A DNA stretch of 33,933 nucleotides, from contig CAZHHV010000001.1 of assembly GCA_964532335.1 (NCBI GenBank), positions 3,327-37,259 of the forward strand. Reading direction: 5' to 3'. Each line of letters starts with the position of its first letter. Position 1 is the first letter of the stretch. The position numbers and the translations under genes were made by a program. Of this stretch, positions 1 through 33,933 are shown piece by piece. Under the pieces are notes generated by a model. That model did no database searches. It saw nothing but the letters and a program-made list of their open reading frames with translations, and had not been told where the DNA came from. The stretch comes from an uncultured Nitrospiraceae bacterium. Lineage in GTDB: Bacteria; Nitrospirota; Thermodesulfovibrionia; Thermodesulfovibrionales; UBA1546.

Positions 1-1
1 T

Positions 2-244
2 CCGCAGGCATTGAAAATAGCGCTGCCCGGCGTTACTAATGATTTCATTGCGCTTTTTAAAGACTCCTCGCTTGTATCTGTAATTGCAATGGTGGAACTT
101 ACAAAGACATACAGCATACTTGCCGCAACCACGCTGAGGTTTTTTGAGCTCGGGCTGATTGTTGCATTGCTTTATTTTGCGATGAGCTATCCGTTGTCTT
201 TGCTTGCAAGAAGATTAGAGAAAAGATTAAGCAATAAAAAATGA
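2..244 (+). CDS. Polar amino-acid ABC transporter permease, C-terminal fragment (5' end lies outside the window)
   Basis: The frame is open from base 2. The translation [35 protein letters not shown] matches the conserved EAA-loop/C-terminal region of His/Glu/Gln/Arg-type permeases. The stop overlaps the start of the ATPase gene (ATGA). The ORF-track start at 11 is a TTG artefact. Confidence 0.8.
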
Positions 245-1005
245 TTAAAGTCAGAGACCTGCATAAATACTACGGAGAACAACATCTCTTTAAAGGCATC
301 AACCTTGAGATAGAGAAAGGCGAGGCTGTGGTCTTTATCGGCCCATCCGGAAGCGGGAAGAGCACATTTCTGAGATGCATTAATGGGCTTGAACATTTTC
401 AGAGTGGCGAGATAGATGTCGGTGACATTGAACTTCATTCCATAAACAGATTGACGCCTGATAAAAAAGACCTTGAATCTATAAGGAAGATCAGACTGAA
501 GGTCGGGATGGTATTTCAGCAGTTTAACCTTTTCCCTCACATGACTGTTCTGGAGAATATAACCGAAGCTCCGCAAAGAGCGCTCGGCATAGGCAGAGAT
601 AAAGCTGCTGAAAATGCGGTTGTCCTGTTAAAGAGGATAGACCTTGAAAAGAAAGTGAACAGTTATCCGGAAGAACTCTCAGGCGGAGAACAGCAAAGAG
701 TTGCAATAGCGCGCGCCCTTGCCATGAAGCCGGAGGCGATGCTCTTTGATGAACCGACATCCTCGCTTGACCCTGAGATGGTAGGAGAGGTTCTTTCAGT
801 GATAAAAGAGCTTGTGGACGAAGGAATGACCACTTTGATAGCAACGCATGAAATGGATTTTGCAAAAGAAGTCGCAGACAGGGTGGTTGTATTTGACCAC
901 GGAGATATTATTGAAACAGGCACGCCTGAGGAGATATTCACAAGCCCCAAGACGGAACGGACAAAGATTTTTTTAAGCCGGATACTGAAAAGAAGCATAA
1001 TATAA
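241..1005 (+). CDS. Amino-acid ABC transporter ATP-binding protein
   Basis: Walker [11 protein letters not shown]-loop, signature [15 protein letters not shown], Walker [12 protein letters not shown] and H-loop ATHEM are all present. It is translationally coupled to the upstream permease. Confidence 0.9.
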
Positions 1006-1107
1006 GATTGCCGTATGGATAATTTTAATATGGCAGCGGGCTTAATTTTGAGGTACAATGAAAATATCAAGGGCAGGAGGGGTGCCCTTAAAGCTGGAGG
1101 CGTATCC

Positions 1108-2826
1108 ATGAAAAATAAGATTGGAGAACTGCTTGTTGAAGCAGGCTTAGTTACATCCGAACAACTCGAAAATGCCCTCAAGATCCAGAAAAATAAAAAT
1201 AAAAGGCTGGGCAAACTACTTATAGAATTAGGCTATGTTAATGAGCTTCAGGTTGCGGAAGCGCTCTCCAAAGAGTTTTCGTTCCCTATAATTGATTGCA
1301 GCATGTATACCATAACAGAAGAATTGCTTTCAATAATACCGAAAGGCACAGCGGAAAAGAAAATAGTTATGCCGCTTGAATTAAAAGATAAAAAACTGCT
1401 GCTTGCCGTGGCTGACCCTCTTGACTGGGAGACTATAGATGAAATCGCATTCAATACAGGATTAAATATTGTTGTTGCTATATCCACCGAGACAAACATA
1501 ATCAATGCGATAGAAACTTATTATAGTTCCACTGAAAAGATATGGGATGTCCTTAAAGAAATCCCTGCATACGAAGGAGTGGAGATTGTAAAAGAGGTTA
1601 AGGAAGAAGAAATCAACATACCCTCAATCTATAAGCTCAGCGAGGAACCACCGATAGTCAAGCTTGTAACCATGCTGTTTGCTAATGCCGCGACAACAGG
1701 CACAAGCGATATCCATATTGAACCGGGAGAAAAGTATGTTCAGGTCAGATATAGGATAGATGGTGCCCTGAAGGCTACAGTTAAATATCCAAAGCACATA
1801 CATGACTCGGTTGTCTCCAGAGTAAAGATTATTTCAAATTTAGACATCACGAACAGGAGACTTCCGCAGGACGGCAGAAGCAAACTGCGGTTCGAAGAAA
1901 GGGATATTGATCTGAGAGTTTCTACAATGCCCTCTTTCTACGGCGAAAATATTGTAATAAGACTCTTGGATTCAGCTACAGGGCTTATTCCCCTCGGTAA
2001 GCTCGGCATCCCTGAGAAAATTCTTAAGCCTTTAATAGACGTCTTCAGCCAGCCGCAGGGCATGCTGCTTGCCACAGGGCCTACAGGGAGCGGGAAAACT
2101 ACGACGCTTTATGCAATCTTACGGCAACTGAACGAAGAGGAATCGCATATTGTCACTATAGAAGAGCCAATAGAATATCAGCTCGCCGGCATAACGCAGG
2201 TAGGAGTTAACGAACCCATCGGGCTTTCCTTTCCTAATGTGCTGCGCTCCACTTTAAGACAGGACCCGGACATCATTATGGTAGGCGAAATCAGGGATAT
2301 TGAAACAGCCAAGATTGTAGTACGCGCTGCCCTTACAGGGCATCTTGTATTAAGCACACTCCACACCAATGACACCGTGTCTACAGTCACAAGGCTGTTG
2401 GATATAGGCTTAGATCCATATTTGATAAGCTCATCCGTATCAGGCATTCTTGCCCAGAGGCTGATAAGGAGACTATGCACTGACTGTAAAGTCGAGACTG
2501 CTCCTCCCGCAGATATGACAAAATGGAAACTCCCGCCTATAGAGAAATTTTACAAAGGAACAGGCTGTAAAAAATGTATGAATACGGGATACAAGGGCCG
2601 CATCGGAGTATATGAATTTTTACTTATGAACACAAAACTCAGAAGGCTGATTGCCAGGCGCGGCACTGCAGACGAACTCTGGGATGCAGCAAGAGAAGAC
2701 GGCATGCTGACTCTTTTTGAGGACGCAATATCAAAGGTAAAAGATGGTATCGCAACATTTGATGAGGTAGCCTCACATATTCCATACTCACACGCAGATG
2801 CCAGAAAAGAAGAGAAATGGAGTTGA
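1108..2826 (+). CDS. GspE/PilB/MshE-family secretion (type II / type IV pilus) ATPase with MshEN-like N-terminal domain
   Basis: Walker A GPTGSGKTTT, Walker B DPDIIMVGEIRD, His box TGHLVLSTLHTND and a tetracysteine motif CTDC...CKKC are present. I prefer the ATG at 1108, preceded by GGAGG at 1096-1100. The ORF is open from 1015. Confidence 0.85.
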   Translation: MKNKIGELLVEAGLVTSEQLENALKIQKNKNKRLGKLLIELGYVNELQVAEALSKEFSFPIIDCSMYTITEELLSIIPKGTAEKKIVMPLELKDKKLLLAVADPLDWETIDEIAFNTGLNIVVAISTETNIINAIETYYSSTEKIWDVLKEIPAYEGVEIVKEVKEEEINIPSIYKLSEEPPIVKLVTMLFANAATTGTSDIHIEPGEKYVQVRYRIDGALKATVKYPKHIHDSVVSRVKIISNLDITNRRLPQDGRSKLRFEERDIDLRVSTMPSFYGENIVIRLLDSATGLIPLGKLGIPEKILKPLIDVFSQPQGMLLATGPTGSGKTTTLYAILRQLNEEESHIVTIEEPIEYQLAGITQVGVNEPIGLSFPNVLRSTLRQDPDIIMVGEIRDIETAKIVVRAALTGHLVLSTLHTNDTVSTVTRLLDIGLDPYLISSSVSGILAQRLIRRLCTDCKVETAPPADMTKWKLPPIEKFYKGTGCKKCMNTGYKGRIGVYEFLLMNTKLRRLIARRGTADELWDAAREDGMLTLFEDAISKVKDGIATFDEVASHIPYSHADARKEEKWS

Positions 2827-2922
2827 AACTCTGTCTAAAGACGCCTTCATCGGCAGCTAACAGCAGCGCAAACTGAATATTCGCCTCTTCTGCATCTTGA
2901 ACATTAGCCGCATAACTTTAAA

Positions 2923-3273
2923 ATGACTTACAAGATTCTGGCAGACATTGTCGTATTTTCCCATTTCCTCTGGATATTATTTCTAATTTTTGGCGCACTC
3001 TTTGGCAGAAAAAACAGGCTCATAAAAATCTTCCATATCTCAGGGCTTGCTTTTGCATTTGTCATGCAGTTGTTTGACTGGTATTGTCCTCTTACACATC
3101 TTGAGGTCTGGCTGAGAGAAAAACACAGCCCTTCCTTAACATACAGCGGTTCATTCATCATCCACTACCTTGAAAAACTAATTTATATAGAAATCCCTTC
3201 ATATTTAATACTCATACTTACGATTCTTTTATGCGGATTCAATACATGGATTTATATGAGAAAGAAGAATTAA
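2923..3273 (+). CDS. DUF2784-family small membrane protein
   Basis: It has three or four hydrophobic segments and the motif DWYCPLTHLEVWLR, which is typical of DUF2784 proteins as I recall them. Confidence 0.6.
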   Translation: MTYKILADIVVFSHFLWILFLIFGALFGRKNRLIKIFHISGLAFAFVMQLFDWYCPLTHLEVWLREKHSPSLTYSGSFIIHYLEKLIYIEIPSYLILILTILLCGFNTWIYMRKKN

Positions 3274-4646
3274 ATGCTCAAAAGCGCTTTTAAGCCCCTG
3301 ACTGCCCTTTCAGGCGAAGGATAGACCGGGATTTTTGCTTTCTCAAACAGTGACGTAAGCCTCATGGATATTCCGCTTTCTGCGATATGGGCAATCAAAG
3401 GCTTTCTTATCTCTTCTTTGGCTTTTTTAAGCATTGGCGCAAGCCCTTCTGTTATTCCAAGGACATTCGGCAGCGCAATGATTAAGAAGCCGTCATAATC
3501 ATCTTTCAACTCATTTAAAGCAGTTGTATAGTCTGCATCGTTCACCTGAGCTGTCAGGTCAATGGGGTTATTGATTCCATAAAAATGCGGGAATATCTGT
3601 TTGAGTTTCTCCGTTTTATCATCCGTTAGCTTTGCCACCTCAAGCCCCTGTTTTATGCATTCATCAGCAGCAAGAACTCCTGAGCCTCCGCCGTTTGTAA
3701 TGATAAGAACTCTGTTGCTACCCCCCTTAATTCCCCCCTTGGCAAGGGGGGATACAGAGGGGTAAAATGCAAGCGCCTTTGTCGCATCAATAAGCACATC
3801 AAAATCCTCCACTTCCCTTATTCCGAACTGTCTGAGAATGGAATGGAAGACCTCGTATTTCCCAGCAAGCCTTCCTGTGTGCGAGAATGCCGCAGCCTGC
3901 CCGCTTTGGCTCTTGCCTGACTTAAGCAGGATAAAAGGTTTTTTGACGGATAATATCTTTGCCTTTTCTATAAACCTCCTGCCGTCAACAACAGATTCAA
4001 TGTATGACACTACAACATCCGTATATTTATCATCGGCAAGGTATTCGTACAAATCAGATTCATTTATATCAACAGCATTGCCGTAAGTAAGCGCCTTTGA
4101 TATGCCTGTGTTTGATGCCCTCATTGCTCCGATAAGACAGCTAAGTATAGCGCCGCTCTGTGATACCACAGCAACATTGCCTTTCTTAGGCCTTTTTAAC
4201 CTCTCATGCGGAAGGAAAAATGTATCCAGCCTGTGAGATGGATTATATATGCCCATGCAGTTTGGGCCGAGAATTCTAATGCCTATTTCTTCTCCTATTC
4301 TTTTTACTTCCTCCTGAAGGGCTGTTTCTCCCACTTCCGCAAACCCGGAACTGGCAATGATTACACTTTTTGTCCTGCCAGCAAGCTCTTTGAGTATTTG
4401 CGGGACTTCAGCAGCAGGCCTCATGATTATTGCCAGATCAACCGGTTCGGGAATATCACGGGCAGAAGGATACGCCTTTAAACCCATAAGCTCGCCGTAT
4501 TTCGGATTAACAGGATAAACCGTGCCTTTGAATTTGAGTAGGTTTTTAAGTATCACTCCGCCGAGCTTTTCCTCTGTATGCGCAGCGCCGATTAAAGCAA
4601 TGGATTTTGGTTTAAAAAGAGAATCAAGGTTCACATTGTTATCCAT
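3270..4646 (-). CDS. ADP-forming acetyl/acyl-CoA synthetase-like protein (alpha-type CoA-binding plus CoA-ligase domains, no ATP-grasp domain)
   Basis: The N-terminus LFKPKSIALIGAA...VYPVNPKY is a CoA-binding Rossmann motif. A phosphohistidine-type motif FSHTGRLAG and a second-domain motif ITNGGGSGVLAAD are present. The start is uncertain: I prefer the ATG at 4646, and the ORF-track start at 4745 is a TTG. Confidence 0.7.
   Translation of the reverse strand: MDNNVNLDSLFKPKSIALIGAAHTEEKLGGVILKNLLKFKGTVYPVNPKYGELMGLKAYPSARDIPEPVDLAIIMRPAAEVPQILKELAGRTKSVIIASSGFAEVGETALQEEVKRIGEEIGIRILGPNCMGIYNPSHRLDTFFLPHERLKRPKKGNVAVVSQSGAILSCLIGAMRASNTGISKALTYGNAVDINESDLYEYLADDKYTDVVVSYIESVVDGRRFIEKAKILSVKKPFILLKSGKSQSGQAAAFSHTGRLAGKYEVFHSILRQFGIREVEDFDVLIDATKALAFYPSVSPLAKGGIKGGSNRVLIITNGGGSGVLAADECIKQGLEVAKLTDDKTEKLKQIFPHFYGINNPIDLTAQVNDADYTTALNELKDDYDGFLIIALPNVLGITEGLAPMLKKAKEEIRKPLIAHIAESGISMRLTSLFEKAKIPVYPSPERAVRGLKALLSI
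3721..3762. repeat. G/C-run palindromic element lying in frame inside the acyl-CoA synthetase-like gene
   Basis: The sequence is ccccccttaattCCCCCCTTGGCAAGGGGGGatacagagggg. A perfect 19 nt palindrome lies at 3733-3751. It encodes SVSPLAKGGIKGG immediately before the conserved strand RVLIITNGGG. Confidence 0.7.
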
Positions 4647-4716
4647 AGGTTTTACTATATTATAATTGCACATTAAAGACAAATCAGCCCATGAATCTTG
4701 TGCCTCATACGTCAGC

Positions 4717-4746
4717 TTGACAAATTTAAAAATATGGTTATACAAT
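4717..4746 (+). promoter_or_regulatory. Putative sigma-70-type promoter for the AbrB-like gene
   Basis: TTGACA at 4717-4722, an 18 nt spacer, then TACAAT at 4741-4746. This is followed by the AGGAGG SD and the ATG at 4769. Confidence 0.45.
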
Positions 4747-4768
4747 GTATATACGATAGGAGGCTGAT

Positions 4769-4996
4769 ATGATAAAAAAATTAGTATCTCACGGTAACAG
4801 CGCGGCGCTTATAATTGACAAGCCCATACTCGAACTTTTAGATGTTGATATGGAGACCCCGCTTGAGATTGTCACTGACGGCAGGAATCTGATAATTTCA
4901 CCTGTAGGCACTGCCAAAAGGGAAAAGAAGTTTAAGGCTGCTCTTGAGAAAGTTAACAGGCTTCACGGAAAAACCCTGAGGAAACTTGCAGAATAA
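4769..4996 (+). CDS. AbrB/MazE/SpoVT-family DNA-binding protein (antitoxin-like), no adjacent toxin
   Basis: The N-terminal swapped-hairpin motif LVSHGNSAALIIDKPILELLDV...LIISPV is present. There is a strong SD, AGGAGG at 4758-4763. A TTGACA-18-TACAAT promoter lies upstream. Confidence 0.7.
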   Translation: MIKKLVSHGNSAALIIDKPILELLDVDMETPLEIVTDGRNLIISPVGTAKREKKFKAALEKVNRLHGKTLRKLAE

Positions 4997-5023
4997 GTGA
5001 AGGAAAAAATGATGCAGTAATTT

Positions 5024-6448
5024 TTAAAATCCTGCTGAGATACGGGCAAAATTAATAACTGCGGAAGGCAGCACTCCAATAAATAGGACTGCAATTACTG
5101 TTATTGCAAGCGCGAGGGCTACTCCATGAGAGACAGAAAGCTGAACTTCAGTCTTGGGTTCTTTCATGTACATATACATTACGATCCTCAGATAAAAATA
5201 TGCTGATATCGCGCTGAATATAACTGCTGTCACGGCAAGCCACGTATATCCTGCGCTTACTGCGCTCATAAAAAGATAAAACTTGCCCATAAACCCCGCT
5301 GTAGGCGGAATCCCTGTGAGTGAAAACATAAATACAAGCATCAAGGCAGCAGCCAATGGATGTGTCTTTGCGAGCCCCTCATAATCAGAGATATCATCTC
5401 CCTTAAATCCCTCTGACCTGAGCATAATCACAACTGCAAATGCGCCTATGTTCATGAATGCATAAATAAACATATAATTCAGAACGCTTGCCATGCCCTC
5501 TGATGTCCCTGCAATTATCCCAAGAAGCACATAACCTGCATGCGCTATTGAAGAATACGCAAGCATCCTTTTTATGTTTGTCTGTGAGATTGCGACTATG
5601 TTCCCGACAGCCATCGTAAGTATCGCTATCGGTATAAGAATGCCTGTCCATTCAATTCTTGCCGCGCCGAATGCTGTCATGAAAACCCTTCCAAGCACAG
5701 CAAACCCTGCCGCCTTGGGGCCTACTGACATAAATGCAGTGATGGAAGTAGGCGCGCCTTCATAAACATCAGGCGCCCACATGTGGAAAGGAACAGCAGC
5801 TATCTTGAATGAGAACGCTACTGCAAACATAATCATGGACAGCATTAAAACAGGATTGCCTGAAAGTCCATTACTGGATATGTAAGAAGATATCGCCTTG
5901 AGGTCTGTTGTGCCTGTAAGCCCGTATATCATTGATGTGCCATAGAGCAGAAATGCTGATGCAAATGCGCCAAGGAGGAAATACTTCATTGCGGCTTCGT
6001 TAGACTTTATGTCATGTCTCAGGAACCCTGCAAGCACATAAGTGCTCAATGCCATAAGTTCAAGCCCAAGATAGAGAGTTATCAGGTCTCCCGCTGACGC
6101 CATAAGCATCATGCCGAGAGTGGAAAAAAGTATAAGGCTGTAATATTCCCCGAAATTCACTTTTTCTATTGCGATGTATTTCACTGATATAAGGACAGTG
6201 AGAACGACATTCAGCATAAAAATAAGCTTGAAGAACAGGCTGTAACCATCAGCTATAAACATCCCCTTAAATGTGGTTCCCGCGGAACCGGCAAGCAAAT
6301 ATGTAACTACTGCAGCACTCACTATGCTCAGGAATGCAATCGTCTCTTTTCTTTTAATCACAAGCTCTGAAAGCAGAATGAGAAGAGCAAGGCACGTCAT
6401 CACGATTTCAGGCATCACAGGCCCAAGGTCAGGCATTACAAACGGCAT
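5024..6448 (-). CDS. nuoN: NADH-quinone oxidoreductase subunit N
   Basis: It is a polytopic antiporter-like protein at the last position of the nuo operon. The ATG at 6448 is preceded by AGGAGG. The ORF-track start at 6451 is a TTG one codon upstream. Confidence 0.93.
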   Translation of the reverse strand: MPFVMPDLGPVMPEIVMTCLALLILLSELVIKRKETIAFLSIVSAAVVTYLLAGSAGTTFKGMFIADGYSLFFKLIFMLNVVLTVLISVKYIAIEKVNFGEYYSLILFSTLGMMLMASAGDLITLYLGLELMALSTYVLAGFLRHDIKSNEAAMKYFLLGAFASAFLLYGTSMIYGLTGTTDLKAISSYISSNGLSGNPVLMLSMIMFAVAFSFKIAAVPFHMWAPDVYEGAPTSITAFMSVGPKAAGFAVLGRVFMTAFGAARIEWTGILIPIAILTMAVGNIVAISQTNIKRMLAYSSIAHAGYVLLGIIAGTSEGMASVLNYMFIYAFMNIGAFAVVIMLRSEGFKGDDISDYEGLAKTHPLAAALMLVFMFSLTGIPPTAGFMGKFYLFMSAVSAGYTWLAVTAVIFSAISAYFYLRIVMYMYMKEPKTEVQLSVSHGVALALAITVIAVLFIGVLPSAVINFARISAGF

Positions 6449-6468
6449 CAAAATCCTCCTTCACAATT

Positions 6469-6534
6469 TGTCATTCCGAGCATTGCGAGGAATCTCGCTT
6501 TTTGAGATTGCTTCGGCTTTGCCTCGCAATGACA
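6469..6534. repeat. Intergenic palindromic element (TGTCATTCCGAG...CTCGCAATGACA), nuoN-nuoM junction
   Basis: The terminal inverted repeat matches at 11 of 12 positions. There is an internal perfect 10 bp IR, cattgcgagg (6481-6490) paired with cctcgcaatg (6522-6531), plus nested short stems. Confidence 0.8.
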
Positions 6535-6536
6535 AC

Positions 6537-8075
6537 TCATTTGATAATCTCCAGAATATTTTTTGCAACACCTGCCTCATGCATGCCTCCCGAATTTACC
6601 CTCTCAAGCAGATGTTTTACAGACTCATGCATGAATCCGAGGAAAGCATTGGGATAAACTCCAATCCAGAATATAAGTATAATCATCGGCAGAAGTGTGA
6701 TTATTTCTCTTAAATTGATATCTGCAAGCCCTGCAACCTTCTGGTTTGTCTCCATGAAAAATACCCTCTGATAAAGCCAGAGCATATAGCCTGCGCCTAT
6801 GATTACCCCTGTTGCTGCAAGGACACCTGCCCATTGATTCGCCCTGAACCCTCCGAGGATAACCAGAAACTCCCCGATAAACCCGTTTGTTGCAGGAAGT
6901 CCTATTGATGCAAGCGTAAACACCATAAACAAGGCCGCATACACGGGCATTACAGAAGCGACCCCTCCATAATCCGAAATCTGCCTTGTATGGGTCCTGT
7001 CATAAATCATTCCAACGCTTAAAAATAATGCGCCTGTGACTATTCCATGGTTTATCATCTGGAGTATGCCGCCCTCCATGCCCTGCGAATTCAGGGCAAA
7101 GATTCCAAGAGTCACAAAACCCATGTGGCTCACAGAGCTGTATGCAATGAGCCTTTTCAGGTCTGTCTGCGCAAGACATATTACTGCGCCGTAAATTATC
7201 GCTATAACAGAGAGCGTAAGCATCACAGGCGTCATTGCCCTTGATGCATCAGGGAATAACGGCAATGAGAACCTGATAAAACCATAAGCGCCCATCTTGA
7301 TAAGCACGGCAGCAAGGATAACACTGCCTGCTGTCGGAGCCTCTGTATGCGCATCAGGAAGCCATGTGTGCACCGGGAACATCGGAACCTTAACGGCAAA
7401 TGCTGCAAAGAAAGCCCAGAAGAGCCAGAGCTGCAATTGATACGGATATGATTTTGTCATGAGTTCAAGTATGTCAAATGTCCTGCCGGCTTGATAATAA
7501 AGAACGATTATTCCAATAAGCATCAGCACGCTTCCGACAAGCGTGAAGAGGAAAAATTTCACCGCAGCATAAATCCTGTTAGGTCCGCCCCATACGCCTA
7601 TCAAAAGATACATGGGTATAAGCATTGCCTCCCAGAAGAGATAAAAAAGTATGAAATCCAATGAACAAAAAACGCCTATCATTGCGCCTTCCATTATCAG
7701 AATGGAGATATAAAATTCTTTTGTCTTTGTTTTTATAGAATTCCATGAGATAAGAATGCAGAGTATTGTAATAAGGGTTGAGAGAAGGACAAACAGAATG
7801 CTTATGCCGTCAATGCCGAGATGATAATTAATATTTAATGAAGGAATCCATGAATGTTTTTCTACAAACTGCATGAGATGCGTGGACTTATTGAACTCTG
7901 TGAACAAAGGAATTGAAATAATAAACGCCGCCGTGCTCACAATAAGGCTCAGCCATTTTATGAGGTTTTCATTAGACCTGCTTATCAGGAGCAAAAGCGC
8001 CGCGCCTGCAATTGGCAGGAATATCAATGTGCTCAGTATGGGGAACCCCAAATCATTCATTATCACCTGCTCCAT
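6537..8075 (-). CDS. nuoM: NADH-quinone oxidoreductase subunit M
   Basis: It is a 512 aa Mrp/antiporter-like subunit with motifs such as VPMFPVHTWLPDAHTEAPTAGSVILA. Operon position supports the call. Confidence 0.95.
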   Translation of the reverse strand: MEQVIMNDLGFPILSTLIFLPIAGAALLLLISRSNENLIKWLSLIVSTAAFIISIPLFTEFNKSTHLMQFVEKHSWIPSLNINYHLGIDGISILFVLLSTLITILCILISWNSIKTKTKEFYISILIMEGAMIGVFCSLDFILFYLFWEAMLIPMYLLIGVWGGPNRIYAAVKFFLFTLVGSVLMLIGIIVLYYQAGRTFDILELMTKSYPYQLQLWLFWAFFAAFAVKVPMFPVHTWLPDAHTEAPTAGSVILAAVLIKMGAYGFIRFSLPLFPDASRAMTPVMLTLSVIAIIYGAVICLAQTDLKRLIAYSSVSHMGFVTLGIFALNSQGMEGGILQMINHGIVTGALFLSVGMIYDRTHTRQISDYGGVASVMPVYAALFMVFTLASIGLPATNGFIGEFLVILGGFRANQWAGVLAATGVIIGAGYMLWLYQRVFFMETNQKVAGLADINLREIITLLPMIILIFWIGVYPNAFLGFMHESVKHLLERVNSGGMHEAGVAKNILEIIK

Positions 8076-8093
8076 TGCTTACTCCGACTCACC

Positions 8094-8171
8094 GTCATTC
8101 CTGCGGAGGCAGGAATCCAGGCTTGCCATAGAAATAGAAACTCTGGATTCCGCATCAAGTGCGGAATGACA
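8094..8171. repeat. GTCATTCC...GGAATGACA double-hairpin element, nuoM-nuoL junction
   Basis: The sequence is gtcattccTGCggagGCAggaatccag, then a 22 nt spacer, then ctggattccGCAtcaagTGCggaatgaca. The reverse complement of the right arm is identical to the left arm of the element at 17653. Confidence 0.85.
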
Positions 8172-8226
8172 GACTTGTTGATGACTTCTTTAGAGATTTG
8201 ACAATTCATTTTTTCTCCTCATCCAC

Positions 8227-10146
8227 CTACCTCAACAACATCACTGCCATTATTATCAACAAGCCCAGCGCCATTATTGCTGCATAGTGCTGTAACAAAC
8301 CTGTCTGGACTTTCCTCAGAATCCGGCTGAATTGTCCGATCCCTTTTGGGACACCATTAACAATAGCCTCAATAATCCTTGCATCCGTAATCCCGATGAG
8401 TATATTTTTGGCTGTCCAGATTGTTGGCCTCACGATTATAAAACTGTAAAGTTCATCCACATAGTATTTATTCCAGAGTATTTTATATGCGGCATTGAAT
8501 TTCTGAGCGAGCATGACAGGGATATCAGTCTTTGCAAGATAGAATAATGCTGCAAGCCCTATCCCTGAAAAACCTGCGATTACTGATATTGCCATCACCA
8601 TCCATTCCTCTGCATGTGTGCCGTGCGCTTCGGGATGCCCGAGCACAGGTTTTAAAAATTCCGTGAAATGCACGCCTCCTCCAAGCAGATGGGGAATCCC
8701 AATCCATCCTGATGCAACAGCGCCGACGCAGAGAATCACCAATGGTATTGTCATGGCCTTTGGAGATTCATGGAGATGATGTTCCTGTTCGTGCGTGCCC
8801 CGGAATTTTCCGTGGAACGTGAGGAATATAAGCCTGAATGAATAAAATGCTGTAAGGAACGCAACAACAGTCCCGATAGCCCACACGAATTTCCCCACAG
8901 GACTCTGCCCTGAATATGCAAGCCAGAGTATTTCATCCTTGCTGAAGAATCCTGCAAAGCCGGGCACGCCTGCAATGCTCAATGACGCAAAGAGCATTGT
9001 CCAGTATGTAATTGGCATATATTTCTTAATGCCGCCCATCTTCTGAAGGTCAAGCTCTCCTGACATTGCGTGCATTACGCTCCCTGCGCACAGGAAAAGA
9101 AGGGCTTTAAAAAATGCATGTGTGTAAAGATGGAACATTCCTGCGGTGTAAGCTCCGACTCCTGCTGCAAGGAACATATATCCGAGTTGGCTGATGGTTG
9201 AATACGCTATAATCCTTTTTATATCATTCTGTACAAGGCCGATAGTCGCAGCAAAGAGTGATGTTATAGCCCCTGTTAATGCAACCACTATAAGCGCTGT
9301 TTCAGAAAGGCTGAATATCGGACTGCACCTTGCAACGAGGAAAACACCTGCCGTAACCATTGTTGCCGCGTGTATCAGCGCGCTGACAGGGGTAGGACCC
9401 TCCATTGCATCAGGAAGCCAGACATGAAGCGGCATCTGCGCTGACTTCCCAATTGAGCCGCAGAAAAGAAGAAGCGCAATCAATGTCATAAGATGCACGT
9501 CATATCCAAGGAAATTAATTGTTTGTGCTGCAAGGCCCTTTGCCTGTGAAAAGACAGGCTCATAATAAACGGTTCCGAATGTGAGGAATATCATTATTAT
9601 TCCGAGACCGAAGCCGAAGTCGCCAAACCTGTTCACTATAAAAGCCTTTTTGCCTGCGTCAGAGGCTGACTTCTTGTCAAAGTAATATCCTATGAGAAAG
9701 TATGAACACAAGCCGACCCCTTCCCATCCAAAATACAACTGGAGGAAGTTATTAGCCATAACAAGCATGAGCATACAGAAAGTAAATAGACTGAGATATG
9801 CAAAAAACCTGTAATATCCTTTATCTCCATGCATATAACCAACAGAATATATATGTATGAGGGTACTGCAGGTTGTTACAACAACAAGCATTACCGCAGT
9901 AAGCGGGTCAATAAGAAAACCCACAGAGACCTTGAATTCGCCGGAAACAATCCATGAGTAGATGTCTTCATTTATAACCTTGCCTGACAGGACATCAGGC
10001 AGTGTCATTACAGTCACAACCCATGACCCGGCAACCGCAAGTATTGATACCCAGTGGCTATGCTCCTTCAGATACTTCCTGCCGAAAAGAATATTTATCA
10101 AAAAAGCGGCAAGCGGCAGAAATGGTATTAAAAGATAGTTGTTCAT
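8227..10146 (-). CDS. nuoL: NADH-quinone oxidoreductase subunit L
   Basis: It is a 639 aa antiporter-like subunit with a long C-terminal extension, containing MPLHVWLPDAMEGPTPVSALIHAATMV. Confidence 0.95.
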   Translation of the reverse strand: MNNYLLIPFLPLAAFLINILFGRKYLKEHSHWVSILAVAGSWVVTVMTLPDVLSGKVINEDIYSWIVSGEFKVSVGFLIDPLTAVMLVVVTTCSTLIHIYSVGYMHGDKGYYRFFAYLSLFTFCMLMLVMANNFLQLYFGWEGVGLCSYFLIGYYFDKKSASDAGKKAFIVNRFGDFGFGLGIIMIFLTFGTVYYEPVFSQAKGLAAQTINFLGYDVHLMTLIALLLFCGSIGKSAQMPLHVWLPDAMEGPTPVSALIHAATMVTAGVFLVARCSPIFSLSETALIVVALTGAITSLFAATIGLVQNDIKRIIAYSTISQLGYMFLAAGVGAYTAGMFHLYTHAFFKALLFLCAGSVMHAMSGELDLQKMGGIKKYMPITYWTMLFASLSIAGVPGFAGFFSKDEILWLAYSGQSPVGKFVWAIGTVVAFLTAFYSFRLIFLTFHGKFRGTHEQEHHLHESPKAMTIPLVILCVGAVASGWIGIPHLLGGGVHFTEFLKPVLGHPEAHGTHAEEWMVMAISVIAGFSGIGLAALFYLAKTDIPVMLAQKFNAAYKILWNKYYVDELYSFIIVRPTIWTAKNILIGITDARIIEAIVNGVPKGIGQFSRILRKVQTGLLQHYAAIMALGLLIIMAVMLLR

Positions 10147-10150
10147 TTTC

Positions 10151-10453
10151 TCATCCCTTCATCTCATCCATTTCATCAACATGAACAGTGTCCTTGTTCC
10201 TGAACAGCGCGATAATTATCGCAAGCCCTATCGCGGCCTCTGCCGCTGCGACAGTGATTATAAAGATAACAAGAATCTGCCCTCTCATGTTCTGCAGGTA
10301 ATGGCTGAATGCCACAAGGCTGATATTCACTGCATTCAGCATAAGCTCTATTGACATGAACATTATTATGATATTCCTTCTTGTAAGGAACCCGAAGACT
10401 CCTATCATAAAAACCACTGCGCTCAACATCAGATACCAGTTCAAAGGAACCAT
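10151..10453 (-). CDS. nuoK: NADH-quinone oxidoreductase subunit K
   Basis: It is 100 aa with 3 TM segments and a conserved membrane-embedded Glu ([22 protein letters not shown]). Confidence 0.95.
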
Positions 10454-10467
10454 AGCTTGCTCCGCAA

Positions 10468-10529
10468 GAATTCAAAATTTAAAATTGAAAATTCAAAATT
10501 CTTGAATATTGGATATTGAATATTGAATC
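10468..10529. repeat. AT-rich two-armed tandem-repeat hairpin, nuoK-nuoJ junction
   Basis: The left arm has about 8-9 nt units (aaaattcaa / aaattgaaa). The centre is attcaaAATTCttgaat. The right arm has 8 nt units (atattgga / tattgaat). The arms are only partly complementary. Confidence 0.6.
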
Positions 10530-10538
10530 TTCTTTTCA

Positions 10539-11051
10539 TCAGCTTCTTGTCTTCCTTTTCGCGAGTACTATTGCCCCTATAATCGCAACAAGCAGCACAA
10601 GGGAAGCTATTTCAAAAGGAAAAAGGTAATCGGTGTATAACAGAGTTCCAAGCGCCTTTGTATGAGTCTCCTGTTTTATAAATTCAATGGAATATTTTCC
10701 GGCAGGCCCCGGCACAAAAGACTTTACTACACTCAAGACAATCACAAGCAAAGCCGCAGTTACAAAAAGCCCGGCGGGCCATGCGCCTATAAATCTTTTT
10801 ACTTTAAGTTCCTCCCTAAGATTCAGAAGAAGCAAAACAAAAAGGAACAGCACGAGTATTGCTCCTGCATAAACTATAATCTGTATTGCCGCGATAAACT
10901 CGGCGTTCAGGAACAGATAAAGACCTGCAATGTGCAAGAAAAGCAAAAGCATCCACATAACGCTGTGCACAGGGTTGCTTCTCGTAACAACCAGCAGCGA
11001 AAAGATGACTATCGCAGAAGCGTAATATGCAAAAAATAATTCAGGCAACAT
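10539..11051 (-). CDS. nuoJ: NADH-quinone oxidoreductase subunit J
   Basis: It is about 170 aa, hydrophobic, and in the expected operon position. The ATG at 11051 has GGAG 6 nt upstream. The track start at 11054 is a GTG. Confidence 0.92.
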   Translation of the reverse strand: MLPELFFAYYASAIVIFSLLVVTRSNPVHSVMWMLLLFLHIAGLYLFLNAEFIAAIQIIVYAGAILVLFLFVLLLLNLREELKVKRFIGAWPAGLFVTAALLVIVLSVVKSFVPGPAGKYSIEFIKQETHTKALGTLLYTDYLFPFEIASLVLLVAIIGAIVLAKRKTRS

Positions 11052-11068
11052 CACACGCTCCGCTTTTC

Positions 11069-11146
11069 TGTCATTCCAGCAGTTCTTAAGCGGGAATCCA
11101 GAAGATTAATTAAAAGACTGGATTCCGTGTCAAGCACGGAATGACA
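11069..11146. repeat. GTCATTCC...GGAATGACA double-hairpin element, nuoJ-nuoI junction
   Basis: The sequence is tgtcattcc...gggaatccag, then a spacer, then ctggattccGTGtcaagCACggaatgaca. The reverse complement of the right arm is identical (29 nt) to the left arm of the element at 25976. Confidence 0.85.
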
Positions 11147-11186
11147 TTTTTTATTGTCCTTTGTGTCTCTTTGAGATATATGTGTT

Positions 11187-11738
11187 TTATTTTGCATTCT
11201 TAACTCCCCTAAACATCGCCTGGCCTTCATATCCATGGAAGTCCTCTGCTTTCGGTCTCCAGAAATCTCTGAAATATCTCCTGCCTTTCTCTCCTGCAAA
11301 ATATTTATCCCAGTTAGAGAGAAGTTTTTCTTTCGTCATATAAAAAGGCTCTCTTGAATAATCCGAATATTCGTAATGCTCGCTCAATGTGATTGCGCCG
11401 AAAGGACATGCCTCAACGCAGAACCCGCAGTAAATGCATCTGAGAACCTCTATCTCATACCTGTCCACAACCTTTGTATGGTCTTCGCCGTCCGATGTGT
11501 AGATGTATATGCACTTTGACGGGCAGTAAGCTCCGCAGAGTCCGCAGCCAACACACTTCATCCTGCCATTTTCATCCTTCGCAAGCGCATGAAGCCCCCT
11601 GAACCCCGGCTTCACAGGCCTTTTAACCTTGGGATAGCGCCTGGTCACAGCAGGTGTGAACATGGTTTTGAGAGTCAATGCAAGACCCTTCAGAATCTCC
11701 ACAAAAAATATAGTCCTTATTAATTTAGCGGCTGTCAT
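11187..11738 (-). CDS. nuoI: NADH-quinone oxidoreductase subunit I (2x[4Fe-4S] ferredoxin)
   Basis: Two CxxCxxCxxxCP motifs are present (CVGCGLCGAYCP, CIYCGFCVEACP). The start is uncertain: ATG at 11738, or TTG at 11774 in the ORF track. Confidence 0.9.
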   Translation of the reverse strand: MTAAKLIRTIFFVEILKGLALTLKTMFTPAVTRRYPKVKRPVKPGFRGLHALAKDENGRMKCVGCGLCGAYCPSKCIYIYTSDGEDHTKVVDRYEIEVLRCIYCGFCVEACPFGAITLSEHYEYSDYSREPFYMTKEKLLSNWDKYFAGEKGRRYFRDFWRPKAEDFHGYEGQAMFRGVKNAK

Positions 11739-11785
11739 GCTGAATAAAATGAATTGCCTCGTAGTAAGTTGCAAGGCAGAAAGTC

Positions 11786-11861
11786 TGTCATTCCGGCTTG
11801 TCCGGAATCTTTTTTTGTTTTTAAAAAGGATTCCCGACGCGCTTTGCTTGCGGGAATGACA
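11786..11861. repeat. GTCATTCC...GGAATGACA element, nuoI-nuoH junction
   Basis: The sequence is tgtcattccGGcttgtCCggaatc, then a T/A-rich centre, then ggattcccgacgcgctttgcttgcgggaatgaca. Confidence 0.8.
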
Positions 11862-11898
11862 ACTGTTAGGTTTTTAATTGTCGAAGCATTAATGTGTT

Positions 11899-12951
11899 TC
11901 ATACCAATATTTTCACTAATCCAGTTACTACTATATTCAATAAAGCTAATGGGATTAATATCTTCCATCCTATAGCCATAAGCTGGTCATACCTGTATCT
12001 CGGCAGTGTTGCCCTGGCCCAATAATAAAAGAACATAAAGGCATAAACCTTTATCAGAAACCACACAATACCGGGCACATTCAGCAAGAAAGGCATTGCA
12101 TCTGAAATAAACTTCGGTATTGTCCACCCTCCCAAAAAACACAATGCCGCTATAGAAGACATTATCAGCATCGCCGTGTATTCGCCGAGGAAAAATAGTG
12201 CGAACCTGAATCCGCTGTATTCCGTAAAATATCCTGCAACAAGCTCGCTTTCCGCCTCCGGCAGATCAAAAGGGAGCCTGTTCGTCTCTGCGAATGCAGC
12301 AACAACAAATATAAAGAAACCTAAAAACTGCGGTATGGCAAACATTCCTGCAGGATATTGATGCTGTGCCCTGACAATATCAGAAAGGTTAAGGGAACCT
12401 GCCATCATCATAACGCCCACAAGGCTAAGGCCCATTGCAATCTCATAACTGATTACCTGTGATGCTGACCTCAGCCCGCCAAGGAATGAATATTTGGAGT
12501 TTGACGCCCACCCTGATAATATAATTCCATAAGCTCCGAGAGAAGACATTGCAAAAAGAAAAAGCAGGCCTATATTTATGTGAGCTATCACAAAGCCGTC
12601 GAAAAACGGAAGCACTGACAATGACGTGAGAGCCGAAACCATGAATATGACAGGCGCAAGATAGAACAACGGCTTATCTGCATTTGCAGGTATAATGTCT
12701 TCTTTAAAGAACAGTTTTATCCCGTCTGCAATCGGCTGTAATAATCCATGCCATCCTACTTCAATGGGGCCAAGCCTTACCTGCATGTGACCTATTACTT
12801 TGCGCTCCCAGTAAGTTGCATAAGCAACATGAAGAAGCGTTATTCCAAGGACAACGGCGATATTTACGAGAATAATCCCAATATCTATCCCAAGCTTAAT
12901 CATAGGGTTCATTGCAGCCGCATTATCTATAAACTGAAGAATGTCGTTCAT
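11899..12951 (-). CDS. nuoH: NADH-quinone oxidoreductase subunit H
   Basis: It is a 350 aa polytopic protein with ND1/NuoH motifs (ERKVIGHMQVRLGP, FAETNRLPFDLPEAESELVAGY). Its start overlaps the nuoG stop (ATGA). Confidence 0.95.
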   Translation of the reverse strand: MNDILQFIDNAAAMNPMIKLGIDIGIILVNIAVVLGITLLHVAYATYWERKVIGHMQVRLGPIEVGWHGLLQPIADGIKLFFKEDIIPANADKPLFYLAPVIFMVSALTSLSVLPFFDGFVIAHINIGLLFLFAMSSLGAYGIILSGWASNSKYSFLGGLRSASQVISYEIAMGLSLVGVMMMAGSLNLSDIVRAQHQYPAGMFAIPQFLGFFIFVVAAFAETNRLPFDLPEAESELVAGYFTEYSGFRFALFFLGEYTAMLIMSSIAALCFLGGWTIPKFISDAMPFLLNVPGIVWFLIKVYAFMFFYYWARATLPRYRYDQLMAIGWKILIPLALLNIVVTGLVKILV

Positions 12952-15620
12952 AAACCAGCCTTCTCTATAGCTACTGTATTCCCATCCAGAACAGGGGCCC
13001 TTGTAACAGGCTCTATATCATAGCCCATCAATCTATATGCGCTCTTGCCTTCAAAATTATTAGTGAGCATGACTGAAAAATTGTCTAATGCTTTATCGAT
13101 AACCACAGGCAGTTCAATTGAACCAGTCTTTGTGGAAACTCTGACAACTTCACCCTCTTTAAAGGAAAGCTCCTTAGCTGTATCCGGACTTATTCTTACA
13201 ACCGCCTCAGGATATATCTTCACAAGTGCAGGCACCCTTCTGCTCAAAGTGCCTGAATGGAATAGCGGCCTTTCAATTCTAAGATAAAGTTTCCCGTTAA
13301 CACTAAGTCTCTCTGCATTATGCGCCTGAATCTCTTCCATCATATCCCTTAATGGTTCTCCCTTATAAGGATAAATTCCCTCTCCTTTTTCTATATCTTC
13401 ATATGTAAGGTTTTTATGTAAAGGGGATGCCTTGCAAATCTCATTGAATATATCTTCAACATTTGAGCAATCGAACTTCTTACCCATATTCTTTGCGATA
13501 TTAGAGATAATCCTCCAGTCCTCCATCCCCTCCCTGTTTACTGCCTTTCTCACACGCTGTATTCTTCTTTCCATGTTTGTGAATGTGCCGTCCTTCTCAG
13601 CCCAGCTAAGCGCAGGCAGCACAACATCGGCAAGCATCCCTGTTTCTGTAAGAAATATGTCCTGCACAACAAGGAACTCGATATTTTTAAGCGCTGATTC
13701 CGCTGAATTAGAATCAGGAAGATTATAAGCAGGATTTTCACCCATTACATACATTGCTTTCAGAGAGCCGTTTCTCGCAGTGTCTATCATCTCAAATATT
13801 GTAAGCCCTTGTTTTTCAGGTATCTCACTCTTCCAGATGCTTTCGTATCTTCTTCTGAACTCCACATAAGAAACGGGCCTGTATCCTGGCAGTATATCAG
13901 GTGCGCATCCCATGTCAAGAAGTCCCTGCTCATTTGCCCTGTCAGAAAGCAGATAGATCCTTCCGTTAATAAGATAGTTTATTGCTGATAGGAGCAGGAG
14001 CTTGTAGCTTGCTCCATTACTCTGTGTCGTCTCCTTACCTATTGCTATTGATGGGTTTGTGGATTCTGAAAGGATATTCAAAAACTCATTAAACTCTTTC
14101 TCTCCGATATTGCAGATATTCTTCACATCCTCAACAGAGGTGTTTATATCCTTTATCTTTGCCTCAAGTTTAGGATTTGCATCCGAAAGTCCTTTCTTAT
14201 TTTTTAGTGCAGTAACAATACCTTCAAGCAGAACATCTTCTGTGTATAAGACCGGCACAAGCTTTTGTGGACTGAAATATTCAAGACCTTTGAAATTCCC
14301 TATTGTCAGTATGTTACCACCATTTCTTGAACATGCCCTTATCTGAAGCCCGAGGATAGGATTTATTGTTGTTGGGTCTCCGCCGATCACAAATACAAGA
14401 TCAGAATTCGAAAGACCGGATATTATGTTTGCTGTTGCGCCTTGCCCAAAGATATTCTCTATAAAATTCTGGGCGCCTGCAAAGCCTGTCCTTGCAGTGC
14501 TGTCAATGTTATTTGTCCCGAGCGCAACTCTCATAAATTTCTGGAATATATAATTGTCCTCATTCGTGCATCTCGGTGAGGCAATTCCAGCTATTGCAGA
14601 ATTGCCATACTTCTCTTTAATCTCTGATAGTTTTTTTGCAACAAGGCTTATGGCCTCTTCCCATGTAGCTTCTCTGAAGAGAGACGAGAGACGAGTGACG
14701 AGTGACGAGTTTAATTCAGACATCCATTGCTTATCGTCCTTCGTCCTTCGTCCTTCGTCCTTACTTTCCCTCGGAGCTATTCTTATAAGAGGTGTTGTCA
14801 GCCTCTCTTTGCTTCCTACAAACTCATATCCGAATCTCCCCCTCGTACAGAGAAGCCCGTTATTAACAACAGAACCGATTCTGGGAACAACCCTCTTAAT
14901 CACATCATCACGAACCTGAACAATAAGAGTACATCCAACACCGCAATAGGGACAGATTGTCTCTGTCTCATTCACCATCTGCCACGGCCTGTAACTGTGC
15001 CTGTGGAGTCTTGACATGACTGCTCCGACAGGGCATACAGAGATACAGTTCCCGCAGTATTCGCAATCATATTTGCCGCCCGAGAAAGGCTCAATGTGGG
15101 AATGGCCTCCCCTGCTTATAACGTCAATCGCCGAGGCGCCCTGAACCCCCTCGCACATCCTGACGCATCTGGTGCACATAATACATCTTTCCATATTTCG
15201 AACAATAACAGGGTCTTCGAGGCTTTCAGGAACTTTTCTCTTCTTTTCTTTATATCTACCCTTTGCAGGTCCGTATTTTTCTACAAGGTCCTGCAATTCG
15301 CACTCACCTGCCTTATCGCACACAGGACAATCGAGCGGATGGTTAATAAGCAGAAATTCGAGTGTGCCTCTTCTGACATTGGCTATCTGTTCTGTTTCTG
15401 TTCTGACAACCATTCCGTCAGCAACCATAAGAGTACAGGCTGTCTGAAGTCTTGGTATCTTTTCGACTTCGACAAGACACAGCCTGCATCCGCCGTATCT
15501 TCCAAGCTGTTCATGCCAGCAGAGAGTGGGTATCTTTATCCCTGCAGACCTCGCAGCCTCAAGCACAGTGACAGGCTTCTCTAATTTAATCTCTTTGCCG
15601 TTAATGGTGACTGTAATCAT
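12948..15620 (-). CDS. nuoG: NADH-quinone oxidoreductase subunit G (75 kDa type, with non-catalytic molybdopterin-like domain and an in-frame repeat insertion)
   Basis: The N-terminal [2Fe-2S] region (CRLCLVEV), the His-ligated cluster HPLDCPVCDKAGEC, and the 4Fe-4S motifs are present. In the molybdopterin-like domain, STARTGFAG replaces the FDH Cys/Sec-His site. Confidence 0.93.
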   Translation of the reverse strand: MITVTINGKEIKLEKPVTVLEAARSAGIKIPTLCWHEQLGRYGGCRLCLVEVEKIPRLQTACTLMVADGMVVRTETEQIANVRRGTLEFLLINHPLDCPVCDKAGECELQDLVEKYGPAKGRYKEKKRKVPESLEDPVIVRNMERCIMCTRCVRMCEGVQGASAIDVISRGGHSHIEPFSGGKYDCEYCGNCISVCPVGAVMSRLHRHSYRPWQMVNETETICPYCGVGCTLIVQVRDDVIKRVVPRIGSVVNNGLLCTRGRFGYEFVGSKERLTTPLIRIAPRESKDEGRRTKDDKQWMSELNSSLVTRLSSLFREATWEEAISLVAKKLSEIKEKYGNSAIAGIASPRCTNEDNYIFQKFMRVALGTNNIDSTARTGFAGAQNFIENIFGQGATANIISGLSNSDLVFVIGGDPTTINPILGLQIRACSRNGGNILTIGNFKGLEYFSPQKLVPVLYTEDVLLEGIVTALKNKKGLSDANPKLEAKIKDINTSVEDVKNICNIGEKEFNEFLNILSESTNPSIAIGKETTQSNGASYKLLLLSAINYLINGRIYLLSDRANEQGLLDMGCAPDILPGYRPVSYVEFRRRYESIWKSEIPEKQGLTIFEMIDTARNGSLKAMYVMGENPAYNLPDSNSAESALKNIEFLVVQDIFLTETGMLADVVLPALSWAEKDGTFTNMERRIQRVRKAVNREGMEDWRIISNIAKNMGKKFDCSNVEDIFNEICKASPLHKNLTYEDIEKGEGIYPYKGEPLRDMMEEIQAHNAERLSVNGKLYLRIERPLFHSGTLSRRVPALVKIYPEAVVRISPDTAKELSFKEGEVVRVSTKTGSIELPVVIDKALDNFSVMLTNNFEGKSAYRLMGYDIEPVTRAPVLDGNTVAIEKAGL
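14683..14761. repeat. Two-armed heptamer tandem repeat inside nuoG coding sequence
   Basis: There are four heptamers, GACGAGA plus 3x GACGAGT, at 14683-14710. A 23 nt spacer follows, then 4x TCGTCCT at 14734-14761. The GACGA and TCGTC cores are complementary, 5 of every 7 nt. Confidence 0.85.
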
Positions 15621-15667
15621 GATTTATCCAAATCTGCTAATACGTCCCTCTCTAAAACCCCACTTTT

Positions 15668-15731
15668 TGTCATTCCCGCTTGTCGGGAATCTTTCTTTTC
15701 CCAGAAGGATTGCGGACAAGCTGCAATGACA
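15668..15731. repeat. GTCATTCC...GCAATGACA element, nuoG-nuoF junction
   Basis: The sequence is tgtcattcccgcttgtcgggaatctttcttt...ggattgcggacaagctgcaatgaca. It is nearly identical to the copy at 17047. Confidence 0.85.
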
Positions 15732-15743
15732 TGGAAATACTTT

Positions 15744-17003
15744 TTATTCAAATTTACACTTCCCATCTTTTATATGTTCCTCAAACTCATTTCTGAAATG
15801 TTTTATGAAATTCTGGACAACAGATGCTGCTCCGTCTCCCAGCGGGCAGAATGTCTTGCCAAGCATATTCCCTGAAACAGAAAGCAAAAGTTCTATATCT
15901 CCTTCCACGCCTTCGCCGTTTTCTATCCTTTCAAGAATACTTCTCAGCCATCCTGTGCCTTCACGGCATGGTGTGCACTTTCCGCATGATTCATGCTCAA
16001 GGAATTTCAGCGCCCTATGGCATACTTTAACGAGACACACTGTTTCATCCATCACAATCACGGCGCCTGAGCCAAGCATGCTCCCGTGCTTTGGCATATT
16101 TACAAAATCCATAGGGCAGTCTATCTTATCCGCAGGAAGCACCGGCGTTGTAATCCCGCCCGGAATCACAGCCTTAAGATTCTTCCCTCCCTTAATTCCT
16201 CCGCAGTGTTTATAGATTATGTCCCGCAGGATTGTGCCCATAGGCAGTTCATAAACACCGGGTTTTTCAACATGACCGCTTACACAATAGAGTTTGGGGC
16301 CCGGGCAATCAGAACTTCCGATCTTTGAATATTCCTCACCGCCAATTTCTATAATAAGGGGAATGTTTGACAGCGTCTCTACGTTATTGACAACAGTAGG
16401 TTTTGCAAAAACGCCCACATTAACAGGGAACGGCGGCCTCGTCCTCGGCTGTCCCCTATCCCCCTCCAGTGATTCTATTAAAGCGGTCTCTTCGCCGCAT
16501 ATGTATGCGCCTGCGCCGCGATGAACAGCGAGATGAAACTTTATGCCCTTCCCTAAAATATCATCGCCGAGAAGATTGTTTTCATATGCCTGAGCGATTG
16601 CCCTATTCAGGATATGATATGCGCCCGGATACTCGCCTCTCAGGTATATGTATCCGTACTGTGCTCCGATTGCATAACCTGATATGACCATGCCCTCTAT
16701 CAGGAGATGGGGATTCTTCTCAAGTATAGGCCTGTCTTTGAATGTGCCCGGTTCTCCTTCATCTGCATTGCATAGGAGATATTTCGGGAATTTCGTATCA
16801 GCGCATGCAAAGGACCACTTCATTGCAACCGGGAACCCTGCTCCGCCCCTTCCCCTTAACCCTGCTTTTTTCACTATATCAGTTATGTCGTGCGGCTTGT
16901 CCTCAAACGCCTTCGGAAGACTCCTGTATCCGCCAATTTTTTTGTACTCGTTAATATCAGCTGAATTCGGGTTGTCTATGTTCTTTAAAAGTACTTTTTC
17001 CAT
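15744..17003 (-). CDS. nuoF: NADH-quinone oxidoreductase subunit F (FMN/NADH-binding)
   Basis: GRGGAGFPVAMKW, CNADEGEPGTFKDR and the N3 cluster motif ESCGKCTPCREG are present. Confidence 0.95.
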   Translation of the reverse strand: MEKVLLKNIDNPNSADINEYKKIGGYRSLPKAFEDKPHDITDIVKKAGLRGRGGAGFPVAMKWSFACADTKFPKYLLCNADEGEPGTFKDRPILEKNPHLLIEGMVISGYAIGAQYGYIYLRGEYPGAYHILNRAIAQAYENNLLGDDILGKGIKFHLAVHRGAGAYICGEETALIESLEGDRGQPRTRPPFPVNVGVFAKPTVVNNVETLSNIPLIIEIGGEEYSKIGSSDCPGPKLYCVSGHVEKPGVYELPMGTILRDIIYKHCGGIKGGKNLKAVIPGGITTPVLPADKIDCPMDFVNMPKHGSMLGSGAVIVMDETVCLVKVCHRALKFLEHESCGKCTPCREGTGWLRSILERIENGEGVEGDIELLLSVSGNMLGKTFCPLGDGAASVVQNFIKHFRNEFEEHIKDGKCKFE

Positions 17004-17046
17004 AACCTTAAACTTTTAATAGAAATTCATAAGTGAAACCACGGTT

Positions 17047-17107
17047 TGTCATTCCCGCTTGTCGGGAATCTTTCTTTAGGAAGGATTGCGGACAAGCCGC
17101 AATGACA
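17047..17107. repeat. GTCATTCC...GCAATGACA element, nuoF-nuoE junction (with outer imperfect IR 17029-17042 / 17124-17137)
   Basis: The first 31 nt are identical to the copy at 15668, and the right arm differs at 1 nt. The outer ataagtgaaaccac / gtggtattacttat pair is complementary at 12 of 14 positions. Confidence 0.85.
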
Positions 17108-17168
17108 GAACAAAAATGGTCATGTGGTATTACTTATGGTCTTATTAGTAACTTCTAACTCTTTCCTC

Positions 17169-17633
17169 CTATTTATATTTCGCTAATATTTCCTCTATAT
17201 ACTTTTCCGTAAGATTCTCATAAAAATCGTCATTCACAAGCATTGCAGGCGCTGTGCCGCATGCGCCTATGCATTCCATGATAACAAGTGAAAACCTTTT
17301 GTCAGGAGTTGTCCCTCCGGGTTCAAGCCCGTATTTATTCTTAAGAAAGTCTGAAAGCTTCTCTGCGCCGAGTATCATGCATGAGACATTTGTACATAGC
17401 TGTATAACATGCCGTCCCATAGGCTTATGCTTATACATTGCATAAAACGTCCCCACTCCTCTTGCAATCGCCTTTGGAACACCGAGAGCATCTGAAACAG
17501 CTTCATATGCATCAGCTCCGAGATGCCCGAATTCTCTCTGAGCAATATAAAGGGCAGGCAATAGCGCCGCGCTCGCATCAGGATACTTCTGTCGTATCTC
17601 ATTCAGTTCTTTTATGGCTGCTTCGCTAAACAT
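17169..17633 (-). CDS. nuoE: NADH-quinone oxidoreductase subunit E ([2Fe-2S])
   Basis: It has a thioredoxin-like fold with C-x4-C...C-x3-C (LCTNVSC...CIGACGTAP). Confidence 0.93.
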   Translation of the reverse strand: MFSEAAIKELNEIRQKYPDASAALLPALYIAQREFGHLGADAYEAVSDALGVPKAIARGVGTFYAMYKHKPMGRHVIQLCTNVSCMILGAEKLSDFLKNKYGLEPGGTTPDKRFSLVIMECIGACGTAPAMLVNDDFYENLTEKYIEEILAKYK

Positions 17634-17652
17634 TTCCTTAAATTTTCCTCGC

Positions 17653-17723
17653 CGTCATTCCGCACTTGATGCGGAATCCAGAGCTTCTGATGAGAACTGG
17701 ATTCCCGCCTGCGCGGGAATGAC
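17653..17723. repeat. GTCATTCC...GGAATGACA double-hairpin element, nuoE-nuoD junction
   Basis: The sequence is gtcattccGCActtgaTGCggaatccag, then a 15 nt spacer, then ctggattccCGCctgcGCGggaatgaca. Confidence 0.85.
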
Positions 17724-17740
17724 AAAACTAAAAACTGTAT

Positions 17741-18931
17741 TCACCTATCGCATTCTCCCAAGACTATGTCAATACTCCCTATGTTTGCGATAACGTCTGC
17801 GACAAATCCACCCTCGCATAATTTCGGCAGAATTGATGCATGAACAAAAGAGGGCGCTCTCACTCTCATCCTGTACGGCTTGCCGGTGCCGTCGCTTACA
17901 AAATAAAATCCGAGTTCCCCTTTAGGAACCTCTGTAGCAGAATATATCTCTCCTTCAGGAACAACCGGACCTTTTGTTATCAGGACAAACTGATGTATGA
18001 GATGTTCCATGTCCTTTAAGACCATATCTTTGGGAGGAAGGGTAAACTTGGGGGCATTAGCCATTACAGGGCCTGCAGGCAGTTTTTCTATGCACTGTTT
18101 AATTATCCTGTTTGCCTGCTTCATCTCGCCCATCCTGACAAGATACCTGTCATAGCAATCTCCGTTTTTCCCCAAAGGGACATCAAACTCAACCCTGTCA
18201 TAAGCATCATAAGGGGCATGTTTTCTTACGTCATAGTTCACGCCGGAGCCCCTCAGCATACCGCCTGTAAGCCCCCAGTTGACAGCCTCTTCTGCGGAAA
18301 TAACGCCTATGCCGACTGTCCTCTTCTTCCAAACCCTGTTTTCAGTGACAAGTGTTTCATAGTCATCCATCCTGTCAGGAAACTCAAGAACAAACTCATA
18401 GAGTTCATCAAGAAATTCCTGTGAAATATCATTCCTAACTCCGCCAATCCTCGGATAACTTACCGTGAGCCTTGCCCCGCACAATGTTTCAAAAAGGTCA
18501 AGGATGCGCTCTCTTTCCCTGAATGCATATAAAAATGGAGTTGTTGCGCCGATATCAAGGACATGTGTTCCAAGCCATATAATGTGGCTTGAAATCCTTC
18601 CCATCTCAGCGACCATGGTTCTGATAAACTTTGCCCTTTCAGGCGCTTCAATGCCAAAAAGTTTTTCAACGGCATTTACATAGCCGACATTGTTGTTCAT
18701 GGATGATATGTAATCGAGTCTGTCGGTTAGGGGAAGTGCAGAAAAATACGTCCTGTTTTCTCCGAGTTTCTCTATCCCCCTGTGGAGATAACCAACATGA
18801 GGAGCGCATTTAATAACAGTCTCGCCGTCAAGGGTAAGCACAAGCCTAAGAACCCCATGGGTTGCCGGATGCTGGGGCCCCATGCTGATGGTTAGTTCCC
18901 TTGTCTCAAATGTCTTTTCTATTTGTTCCAT
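17741..18931 (-). CDS. nuoD: NADH-quinone oxidoreductase subunit D
   Basis: It is 396 aa of the 49 kDa / NiFe-large-subunit-like family ([14 protein letters not shown]..., ends ...DIVLGECDR). Confidence 0.95.
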
Positions 18932-18938
18932 AGTTTTT

Positions 18939-18990
18939 GGTGTCAGTGTCAGTTGTCAGTAGCTGACACTAATCACTGTCACTATTCACT
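18939..18990. repeat. Two-armed 6-7 nt tandem-repeat hairpin, nuoD-nuoC junction
   Basis: The left arm is tgtcag tgtcag ttgtcag, the loop is tag, and the right arm is ctgacac taatcac tgtcac tattcac. The perfect core palindrome tgtcagTAGctgaca lies at 18954-18968. Confidence 0.75.
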
Positions 18991-18994
18991 TTAG

Positions 18995-19528
18995 TTATTC
19001 CTGCCATTCAAACTCTTTAAATCTCTTTGCCCTGTCAAGAACTGCCTTAAACCCTGACCATTCCTTCTCAGTCCCCTTCAGCGGATAATCCTTTCTCAGT
19101 GGATGGCCCTCCCAGTCCTCAGGCATAAGGACTCTCCTGAGATCCGGATTACCTTTAAAAATAATCCCGAACATGTCATAGCATTCCCTTTCATGCCAGT
19201 TTGCGCCGGCCCATACAGCAGTAACAGAATCAATCTCAAGACTGCTCTCAGGCACCTCTGCCTTTAACCTTATTGCATGACAGCGCTTTATAGAATAAAG
19301 ATGATAGACAACCTCAAACCTCTTTTCATTTCTCCCCTGATAGTCCACACCGCATACATCAACAAGATAGTCAAAACAAAGGTCAGAATCGTCATGGAGA
19401 TACCTGCATATTTCAAGGATTCTGTCTTTCTTTAATGTGACAGCGGCCTGCTCCCTGAATTCCTTTACCTCAAGGACTTCATCCGGAAACTTATCTTTAA
19501 TCTTACTCGCTATCTCTAAAGGTTCCAT
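18995..19528 (-). CDS. nuoC: NADH-quinone oxidoreductase subunit C
   Basis: It belongs to the 30 kDa subunit family (ANWHERECYDMFGIIFKGNPDLRR) and is not fused to nuoD. Confidence 0.93.
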   Translation of the reverse strand: MEPLEIASKIKDKFPDEVLEVKEFREQAAVTLKKDRILEICRYLHDDSDLCFDYLVDVCGVDYQGRNEKRFEVVYHLYSIKRCHAIRLKAEVPESSLEIDSVTAVWAGANWHERECYDMFGIIFKGNPDLRRVLMPEDWEGHPLRKDYPLKGTEKEWSGFKAVLDRAKRFKEFEWQE

Positions 19529-19536
19529 GTTCTTAG

Positions 19537-19602
19537 TGCAGTAGCTCAGCAGCGCAGTAGCGCAGTAGTATCCTTACTGCTGCTCTGTTGCTCTGCTGCT
19601 CT
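19537..19602. repeat. Two-armed octamer tandem-repeat hairpin, nuoC-nuoB junction
   Basis: The left arm is tgcagtag ctcagcag cgcagtag cgcagtag. The loop is tatcct. The right arm is (t)tactgctg ctctgttg ctctgctg ctct, which is partly complementary. Confidence 0.7.
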
Positions 19603-19606
19603 ATTT

Positions 19607-20119
19607 TTACCTCCACCTGCTCCATCTGAAATGCTCGCCTTTTATCTTTTCCTGAAGCTTTATTATCCCTTCAAGCAGAGTCTCAGGCCTTGGAGGACAG
19701 CCCGGTATATAAACATCCACAGGCAGGAAACTGTCGCATCCCTGCACGGTGCTGTATGTATTGAATATGCCTCCTGAACATGCGCAGCTCCCCATTGAAA
19801 TAACATATCTTGGTTCCGGCATTTGGTCATAGACCCTTCTCACAATCTCAGACATCTTCTTCGTTACAGTGCCTGCGACAATCATAAGGTCCGCCTGTCG
19901 TGGAGAGCCTCTGAAGATAACCCCCATCCTGTCCAGGTCATAGTGTGACGATCCCGTCGTCATCATTTCAATGGCGCAGCATGCAAGCCCGAAGGTCACG
20001 GGCCATAAGGACGAGCTTCTTCCCCAGTTGATGAGCTTGTCCATTGAGGTGATAATGATATTGGGCGACAGTATTTTTGTGCCTTTTTCAACCTCAACAA
20101 GATTAACCGCTGTGTCCAT
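19607..20119 (-). CDS. nuoB: NADH-quinone oxidoreductase subunit B (N2 cluster)
   Basis: It belongs to the PSST family ([11 protein letters not shown]...GSCACSGG...CPPRPE). Confidence 0.95.
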
Positions 20120-20142
20120 TAATATATACCTTACCCCTTTTT

Positions 20143-20226
20143 TTGCGTTTATTGCGTTATAGCGTTATTGCGTTCATTGTTTTCATTATTTTACGCTACA
20201 ACGCTATAACGCTTCACGCCATAACG
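20143..20226. repeat. Two-armed octamer tandem-repeat hairpin, nuoB-nuoA junction
   Basis: The left arm carries GCGTT every 8-9 nt (at 20145, 20154, 20162, 20170). The right arm carries ACGC every 8 nt (at 20193, 20201, 20209, 20217). There is a perfect 13 bp pairing of gcgttatagcgtt (20154-20166) with aacgctataacgc (20200-20212). Confidence 0.8.
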
Positions 20227-20231
20227 ATTTT

Positions 20232-20603
20232 TCAGTCCCATTTAAATGCCTCCTTTTTCCATGCATAAACATAGCCGACAAAAAGTATCACTATAAAAAT
20301 AACCATCTCAATAAATGCGTATAGTCCAATCCTGTCAAATACAACAGCCCAGGGATAAAGGAAAACAGCCTCAACGTCAAAGATAACAAAGAGCATGGCG
20401 ATAATATAGAATTTAACAGAAAATCTGTATCGCGGCTCTCCGACAGGCAGGTTGCCTGATTCATAAGGCATAAGTTTTTCAGGGTATGGCCTTTTCAGTC
20501 TGAGGAGTTCACCGATTAATAAGGCGCCCATTCCGAAGGCCGTTGCGACCATCAAAAATATAAGAACAGGCAAATAATCCGAAGGCAAATAAGTTCCGGG
20601 CAT
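20232..20603 (-). CDS. nuoA: NADH-quinone oxidoreductase subunit A
   Basis: It is 123 aa with 3 TM segments of the ND3 family (YESGNLPVGEPRYRFSVKFYIIAMLFVIFDVE) and is the first gene of the operon. Confidence 0.93.
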   Translation of the reverse strand: MPGTYLPSDYLPVLIFLMVATAFGMGALLIGELLRLKRPYPEKLMPYESGNLPVGEPRYRFSVKFYIIAMLFVIFDVEAVFLYPWAVVFDRIGLYAFIEMVIFIVILFVGYVYAWKKEAFKWD

Positions 20604-20752
20604 AGATTTATTTTTAATCTAAAATCTCAATAAGATAATTTAAGTTCTCAATCGTTGTCAAGGGGAAAAGCATTCAGGTTTCATAATCTCGATTTTACCT
20701 GTTATTTTAATTACTTGCATAAATTCTCAGAAATGGTATAAATTTCTTAGGT
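20604..20752. promoter_or_regulatory. Divergent control region between nuoA (minus) and the histidine kinase gene (plus)
   Basis: This is a 149 nt AT-rich spacer. Weak candidates are TTGCAT-16-TATAAA at 20715-20742 on plus, and TTGACA-18-TATCTT on minus (plus coordinates 20661-20632). Neither is strong. Confidence 0.3.
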
Positions 20753-21748
20753 ATGATTGTAAAAAAATCTCTGCATTCATTGACCGGGAAGCTTATCATT
20801 GCCATAGGCACTCTTATGGTAGTAGTGAGCGCTGTCTTCTGGTATTTCCTGATACAACGGCAGGAGAAAGAACTTCTTGGCAATGCTGTAAAGTACGGTT
20901 CATCCTTTCTTAACCATGTAAAAGAGAGCACTCGCCATGATATGCTTGCCTTCCAACCACCTCTGACCCAGCAGACTCTTGAAGTATTAGGCTCTGGAGA
21001 GGGAGTCATCAATGTCAGGATATTAGATGCCAAAGGCAGAATTGCTTATTCATCAATAAAAGAAAAGAAAGGAGTCTTGCTTGATAAAAATGAAATGCCA
21101 TGCATCTCATGCCATTCTAAACCTCTGGAAAGAAGAGAGATGCCATTATGGGCTGTTAACAGAGGAAAAGAAGGCTATAGGATTCTGACTATTGTGCGGC
21201 CGATTCATAATGAACCTGCATGCTATACCTCTTCCTGCCATATTCATCCTAAGGAACAGCAGATTCTTGGGTTTGTGAAGGCAGACCTTTCATTATCTAT
21301 TCTGGATGAAACACTGAAAAAACAGAAGATAGCCATTACAGCCTTTCTCATTGGTTTTATCTGTTTATTGTCAGTAGTCCTCTGTACGATTCTATGGAAG
21401 ATTGTGTCTGTCCCTTTAAGTATGCTTACTCATGGCATGAAACGAGTGGCTGCAGGCGAACTCGATTATGTAGTGGAGATAAAAACAAAGGATGAGATTG
21501 GAGATCTTGCAAGGGCGTTTAATGCGATGACCGCAGATCTTTCAATAGCTAAAAAAGAGCTGATTGAATGGGGTACTACGCTCGAAAAAAAGGTTGAGGA
21601 GAAGACTGAAGACATAAGAAGGGCACAATCACAGCTCATCCATTCAGAAAAACTCGCTTCATTGGGAAGGATGGCAGCAGGCGTTGCCCACGAAATAAAC
21701 AGCCCGCTTACAGGCATAGTCACCTTTAGTCATCTCTTGCTTAAGTGA
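20753..21748 (+). CDS. Sensor histidine kinase, N-terminal part (TM1, periplasmic CXXCH/CX4CH domain, TM2, HAMP, first DHp helix with H-box), ending at an in-frame TGA
   Basis: TM segments lie at about residues 12-34 and 192-216. CISCH is at 21101-21115 and CYTSSCH at 21221-21241. A HAMP-like region ([13 protein letters not shown]) and the H-box [17 protein letters not shown] are present. Confidence 0.8.
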
Positions 21749-22333
21749 TTTCCAGAAGGCAGTCAGGAAAAGGAAGACATAAATATAATTATTGAGCAGG
21801 CAAATAGATGCTCTAATATCATAAAGGGGCTTCTTGGATTTGCCAGGGCAACATCAACAGATAAGACCCTTACAAGCATAAATGATGTTGTGCTAAGCGC
21901 TCTAAATATGGTAAGGCATAAGGCAGACTTTTTCAATATAAAGATTGTCTTAAATCTTGATGAGACTCTGCCGCCTGTGATGGCAAATGCATCCCAGCTC
22001 CAACAGGTATTTTTAAATATGATTATAAATGCAGCAGATGTAATGGAAAGCGTAGGGATATTGACCATTGCCACACGAAGGCAGACGAAAGACGGAATGC
22101 CCTTTACAGAGGTAGAATTTAGAGATACAGGACAGGGCATATCTGAGGAGAACATGTCAAAGATATTTGAACCATTCTTTACAACAAAACCAGTCGGGAA
22201 AGGCACAGGTCTTGGTCTTGCTGTAAGCCATGGTATCATTCAGGACCATGGAGGCAAGATACTGGTGAGAAGCAAATTAGGAGAAGGAACAAGTTTCTTT
22301 GTAAGATTTCCAGCATATGAGGGTAAAGTATGA
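21749..22333 (+). CDS. Same histidine kinase, C-terminal part (second DHp helix plus HATPase_c with N, G1, G2 boxes), in the same frame directly after the TGA
   Basis: The frame (mod 3) is the same as that of 20753-21748. The translation continues FPEGSQEKEDINIIIEQANRCSNIIKGLLGFAR..., with N box QVFLNMIINAADV, G1 DTGQGI and G2 GKGTGLGLAVS. There is no credible independent start; the first in-frame start codon is a GTG at 21890. The stop overlaps the next gene (ATGA). Confidence 0.75.
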   Translation, partial: FPEGSQEKEDINIIIEQANRCSNIIKGLLGFARATSTDKTLTSINDVVLSALNMVRHKADFFNIKIVLNLDETLPPVMANASQLQQVFLNMIINAADVMESVGILTIATRRQTKDGMPFTEVEFRDTGQGISEENMSKIFEPFFTTKPVGKGTGLGLAVSHGIIQDHGGKILVRSKLGEGTSFFVRFPAYEGKV

Positions 22334-22707
22334 GCAAAGGAAAGATTCTTGTTATAGATGATGAAGACATAGTTCTTATAAGTTGTAAGAGGGCGCTTGA
22401 GCCTGAAGGTTATGATGTAAAAACAGTCAAAAGCGGAGTGGAAGGCTTGAAGACTGCTGAGAATGAGGATTTCGATATTGTGATGACAGACCTGAAGATG
22501 CCTGACGTGGATGGCATAGAGGTTTTACGGATTATCAAAGAAAGAAAACCTGCCGTTGAAGTTGTTATCATGACAGGCTATCAAACTGTAGAGACAGCTG
22601 TTAAGGCTATAAAGCTCGGCGCATTTGATTATATTGAAAAACCGTTCACCCCTGAACAGATAATCTCTGTGATAAAGAATGCCATTGCTCATGAATCAAA
22701 AATGTAA
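22330..22707 (+). CDS. Single-domain response regulator (CheY-like receiver)
   Basis: It has DD at the N-terminus, the phospho-acceptor motif MTDLKMPDVDG, MTGY and EKPFTPE, and no output domain. It is translationally coupled to the kinase. Confidence 0.9.
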   Translation: MSKGKILVIDDEDIVLISCKRALEPEGYDVKTVKSGVEGLKTAENEDFDIVMTDLKMPDVDGIEVLRIIKERKPAVEVVIMTGYQTVETAVKAIKLGAFDYIEKPFTPEQIISVIKNAIAHESKM

Positions 22708-22719
22708 CCTGAGGTATAG

Positions 22720-22800
22720 ATGAATAGGACTAAAGTCCTCGTGATAGATAATGAAGATATTGTAAGGGCAGGATATTGTGGATTTAGTTCAGAAAGTTAA
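22720..22800 (+). pseudogene. Decayed receiver-domain remnant (26 codons)
   Basis: It translates to MNRTKVLVIDNEDIVRAGYCGFSSES*. The first 15 residues parallel the N-termini of the three intact receivers (KILVIDDEDIV...), after which the frame terminates. Confidence 0.4.
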
Positions 22801-22832
22801 TGTAGTATGTAACGCAGAAAGGAGGCATAATC

Positions 22833-23606
22833 ATGGGGGAAAAAGGGAAAATATTGGTGCTGGATGATGACCCTGTTGTTACTCTGAGCTGTAAAAGGAT
22901 TTTAGGTGCAGAAGGTTACAACATCATAACAGTAGACAGAGGCGAAGACGCAATTAAAAAGGTCTCCAATGAGGAATTTGACCTCCTGATATCTGATATA
23001 AGACTGCCTGATGTTAGCGGAATTACTGTTTTAAAAGAATCAAAGATTATCCAGCCAAAACTTGACGTTGTCATAATTACAGGTTATCCCACATTAGAGG
23101 ATGCCAAGGAGTCTGTGAGGCTCGGCGCGCTCGAGTTTATCGAAAAGCCCTTTACTCCCGAGTTTATGGTAAATGTTGCCAAAAAAGTATTTGACAGCAG
23201 GGGATGGATATTAAGGAAGGCGTTTATAGACGATTTCAGAAATGATATCGTTTCACTGAGGGATACTGAAAACCCGGTGATATTTTATAAGGAAGGAACA
23301 TGGGCAAGACCGCTGAAAAATGAAATATGGGAGATCGGGTGCGATGTAAGATACTGGCTGTTAGCAGGCCAACTCACATATATTGAGCTTTCTGAAAAGA
23401 TTGATATGCTTATAGCAGGGGAGCCGTTTGGCAAAATCTTATCAAGCACAGGACAGACCGAGAACCTTATTTCACCAATAACAGGCAGGGTTAAAGAGAT
23501 CAACATTAATGCTAATACTGCTATGAGCGCACTTATAAGGGATAACCTCAGTGAGGGGTGGTTGCTCTGGCTTGCGAGGATTGAACTGATAACAACATTG
23601 CCTTAA
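22833..23606 (+). CDS. Response-regulator receiver fused to a glycine-cleavage-H-like (lipoyl-fold) domain lacking the lipoyl lysine
   Basis: The REC domain has DDD, ISDIRLPDVSG (D55), ITGY and EKPFTPE. The C-terminal roughly 105 aa, FYKEGTWARP..EIGCDVRYWLLAGQLTYIEL...ISPITGRVKEIN...SEGWLLWLA, align by eye to GcvH (YtkeHeW..vGit..aq..lGdivfveLp...sPvsGevvevN...GWl.ki). The SD is AGGAGG. Confidence 0.8.
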   Translation: MGEKGKILVLDDDPVVTLSCKRILGAEGYNIITVDRGEDAIKKVSNEEFDLLISDIRLPDVSGITVLKESKIIQPKLDVVIITGYPTLEDAKESVRLGALEFIEKPFTPEFMVNVAKKVFDSRGWILRKAFIDDFRNDIVSLRDTENPVIFYKEGTWARPLKNEIWEIGCDVRYWLLAGQLTYIELSEKIDMLIAGEPFGKILSSTGQTENLISPITGRVKEININANTAMSALIRDNLSEGWLLWLARIELITTLP

Positions 23607-23663
23607 CCCTGTTAGAGAACTTCCTCTAACGGGATAAAAATTTGACAAGCGAAGGAGAAACTT

Positions 23664-24497
23664 ATGTTTAAAATCTTAAAAAAGGAAGAGCTATCAGAAA
23701 GCATAACCCTATTTGATATTGATGCGAAAGATATTGCAAAAAAGGCAAAGCCAGGCAATTTTATTGTTCTTAAGATTCATGAGGAGGGAGAGAGGATACC
23801 TTTAACTATTGCTGATTTTGATAGGGAAAAAGGAACCATAACTACTGTATTCCAGAAGGTTGGAAAGTCAACCTATCACCTTGGAGCATTAAATGAAGGT
23901 GATTTTATAACTGATGTTATAGGCCCTCTCGGTATTCCTTCCCATATAGAAAATTTTGGAAAGGTTGTCTGTATAGGTGGTGGAGTTGGAATTGCGCCTA
24001 TTTACCCGATAACAAAGGCATTAAAAGAGGCAGGTAATATAATAATTTCTATCATAGGCGCAAGGACAAAGTCACTCCTTTTCTGGGAAGAAAAAATGCG
24101 CAAGGTATCAGATGAACTAATTATTACGACAGATGATGGCTCTTACGGCAGAAAGGCAGTGGTAACTATTCCATTGGAAGAACTTCTGAAGGAGGGCAAT
24201 ATAAATTTAGTAGTCGCTATCGGCCCTGCTATTATGATGAAATTTGCCTGTAAGACAACAGAAAAATACAATGTAAAAACTATAGTTAGTTTAAATTCAA
24301 TCATGATTGATGCAACAGGGATGTGCGGCGGCTGTAGAGTAGGGGTAGGAGGGGAGACAAAGTTTTGCTGTGTTGACGGCCCTGAATTTGATGGACATAA
24401 GGTTGATTTTGATCTGCTTATGGAAAGACAGAAGATGTATCTTGATGAGGAAAGGTTAGCCATGCAAAGGTATAGAGAAAAAATGGGGGTGAAATGA
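23664..24497 (+). CDS. nfnA: NADH-dependent reduced ferredoxin:NADP+ oxidoreductase subunit A (SudB/PyrK-like FAD/[2Fe-2S] protein)
   Basis: It is near-collinear with the Thermotoga NfnA sequence as I recall it (MFKIL.K.EL...KPGNF..L.IHE.GERIPLT.AD.D.EKGTIT...GMCG.CRV.VGGE.KF.CVDGPEFD.H.VD). The SD is AAGGAG. Confidence 0.85.
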   Translation: MFKILKKEELSESITLFDIDAKDIAKKAKPGNFIVLKIHEEGERIPLTIADFDREKGTITTVFQKVGKSTYHLGALNEGDFITDVIGPLGIPSHIENFGKVVCIGGGVGIAPIYPITKALKEAGNIIISIIGARTKSLLFWEEKMRKVSDELIITTDDGSYGRKAVVTIPLEELLKEGNINLVVAIGPAIMMKFACKTTEKYNVKTIVSLNSIMIDATGMCGGCRVGVGGETKFCCVDGPEFDGHKVDFDLLMERQKMYLDEERLAMQRYREKMGVK

Positions 24498-25945
24498 GCA
24501 TGGAGGAAAAAGAGGAGAAAAAAGAGGAAAAAAAACCAAAAAAGAGAGTAAAGATGAGGGAACAGGACCCTCTGGTGAGGGCGAGGAATTTTGATGAGGT
24601 TCCTTATGGATACACCCCGGATGATGCAGTTGAGGAGGCATCAAGATGCCTGCAGTGCAAGAAACCTGCCTGTAGAGAAGGGTGCCCTGTAGAGATAGAT
24701 ATACCGCCATTTATACAGCTTATCACCAAGCATGATTTCATTGGCGCTGCAAGAAATATCCGTGAAAAAAACAGCCTTCCTGCTGTTTGTGGAAGGGTAT
24801 GTCCACAGGAGATTCAATGTGAAGCCTTATGTATCTTAGGGAAAAAGGCAGAGTCTGTTGCCATAGGCAACCTTGAGCGATTTGCAGCAGACTATGACAG
24901 GGTTCATGGAAAGTTTGAGATGCCTGAGATGGCAGAGCCAAATGGCAGAAAGGTTGCTATTATCGGCTCAGGTCCTGCCGGATTGACAGCAGCAGGCGAC
25001 CTCAGAAAAAAGGGTTATGAGGTTGCTGTTTTTGAGGCGCTCCATGAACTGGGTGGTGTTCTTGTCTATGGCATCCCTGAGTTCAGACTTCCCAAGAAGA
25101 TTGTCAAGGCTGAAATATCATATCTTGAAAGGATAGGGGTAAGGTTTCAAACTAATGCAGTGATTGGAAAGCTCTATACAGTTGATGAACTATTGAACAG
25201 CCACGGATATGATGCCTGCTATATTGGAATAGGCGCAGGGTTGCCTATGTTTATGGGAATACCAGGAGAAAACCTAAACGGTATTTACTCTGCGAATGAA
25301 TTTTTAACAAGGGCAAATCTAATGAAGGCATATCTTTTCCCTGAGTATGATACACCGATAAAGAGAGGCAAAAAGGTTGCTGTATTCGGCGGCGGCAATG
25401 TCGCTATGGATGCTGCAAGGGTGGCCCTCAGACTTGGTGCAGATAAGGTCTATCTTATATACAGGCGTTCTGAGGCTGAGATGCCGGCAAGAAAGGCAGA
25501 AGTTCATCATGCACATGAGGAGGGAATAGAATTCTTGCTATTAACAAATCCAACAAGATTTATTGATGACGGCAAGGGGAATGTCTGTGGGGTTGAATGT
25601 ATAAAGATGGAATTAGGAGAGCCTGACGAATCCGGCAGAAGGAAACCGATTCCTATTAAAGGCAGTGAATTTCAGATTGAGATAGATGTTGCAATACCTG
25701 CACTCGGAACAAGGGCAAATCCAATTTTAACAAAAACCGTGCCTGATTTAAAATTAAACAAGAGGGGGTATATTGTAGCTGAAGAGGAAACAGGCATGAC
25801 CTCAAAACCAGGCGTCTTTGCAGGCGGAGATATAGTTACAGGCTCTGCAACGGTTATCCTGGCTATGGGCGCAGGAAGAAAGGCAGGAAGGGCGATTAAT
25901 GAATATATAAAATGGAAATACTGGAACTTTAGCATGAGTAAATGA
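24494..25945 (+). CDS. nfnB: NADH-dependent reduced ferredoxin:NADP+ oxidoreductase subunit B (GltD/SudA-like)
   Basis: The N-terminal motif NFDEVPYGYTPDDAVEEASRCLQCKKPAC..GCPV is present, along with a 2x[4Fe-4S] region and the dinucleotide folds KVAIIGSGPAGL and VAVFGGGNVAMD. It overlaps the nfnA stop (ATGA). Confidence 0.85.
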   Translation: MSMEEKEEKKEEKKPKKRVKMREQDPLVRARNFDEVPYGYTPDDAVEEASRCLQCKKPACREGCPVEIDIPPFIQLITKHDFIGAARNIREKNSLPAVCGRVCPQEIQCEALCILGKKAESVAIGNLERFAADYDRVHGKFEMPEMAEPNGRKVAIIGSGPAGLTAAGDLRKKGYEVAVFEALHELGGVLVYGIPEFRLPKKIVKAEISYLERIGVRFQTNAVIGKLYTVDELLNSHGYDACYIGIGAGLPMFMGIPGENLNGIYSANEFLTRANLMKAYLFPEYDTPIKRGKKVAVFGGGNVAMDAARVALRLGADKVYLIYRRSEAEMPARKAEVHHAHEEGIEFLLLTNPTRFIDDGKGNVCGVECIKMELGEPDESGRRKPIPIKGSEFQIEIDVAIPALGTRANPILTKTVPDLKLNKRGYIVAEEETGMTSKPGVFAGGDIVTGSATVILAMGAGRKAGRAINEYIKWKYWNFSMSK

Positions 25946-25975
25946 GTAATACAACTTTCGCAGATGATTTTTGGT

Positions 25976-26049
25976 TGTCATTCCGTGCTTGACACGGAAT
26001 CCAGTTCCACAATATATCCCTCTGGATTCCCGCTTTCGCGGGAATGACA
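25976..26049. repeat. GTCATTCC...GGAATGACA double-hairpin element downstream of nfnB (nested inside a perfect 12 bp outer IR, 25952-25963 / 26069-26080)
   Basis: The sequence is tgtcattccGTGcttgaCACggaatccag, then a spacer, then ctggattccCGCtttcGCGggaatgaca. The outer pair is caactttcgcag / ctgcgaaagttg. Confidence 0.85.
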
Positions 26050-26119
26050 GAAGGCGTTTTTAAAAGTGCTGCGAAAGTTGACTTATTGACTCAATTAAAA
26101 GAAGGGAGGAGTTATTTTT

Positions 26120-26989
26120 ATGGCAAATGCTACCAAAATTCTTGTTGTGGACGATGAAGCTATAGTAATAAGAAGCGCTGAAAGGGTTCTTAAGGCTGAA
26201 GGTTATAATGTTGAAGGGGTTCTTAGTGGAAGAGAGGCTATGCTCAAGATGGAACAGAGCAGTTATGACCTTGTCTTAACAGACCTTAAGATGCCAGAGG
26301 TGGATGGAATCACATTGATAAGATGGATGCGGAAATTCCGACCTTCTATCGGTATTGTAATCATTACAGGCTATCCATCACAGGAGACAATTAAAGAAGC
26401 CCTTGAATTAGGCATTATTGATTATGTCCCAAAACCCTTTACACCGGCAGTTCTGACAGATGTAACACACAGGGCATTAGAATGGCTGAAAGGAAAGGCA
26501 TACATTGAAGAAAAGCCTAAAGAGGAATTCCCTCCTTCTATGCTCAATGAACTGGACAGAGTCATAAAAGAACATAAAAATAAAGCCGGCAGCCTCATAC
26601 CTGTGCTTCAGCGGGCTCAGGAGATTGTAGGCTACCTTCCATCGTTTATACAGAAGCGAGTTGCAAAGGGACTGAATATTCCTGCAGCAGAGGTGCATAG
26701 CGTTGTCTCATTCTATTCATTCTTTACTATGAAACCCAGAGGGGAACACCTCATCAGGCTCTGTCTCGGGACTGCCTGTTATGCAAAAAAATCAGAGGCA
26801 ATTCTGGAGAAATTCATGTCAGAATTAGGTGTAAATGTTGAGGAGGTTACAGAGGATAAAAAGTTTTCACTTGAGACTGTCCGATGCCTTGGCGCATGCG
26901 GTCTCGCACCAGTGGCAGTAGTAGACGAAGATACCTATGGTTTACTGCATCCAAAGAAGGTAAGAGAGGTTATTAATGTATATAGATAA
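26120..26989 (+). CDS. Response-regulator receiver fused to a NuoE/HydC-like thioredoxin-fold [2Fe-2S] subunit
   Basis: The REC domain spans residues 1-125 (DD11-12, D55 in LTDLKMPEVDG, ITGY, K105 in PKPFTP). Residues 140-289 are NuoE-like (LIPVLQRAQE..GYLP) with C215-x4-C220-x35-C256-x3-C260. The SD is GGGAGGA. Confidence 0.85.
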   Translation: MANATKILVVDDEAIVIRSAERVLKAEGYNVEGVLSGREAMLKMEQSSYDLVLTDLKMPEVDGITLIRWMRKFRPSIGIVIITGYPSQETIKEALELGIIDYVPKPFTPAVLTDVTHRALEWLKGKAYIEEKPKEEFPPSMLNELDRVIKEHKNKAGSLIPVLQRAQEIVGYLPSFIQKRVAKGLNIPAAEVHSVVSFYSFFTMKPRGEHLIRLCLGTACYAKKSEAILEKFMSELGVNVEEVTEDKKFSLETVRCLGACGLAPVAVVDEDTYGLLHPKKVREVINVYR

Positions 26990-27003
26990 AGAGGAGGTAA
27001 ACT

Positions 27004-27387
27004 ATGCCAAGACTAACTATAGATGATTTAAGAAAGATTAAAGAACAACATAAGGCAACCTTTACCTTAAGGGAAGGCGGCTACAGGGCAAAAGTTACCG
27101 TCCATATGGGGACATGCGGCATAGCTGCCGGCGCAAGAAATATAATGACCGTTTTAATGGACGAAATAGCACAGGTCAAGGTTGAAGATGTGATTGTTAC
27201 TACATCAGGGTGTGCGGGACTTTGCGCCCGTGAACCCATGGCCACAGTAGAGATAGTAAATAATCCTCCGGTCAGATACATTGACCTGACAGAGGAAAAG
27301 ATTAAAGAGATATTTAAGGAACATATTATGGGTGGTAATGCAGTAGAAAAATATGCATTGGCTATTGGAAGTGAGACGACATATTAA
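27004..27387 (+). CDS. HndB-like small thioredoxin-fold [2Fe-2S] ferredoxin
   Basis: It is 127 aa with VTVHMGTCGIAAGA...TSGCAGLCAREP, the pattern seen in HndB / HydB-N-terminal-type domains. The SD is AGGAGG. Confidence 0.8.
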   Translation: MPRLTIDDLRKIKEQHKATFTLREGGYRAKVTVHMGTCGIAAGARNIMTVLMDEIAQVKVEDVIVTTSGCAGLCAREPMATVEIVNNPPVRYIDLTEEKIKEIFKEHIMGGNAVEKYALAIGSETTY

Positions 27388-27399
27388 CCCTTCCTCTTT

Positions 27400-27420
27400 C
27401 CTCCCCTTACTAAGGGGAGG
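27400..27420. repeat. CCTCCCCTTA-C-TAAGGGGAGG palindrome between the HndB-like and NuoF-GltD genes
   Basis: It is a perfect 10+1+10 palindrome embedded in a C/T-rich then G/A-rich context (27388-27440). It has the same CCCCTT...AAGGGG core as the element inside the gene at 3721-3762. Confidence 0.7.
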
Positions 27421-27446
27421 ATGGGTGGGGTAGAGGAGAGAAATTG

Positions 27447-30400
27447 ATGGAAAAGTTTCGTGCAAATGTGATGCTCTGTGCAGGGACAGGTTGTATTGCG
27501 AGCGGAACTATGAAGGTTAAGTCCGCCCTCGTGGAAGAATTGAGAAAGAGGGGGCTTGAAAATGAGATACAGGTTATCATGACAGGCTGTAATGGCTTCT
27601 GTGCACAAGGACCTATTGTGTCTGTCTACCCTGATAATATCTTTTACCAGGCATTAAAGGTAGAGGATGTCCCTCATCTGGTAGAAGAACATTTCTTAAA
27701 GGGCAGACCTGTAAAGAGATTGATGTATCAGGAACCAGACAAGAAAATAACTGTTCCAGCTATGGGTGAGATACCTTTCTTTAAACATCAGGTGCTTCGT
27801 GTCCTGCGAAATAAAGGACTCATTGATCCTGAAAAGATTGAAGAATACATTGCCAGGGATGGTTATCTTGCTGCTGCAAAGGCGCTCACTGAGATGACTC
27901 CTGAAGAAATAATAAAAGTTGTAAAAGACTCGGGTGTAAGGGGCAGAGGCGGCGCAGGGTTTCCGACGGGTTTAAAATGGGAATTTGCCTCAAAGTCAAA
28001 GGCAGACCAGAAATTTATGCTCTGCAATGGCGATGAGGGGGACCCTGGTGCGTTCATGGACAGGTCTGTTATGGAGTCTGACCCGCATTCAGTAATTGAA
28101 GGTATGATTATAGGCGCTAGTGCCATAGGCGCAAGCAAAGGCGTTATCTATGTAAGGGCGGAATATCCTCTTGCTGTAAAACGTCTTCAACTTGCTATTG
28201 ATCAGTGTTATGATGCAGGACTGCTCGGGAAAAACATCCTTGGCTCAGATTTTAATTTTGACCTCAGCATATACCTTGGTGCAGGCGCCTTTGTCTGTGG
28301 CGAAGAAACAGCCCTCATGCGTTCTATTGAAGGAAAACGCGGGATGCCAATACCAAGGCCGCCCTTCCCTGCACAAAAAGGGCTCTGGGATAAACCTTCA
28401 GTCCTGAATAATGTTGAAACCTTAGCCCAGATTGCTCCGATAATATTAAATGGCGCTGAATGGTATAAAAGCCTCGGGACCGAGAAAAGCACAGGAACAA
28501 AGGTATTTGCCCTTACAGGCGCTATAAGCAATGTAGGTCTGGTTGAAGTTCCTATGGGAATTCCCCTGAGGACAATTATATATGATATCGGAGGCGGGAT
28601 AAGAAAGGGGAAATTCAAGGCTGTACAGCTTGGAGGTCCGTCAGGCGGCTGTATTCCTGAAAGCCTTCTCGACACCCCTGTCACGTATGAAGATATTGTA
28701 GCAACAGGCGCCATTGTCGGCTCTGGCGGCATGGTCGTTCTGGATGACAGCAACTGCATGGTCAGTTTAGCTAGATTCTTCCTCGGCTTTACAACAGAGG
28801 AATCCTGCGGAAAGTGTCCTCCGTGCAGGGTAGGGACAAAGATTTTATTAGATATGCTTACGGATATCACAGAAGGCAGGGGAAAAGAGACTGATGTCGA
28901 GACGCTAGAGGACCTCAGTAGAGATATTATTGCCACATCTCTATGCGGCCTTGGACAGACAGCCCCGAATCCTATCCTTACTACAATTAAATATTTCAAA
29001 GATGAGTATGAAACTCATATCAAATATAAGAGATGTGAGGCAATGGTCTGCAAGGAGATAATATCATCTCCCTGTCAGCATACCTGCCCTATTGGCACAG
29101 AAGTGCCTGTCTATGCAGCCTTAATCGCCCAAAGACGCTTTGATGAGGCAGTTCAGGTTATTAGAAAAGACAATCCACTGGCAAGTGTCTGCGGCCGTGT
29201 CTGTACTCACCCCTGCGAATCCAATTGCAAATCAGGAGAGGCGGGAAAACCCCTTGCAGTAAGGGCACTGAAGCGATTTGCTACTGATTACGGGCTGCAA
29301 ACAGGCTACAAATTACCGATTAAACGCAAAGAGCCAAAAAATAAAAAGGTTGCCATTATAGGCTCAGGGCCAGGAGGGCTCACAGCAGGTTGCTTCCTTG
29401 CCATAGAAGGTTATGATGTTACAATCTTTGAGGCAAAGTCTGTTTTAGGTGGTATGCTGAGAGTAGCCATACCTACATATCGTTTGCCAAGAGAGCTGCT
29501 GGATGCTGATATTGACGCCATTAAAGAGGCAGGGGTTAAATTCCAAACAAATACAGCATTGGGGAAAGAAATCTCTATTAACAGCCTTTTCAATGATGGG
29601 TATGAAGCTATTTTTATCTCAGTCGGCGCCCATAAGCCGATGGACCTGGGCATCCCTGGTGAGGATAGCGAAGGGGTCATAGGCTCTTTGAAATTTCTTG
29701 AGGCAGTAAATCTGGGCAAAGATATAAAGGTTGGCAAAAGGATTGGTATTATCGGTGGGGGGAATGCTGCAGTTGACGCTGCCAGGGCTGCACATCGCCT
29801 TCCAAATACAGAGAAGGTTACACTTATCTACAGAAGGACAAGGGCAGAGATGCCGGCATTTAAAGAGGAAGTGGATGCTGCAATTGAAGAGGGTATTGAT
29901 ATACAGTTCCTGAGCGCACCAACAAGGGTATTAACACAAAATGGAAAACTTGCCGGCATTGAGGCTATCCGTATGGAATTAGGAGAACCAGATGCAAGCG
30001 GAAGAAGAAAACCTGTCCCTATTAGCGGTTCTGAATTTATCATAGAATTAGATACATTAATAAGGGCAATCGGGGAAGCTCCTGATATTACATTCCTTGG
30101 AGGTCAGGGACTTGAGATTTCTAAAAGGAATACCCTTGTAGTTGACCCTGAGACTTTAGCCACTAAAAGAAAAGGGGTCTTTGCCGGTGGAGATGCGGTG
30201 ACCGGTCCAAAAACCGTTATACATGCTATTGCAGCCGGTAAGTTAGCCGCTGAATCCATTGATAAATATCTCAGGGGGGAAAGCATAGAAAGGGAATACA
30301 ATGTAACCCGACCATCCATGTATATTGAACCGGTTGAGCTGACCGATGAGGAAATAGAGAGCGCTGCCCGGCCTGAGATGTCCCATCTGCCTATAAAAGA

Positions 30401-30587
30401 TAGGGTTAAGAACTTTAAAGAGGTGGAATTAGGTTTCACTGAAGAGACGGCAGTTAAAGAGGCAAGGAGATGCCTAAGATGTGAATTAGGAACGATGGAA
30501 GGCACACAAGCAATGCAGGAAATGCGAGAAAAGAAAAAAATCGAAAAAGAAAAATTACAGAAGGCAGGAGGAGTCAAAAATGATTGA
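27447..30587 (+). CDS. Fusion protein: N-terminal [2Fe-2S] domain plus NuoF/HydB-like FMN/NADH module plus GltD/NfnB-like Fe-S/FAD/NAD(P)H module
   Basis: Counting from the TTG at 27444: CAGTGC...GCNGFCAQGP lies in residues 10-57. GRGGAGFPTGLKW, CNGDEGDPGAF and ESCGKCPPCRVG lie in residues 165-462. From about residue 530 the GltD-like region begins, with CQHTCPIG...VCGRVCTHPCESNC, KVAIIGSGPGGL, IGIIGGGNAAVD and GVFAGGDAV. The ATG at 27447 has the SD GAGGAGAG upstream. Confidence 0.85.
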   Translation: MEKFRANVMLCAGTGCIASGTMKVKSALVEELRKRGLENEIQVIMTGCNGFCAQGPIVSVYPDNIFYQALKVEDVPHLVEEHFLKGRPVKRLMYQEPDKKITVPAMGEIPFFKHQVLRVLRNKGLIDPEKIEEYIARDGYLAAAKALTEMTPEEIIKVVKDSGVRGRGGAGFPTGLKWEFASKSKADQKFMLCNGDEGDPGAFMDRSVMESDPHSVIEGMIIGASAIGASKGVIYVRAEYPLAVKRLQLAIDQCYDAGLLGKNILGSDFNFDLSIYLGAGAFVCGEETALMRSIEGKRGMPIPRPPFPAQKGLWDKPSVLNNVETLAQIAPIILNGAEWYKSLGTEKSTGTKVFALTGAISNVGLVEVPMGIPLRTIIYDIGGGIRKGKFKAVQLGGPSGGCIPESLLDTPVTYEDIVATGAIVGSGGMVVLDDSNCMVSLARFFLGFTTEESCGKCPPCRVGTKILLDMLTDITEGRGKETDVETLEDLSRDIIATSLCGLGQTAPNPILTTIKYFKDEYETHIKYKRCEAMVCKEIISSPCQHTCPIGTEVPVYAALIAQRRFDEAVQVIRKDNPLASVCGRVCTHPCESNCKSGEAGKPLAVRALKRFATDYGLQTGYKLPIKRKEPKNKKVAIIGSGPGGLTAGCFLAIEGYDVTIFEAKSVLGGMLRVAIPTYRLPRELLDADIDAIKEAGVKFQTNTALGKEISINSLFNDGYEAIFISVGAHKPMDLGIPGEDSEGVIGSLKFLEAVNLGKDIKVGKRIGIIGGGNAAVDAARAAHRLPNTEKVTLIYRRTRAEMPAFKEEVDAAIEEGIDIQFLSAPTRVLTQNGKLAGIEAIRMELGEPDASGRRKPVPISGSEFIIELDTLIRAIGEAPDITFLGGQGLEISKRNTLVVDPETLATKRKGVFAGGDAVTGPKTVIHAIAAGKLAAESIDKYLRGESIEREYNVTRPSMYIEPVELTDEEIESAARPEMSHLPIKDRVKNFKEVELGFTEETAVKEARRCLRCELGTMEGTQAMQEMREKKKIEKEKLQKAGGVKND

Positions 30588-33042
30588 GCTTACAATCAAT
30601 GACAAAAAAATAACTGCAGAGGAAGGCTCCACAATCCTCCAAACCGCAACAAAAAATGGTATTAAGATACCAAATCTATGCTTTGACAAAAGACTCAGGC
30701 CTTATGGCGGATGCAGGCTTTGTGTTGTTGAGGTAGAGAAACAGCCGAGGCTTTTTGCTGCATGCTCAACCCCTGTTGCTCCTGGAATGGTTGTTAAAAC
30801 CGATACTCCTAAACTCAGAAAAGCCCGCCAGACAGTGCTCGAACTTCTTCTTGTGCATCATCCGCTGGACTGCCCAATATGCGATAAGGCAGGCGAATGC
30901 GACCTTCAGGACCTCGCATATGAATTTGGCAAACCTGAAGGACGTTTCATAAGACACAGAAAAGAAACCCCGCCTGATGTCAGAGGACCACTAATAGAGC
31001 TTACTTCAAACAGATGCATTCTATGTGGCAAATGTGTACGAATCTGTAGTGAATATCAAGGAAGAGGGGCATTGGGACTGATAGGAAGGGGATTTCCTAC
31101 TGTTGTTCAGCCCGCATTCGGTGAAATCCTTGAATGCGACTACTGCGGCCAGTGTATTGATATATGCCCGACAGGCGCGCTTTTGAGTAAGCCGTTCAAG
31201 TTTCAGGCACGTGCATGGTTTCTCGATGAAAAAGACACAATCTGTCCTTTCTGCGGATGCGGCTGCACTCTTACTTTGGGTATAAGAGAAGGGAAGATAT
31301 TAAGATCAAGAGGCCAGGAAGACAATGGAAGGAGCGAAGGCAACCTGTGCGGCAGGGGCAGGTTTGGATTTGATTACATATACAATGAGAGCCGTCTTAA
31401 AACGCCTTTGATAAGAAAAGAAGGTTCACTGGTTCCTGCAACATGGGATGAGGCATTATCATATATAAGCGATAGCCTGAATTTTATTATCAATTCTTAC
31501 GGAAAAACATCAGTAGGCGCTCTCGGCTCTCACAGATGTACGAATGAAGACAACTTTATGCTGAAAAAGTTCATGATGAACGTTGTTGGTTCAAACAACT
31601 TTGACTCTGCTGCCGCATTCGGATATTCAAAGGTTCAGCAGGCTCTCGATAAGGCATTCGGATTAAAGACCCATCCGATTAACCTGAAATCACCATTGGG
31701 CAAGGAAGTTATTCTGATAATTGAATCGGATATCAGCATTACACATCCTGTATTCGGACTTAATATCCTTCAGGCAAAAAGAGAAGGCTCAAGGCTTATT
31801 GTCGCTGATTCAAGGGAGACAAAACTCACAAGGCATAGTACGACTCAACTAAAAATGAGACAGGGCGCTTCTGTTGCGCTGCTCAATGGAATAATGAAGA
31901 TAATAATAGATAAGGGTCTTTTCAACAGGGAGATAGTTTCCAAGACCCCGGGGTTTTCAGAATTCGAAAAGGGCCTTAATGATTACATCTCTGAAGATGT
32001 CTCAAGGATTACAGGGATTTCCGTAGAGGAACTCGTATCTGCTGCAGAGACTATTGCAAGGGCTAAAAGCAGAATGATCTCATTCACAATCAATTCGACA
32101 GAGAACACAAAAGGAGCAGATCTGGTTTTTGCAGCTTCGAATCTTGTAATCCTCTTAGGCGATGAGACAGATACATTGCAGATCCCTGCTGAATATGCAA
32201 ACACATTTGGAGCTTACAAAATGGGAATAAGGCCGGATGCAGATGGAAAGAATCTATTTGATATGCTTTATGAATCGGGCTCACTCCATGCCCTTTATAT
32301 AATGGGCGAGGATCCTGTTTCAGCATTTCCTTACAATTCAAAGATTATAAGGACACTTAAATCGCTCGAACTGCTTGTTGTTCAGGATATTGCCCTGACA
32401 GAGACAGCCAAGCTTGCGCATGTTGTGCTTCCTGCATCAAGCTGGGCAGAGAAAGACGGCACATTCATTAATGCCGAGGGGGTTGCGCAGACATTGAAAA
32501 AGGCAATAGACGCCCCCGGCCAATCACTGCCAGACTGGCAGATCCTGAGAAATCTCTCGTTATCAATGGGGACTGATATTGGGATAAGGAGTATAGAAGA
32601 CATCTCAAGGGAGATAAACTCGTCAATCGTCAATCGTCAATCGTCAATCGTCAATCGTCAATCGTTTAATCCTGTGTTATATACACGCGGAGAAGAGCCT
32701 GATACAGAATATCCATTGTCACTTGTCACAAGAGATATCCTTCAGCATTCAGGAACGATGACAACACGCTCAAAGGCGCTTGACCTTGTTGTTCCCGAAC
32801 CTTTTCTTGAGATTAATGATGAGGATGCCAAAAAATTCGGCATATCTGACAACAGCCATGTTAAGGTTTCATCAAGGAGAGGCACAGTATATCTGAAGGC
32901 AAAGGTTTCTGATGTTATACCTTCTGGAACTGTTTTCACTTCAGTTCATTTTCCTCACGGCCGTGTTAATGCGCTCACAAATCTCTCAGAAAATGGCACA
33001 GCAACCCCAGACGCTGTAAGAGTAGAAAGGGTTATAATATAA
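30580..33042 (+). CDS. NuoG-like / formate-dehydrogenase-alpha-like Fe-S molybdopterin-fold subunit lacking the catalytic Cys/Sec-His
   Basis: It has an N-terminal [2Fe-2S] region (CRLCVVEV), HPLDCPICDKAGEC, 2x[4Fe-4S] motifs, and the motif CPFCGCGCTL...LCGRGRFG. NNFDSAAAFGYS occupies the position of NNvD.CARvUH in FDH. The SD is AGGAGG and the start overlaps the upstream stop. Confidence 0.85.
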   Translation: MIELTINDKKITAEEGSTILQTATKNGIKIPNLCFDKRLRPYGGCRLCVVEVEKQPRLFAACSTPVAPGMVVKTDTPKLRKARQTVLELLLVHHPLDCPICDKAGECDLQDLAYEFGKPEGRFIRHRKETPPDVRGPLIELTSNRCILCGKCVRICSEYQGRGALGLIGRGFPTVVQPAFGEILECDYCGQCIDICPTGALLSKPFKFQARAWFLDEKDTICPFCGCGCTLTLGIREGKILRSRGQEDNGRSEGNLCGRGRFGFDYIYNESRLKTPLIRKEGSLVPATWDEALSYISDSLNFIINSYGKTSVGALGSHRCTNEDNFMLKKFMMNVVGSNNFDSAAAFGYSKVQQALDKAFGLKTHPINLKSPLGKEVILIIESDISITHPVFGLNILQAKREGSRLIVADSRETKLTRHSTTQLKMRQGASVALLNGIMKIIIDKGLFNREIVSKTPGFSEFEKGLNDYISEDVSRITGISVEELVSAAETIARAKSRMISFTINSTENTKGADLVFAASNLVILLGDETDTLQIPAEYANTFGAYKMGIRPDADGKNLFDMLYESGSLHALYIMGEDPVSAFPYNSKIIRTLKSLELLVVQDIALTETAKLAHVVLPASSWAEKDGTFINAEGVAQTLKKAIDAPGQSLPDWQILRNLSLSMGTDIGIRSIEDISREINSSIVNRQSSIVNRQSFNPVLYTRGEEPDTEYPLSLVTRDILQHSGTMTTRSKALDLVVPEPFLEINDEDAKKFGISDNSHVKVSSRRGTVYLKAKVSDVIPSGTVFTSVHFPHGRVNALTNLSENGTATPDAVRVERVII
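32621..32665 (+). repeat. Perfect heptanucleotide tandem repeat (CGTCAAT)x6 plus CGT inside the NuoG-like gene
   Basis: Read directly from the sequence: six exact 7 nt units followed by cgt. It translates as SSIVNRQSSIVNRQS, a 7 aa periodicity arising from 21 nt. Confidence 0.95.
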
Positions 33043-33062
33043 CCGTTTAAAAATTTTTAAGC

Positions 33063-33401
33063 ATGACATTAAACGAAATCAAAAGAATACTCAACGCAGT
33101 GGCGCTCTCAAAGATAGAAGATATGAATCTCAATATTGTAAGGGCTTACTGTGCCGATCTCATGAGTGATGTGCTTGCATTTTCTATAACAAATTCCCTT
33201 TTGATAACACATTTAACAAATACACAGGTAATTCGCACTGCTGAGATTGCGGATGTCAAAACAATAGTATTTGTTCAGAGTAAAAGGCCTGATATAGAAA
33301 CAATCGCATTAGCAGACACAAAGAATATCCCTCTGCTTGTAACCGATCTTTCGATGCATGAGACATGCGGGAAACTTTACGAGAAAGGACTAAGGAGTTA
33401 G
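33063..33401 (+). CDS. DRTGG-domain small regulatory protein
   Basis: It is 112 aa. DLMSDVLAF...LLITHLTNTQVIRTAEIADVKTIVFVQSKRP...NIPLLVTDLSMHETCGKLY resembles the DRTGG domain as found in HydABC-type gene clusters (from memory). Confidence 0.65.
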   Translation: MTLNEIKRILNAVALSKIEDMNLNIVRAYCADLMSDVLAFSITNSLLITHLTNTQVIRTAEIADVKTIVFVQSKRPDIETIALADTKNIPLLVTDLSMHETCGKLYEKGLRS

Positions 33402-33415
33402 CTTAATACTAAAAA

Positions 33416-33892
33416 ATGAGTAACAAGGTCATTGAAGGAGTTTTTTTTCTTACGGGCAAGGATTTCTCTAATGCGGGCGCTGCCTCAAGCAATTTGAAGG
33501 GAATATTAGAAGGCATGAGTGTTCAGCCAGATATTATAAGAAGGGCTGCTATAGCAGCATTTGAGGCAGAGATGAACACGATTATATACTCTGTGGCAGG
33601 AATGATGAATTATTGCATAACTCCTGAAATAATACGAGTTGTCCTTAAGGATGTCGGTCAGGGCATCGAAAATATTGAACTTGCCATGAAAGAGGGATAT
33701 TCGACAGCCCCGGACTACATAAGAGAAATGGGGTTTGGCTCAGGTATGGGCCTTCCGAATATCAAAAGGAATGCGGATGAGATGAACATCAATTCCACGG
33801 TCGGTGAAGGCACAACGCTTGAATTTATTATATACCTGAACAAGAAAGAAGAATTAAAAGGAGCGCGCTATGAAACTGCAGGAAATTGTTAA
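33416..33892 (+). CDS. Small HATPase_c protein (RsbW/SpoIIAB-like anti-sigma kinase / histidine-kinase-like ATPase)
   Basis: N-box-like EAEMN, a G1-like DVGQGI and a G2-like GFGSGMGLPNIKRNAD...GTTLEF are present. There is no DHp or H-box. Confidence 0.7.
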   Translation: MSNKVIEGVFFLTGKDFSNAGAASSNLKGILEGMSVQPDIIRRAAIAAFEAEMNTIIYSVAGMMNYCITPEIIRVVLKDVGQGIENIELAMKEGYSTAPDYIREMGFGSGMGLPNIKRNADEMNINSTVGEGTTLEFIIYLNKKEELKGARYETAGNC

Positions 33893-33933
33893 TAGACTTT
33901 CCCTTGATGTAAAAACGCCTTCTCTGGATCTAA
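33870..33933 (+). CDS. 5' end of a further ORF (possibly another DRTGG/CBS-type regulator), truncated by the window edge
   Basis: An ATG at 33870 overlaps the end of the HATPase gene. Only 21 codons of translation (MKLQEIVNRLSLDVKTPSLDL) are visible. Confidence 0.3.
   Translation, partial: MKLQEIVNRLSLDVKTPSLDL

What the first reader, a model, noticed from the sequence alone, without database searches (positions are those of the whole stretch)
26120..26989. Receiver domain fused to a NuoE/HydC-type [2Fe-2S] subunit
Residues 1-125 carry all canonical receiver positions: DD11-12, D55, T83 in ITGY, and K105 in PKPF. After a linker of about 15 aa, residues 140-289 form a complete NuoE-like domain with the exact C-x4-C-x35-C-x3-C cluster spacing (C215, C220, C256, C260).

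The complex I NuoE in the same window (17169-17633) has no such extension, so the fusion is visible by direct comparison. NuoE-type subunits sit next to the flavin subunit in complex I and in HydABC-type enzymes. A phospho-switch placed there could control docking or electron entry.
Basis: partly seen in the sequence, partly recalled or inferred. Interest (0 to 1): 0.8.

Follow-up and report, generated by a model that had tools for sequence, protein, structure and literature searches.

The report
Receiver domain fused to NuoE/HydC subunit
A real, strongly conserved gene fuses a two-component "receiver" phospho-switch to the small iron-sulfur subunit of an NADH-linked, electron-bifurcating-type enzyme; this suggests that sensor kinases switch such redox enzymes directly at the protein level, a mode of control we did not find described in the literature we could search.

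Summary
Window 26120-26989 (+) is one uninterrupted 289-aa ORF. It carries a canonical receiver (D11, D12, D55, T83, Y102, K105), a roughly 13-aa flexible linker, and a complete NuoE/HydC-type [2Fe-2S] domain (C215, C220, C256, C260).

It is not an assembly artefact. The full-length fusion occurs in 80 of the 80 best-matching species genomes (Nitrospirota/Thermodesulfovibrionia). A second large family sits in Omnitrophota HydABC [FeFe]-hydrogenase operons, and smaller groups occur in Desulfobacterota-like MAGs.

The receiver is as conserved as the Fe-S domain. A sensor histidine kinase is encoded alongside in most loci, and the cassettes examined contain no DNA-binding response regulator.

The partner subunits are Bfu/HydB-like and NuoG-like. 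The NuoG-like subunit lacks the formate dehydrogenase active site.

The most likely function is direct, phosphorylation-dependent control of a Bfu-type NAD(P)H/ferredoxin oxidoreductase. This is inferred, not shown. No description of the fusion was found in the searchable literature. I rate it a new variant of a known kind, interest about 0.68.

The parts
26120..26989 (+). REC-NuoE/HydC(BfuC)-like fusion gene, 289 aa (stop codon included)
   Evidence: ORF and translation. Pfam PF00072 + PF01257. Full-length orthologues in 80 genomes.
26104..26109 (+). Shine-Dalgarno GGGAGG, 10 nt upstream of the ATG
   Evidence: Read directly from the sequence.
26135..26494 (+). Receiver (REC) domain, residues 6-125, with a (beta-alpha)5 fold. 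Key residues: D11, D12, D55 (26282-26284), T83, Y102, K105-P106.
   Evidence: AF2 secondary structure and pLDDT about 90. Conservation in 229 fusions and in 80 orthologues.
26495..26533 (+). Flexible inter-domain linker, residues 126-138 (charged, poorly conserved, variable in length)
   Evidence: pLDDT below 50 for residues 126-134 and pTM 0.44. Mean pairwise identity 0.44 against 0.72 for the domains; the 118-146 region varies from 27 to 33 residues.
26534..26734 (+). NuoE/BfuC N-terminal helical domain, residues 139-205 (in solved homologues this domain anchors the subunit to the flavoprotein)
   Evidence: AF2 helices 139-198. Foldseek hits to HydC/NfnC/StnA. Role taken from PMC11829005.
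26735..26986 (+). Thioredoxin-like [2Fe-2S] domain, residues 206-289. Cluster ligands: C215 (26762-26764), C220 (26777-26779), C256 (26885-26887), C260 (26897-26899).
   Evidence: The four Cys are invariant in alignments A1 and A2.
20753..22335 (+). Putative cognate sensor histidine kinase: TM, periplasmic domain with CXXCH and CX4CH motifs, TM, HAMP, HisKA, HATPase. In this window it is interrupted by an in-frame TGA at 21746-21748.
   Evidence: Present upstream in 44 of 56 loci with enough flank. Haem motifs conserved in 47/48 and 48/48 orthologues. The TGA aligns to K/R codons in orthologues.
22330..22707 (+). Single-domain receiver (CheY-like), 125 aa, 44% identical to the fusion's REC
   Evidence: Pfam 112.8 bits. 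Pairwise identity. Synteny 39/56.
22833..23606 (+). Receiver fused to a GcvH-like domain, 257 aa. In most relatives this is the gene directly upstream of REC-NuoE.
   Evidence: Pfam PF00072 + PF01597. Present in 66/75 loci, directly adjacent in 60. The same pairing occurs in a distant lineage, L087.
27004..27387 (+). Small thioredoxin-like ferredoxin-type protein, 127 aa (HydD-like), with an H-x3-C...C-x3-C motif
   Evidence: Weak PF01257 hit. NCBIfam 2Fe-2S ferredoxin hit. Conserved directly downstream in nearly all loci.
27444..30587 (+). BfuB/HydB-like flavoprotein fused to a GltD/NfnB-like module, 1047 aa. Domains in order: N-terminal 4-Cys Trx-like, FMN/NADH, [4Fe-4S], GltD di-cluster, FAD/NAD(P)H.
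   Evidence: Pfam and NCBIfam. Cys map and alignment. 44% identical to the window's complex I NuoF. The GltD fusion occurs only in the window and L002; a similar fusion is present in L087.
30580..33042 (+). NuoG/BfuA-like Fe-S subunit with a molybdopterin-type domain that has no active site, 820 aa
   Evidence: Pfam. TIGR01973 NuoG 473.2 bits against a cutoff of 470. The FdsA motif 'CARVCH' aligns to 'AAAFGY'. 34% identical end to end with the window's NuoG.
33063..33892 (+). DRTGG-like protein (33063-33401) and a SpoIIAB-like GHKL ATPase/kinase (33416-33892); accessory signalling genes of the neighbourhood
   Evidence: Found within 10 kb in 33/46 loci. Clear DRTGG/HATPase/PHP hits in L013.
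23664..25945 (+). NfnA-like (23664-24497) and NfnB/GltD-like (24494-25945) genes, inserted between REC-GcvH and REC-NuoE in this genome
   Evidence: Pfam. Present at this position in only 6/72 loci.
20232..20603 (-). nuoA, first gene of the 14-gene complex I operon, transcribed divergently from the kinase gene
   Evidence: Orthologous to the PF00507 gene of L082. A divergent nuoA lies 104-600 nt upstream of the kinase in 40/51 loci.

Best explanation
The gene encodes a genuine two-component response regulator whose output domain is the NuoE/HydC(BfuC)-type [2Fe-2S] subunit of a soluble Bfu-like NAD(P)H/ferredoxin-linked iron-sulfur flavoenzyme. That enzyme comprises REC-BfuC, a small Trx-like protein, BfuB(-GltD) and a NuoG-like BfuA.

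Proposed mechanism:
1. The co-encoded membrane sensor kinase has a periplasmic domain with two c-type haem-binding motifs, so it is probably a redox sensor. It phosphorylates D55 of the fusion, and also the two sister receivers of the cassette.
2. The receiver is tethered by a flexible linker to the helical domain that anchors BfuC on the flavoprotein. On phosphorylation it changes its contacts through the conserved alpha4-beta5-alpha5 face. It either dimerises or docks on and releases the neighbouring mobile cluster domains.
3. This switches the complex on or off, or changes its coupling or assembly, at the protein level without any transcription factor.

Shown here: domain identity, intact catalytic and ligand residues, purifying constraint, tethered architecture, conserved gene partners, and recurrence in true HydABC operons.

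Inferred: phosphotransfer from that kinase, the nature of the signal, and every effect on enzyme activity.
For: (1) The receiver is canonical and complete, and so is the [2Fe-2S] domain.

(2) Among 229 fusion proteins, position 55 is Asp in 218 (Glu in 11), position 83 is Thr in 217 (Ser in 11), and position 105 is Lys in all 229. Positions 11 and 12 are Asp in 216 and 226.

(3) Across 80 species-level orthologues the receiver is as conserved as the NuoE subdomains: mean pairwise identity 0.724, against 0.725 and 0.695. The linker is at 0.441. ITGYPSQ and D-Y-V-P-K-P-F are nearly invariant.

(4) Synteny in Nitrospirota: BfuB 65/66, NuoG-like 52/55, REC-GcvH 66/75, sensor kinase 44/56. The three receivers of the cassette are 39-47% identical, with similar alpha1 helices. 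The window has no other receiver and no DNA-binding regulator in the cassette.

(5) The fusion recurs independently in other lineages. In three Omnitrophota-type loci the operon reads Rex, Cache-kinase, REC-HydC, HydB, HydA (H-cluster domains), single REC, maturases, and that family has at least 120 clusters. Other lineages place REC-NuoE next to Cache kinases, a HydS-like domain fused to a kinase, or Nfn genes.

(6) Structural work on NfnABC shows that the BfuC C-terminal cluster domain must swing between FMN and the ferredoxin-reducing clusters. It also shows that the BfuC N-terminus is disordered and that the BC core is peripheral. An N-terminal tethered regulator is therefore sterically plausible and lies next to the moving parts (PMC11829005).
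Against: - There is no direct evidence of phosphorylation or of any change in activity.
- AlphaFold gives no defined REC/NuoE interface (pTM 0.44), and the multi-subunit complex could not be modelled.
- In this particular window the presumed kinase gene carries an in-frame TGA, so signalling may be broken here, or the TGA may be a sequencing error.
- Some related clades have a non-phosphorylatable receiver: Glu at position 55 in the P0126 clade, and degenerate sites in P0127, P0159 and P0177. Phosphorylation is therefore not universally required.
- The physiological reaction of the Nitrospirota enzyme is unknown, because its BfuA has no catalytic site.
- All relatives found come from uncultured organisms.
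Confidence: 0.55

Rival explanations
1. Signal input rather than output. The Fe-S domain, alone or within the complex, reports the NAD(P)H/ferredoxin redox state. It modulates how readily the attached receiver accepts or loses phosphate. The fusion would then act as a redox-tuned phosphate sink or connector that feeds metabolic state back into the two-component pathway (to the single-domain receiver, REC-GcvH or NtrC-type regulators).
For: The cassettes always contain further receivers that could compete for the same kinase: single REC and REC-GcvH in the window, single REC in Omnitrophota operons, and NtrC-type regulators in L085 and L086. A paper whose title describes feedback control of a two-component system by an Fe-S-binding receiver domain turned up in the search (PMC7078487; I did not read it).
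Against: The NuoE domain retains everything needed to be a normal subunit, and it is always followed by BfuB and BfuA genes (65/66 and 52/55); no second unfused HydC-like gene is seen in the neighbourhoods shown, so it must also serve as the enzyme's structural C subunit. The Nitrospirota cassette has no transcriptional output for such feedback. The two roles are not mutually exclusive.
Confidence: 0.2
2. Regulated alternative input module of complex I. REC-NuoE, BfuB and the NuoG-like protein would form a second, Bfu-type N-module that can replace NuoEFG on the membrane complex encoded next door (a switchable 'Nuo-Bfu'). Receiver phosphorylation would decide which module docks.
For: The three proteins are paralogues of the window's NuoE, NuoF and NuoG (31%, 44% and 34% identity; the G-like protein aligns end to end, lacks the catalytic Cys-His as NuoG does, and passes the NuoG NCBIfam cutoff). 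The cassette lies divergently 104-600 nt from nuoA in 40/51 loci. Schut et al. predict Nuo-Bfu complexes in Nitrospirae (PMC9304861).
Against: The nuo operon here already has its own nuoEFG. Distant fusions sit in soluble HydABC or Nfn-type clusters with no nuo genes nearby. In the window, the GltD fusion and adjacent nfnAB point to a soluble NADPH-linked enzyme. No docking-surface analysis was possible.
Confidence: 0.12
3. Phosphorylation-independent pseudo-receiver. The REC fold would serve only as a structural, dimerisation or assembly domain of the complex.
For: Some clades carry Glu instead of the acceptor Asp (P0126 clade, 46 members) or have degenerate sites (P0127, P0159, P0177). The window's kinase gene is interrupted.
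Against: In the window's own family all five catalytic positions and the aromatic switch residue are conserved at 91-100%. A kinase gene is co-encoded in most loci and in unrelated lineages.
Confidence: 0.1
4. Assembly or frameshift artefact that joins two separate genes.
For: None found.
Against: The frame is continuous. An identical protein occurs in an independent assembly. Single-segment full-length matches occur in 80 genomes. Hundreds of protein clusters carry both Pfam domains.
Confidence: 0.01

Closest known systems
HydC/BfuC subunits of Bfu-family electron-bifurcating enzymes (HydABC of A. woodii, T. kivui and T. maritima; NiFe-HydABCSL of A. mobile; NfnABC/StnABC)
   Same: These are the best sequence and fold matches for residues 137-289: 42-45% identity and TM 0.75-0.81. 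The four [2Fe-2S] ligands are the same. The partner flavoprotein carries Bfu-type extra cluster motifs. Distant members of the fusion family sit in genuine HydABC operons.
   Different: No solved or described BfuC has an N-terminal receiver; the best structural alignments cover only about 150 columns. In the window, BfuA is NuoG-like with no catalytic site, and the GltD module is fused to BfuB, whereas in Nfn/Stn it is on BfuA.
NuoE (24-kDa subunit) of respiratory complex I
   Same: Same Pfam family, same cluster spacing, and a gap-free alignment to the window's own NuoE.
   Different: Identity is only 31%. The protein scores below the NCBIfam NuoE equivalog cutoffs (125.7 against 141). It is encoded outside the nuo operon. 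It carries a receiver. Its partner F subunit has extra domains that complex I NuoF lacks.
Response regulators with non-DNA-binding outputs (CheY, CheB, PleD/WspR, RpfG-type; general knowledge)
   Same: A canonical receiver with all catalytic residues, closest to the NtrC/FixJ/NosR-type receivers. A kinase is encoded alongside.
   Different: The output is neither a catalytic nor a binding domain in its own right. It is an electron-transfer subunit that has to be built into a multi-subunit Fe-S flavoenzyme.
Signalling genes that accompany HydABC-type operons (hisK/hydD in the A. mobile and T. maritima operons; sensory [FeFe] hydrogenase HydS with kinases and phosphatases)
   Same: The same neighbourhoods contain DRTGG, small GHKL ATPases, PHP and HydS-like genes. 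Schut et al. note that hisK and hydD lie in the operon but are not part of the holoenzyme.
   Different: In those systems the regulators are separate proteins with an unknown target. Here the receiver is covalently part of the enzyme, which identifies the enzyme itself as the target.
NAD-dependent formate dehydrogenase FdsABG (R. capsulatus, C. necator)
   Same: Gamma/beta/alpha subunits homologous to NuoE/F/G. FdsA is the best PDB sequence match for the 820-aa subunit.
   Different: The catalytic Cys-His is replaced by Gly-Tyr, so the protein is not a formate dehydrogenase. FdsG has no receiver.

Membership tests
Response regulator receiver domain (REC, PF00072) | Profile match above the curated threshold | tested here: met
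   98.2 bits against a cutoff of 30.2, residues 7-114 matching 108 of 111 profile positions.
Response regulator receiver domain (REC, PF00072) | Acidic pair after beta1, phospho-acceptor Asp after beta3, Thr/Ser after beta4, Lys (followed by cis-Pro) after beta5, and an aromatic switch residue on beta5 | tested here: met
   D11, D12, D55, T83, K105-P106 and Y102 are present. They are conserved in 91-100% of 229 fusions.
Response regulator receiver domain (REC, PF00072) | (beta-alpha)5 fold | tested here: met
   The AF2 model has five strand-helix pairs between residues 6 and 125, with pLDDT about 90.
Response regulator receiver domain (REC, PF00072) | Phosphorylation at the conserved Asp by a cognate histidine kinase | not testable with these tools
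   Only genomic association is available: kinase upstream in 44/56 loci, and kinases adjacent in five other lineage contexts.
NuoE/HydC/BfuC thioredoxin-like [2Fe-2S] subunit (PF01257) | Profile match above threshold over the full domain | tested here: met
   162.6 bits against a cutoff of 24.8, matching profile positions 2-144 of 145.
NuoE/HydC/BfuC thioredoxin-like [2Fe-2S] subunit (PF01257) | Four Cys ligands with C-x4-C-x35-C-x3-C spacing | tested here: met
   C215, C220, C256, C260. They are invariant in A1 and A2 and align without gaps to the window's NuoE.
NuoE/HydC/BfuC thioredoxin-like [2Fe-2S] subunit (PF01257) | Helical N-terminal domain plus Trx-like C-terminal domain | tested here: met
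   AF2 model. Foldseek TM 0.75-0.81 to HydC, NfnC and StnA.
Complex I NuoE (NCBIfam equivalogs) | Score above the equivalog cutoff, and a position inside the nuo operon | tested here: not met
   The best NuoE model gives 125.7 bits against a cutoff of 141; HoxE gives 154.2 against 224. The gene lies outside the nuo operon, which has its own nuoE.
Bfu family of electron-bifurcating enzymes (Schut et al. 2022) | BfuC with the C1 [2Fe-2S] cluster | tested here: met
   definition from PMC9304861.
Bfu family of electron-bifurcating enzymes (Schut et al. 2022) | BfuB with FMN/NADH domain, SLBB, the NuoF-type [4Fe-4S] (B1) and an additional N-terminal Trx-like cluster site | tested here: met
   Pfam domains. 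Cys 455/458/461/501 and N-terminal Cys 12/17/49/53, all absent from the window's complex I NuoF.
Bfu family of electron-bifurcating enzymes (Schut et al. 2022) | BfuB C-terminal ferredoxin-type 2x[4Fe-4S] domain (B3/B4) | tested here: inconclusive
   The typical family member L082 has two CxxCxxCxxxCP motifs. In the window's protein this domain is replaced by the GltD-type di-cluster domain (Fer4_20).
Bfu family of electron-bifurcating enzymes (Schut et al. 2022) | BfuA with at least the N-terminal [2Fe-2S] and [4Fe-4S] domains | tested here: met
   Fer2_4, NADH-G_4Fe-4S_3 and Fer4_Nqo3 in the 820-aa protein.
Bfu family of electron-bifurcating enzymes (Schut et al. 2022) | Bifurcating activity with NAD(H), ferredoxin and a third substrate | not testable with these tools
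   No assay is possible. The third substrate is unknown for the Nitrospirota type; NADPH is suggested in the window by the GltD fusion.
Metal-dependent formate dehydrogenase (FdsA/FdhF type) | Catalytic Cys/Sec-His pair in the molybdopterin domain | tested here: not met
   'CARVCHSPT' of R. capsulatus FdsA aligns to 'SAAAFGYSKV'. Fdh-alpha TIGR01591 scores 472 bits against a cutoff of 666.

The most novel reading that the evidence does not exclude
The REC-NuoE/BfuB/NuoG-like cassette sits head to head with nuoA in most Thermodesulfovibrionia genomes examined. It may encode a phospho-regulated alternative electron-input module that competes with the canonical NuoEFG for the membrane arm of complex I. 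A periplasmic haem-sensing kinase would then switch the respiratory complex between NADH-only and NADH+ferredoxin (Bfu-type) input by phosphorylating the E-like subunit.
Probability: 0.12. Interest if true: 0.9.

Novelty: new variant of a known kind. Interest (0 to 1): 0.68.

Why it matters
Flavin-based electron-bifurcating enzymes of the HydABC/Bfu family set the NADH/ferredoxin/H2 balance of anaerobes. In the literature I could search, their regulation is discussed only at the transcriptional level (for example Rex) or through unassigned accessory kinases.

A receiver domain built into the C subunit is conserved across hundreds of uncultured species in several phyla, always with a sensor kinase nearby. 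This points to direct two-component control of such an enzyme, and it names the target protein and the residue (D55).

That makes the question directly testable, using phosphotransfer assays, D55 variants, and cryo-EM with and without BeF3. The fusion also adds an unusual output class, an Fe-S electron-transfer subunit, to the response-regulator repertoire. Finally, it may give a handle on the conformational gating step that structural studies place at the mobile BfuC cluster domain.

Tried and rejected
(1) Assembly or frameshift artefact: rejected.

(2) Degenerate receiver: rejected for this family. It does apply to some side clades.

(3) The enzyme as a formate dehydrogenase: rejected, because the catalytic Cys/Sec-His is absent.

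(4) The in-frame TGA of the kinase as selenocysteine: rejected. About 50 orthologues have Lys/Arg codons there and none has Cys or TGA.

(5) Structure prediction to find a REC/NuoE interface: it gave two confident domains with no fixed orientation (pTM 0.44). A model of the complex with BfuB could not be made with the tools available.

(6) Literature: nine full-text searches and targeted reading of nine papers found no description of a receiver fused to NuoE/HydC/BfuC. The papers included the Bfu survey, the multimeric hydrogenase review, the complex I phylogenomics paper, and the Thermodesulfovibrio and Ca. Sulfobium genome papers. The library lacks most subscription-journal papers, so absence is not proof.

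(7) Search for a cultured carrier: none was seen among the hits listed; all named sources are MAGs.

(8) Single or multiple origin of the fusion: a rough NJ tree of NuoE domains puts fused sequences in at least four groups interspersed with unfused ones. It has no support values, so this remains unresolved.
Full report
**1. The observation**

Window 26120-26989 (+) is a single 289-codon ORF.

Pfam finds Response_reg at residues 7-114 (98 bits, E 4e-28) and 2Fe-2S_thioredx at residues 146-288 (163 bits, E 7e-48), both far above the curated cutoffs.

The window's complex I NuoE (17169-17633, minus strand) is 154 aa with only the second domain. It aligns without gaps to residues 137-289 at 31% identity.

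**2. Not an artefact, and not rare**

- An independent assembly of a sequencing run encodes the identical protein.
- A scan of one genome per species returned 527 relatives. The best 80 are all Nitrospirota/Thermodesulfovibrionia MAGs, and each matches query residues about 1-288 in one segment at 56-81% identity.
- The protein database holds hundreds of 90%-identity clusters with both Pfam domains. NCBI names them 'NAD(P)H-dependent oxidoreductase subunit E' or 'response regulator'. JGI names them, for example, 'NuoE/CheY-like'.
- An exhaustive search of 50%-identity representatives shows further full-length fusions down to 31-38% identity. Their named sources include 'Deltaproteobacteria' and 'Pseudomonadota' MAGs.
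- A search seeded with one distant member revealed a second large family of at least 120 clusters in Candidatus Omnitrophota and relatives.

**3. The receiver is functional-looking and constrained**

Among 229 true fusions:

| Position | Residue counts |
|---|---|
| 11 | Asp 216, Glu 12 |
| 12 | Asp 226 |
| 55 | Asp 218, Glu 11 |
| 83 | Thr 217, Ser 11 |
| 102 | Tyr 209, Phe 15 |
| 105 | Lys 229 of 229 |

Across 80 species-level orthologues the mean pairwise identity is 0.724 for the receiver. It is 0.725 and 0.695 for the two NuoE subdomains, but only 0.441 for the linker, whose length also varies. The beta4-alpha4 and beta5 segments (ITGYPSQ, DYVPKPF) are nearly invariant.

One paralogous clade (P0126, 46 members) has Glu at the acceptor position, and a few distant proteins have degenerate sites.

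**4. Structure**

AlphaFold2 with a 44-sequence alignment gives mean pLDDT 86.4. It shows a (beta-alpha)5 receiver (residues 6-125), a disordered linker (126-134, pLDDT below 50), and a NuoE-type helical domain plus Trx-like domain (139-288). pTM is only 0.44, so the model gives no fixed inter-domain orientation.

Foldseek against the PDB matches only the C-terminal half. The best hits are BfuC/HydC/NfnC/StnA of bifurcating enzymes (TM 0.75-0.81). Complex I NuoE is lower, about 0.5-0.7. No solved chain contains both domains.

**5. What enzyme it belongs to**

Downstream lie three genes:
- a 127-aa Trx-like protein;
- a 1047-aa flavoprotein, made of an N-terminal 4-Cys Trx-like domain, the NuoF core with its [4Fe-4S], a C-x4-C pair, and a complete GltD/NfnB-like module;
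- an 820-aa NuoG-type subunit.

The 820-aa protein aligns 'AAAFGY' to the 'CARVCH' active-site motif of R. capsulatus FdsA, so it lacks the catalytic Cys/Sec-His. It aligns end to end (34% identity) with the window's NuoG, which shows the same loss, and it just passes the NuoG NCBIfam cutoff. It is therefore not a formate dehydrogenase.

The E/F/G-like trio is a divergent paralogue of the window's NuoE/F/G (31%, 44% and 34% identity).

By the criteria of Schut et al. (an invariant BfuBC core with extra clusters in BfuB; PMC9304861), the typical family member qualifies by sequence features. L082, for example, has a 632-aa BfuB with two CxxCxxCxxxCP motifs. In the window's protein the C-terminal ferredoxin domain is replaced by the GltD di-cluster domain.

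The GltD fusion is rare: only the window and L002 among 66 loci (a similar fusion occurs in the distant L087). The nfnAB pair just upstream is an insertion seen in 6/72 loci.

**6. The signalling context, which is the main new evidence**

In the Nitrospirota family the conserved order is:

nuoA (minus strand) | sensor kinase, single receiver, (DRTGG, GHKL ATPase, DRTGG, PHP, GHKL ATPase in some), receiver-GcvH-like, REC-NuoE, Trx-like, BfuB, NuoG-like, (DRTGG, GHKL ATPase in others).

Counts among loci with enough flanking sequence:

| Neighbour | Present |
|---|---|
| BfuB | 65/66 |
| NuoG-like | 52/55 |
| REC-GcvH | 66/75 (60 directly adjacent) |
| Sensor kinase | 44/56 |
| Single REC | 39/56 |
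| DRTGG + ATPase | 33/46 |

The kinase has two transmembrane segments flanking a periplasmic domain of about 155 aa. That domain carries a CXXCH motif (47/48 orthologues, with variable inner residues) and a CX4CH motif (48/48). This is the signature of covalently bound c-type haem, so a redox input is likely.

The three receivers of the cassette are 39-47% identical and are the only receivers in the window. None of the cassette proteins has a DNA-binding domain.

The kinase gene starts 104-600 nt from a divergent nuoA in 40/51 loci.

**7. Recurrence elsewhere**

- Three Omnitrophota-type loci share the order Rex, Cache-kinase, REC-HydC, (small ORF), HydB, HydA with H-cluster domains, single receiver, HydE/F/G. 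Again the two-component part has no DNA-binding response regulator.
- L085: Cache-kinase, NtrC-type regulator, double receiver, REC-NuoE, HydB-like, HydA-like.
- L086: RpoN, a HydS-like [FeFe]-hydrogenase domain fused to a histidine kinase, NtrC-type regulator, REC-NuoE, HydB-like, and a receiver fused to a NuoG-N-terminal-like protein.
- L087: REC-GcvH, REC-NuoE, DRTGG, GHKL ATPase, HydS-like, PHP, GHKL ATPase, NuoF-GltD, molybdopterin-type subunit. This is the window's architecture in a different lineage.
- L088: REC-NuoE, NuoG-like, NfnA, NfnB, HydB-like, Cache-kinase.

A rough NJ tree places fused NuoE domains in at least four groups among unfused ones. This is compatible with repeated gain or loss, but the tree has no support values.

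**8. Mechanism**

Established structural work on NfnABC shows three things. BfuC consists of an anchoring N-terminal domain and a mobile C-terminal cluster domain that must swing between FMN and the ferredoxin-reducing clusters. The first roughly 21 residues of BfuC are untraceable. The BC cores lie at the periphery of the oligomer (PMC11829005).

A receiver tethered to that N-terminus is therefore well placed to clamp or release the moving domains, to occlude the NAD(H) or ferredoxin site, or to bridge protomers by phosphorylation-dependent dimerisation.

I consider direct phospho-control of the enzyme the best explanation (confidence about 0.55).

The rivals are a redox-tuned phosphate sink or connector (0.2), a regulated alternative N-module for complex I (0.12, which may coexist with the main model), a phosphorylation-independent structural domain (0.1), and an artefact (about 0).

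None of the functional steps is demonstrated. In this window the kinase gene carries an in-frame TGA where orthologues have Lys/Arg, so the pathway may be broken here, or the base may be a sequencing error.

**9. Novelty**

Automated pipelines already label both domains, so the architecture is visible in databases. However, nine full-text searches and the key family surveys contain no description or discussion of it. The library omits most subscription-journal papers.

I classify the finding as a new variant of a known kind: a Bfu/HydABC-type enzyme with a built-in two-component receiver.

**10. Limits**

- All relatives are from uncultured organisms.
- Database listings are capped at the best 80-150 hits.
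- The multi-subunit complex could not be modelled.
- The physiological reaction of the Nitrospirota enzyme is unknown.

Noticed in passing
window 20753-22335 (+), TGA at 21746-21748: An otherwise intact 527-codon sensor histidine kinase has an in-frame TGA at codon 332, just after the H-box. About 50 orthologues have Lys or Arg codons there (AAA/AAG/CGN/AGR) and never Cys or TGA. It is therefore a nonsense mutation or sequencing error, not selenocysteine.
   Followed up: yes
window 20753-21330 (kinase residues about 36-190): The periplasmic sensor domain of the kinase carries a CXXCH motif (conserved in 47/48 orthologues, with variable inner residues) and a CX4CH motif (48/48). This suggests a c-type haem redox sensor.
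   Followed up: partly
window 22833-23606 (+): This gene fuses a receiver domain to a GcvH-like (lipoyl-carrier-type) domain. It is the usual immediate upstream neighbour of REC-NuoE (60 of 75 loci), and the same pairing occurs in a distant lineage (L087). Its function is unknown, and whether a lipoyl-lysine is present was not resolved.
   Followed up: partly
window 32620-32665 (+), inside the NuoG-like gene: There is a perfect heptanucleotide tandem repeat, (TCGTCAA) x 6.6, which encodes SSIVNRQSSIVNRQS. The period is not a multiple of 3, so a change in copy number would shift the frame. This could be a slipped-strand switch or an assembly quirk. The repeat is absent from all 90 related loci fetched.
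   Followed up: partly
window 27444-30587 (+): A NuoF/HydB-like flavoprotein is fused at its C-terminus to a complete GltD/NfnB-like NAD(P)H-FAD module (1047 aa). Among Nitrospirota relatives this is seen only in L002, but a similar 1020-aa fusion occurs in the distant L087. In the solved Nfn/Stn complexes the GltD-like module is on the A subunit instead.
   Followed up: partly
window 23664-25945 (+): An NfnA-like/NfnB-like gene pair is inserted between REC-GcvH and REC-NuoE. It occupies this position in only 6 of 72 related loci.
   Followed up: yes
window 20232-20753 and 40 related loci: The signalling/REC-NuoE cassette is transcribed divergently from nuoA of a complete 14-gene complex I operon. 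The intergenic gap is only 104-600 nt in 40 of 51 loci.
   Followed up: partly
window 27399-27421 and 25996-26030: There are perfect inverted repeats in the intergenic spacers: TCCTCCCCTTA/TAAGGGGAGGA between the Trx-like gene and the flavoprotein gene, and GGAATCCAG/CTGGATTCC upstream of REC-NuoE. Neither is followed by a T-run, and the simple scan called no terminator on the + strand.
   Followed up: partly
L086 4539-6485 and 10862-11905: In one distant locus the histidine kinase is fused to a HydS-like [FeFe]-hydrogenase domain (Fe_hyd_lg_C + FeS + HisKA + HATPase). A second receiver is fused to a NuoG-N-terminal-like Fe-S subunit, so two subunits of the same enzyme carry receivers.
   Followed up: no
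proteins P0121, P0122, P0130 (relatives, not in the window): These variants have tandem REC-NuoE units or a receiver plus only the helical half of NuoE. Their cluster cysteines are lost and their C-termini are different (251-578 aa).
   Followed up: no
protein cluster P0126 (Thermodesulfovibrionales, 46 members): This paralogous REC-NuoE clade has Glu in place of the phospho-acceptor Asp ('ITELVML'). It may be a constitutive mimic or a pseudo-receiver.
   Followed up: partly
window 33063-33892; L013 6430-8960: DRTGG-domain proteins, small SpoIIAB-like GHKL ATPases and a PHP-domain protein accompany the cassette. They lie either downstream of the NuoG-like gene or between the single receiver and REC-GcvH. 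The same gene set appears beside the HydS-like gene in L087.
   Followed up: partly

Follow-up and report, generated by a model that had tools for sequence, protein, structure and literature searches.

The window analysed here, a stretch of 33,933 nucleotides from an uncultured Nitrospiraceae bacterium (GCA_964532335.1 CAZHHV010000001.1:3327-37259), carries at 27447..30587 (+) an open reading frame of 1046 codons that is translated without a stop into 1046 residues. An AGGAGA Shine-Dalgarno sequence is located 7 nt 5′ of the ATG, and the last 8 nt, stop codon included, are shared with the 5′ end of the next gene. The first-pass annotation had read this frame as one polypeptide joining a NuoF-type and a GltD-type module. 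A stop or frameshift splitting the halves was looked for at 29000-29050; none was found in the frame, and the GC content is even across the junction. The same fused frame is present in other, independent assemblies (P0001-P0004; L001, L004) with 84-96% identity, and the fusion is therefore not an assembly artefact. In an alignment of 118 full-length homologues of the fusion, over which conservation was computed, the cofactor motifs are invariant or nearly so. Reading frame, Pfam matches and alignment confirm 27447-30587 as a real single gene with all cofactor motifs intact, encoding a BfuB::GltD fusion protein.

The genes around the fusion lie on the same strand. A receiver domain fused to a GcvH-like domain (22833..23606, +; Pfam Response_reg E 7e-24, GCV_H E 8e-6) is the first gene of a conserved Nitrospirota operon, and its orthologues, 64-83% identical, open the same operon in L001, L034, L036, L038, L041, L044 and L046. 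Between nfnAB (23664-25945, see below) and the fusion are located a BfuC/HydC/NuoE-like [2Fe-2S] subunit (26120..26989, +) and a small thioredoxin-like, HydD-like protein (27004..27387, +; Pfam 2Fe-2S_thioredx E 4e-4). The former has an N-terminal receiver domain (Pfam Response_reg E 4e-28, residues 7-114) followed by 2Fe-2S_thioredx (E 7e-48, residues 146-288); its sequence shows the receiver motifs DD, D, T and K as well as Cx4C...Cx3C for the cluster. The latter is probably accessory and has only three Cys (C38, C70, C74); its gene is found in Nitrospirota operons and some others. BfuA (30580..33042, +) follows the fusion, and after it come two probable regulatory accessory genes: a DRTGG-like small protein (33063..33401, +; weak Pfam DRTGG match, E 0.0016), kept downstream in L001, L006, L023, L034, L041 and others, and its conserved neighbour, a histidine-kinase-like/anti-sigma-type ATPase (33416..33892, +; Pfam HATPase_c E 3e-5, NCBIfam spIIAB E 4e-12).

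The pair at 23664-25945 is a canonical nfnAB, as had been claimed at first reading; Pfam, NCBIfam and motifs agree. It consists of nfnA, the small subunit of the NfnAB transhydrogenase (23664..24497, +; NCBIfam PRK06222 E 4e-127, Pfam DHODB_Fe-S_bind), and nfnB (24494..25945, +; Pfam Fer4_20 E 4e-42 and Pyr_redox_2), which is of the unpermuted GltD type, with an N-terminal 'RCLQC' segment, 'NLERF' and a Glu cluster ligand. Besides the window, nfnAB adjoins this operon type in six loci (L001, L002, L003, L012 and L040 among them), and a lone nfnA does so in L054. This recurrence points to linkage rather than chance.

BfuA is a NuoG/FdhA-like protein of 820 aa with Pfam matches to Fer2_4, NADH-G_4Fe-4S_3, Fer4_Nqo3, Molybdop_Fe4S4, Molybdopterin and Molydop_binding, and motifs for one [2Fe-2S] and four [4Fe-4S] clusters are visible in its sequence. 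Its best solved matches are the formate dehydrogenase alpha subunits 9wxb_B and 6tg9_A (E about 1e-115), and sister loci have active formate dehydrogenases after the same fusion, as expected if the 820-aa subunit were a catalytic Mo/W enzyme and the four-gene module as a whole a formate dehydrogenase dependent on NAD(P)+. That is very improbable, as BfuA lacks the Cys, His and Arg needed for formate dehydrogenase catalysis: 'AAFGYS' is present in place of 'RVCHS', with Gly-Tyr for the Cys/Sec-His pair, and 'PAEYANTFG' in place of 'PLRGQNNVQG', with AEYANTFG for the catalytic Arg motif RGQNNVQG. With NCBIfam models, the Fdh-alpha score of 472 falls below the cut-off of 666, while the NuoG model passes its own. 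StnC has likewise been reported to lack the catalytic Cys, His and Arg. The formate-dehydrogenase-like domain of BfuA is thus inactive by its motifs, and the protein resembles the inactive NiFe-HydA of A. mobile (7t2r_A, E 5e-67).

In the fusion itself, Pfam detects 2Fe-2S_thioredx (residues 5-81), Complex1_51K (159-330, E 6e-47), SLBB (353-395), NADH_4Fe-4S (441-524, E 2e-32), Fer4_20 (529-619, E 1e-25) and Pyr_redox_2 (633-931, E 1e-33). These matches and the conserved Cys bear out the N-terminal thioredoxin-like [2Fe-2S] domain and the NuoF core with its [4Fe-4S] cluster that had been named earlier. The Cys of the first domain (27459..27731, +; B5 site: C11, C16, C48, C52) are kept in 113-118 of the 118 homologues. 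In the NuoF core (27828..29021, +; TIGR01959 E 2e-146, residues 128-525), which holds the FMN/NADH site and B1, the [4Fe-4S] Cys (C454, C457, C460, C500), the FMN loop GRGGAGFPTG and the NADH motif NGDEGDPGAF are all invariant or nearly so. The solved structures that match the N half best, 7t2r_B (E 5e-231), 7q4v_B, 8a6t_B, 9mqx_B, 9n5u_B, 8oh5_B and 9bov_B, are without exception BfuB subunits of bifurcating enzymes; complex I NuoF reaches about half of their bits. With phmmer, the match to A. mobile HydB (E 5e-231) spans residues 3-540, and Foldseek aligns the two NuoF cores at 66% identity over 422 columns.

The NuoF core is followed by a His/Cys hinge (29016..29051, +; H524, C530 and C535, with C437), the Zn or 'B2' site that marks bifurcating BfuB. 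In the alignment these residues correspond to C438, H525, C531 and C536 of 7t2r_B, and they are invariant in 118/118 homologues; the site in T. sibiricus BfuB is C437, H524, C529 and C534. The hinge His occurs in virtually all BfuB and is missing from non-bifurcating homologues (Schut et al. 2022). By its matches and its hinge, the N half (residues 1-535) is a bifurcating-type BfuB/HydB. From the description of the Bfu family in the same study, the NuoF-type FMN/NADH site with B1, the His/Cys hinge, the B5 domain and, alongside, a BfuC with the C1 [2Fe-2S] cluster and a NuoG-like BfuA are all found here; the C-terminal ferredoxin-like domain (two CX2CX2CX3CP motifs, clusters B3/B4) is not part of the fusion. 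FdsABG (R. capsulatus 6tg9, C. necator 6vw7) has a subunit set like NuoE/F/G, and FdsA is the best solved match of BfuA; the window differs from it in the missing catalytic residues of BfuA and in a BfuB with bifurcating-type hinge and GltD. Respiratory complex I NuoF (~420-450 aa, without extra domains, its gene part of a nuo operon that includes membrane subunits) was also considered and rejected as an identity for the fusion; a complete nuoA-N operon, including its own 419-aa NuoF, is located separately at 5024-20603 (-).

Matches to HydB end at residues 540-548 of the fusion, and no CX2CX2CX3CP (B3/B4) motif was found after C535. After the hinge, unfused orthologues continue with CKGCGACLRACP...CxxCRxCYxxCK, the fusion instead with KEIISSPCQHTCP. 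As judged from this alignment, a GltD cassette has replaced the BfuB ferredoxin-like domain (clusters B3/B4) directly after the His/Cys3 hinge. B3/B4 is the ferredoxin-reducing domain in every solved Bfu enzyme. The GltD-like unit had been placed from about nt 29031 (residue 529); the unit is present, but the true junction comes after Cys535 of the hinge (nt 29049-29051), with the cassette starting near residue 541 (nt 29067). The bifurcating hydrogenases compared (HydABC and NiFe-HydABCSL; A. mobile 7t2r, A. woodii 7q4v, T. kivui 8a6t, T. maritima 7p5h) have a C-terminal 2x[4Fe-4S] domain where GltD stands in the fusion, and their hydrogenase module is found neither in the window nor downstream in L001. 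HydD-like and kinase-like accessory genes are common to the A. mobile operon and that of the window.

The closest Nitrospirota relatives have the same operon with BfuB unfused (L034, L036-L038, L040, L041, L044, L046, L057). The gene order is shared: RR-GcvH-like, RR-BfuC, HydD-like, BfuB, dead BfuA, DRTGG and kinase-like ATPase. Their BfuB are 72-81% identical to the N half and their BfuA 54-80% identical to that of the window, but these BfuB, of 611-659 aa, end in a canonical ferredoxin-like domain. At residues 521-527, a breakpoint within the hinge region, the gene of the window switches to L002/L003-like sequence. With unfused BfuB in the nearest operons and this breakpoint, the gene looks like a mosaic.

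The cassette (29067..30485, +) is circularly permuted and has two [4Fe-4S], FAD and NADPH sites. Among solved structures, the C half is matched best by the GltD parts of C. saccharolyticus NfnA, T. sibiricus NfnA and S. ovata StnC. It aligns to 9bov_A residues 102-567 with E 5e-124, and scores 418 bits to Csac NfnA versus 344 bits to T. maritima NfnB. The N-terminal segment of the latter (residues 13-43) aligns to fusion residues 983-1013, which reveals the permutation. The eight Cys of the two GltD [4Fe-4S] clusters (C543, C547, C582, C586, C590, C594, C1009, C1012), the FAD motif GSGPGG, the NADPH motif GGGNAAxDAAR and YRR are invariant or nearly so in the 118 homologues. K609, counterpart of K170 of Csac NfnA at the A7 ligand position, is invariant. 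NfnAB (NfnSL; T. maritima 4ylf, P. furiosus 5jca) has the same GltD fold, two [4Fe-4S], FAD and NADPH (E 2e-101; TM-score 0.81, normalised to target), but the cassette differs from it in the permuted segment order and in Lys for the Glu ligand, and implies no NfnA-type partner. With the C half, the window's own NfnB shares 46% identity, and it has Glu at the cluster ligand position where the fusion has Lys. An NfnB-kind module (unpermuted, with Glu-ligated proximal cluster and NfnA partner) is excluded for the fusion by Lys609 and the permuted order; by these features the C half (residues 541-1013) is a GltD cassette of the Stn/NfnABC kind. Of the GltD/NfnB-like unit described earlier, the Cys-rich Fe-S region and the dinucleotide folds were retained and the NfnB kinship was not. 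The description of the protein as having two sites each for nicotinamide nucleotides and flavins, plus several Fe-S clusters, agrees with the intact motifs. The AF2 model (mean pLDDT 87, pTM 0.81) indicates that the two halves would be packed in a defined manner.

Stn/NfnABC (S. ovata 8oh5, C. saccharolyticus 9bov, T. sibiricus 9n5u) has the same permuted cassette, with a Lys-ligated proximal [4Fe-4S], FAD and a YRR-type NADPH site, and shares with the window a BfuA with an inactive FDH-like domain. The likeness to Stn that the first-pass annotation had drawn holds in these respects. In Stn/NfnABC, however, BfuA/StnC carries the cassette as an insertion that separates its [2Fe-2S] domain from the NuoG part, on the mid-potential path, and BfuB retains B3/B4; in the window the cassette is the C-terminus of a BfuB that lacks them. 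The view that Stn-type parts had simply been fused was therefore abandoned. The window further differs in retaining the first Cys of the CGRVC motif, in the receiver domain on BfuC and in the adjacent canonical nfnAB. Since the cassette replaces B3/B4, the wiring must differ from that of Stn.

The fusion is probably the NADH/FMN subunit of a soluble Bfu-family iron-sulfur flavoprotein complex, in which it would assemble with the receiver-bearing BfuC and the dead FDH-like BfuA; the small thioredoxin-like protein may join them. Tentatively, and with something less than even confidence, we favour as the most likely function of this complex a ferredoxin-linked NADH/NADPH transhydrogenase, Nfn/Stn-like with different wiring. 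The FMN site would handle NAD(H) and the FAD site NADP(H), and both would be linked to a low-potential one-electron carrier, most likely ferredoxin. The NADPH/FAD arm would sit on the hinge, the usual place of the ferredoxin arm, whereas in Stn NADPH feeds the BfuA cluster chain. Ferredoxin would dock on the BfuA cluster chain or the distal GltD cluster; its role is assumed, because the ferredoxin-docking domain of every solved Bfu enzyme is missing. Complex formation, substrates, direction of electron flow and the occurrence of bifurcation are what we infer for the fusion complex.

Current Bfu models have three fixed arms: NAD at the FMN, a mid-potential substrate via BfuA and ferredoxin via B3/B4. 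The mechanism of Bfu electron bifurcation is debated, and no classical bifurcating flavin is known to take part. With NADPH on the hinge, the potentials of these three arms do not map simply onto the Nfn reaction. A second transhydrogenase beside nfnAB is also unexpected, because Stn and Nfn have been reported to be almost mutually exclusive in acetogens. The sole experimentally located Bfu ferredoxin site, B3/B4, is missing, BfuA has no catalytic site and both nucleotide sites are intact. All three features would suit a ferredoxin-independent, non-bifurcating NADH:NADP+ (or NADPH:NAD+) transhydrogenase in which FMN and FAD communicate through Fe-S clusters and BfuA is only a scaffold. This is unlikely: the hinge, the N-terminal [2Fe-2S] domain and the mobile-type BfuC are strictly kept across the 118 homologues, the five conserved BfuA cluster motifs would have no role, and an uncoupled enzyme beside NfnAB would presumably dissipate the NADPH/NADH disequilibrium.

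MAGs from about 17 phyla contain the fusion. Wherever the 5′ flank of a fused locus is present, a NuoE-like gene stands no more than about 1 kb upstream of the fusion; a BfuA-like gene is directly downstream in all fused loci except L006 and L030. The further partners vary: in 14 loci there is a conserved FMN protein of 515-553 aa with a Glu_synthase domain, in 8 an active formate dehydrogenase (Cys or Sec) and in 3 an [FeFe]-hydrogenase. The most frequent kind of relative appears to be a glutamate-synthase-like enzyme linked to NuoEFG, which is named by no NCBIfam model. No biochemical or structural study, or published description, of the fused arrangement was found in the literature searched.

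With glutamate-synthase-like, FDH and hydrogenase partners elsewhere, the fusion alone is not proof of a transhydrogenase, and it may be a general NAD(P)H module. In the window, it could serve as a dual NADH/NADPH module for a third-substrate module not recognised there, such as NfnAB, the GcvH-like protein or a protein encoded elsewhere (GltB-like, hydrogenase); such a partner would bind to BfuA at its dead FDH-like domain, or else to the GltD cassette. We regard this as doubtful, though it accords with several observations: elsewhere the fusion is always accompanied by one of the variable catalytic partners, no third substrate is evident for the orthologous Nitrospirota operons with unfused BfuB, nfnAB is adjacent in the window and in L001, L002, L003, L012 and L040, a GcvH-like domain is encoded in the window's operon and one is fused to BfuA in L042, and the NiFe module of A. 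mobile docks on a HydA that is similarly inactive. Against it, only DRTGG, kinase-like, PHP and rhomboid genes, and no catalytic gene, follow the operon in the close relative L001. The lipoyl-lysine position of the GcvH-like domain is not conserved among orthologues and is missing in the window ('SSTGQ'), and NfnAB is by itself a complete enzyme. The ferredoxin-linked transhydrogenase remains the reading we prefer for the window.

A broader and rather improbable proposal is that BfuB::GltD proteins form a widespread Bfu class in which NADP(H), via FAD, replaces ferredoxin on the gated hinge arm. If so, such an enzyme would split or merge electrons among the two pools, NAD and NADP, and a third partner contacted via the BfuA or GltD clusters; ferredoxin, formate, H2 and a glutamate-synthase-like substrate are candidates for that partner. 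The scheme would imply either ferredoxin-independent bifurcation or a reversal of the mid- and low-potential arms, and the receiver domain on the mobile BfuC would add phosphorylation control. A natural and widespread exchange of the ferredoxin arm for NADPH/FAD would be a ready-made experiment on the Bfu arm assignments, and could help show how energy-saving bifurcating enzymes work. Public annotation names BfuB::GltD proteins 'NuoF' only. Models of NADH/NADPH/ferredoxin balance probably miss an enzyme in the host organisms, among them subsurface Nitrospirota, Planctomycetota, Omnitrophota, Aminicenantes and a Thermoplasmata archaeon. True Stn-type ORFs, with the cassette in BfuA, were seen in L071, L074, L076 and L078.

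The gene at 27447–30587 (plus strand) translates as a single frame, 1046 codons long and uninterrupted by stops. Its ATG is preceded at 7 nt by an AGGAGA ribosome-binding site, and its 3′ end runs 8 nt into the next gene, the stop codon overlapping that gene's ATG. Pfam domains identified along the protein were a thioredoxin-like [2Fe-2S] domain (residues 5–81), a 51-kDa FMN/NADH domain (159–330), SLBB (353–395), a NuoF [4Fe-4S] domain (441–524), Fer4_20 (529–619) and a flavoprotein part with two dinucleotide folds (633–931). The first-pass annotation had proposed one gene joining a NuoF/HydB-type to a GltD/NfnB-type module, and this is borne out. No stop or frameshift is found at the junction, GC content is uniform across it, and the fused ORF recurs in independent assemblies at 84–96% identity (proteins P0001–P0004; loci L001 and L004 of other genomes). 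Split genes or an assembly artefact are thereby ruled out. The matches listed include over 115 additional homologues of full length, with identities of 57–75%. Conservation was scored on an alignment of 118 full-length homologues, in which the cofactor motifs noticed earlier hold: the cofactor-associated Cys, the Gly-rich loops and Arg are all invariant or nearly so. About 33 residues rich in Lys and Glu form the C-terminal tail (30486–30584); in P0034, P0035, P0037, P0039, P0044 and P0047 the tail has grown into a low-complexity stretch of 200–270 residues, rich in E, K and P, in which the motif 'KAVIEIPEMK' recurs.

Judged by its sequence relatives, the N half is a bifurcating-type BfuB (the NuoF/HydB-like subunit of the Bfu electron-bifurcating family) and not a respiratory NuoF. 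Its best solved relatives include A. mobile NiFe-HydB (E 5e-231), A. woodii HydB, T. kivui HydB, the BfuB of tungsten aldehyde oxidoreductase, and the NfnB/StnB proteins from T. sibiricus, S. ovata and C. saccharolyticus. The bit score of complex I NuoF is roughly half of theirs. The hinge residues C437, H524, C530 and C535 align with C438, H525, C531 and C536 of A. mobile HydB and are invariant across the 118-homologue alignment. Models of this site show either a [2Fe-2S] cluster, 'B2', or a Zn hinge, and its His is described as occurring in virtually all BfuB sequences and missing from non-bifurcating homologues. A role as respiratory complex I subunit is ruled out; the window carries a separate, complete 14-gene nuoA-N operon (5024–20603, minus strand) adjoining the Bfu-type operon, with its own plain NuoE (17169–17633, minus), 419-aa NuoF (15744–17003, minus) and NuoG with an inactive 'TARTGFAG' site (12948–15620, minus).

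The C half, by the same kind of comparison, is a GltD cassette of the Bfu kind and not of the NfnB kind. Among solved proteins it comes closest to the GltD parts of NfnA from C. saccharolyticus (E 5e-124) and T. sibiricus and of StnC from S. ovata, followed by the NfnB proteins of T. maritima and P. furiosus. With the first three it has two derived features in common, a permuted segment order and a Lys ligand. The opening segment of canonical NfnB, 'F.EV..G.T.EEA..EA.RCL.C', forms the cassette end here (residues 983–1013), and comparison with the window's own NfnB confirms the permutation. The proximal-cluster ligand is a Lys, K609, invariant among the 118 homologues and the counterpart of K170 in both C. 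saccharolyticus NfnA and StnC, whereas in NfnB it is a Glu (the window's NfnB reads 'NLERF'). C543, C594, C1009 and C1012 are the Cys of the distal cluster in the cassette. Thus the earlier description of this part as GltD/NfnB-like is kept for the GltD fold and given up for the NfnB kind.

In the ferredoxin-linked transhydrogenases Stn/NfnABC, the GltD cassette is inserted in BfuA/StnC after the [2Fe-2S] domain, electrons pass from NADPH through the BfuA clusters to FMN, and ferredoxin is reduced via clusters B3/B4 of a ferredoxin-like domain hung on the BfuB hinge. The window's BfuA, the NuoG-like subunit (30580–33042), is unlike BfuA/StnC in having no GltD part. In the fusion the cassette starts 8 residues past the last hinge Cys, and the two CX2CX2CX3CP motifs of B3/B4 are absent on alignment to HydB and unfused orthologues. 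In sequence, the NADPH/FAD arm thus stands where the ferredoxin arm would otherwise be. The resemblance to the Sporomusa enzyme drawn in the first-pass annotation extends to the kind of cassette and to an inactive formate dehydrogenase-like BfuA (see below), but not to the cassette's site, which is the BfuB hinge with B3/B4 lost and not BfuA. The AF2 model of the fusion is confident (mean pLDDT 87, pTM 0.81) and suggests that the two halves are packed in a fixed arrangement; no PDB chain spans both halves (TM-score normalised to query ≤0.49). The fusion is filed within the Bfu family, lacking one defining feature of that family (the B3/B4 ferredoxin-like domain) and one of Stn/NfnABC (a cassette in BfuA).

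No description of a GltD cassette on BfuB was found in the literature searched outside subscription journals, nor in the Bfu classification paper and its supplement. Apart from one rule of the HydDB classifier there is no trace of it; the rule leaves out any protein in which GltD and NuoF domains occur together, which implies that such proteins have been seen before. Public annotation calls the homologues 'NADH-quinone oxidoreductase subunit NuoF'.

Of the partner subunits, BfuA (820 aa) has five cluster motifs, one of the [2Fe-2S] and four of the [4Fe-4S] type. Its formate dehydrogenase-like domain reads 'AAFGYS' in place of 'R(V/L)CH(S/A)' and 'PAEYANTFG' in place of 'PLRGQNNVQG' of active enzymes, and is predicted to be inactive, as reported likewise for StnC; replacement of the catalytic Cys, His and Arg rules out an active formate dehydrogenase. 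A hydrogenase is rejected for the lack of H-cluster motifs in this BfuA and of hydrogenase genes downstream in the close relative L001. The most economical reading of the complex, tentatively held, is an Nfn/Stn-like, ferredoxin-linked NADH/NADPH oxidoreductase. It rests on NAD(H) and NADP(H) being the only recognisable substrate sites, on the retained bifurcation hallmarks and on a chain of BfuA clusters that reaches the surface. Arm assignments of current Bfu models do not transfer directly to the fusion. A transhydrogenase working independently of ferredoxin would have the same two nucleotide sites and the B3/B4 motifs missing; set beside the retained hallmarks and the conserved BfuA cluster motifs, it is considered less likely.

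Related loci bear on what the fusion alone can tell. Besides the window, 41 loci carry it, and the MAGs they come from span about 17 phyla and include one archaeon. All fused loci with the 5′ flank present have a NuoE-like gene upstream, and all except L006 and L030 have a BfuA-like gene directly 3′. The partner is a formate dehydrogenase alpha subunit with Cys-His and Arg in seven loci, an [FeFe]-hydrogenase in three, and a dead formate dehydrogenase-like BfuA in the window and L001–L003, probably also in L004, which is cut by the contig end. In L017 the alpha-subunit gene (3182–5911) is broken by a TGA (4271–4273) exactly at the active-site Cys/Sec codon, which indicates a selenocysteine formate dehydrogenase partnered with a NuoF::GltD subunit. 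Fourteen loci (L007, L008, L010, L013, L015, L016, L020, L026–L029, L033, L043, L063) have a short BfuA (200–265 aa) followed by a 515–553-aa protein (for example L008:11862–13460 and L013:4875–6452) with an N-terminal CxxCxxxCxxxC and the Pfam Glu_synthase FMN domain, 69–81% identical across phyla and named by no NCBIfam model. The fusion family takes this form most often. Nearby genes encode glutamate dehydrogenase in L013 and L027 and glutamine synthetase in L010, and the form looks like an undescribed NuoEFG-linked glutamate-synthase-like enzyme. Since partners vary between loci, the fusion is a general module whose presence alone does not define the reaction. That the window's protein is a dual NAD(P)H module serving an unrecognised third partner is considered a less likely reading than the ferredoxin-linked one. 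An nfnAB pair (23664–25945 in the window) adjoins the operon in the window, L001, L002, L003, L012 and L040, and L054 has an nfnA without nfnB. Among acetogens it is rare for Stn and Nfn to occur together.

The window's operon recurs in nine close Nitrospirota loci, in the order receiver-GcvH-like, receiver-BfuC (the NuoE/HydC-like subunit), small thioredoxin-like protein, BfuB, dead BfuA, DRTGG and ATPase, but with an unfused BfuB of 611–659 aa ending in a ferredoxin-like domain; BfuA identity to the window is 54–80%. Sliding-window identities of the window fusion were compared with unfused L034/L044 and fused L002/L003. They are 62–72% against 30–39% for residues 1–120, 75–85% against 50–52% for residues 441–520, and reverse to 39% against 88–95% for residues 521–560, with the breakpoint within the hinge at nt ~29007–29027. 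An NJ tree places the N half with unfused Nitrospirota BfuB at 73.5% bootstrap, and monophyly of fused sequences receives 8%. This support is only moderate; the sliding-window identities carry the argument for a mosaic origin. Fused and unfused BfuBs are interleaved in the tree, which implies that the two C-terminal modules were repeatedly swapped. The Nitrospiraceae MAG locus L040 (3367–12361) has tandem-duplicated BfuB-BfuA pairs behind one set of nfnAB, receiver-BfuC and small thioredoxin-like genes; such paralogous copies could be the substrate for the swap.

The N-terminal part of BfuC (26120–26989) is a complete receiver domain with DD, T and K motifs and a phospho-acceptor Asp, that of 'LVLTDLKMP', and the fusion is conserved in Nitrospirota operons. 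In solved Bfu enzymes movement of this subunit gates bifurcation, and the domain hints that a bifurcating enzyme may be controlled by phosphorylation. A histidine kinase gene (20753–22333; HAMP, HisKA, HATPase_c) has an in-frame TGA (21746–21748) within HisKA, which could reflect a pseudogene, a sequencing error or read-through, and is followed by a stand-alone receiver gene (22330–22707). The operon's first gene (22833–23606) fuses a receiver to a GcvH-like domain whose lipoyl-lysine position lacks conservation and is missing from the window's protein. At L042 (2303–3649) the short BfuA itself carries a fused GcvH domain (Pfam E 8.5e-17); association of GcvH-like domains with the system thus recurs. 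The small thioredoxin-like protein (27004–27387) keeps three Cys (C38, C70, C74) of the four usual [2Fe-2S] ligands, and may hold no cluster or use another ligand. The remaining genes encode a DRTGG-like protein and a kinase-like ATPase; the A. mobile hydrogenase operon has accessory genes of a similar kind, whose products do not belong to the hydrogenase. Promoter and terminator counts over 21700–33933 were no higher than shuffle background, which leaves gene spacing and synteny as the sole support for the operon structure. A perfect 10-nt inverted repeat (27400–27420; CCTCCCCTTA c TAAGGGGAGG), followed by no T-run, lies within the 59 nt that separate the fusion gene from the small thioredoxin-like gene before it, and may form a hairpin for mRNA stability or processing.
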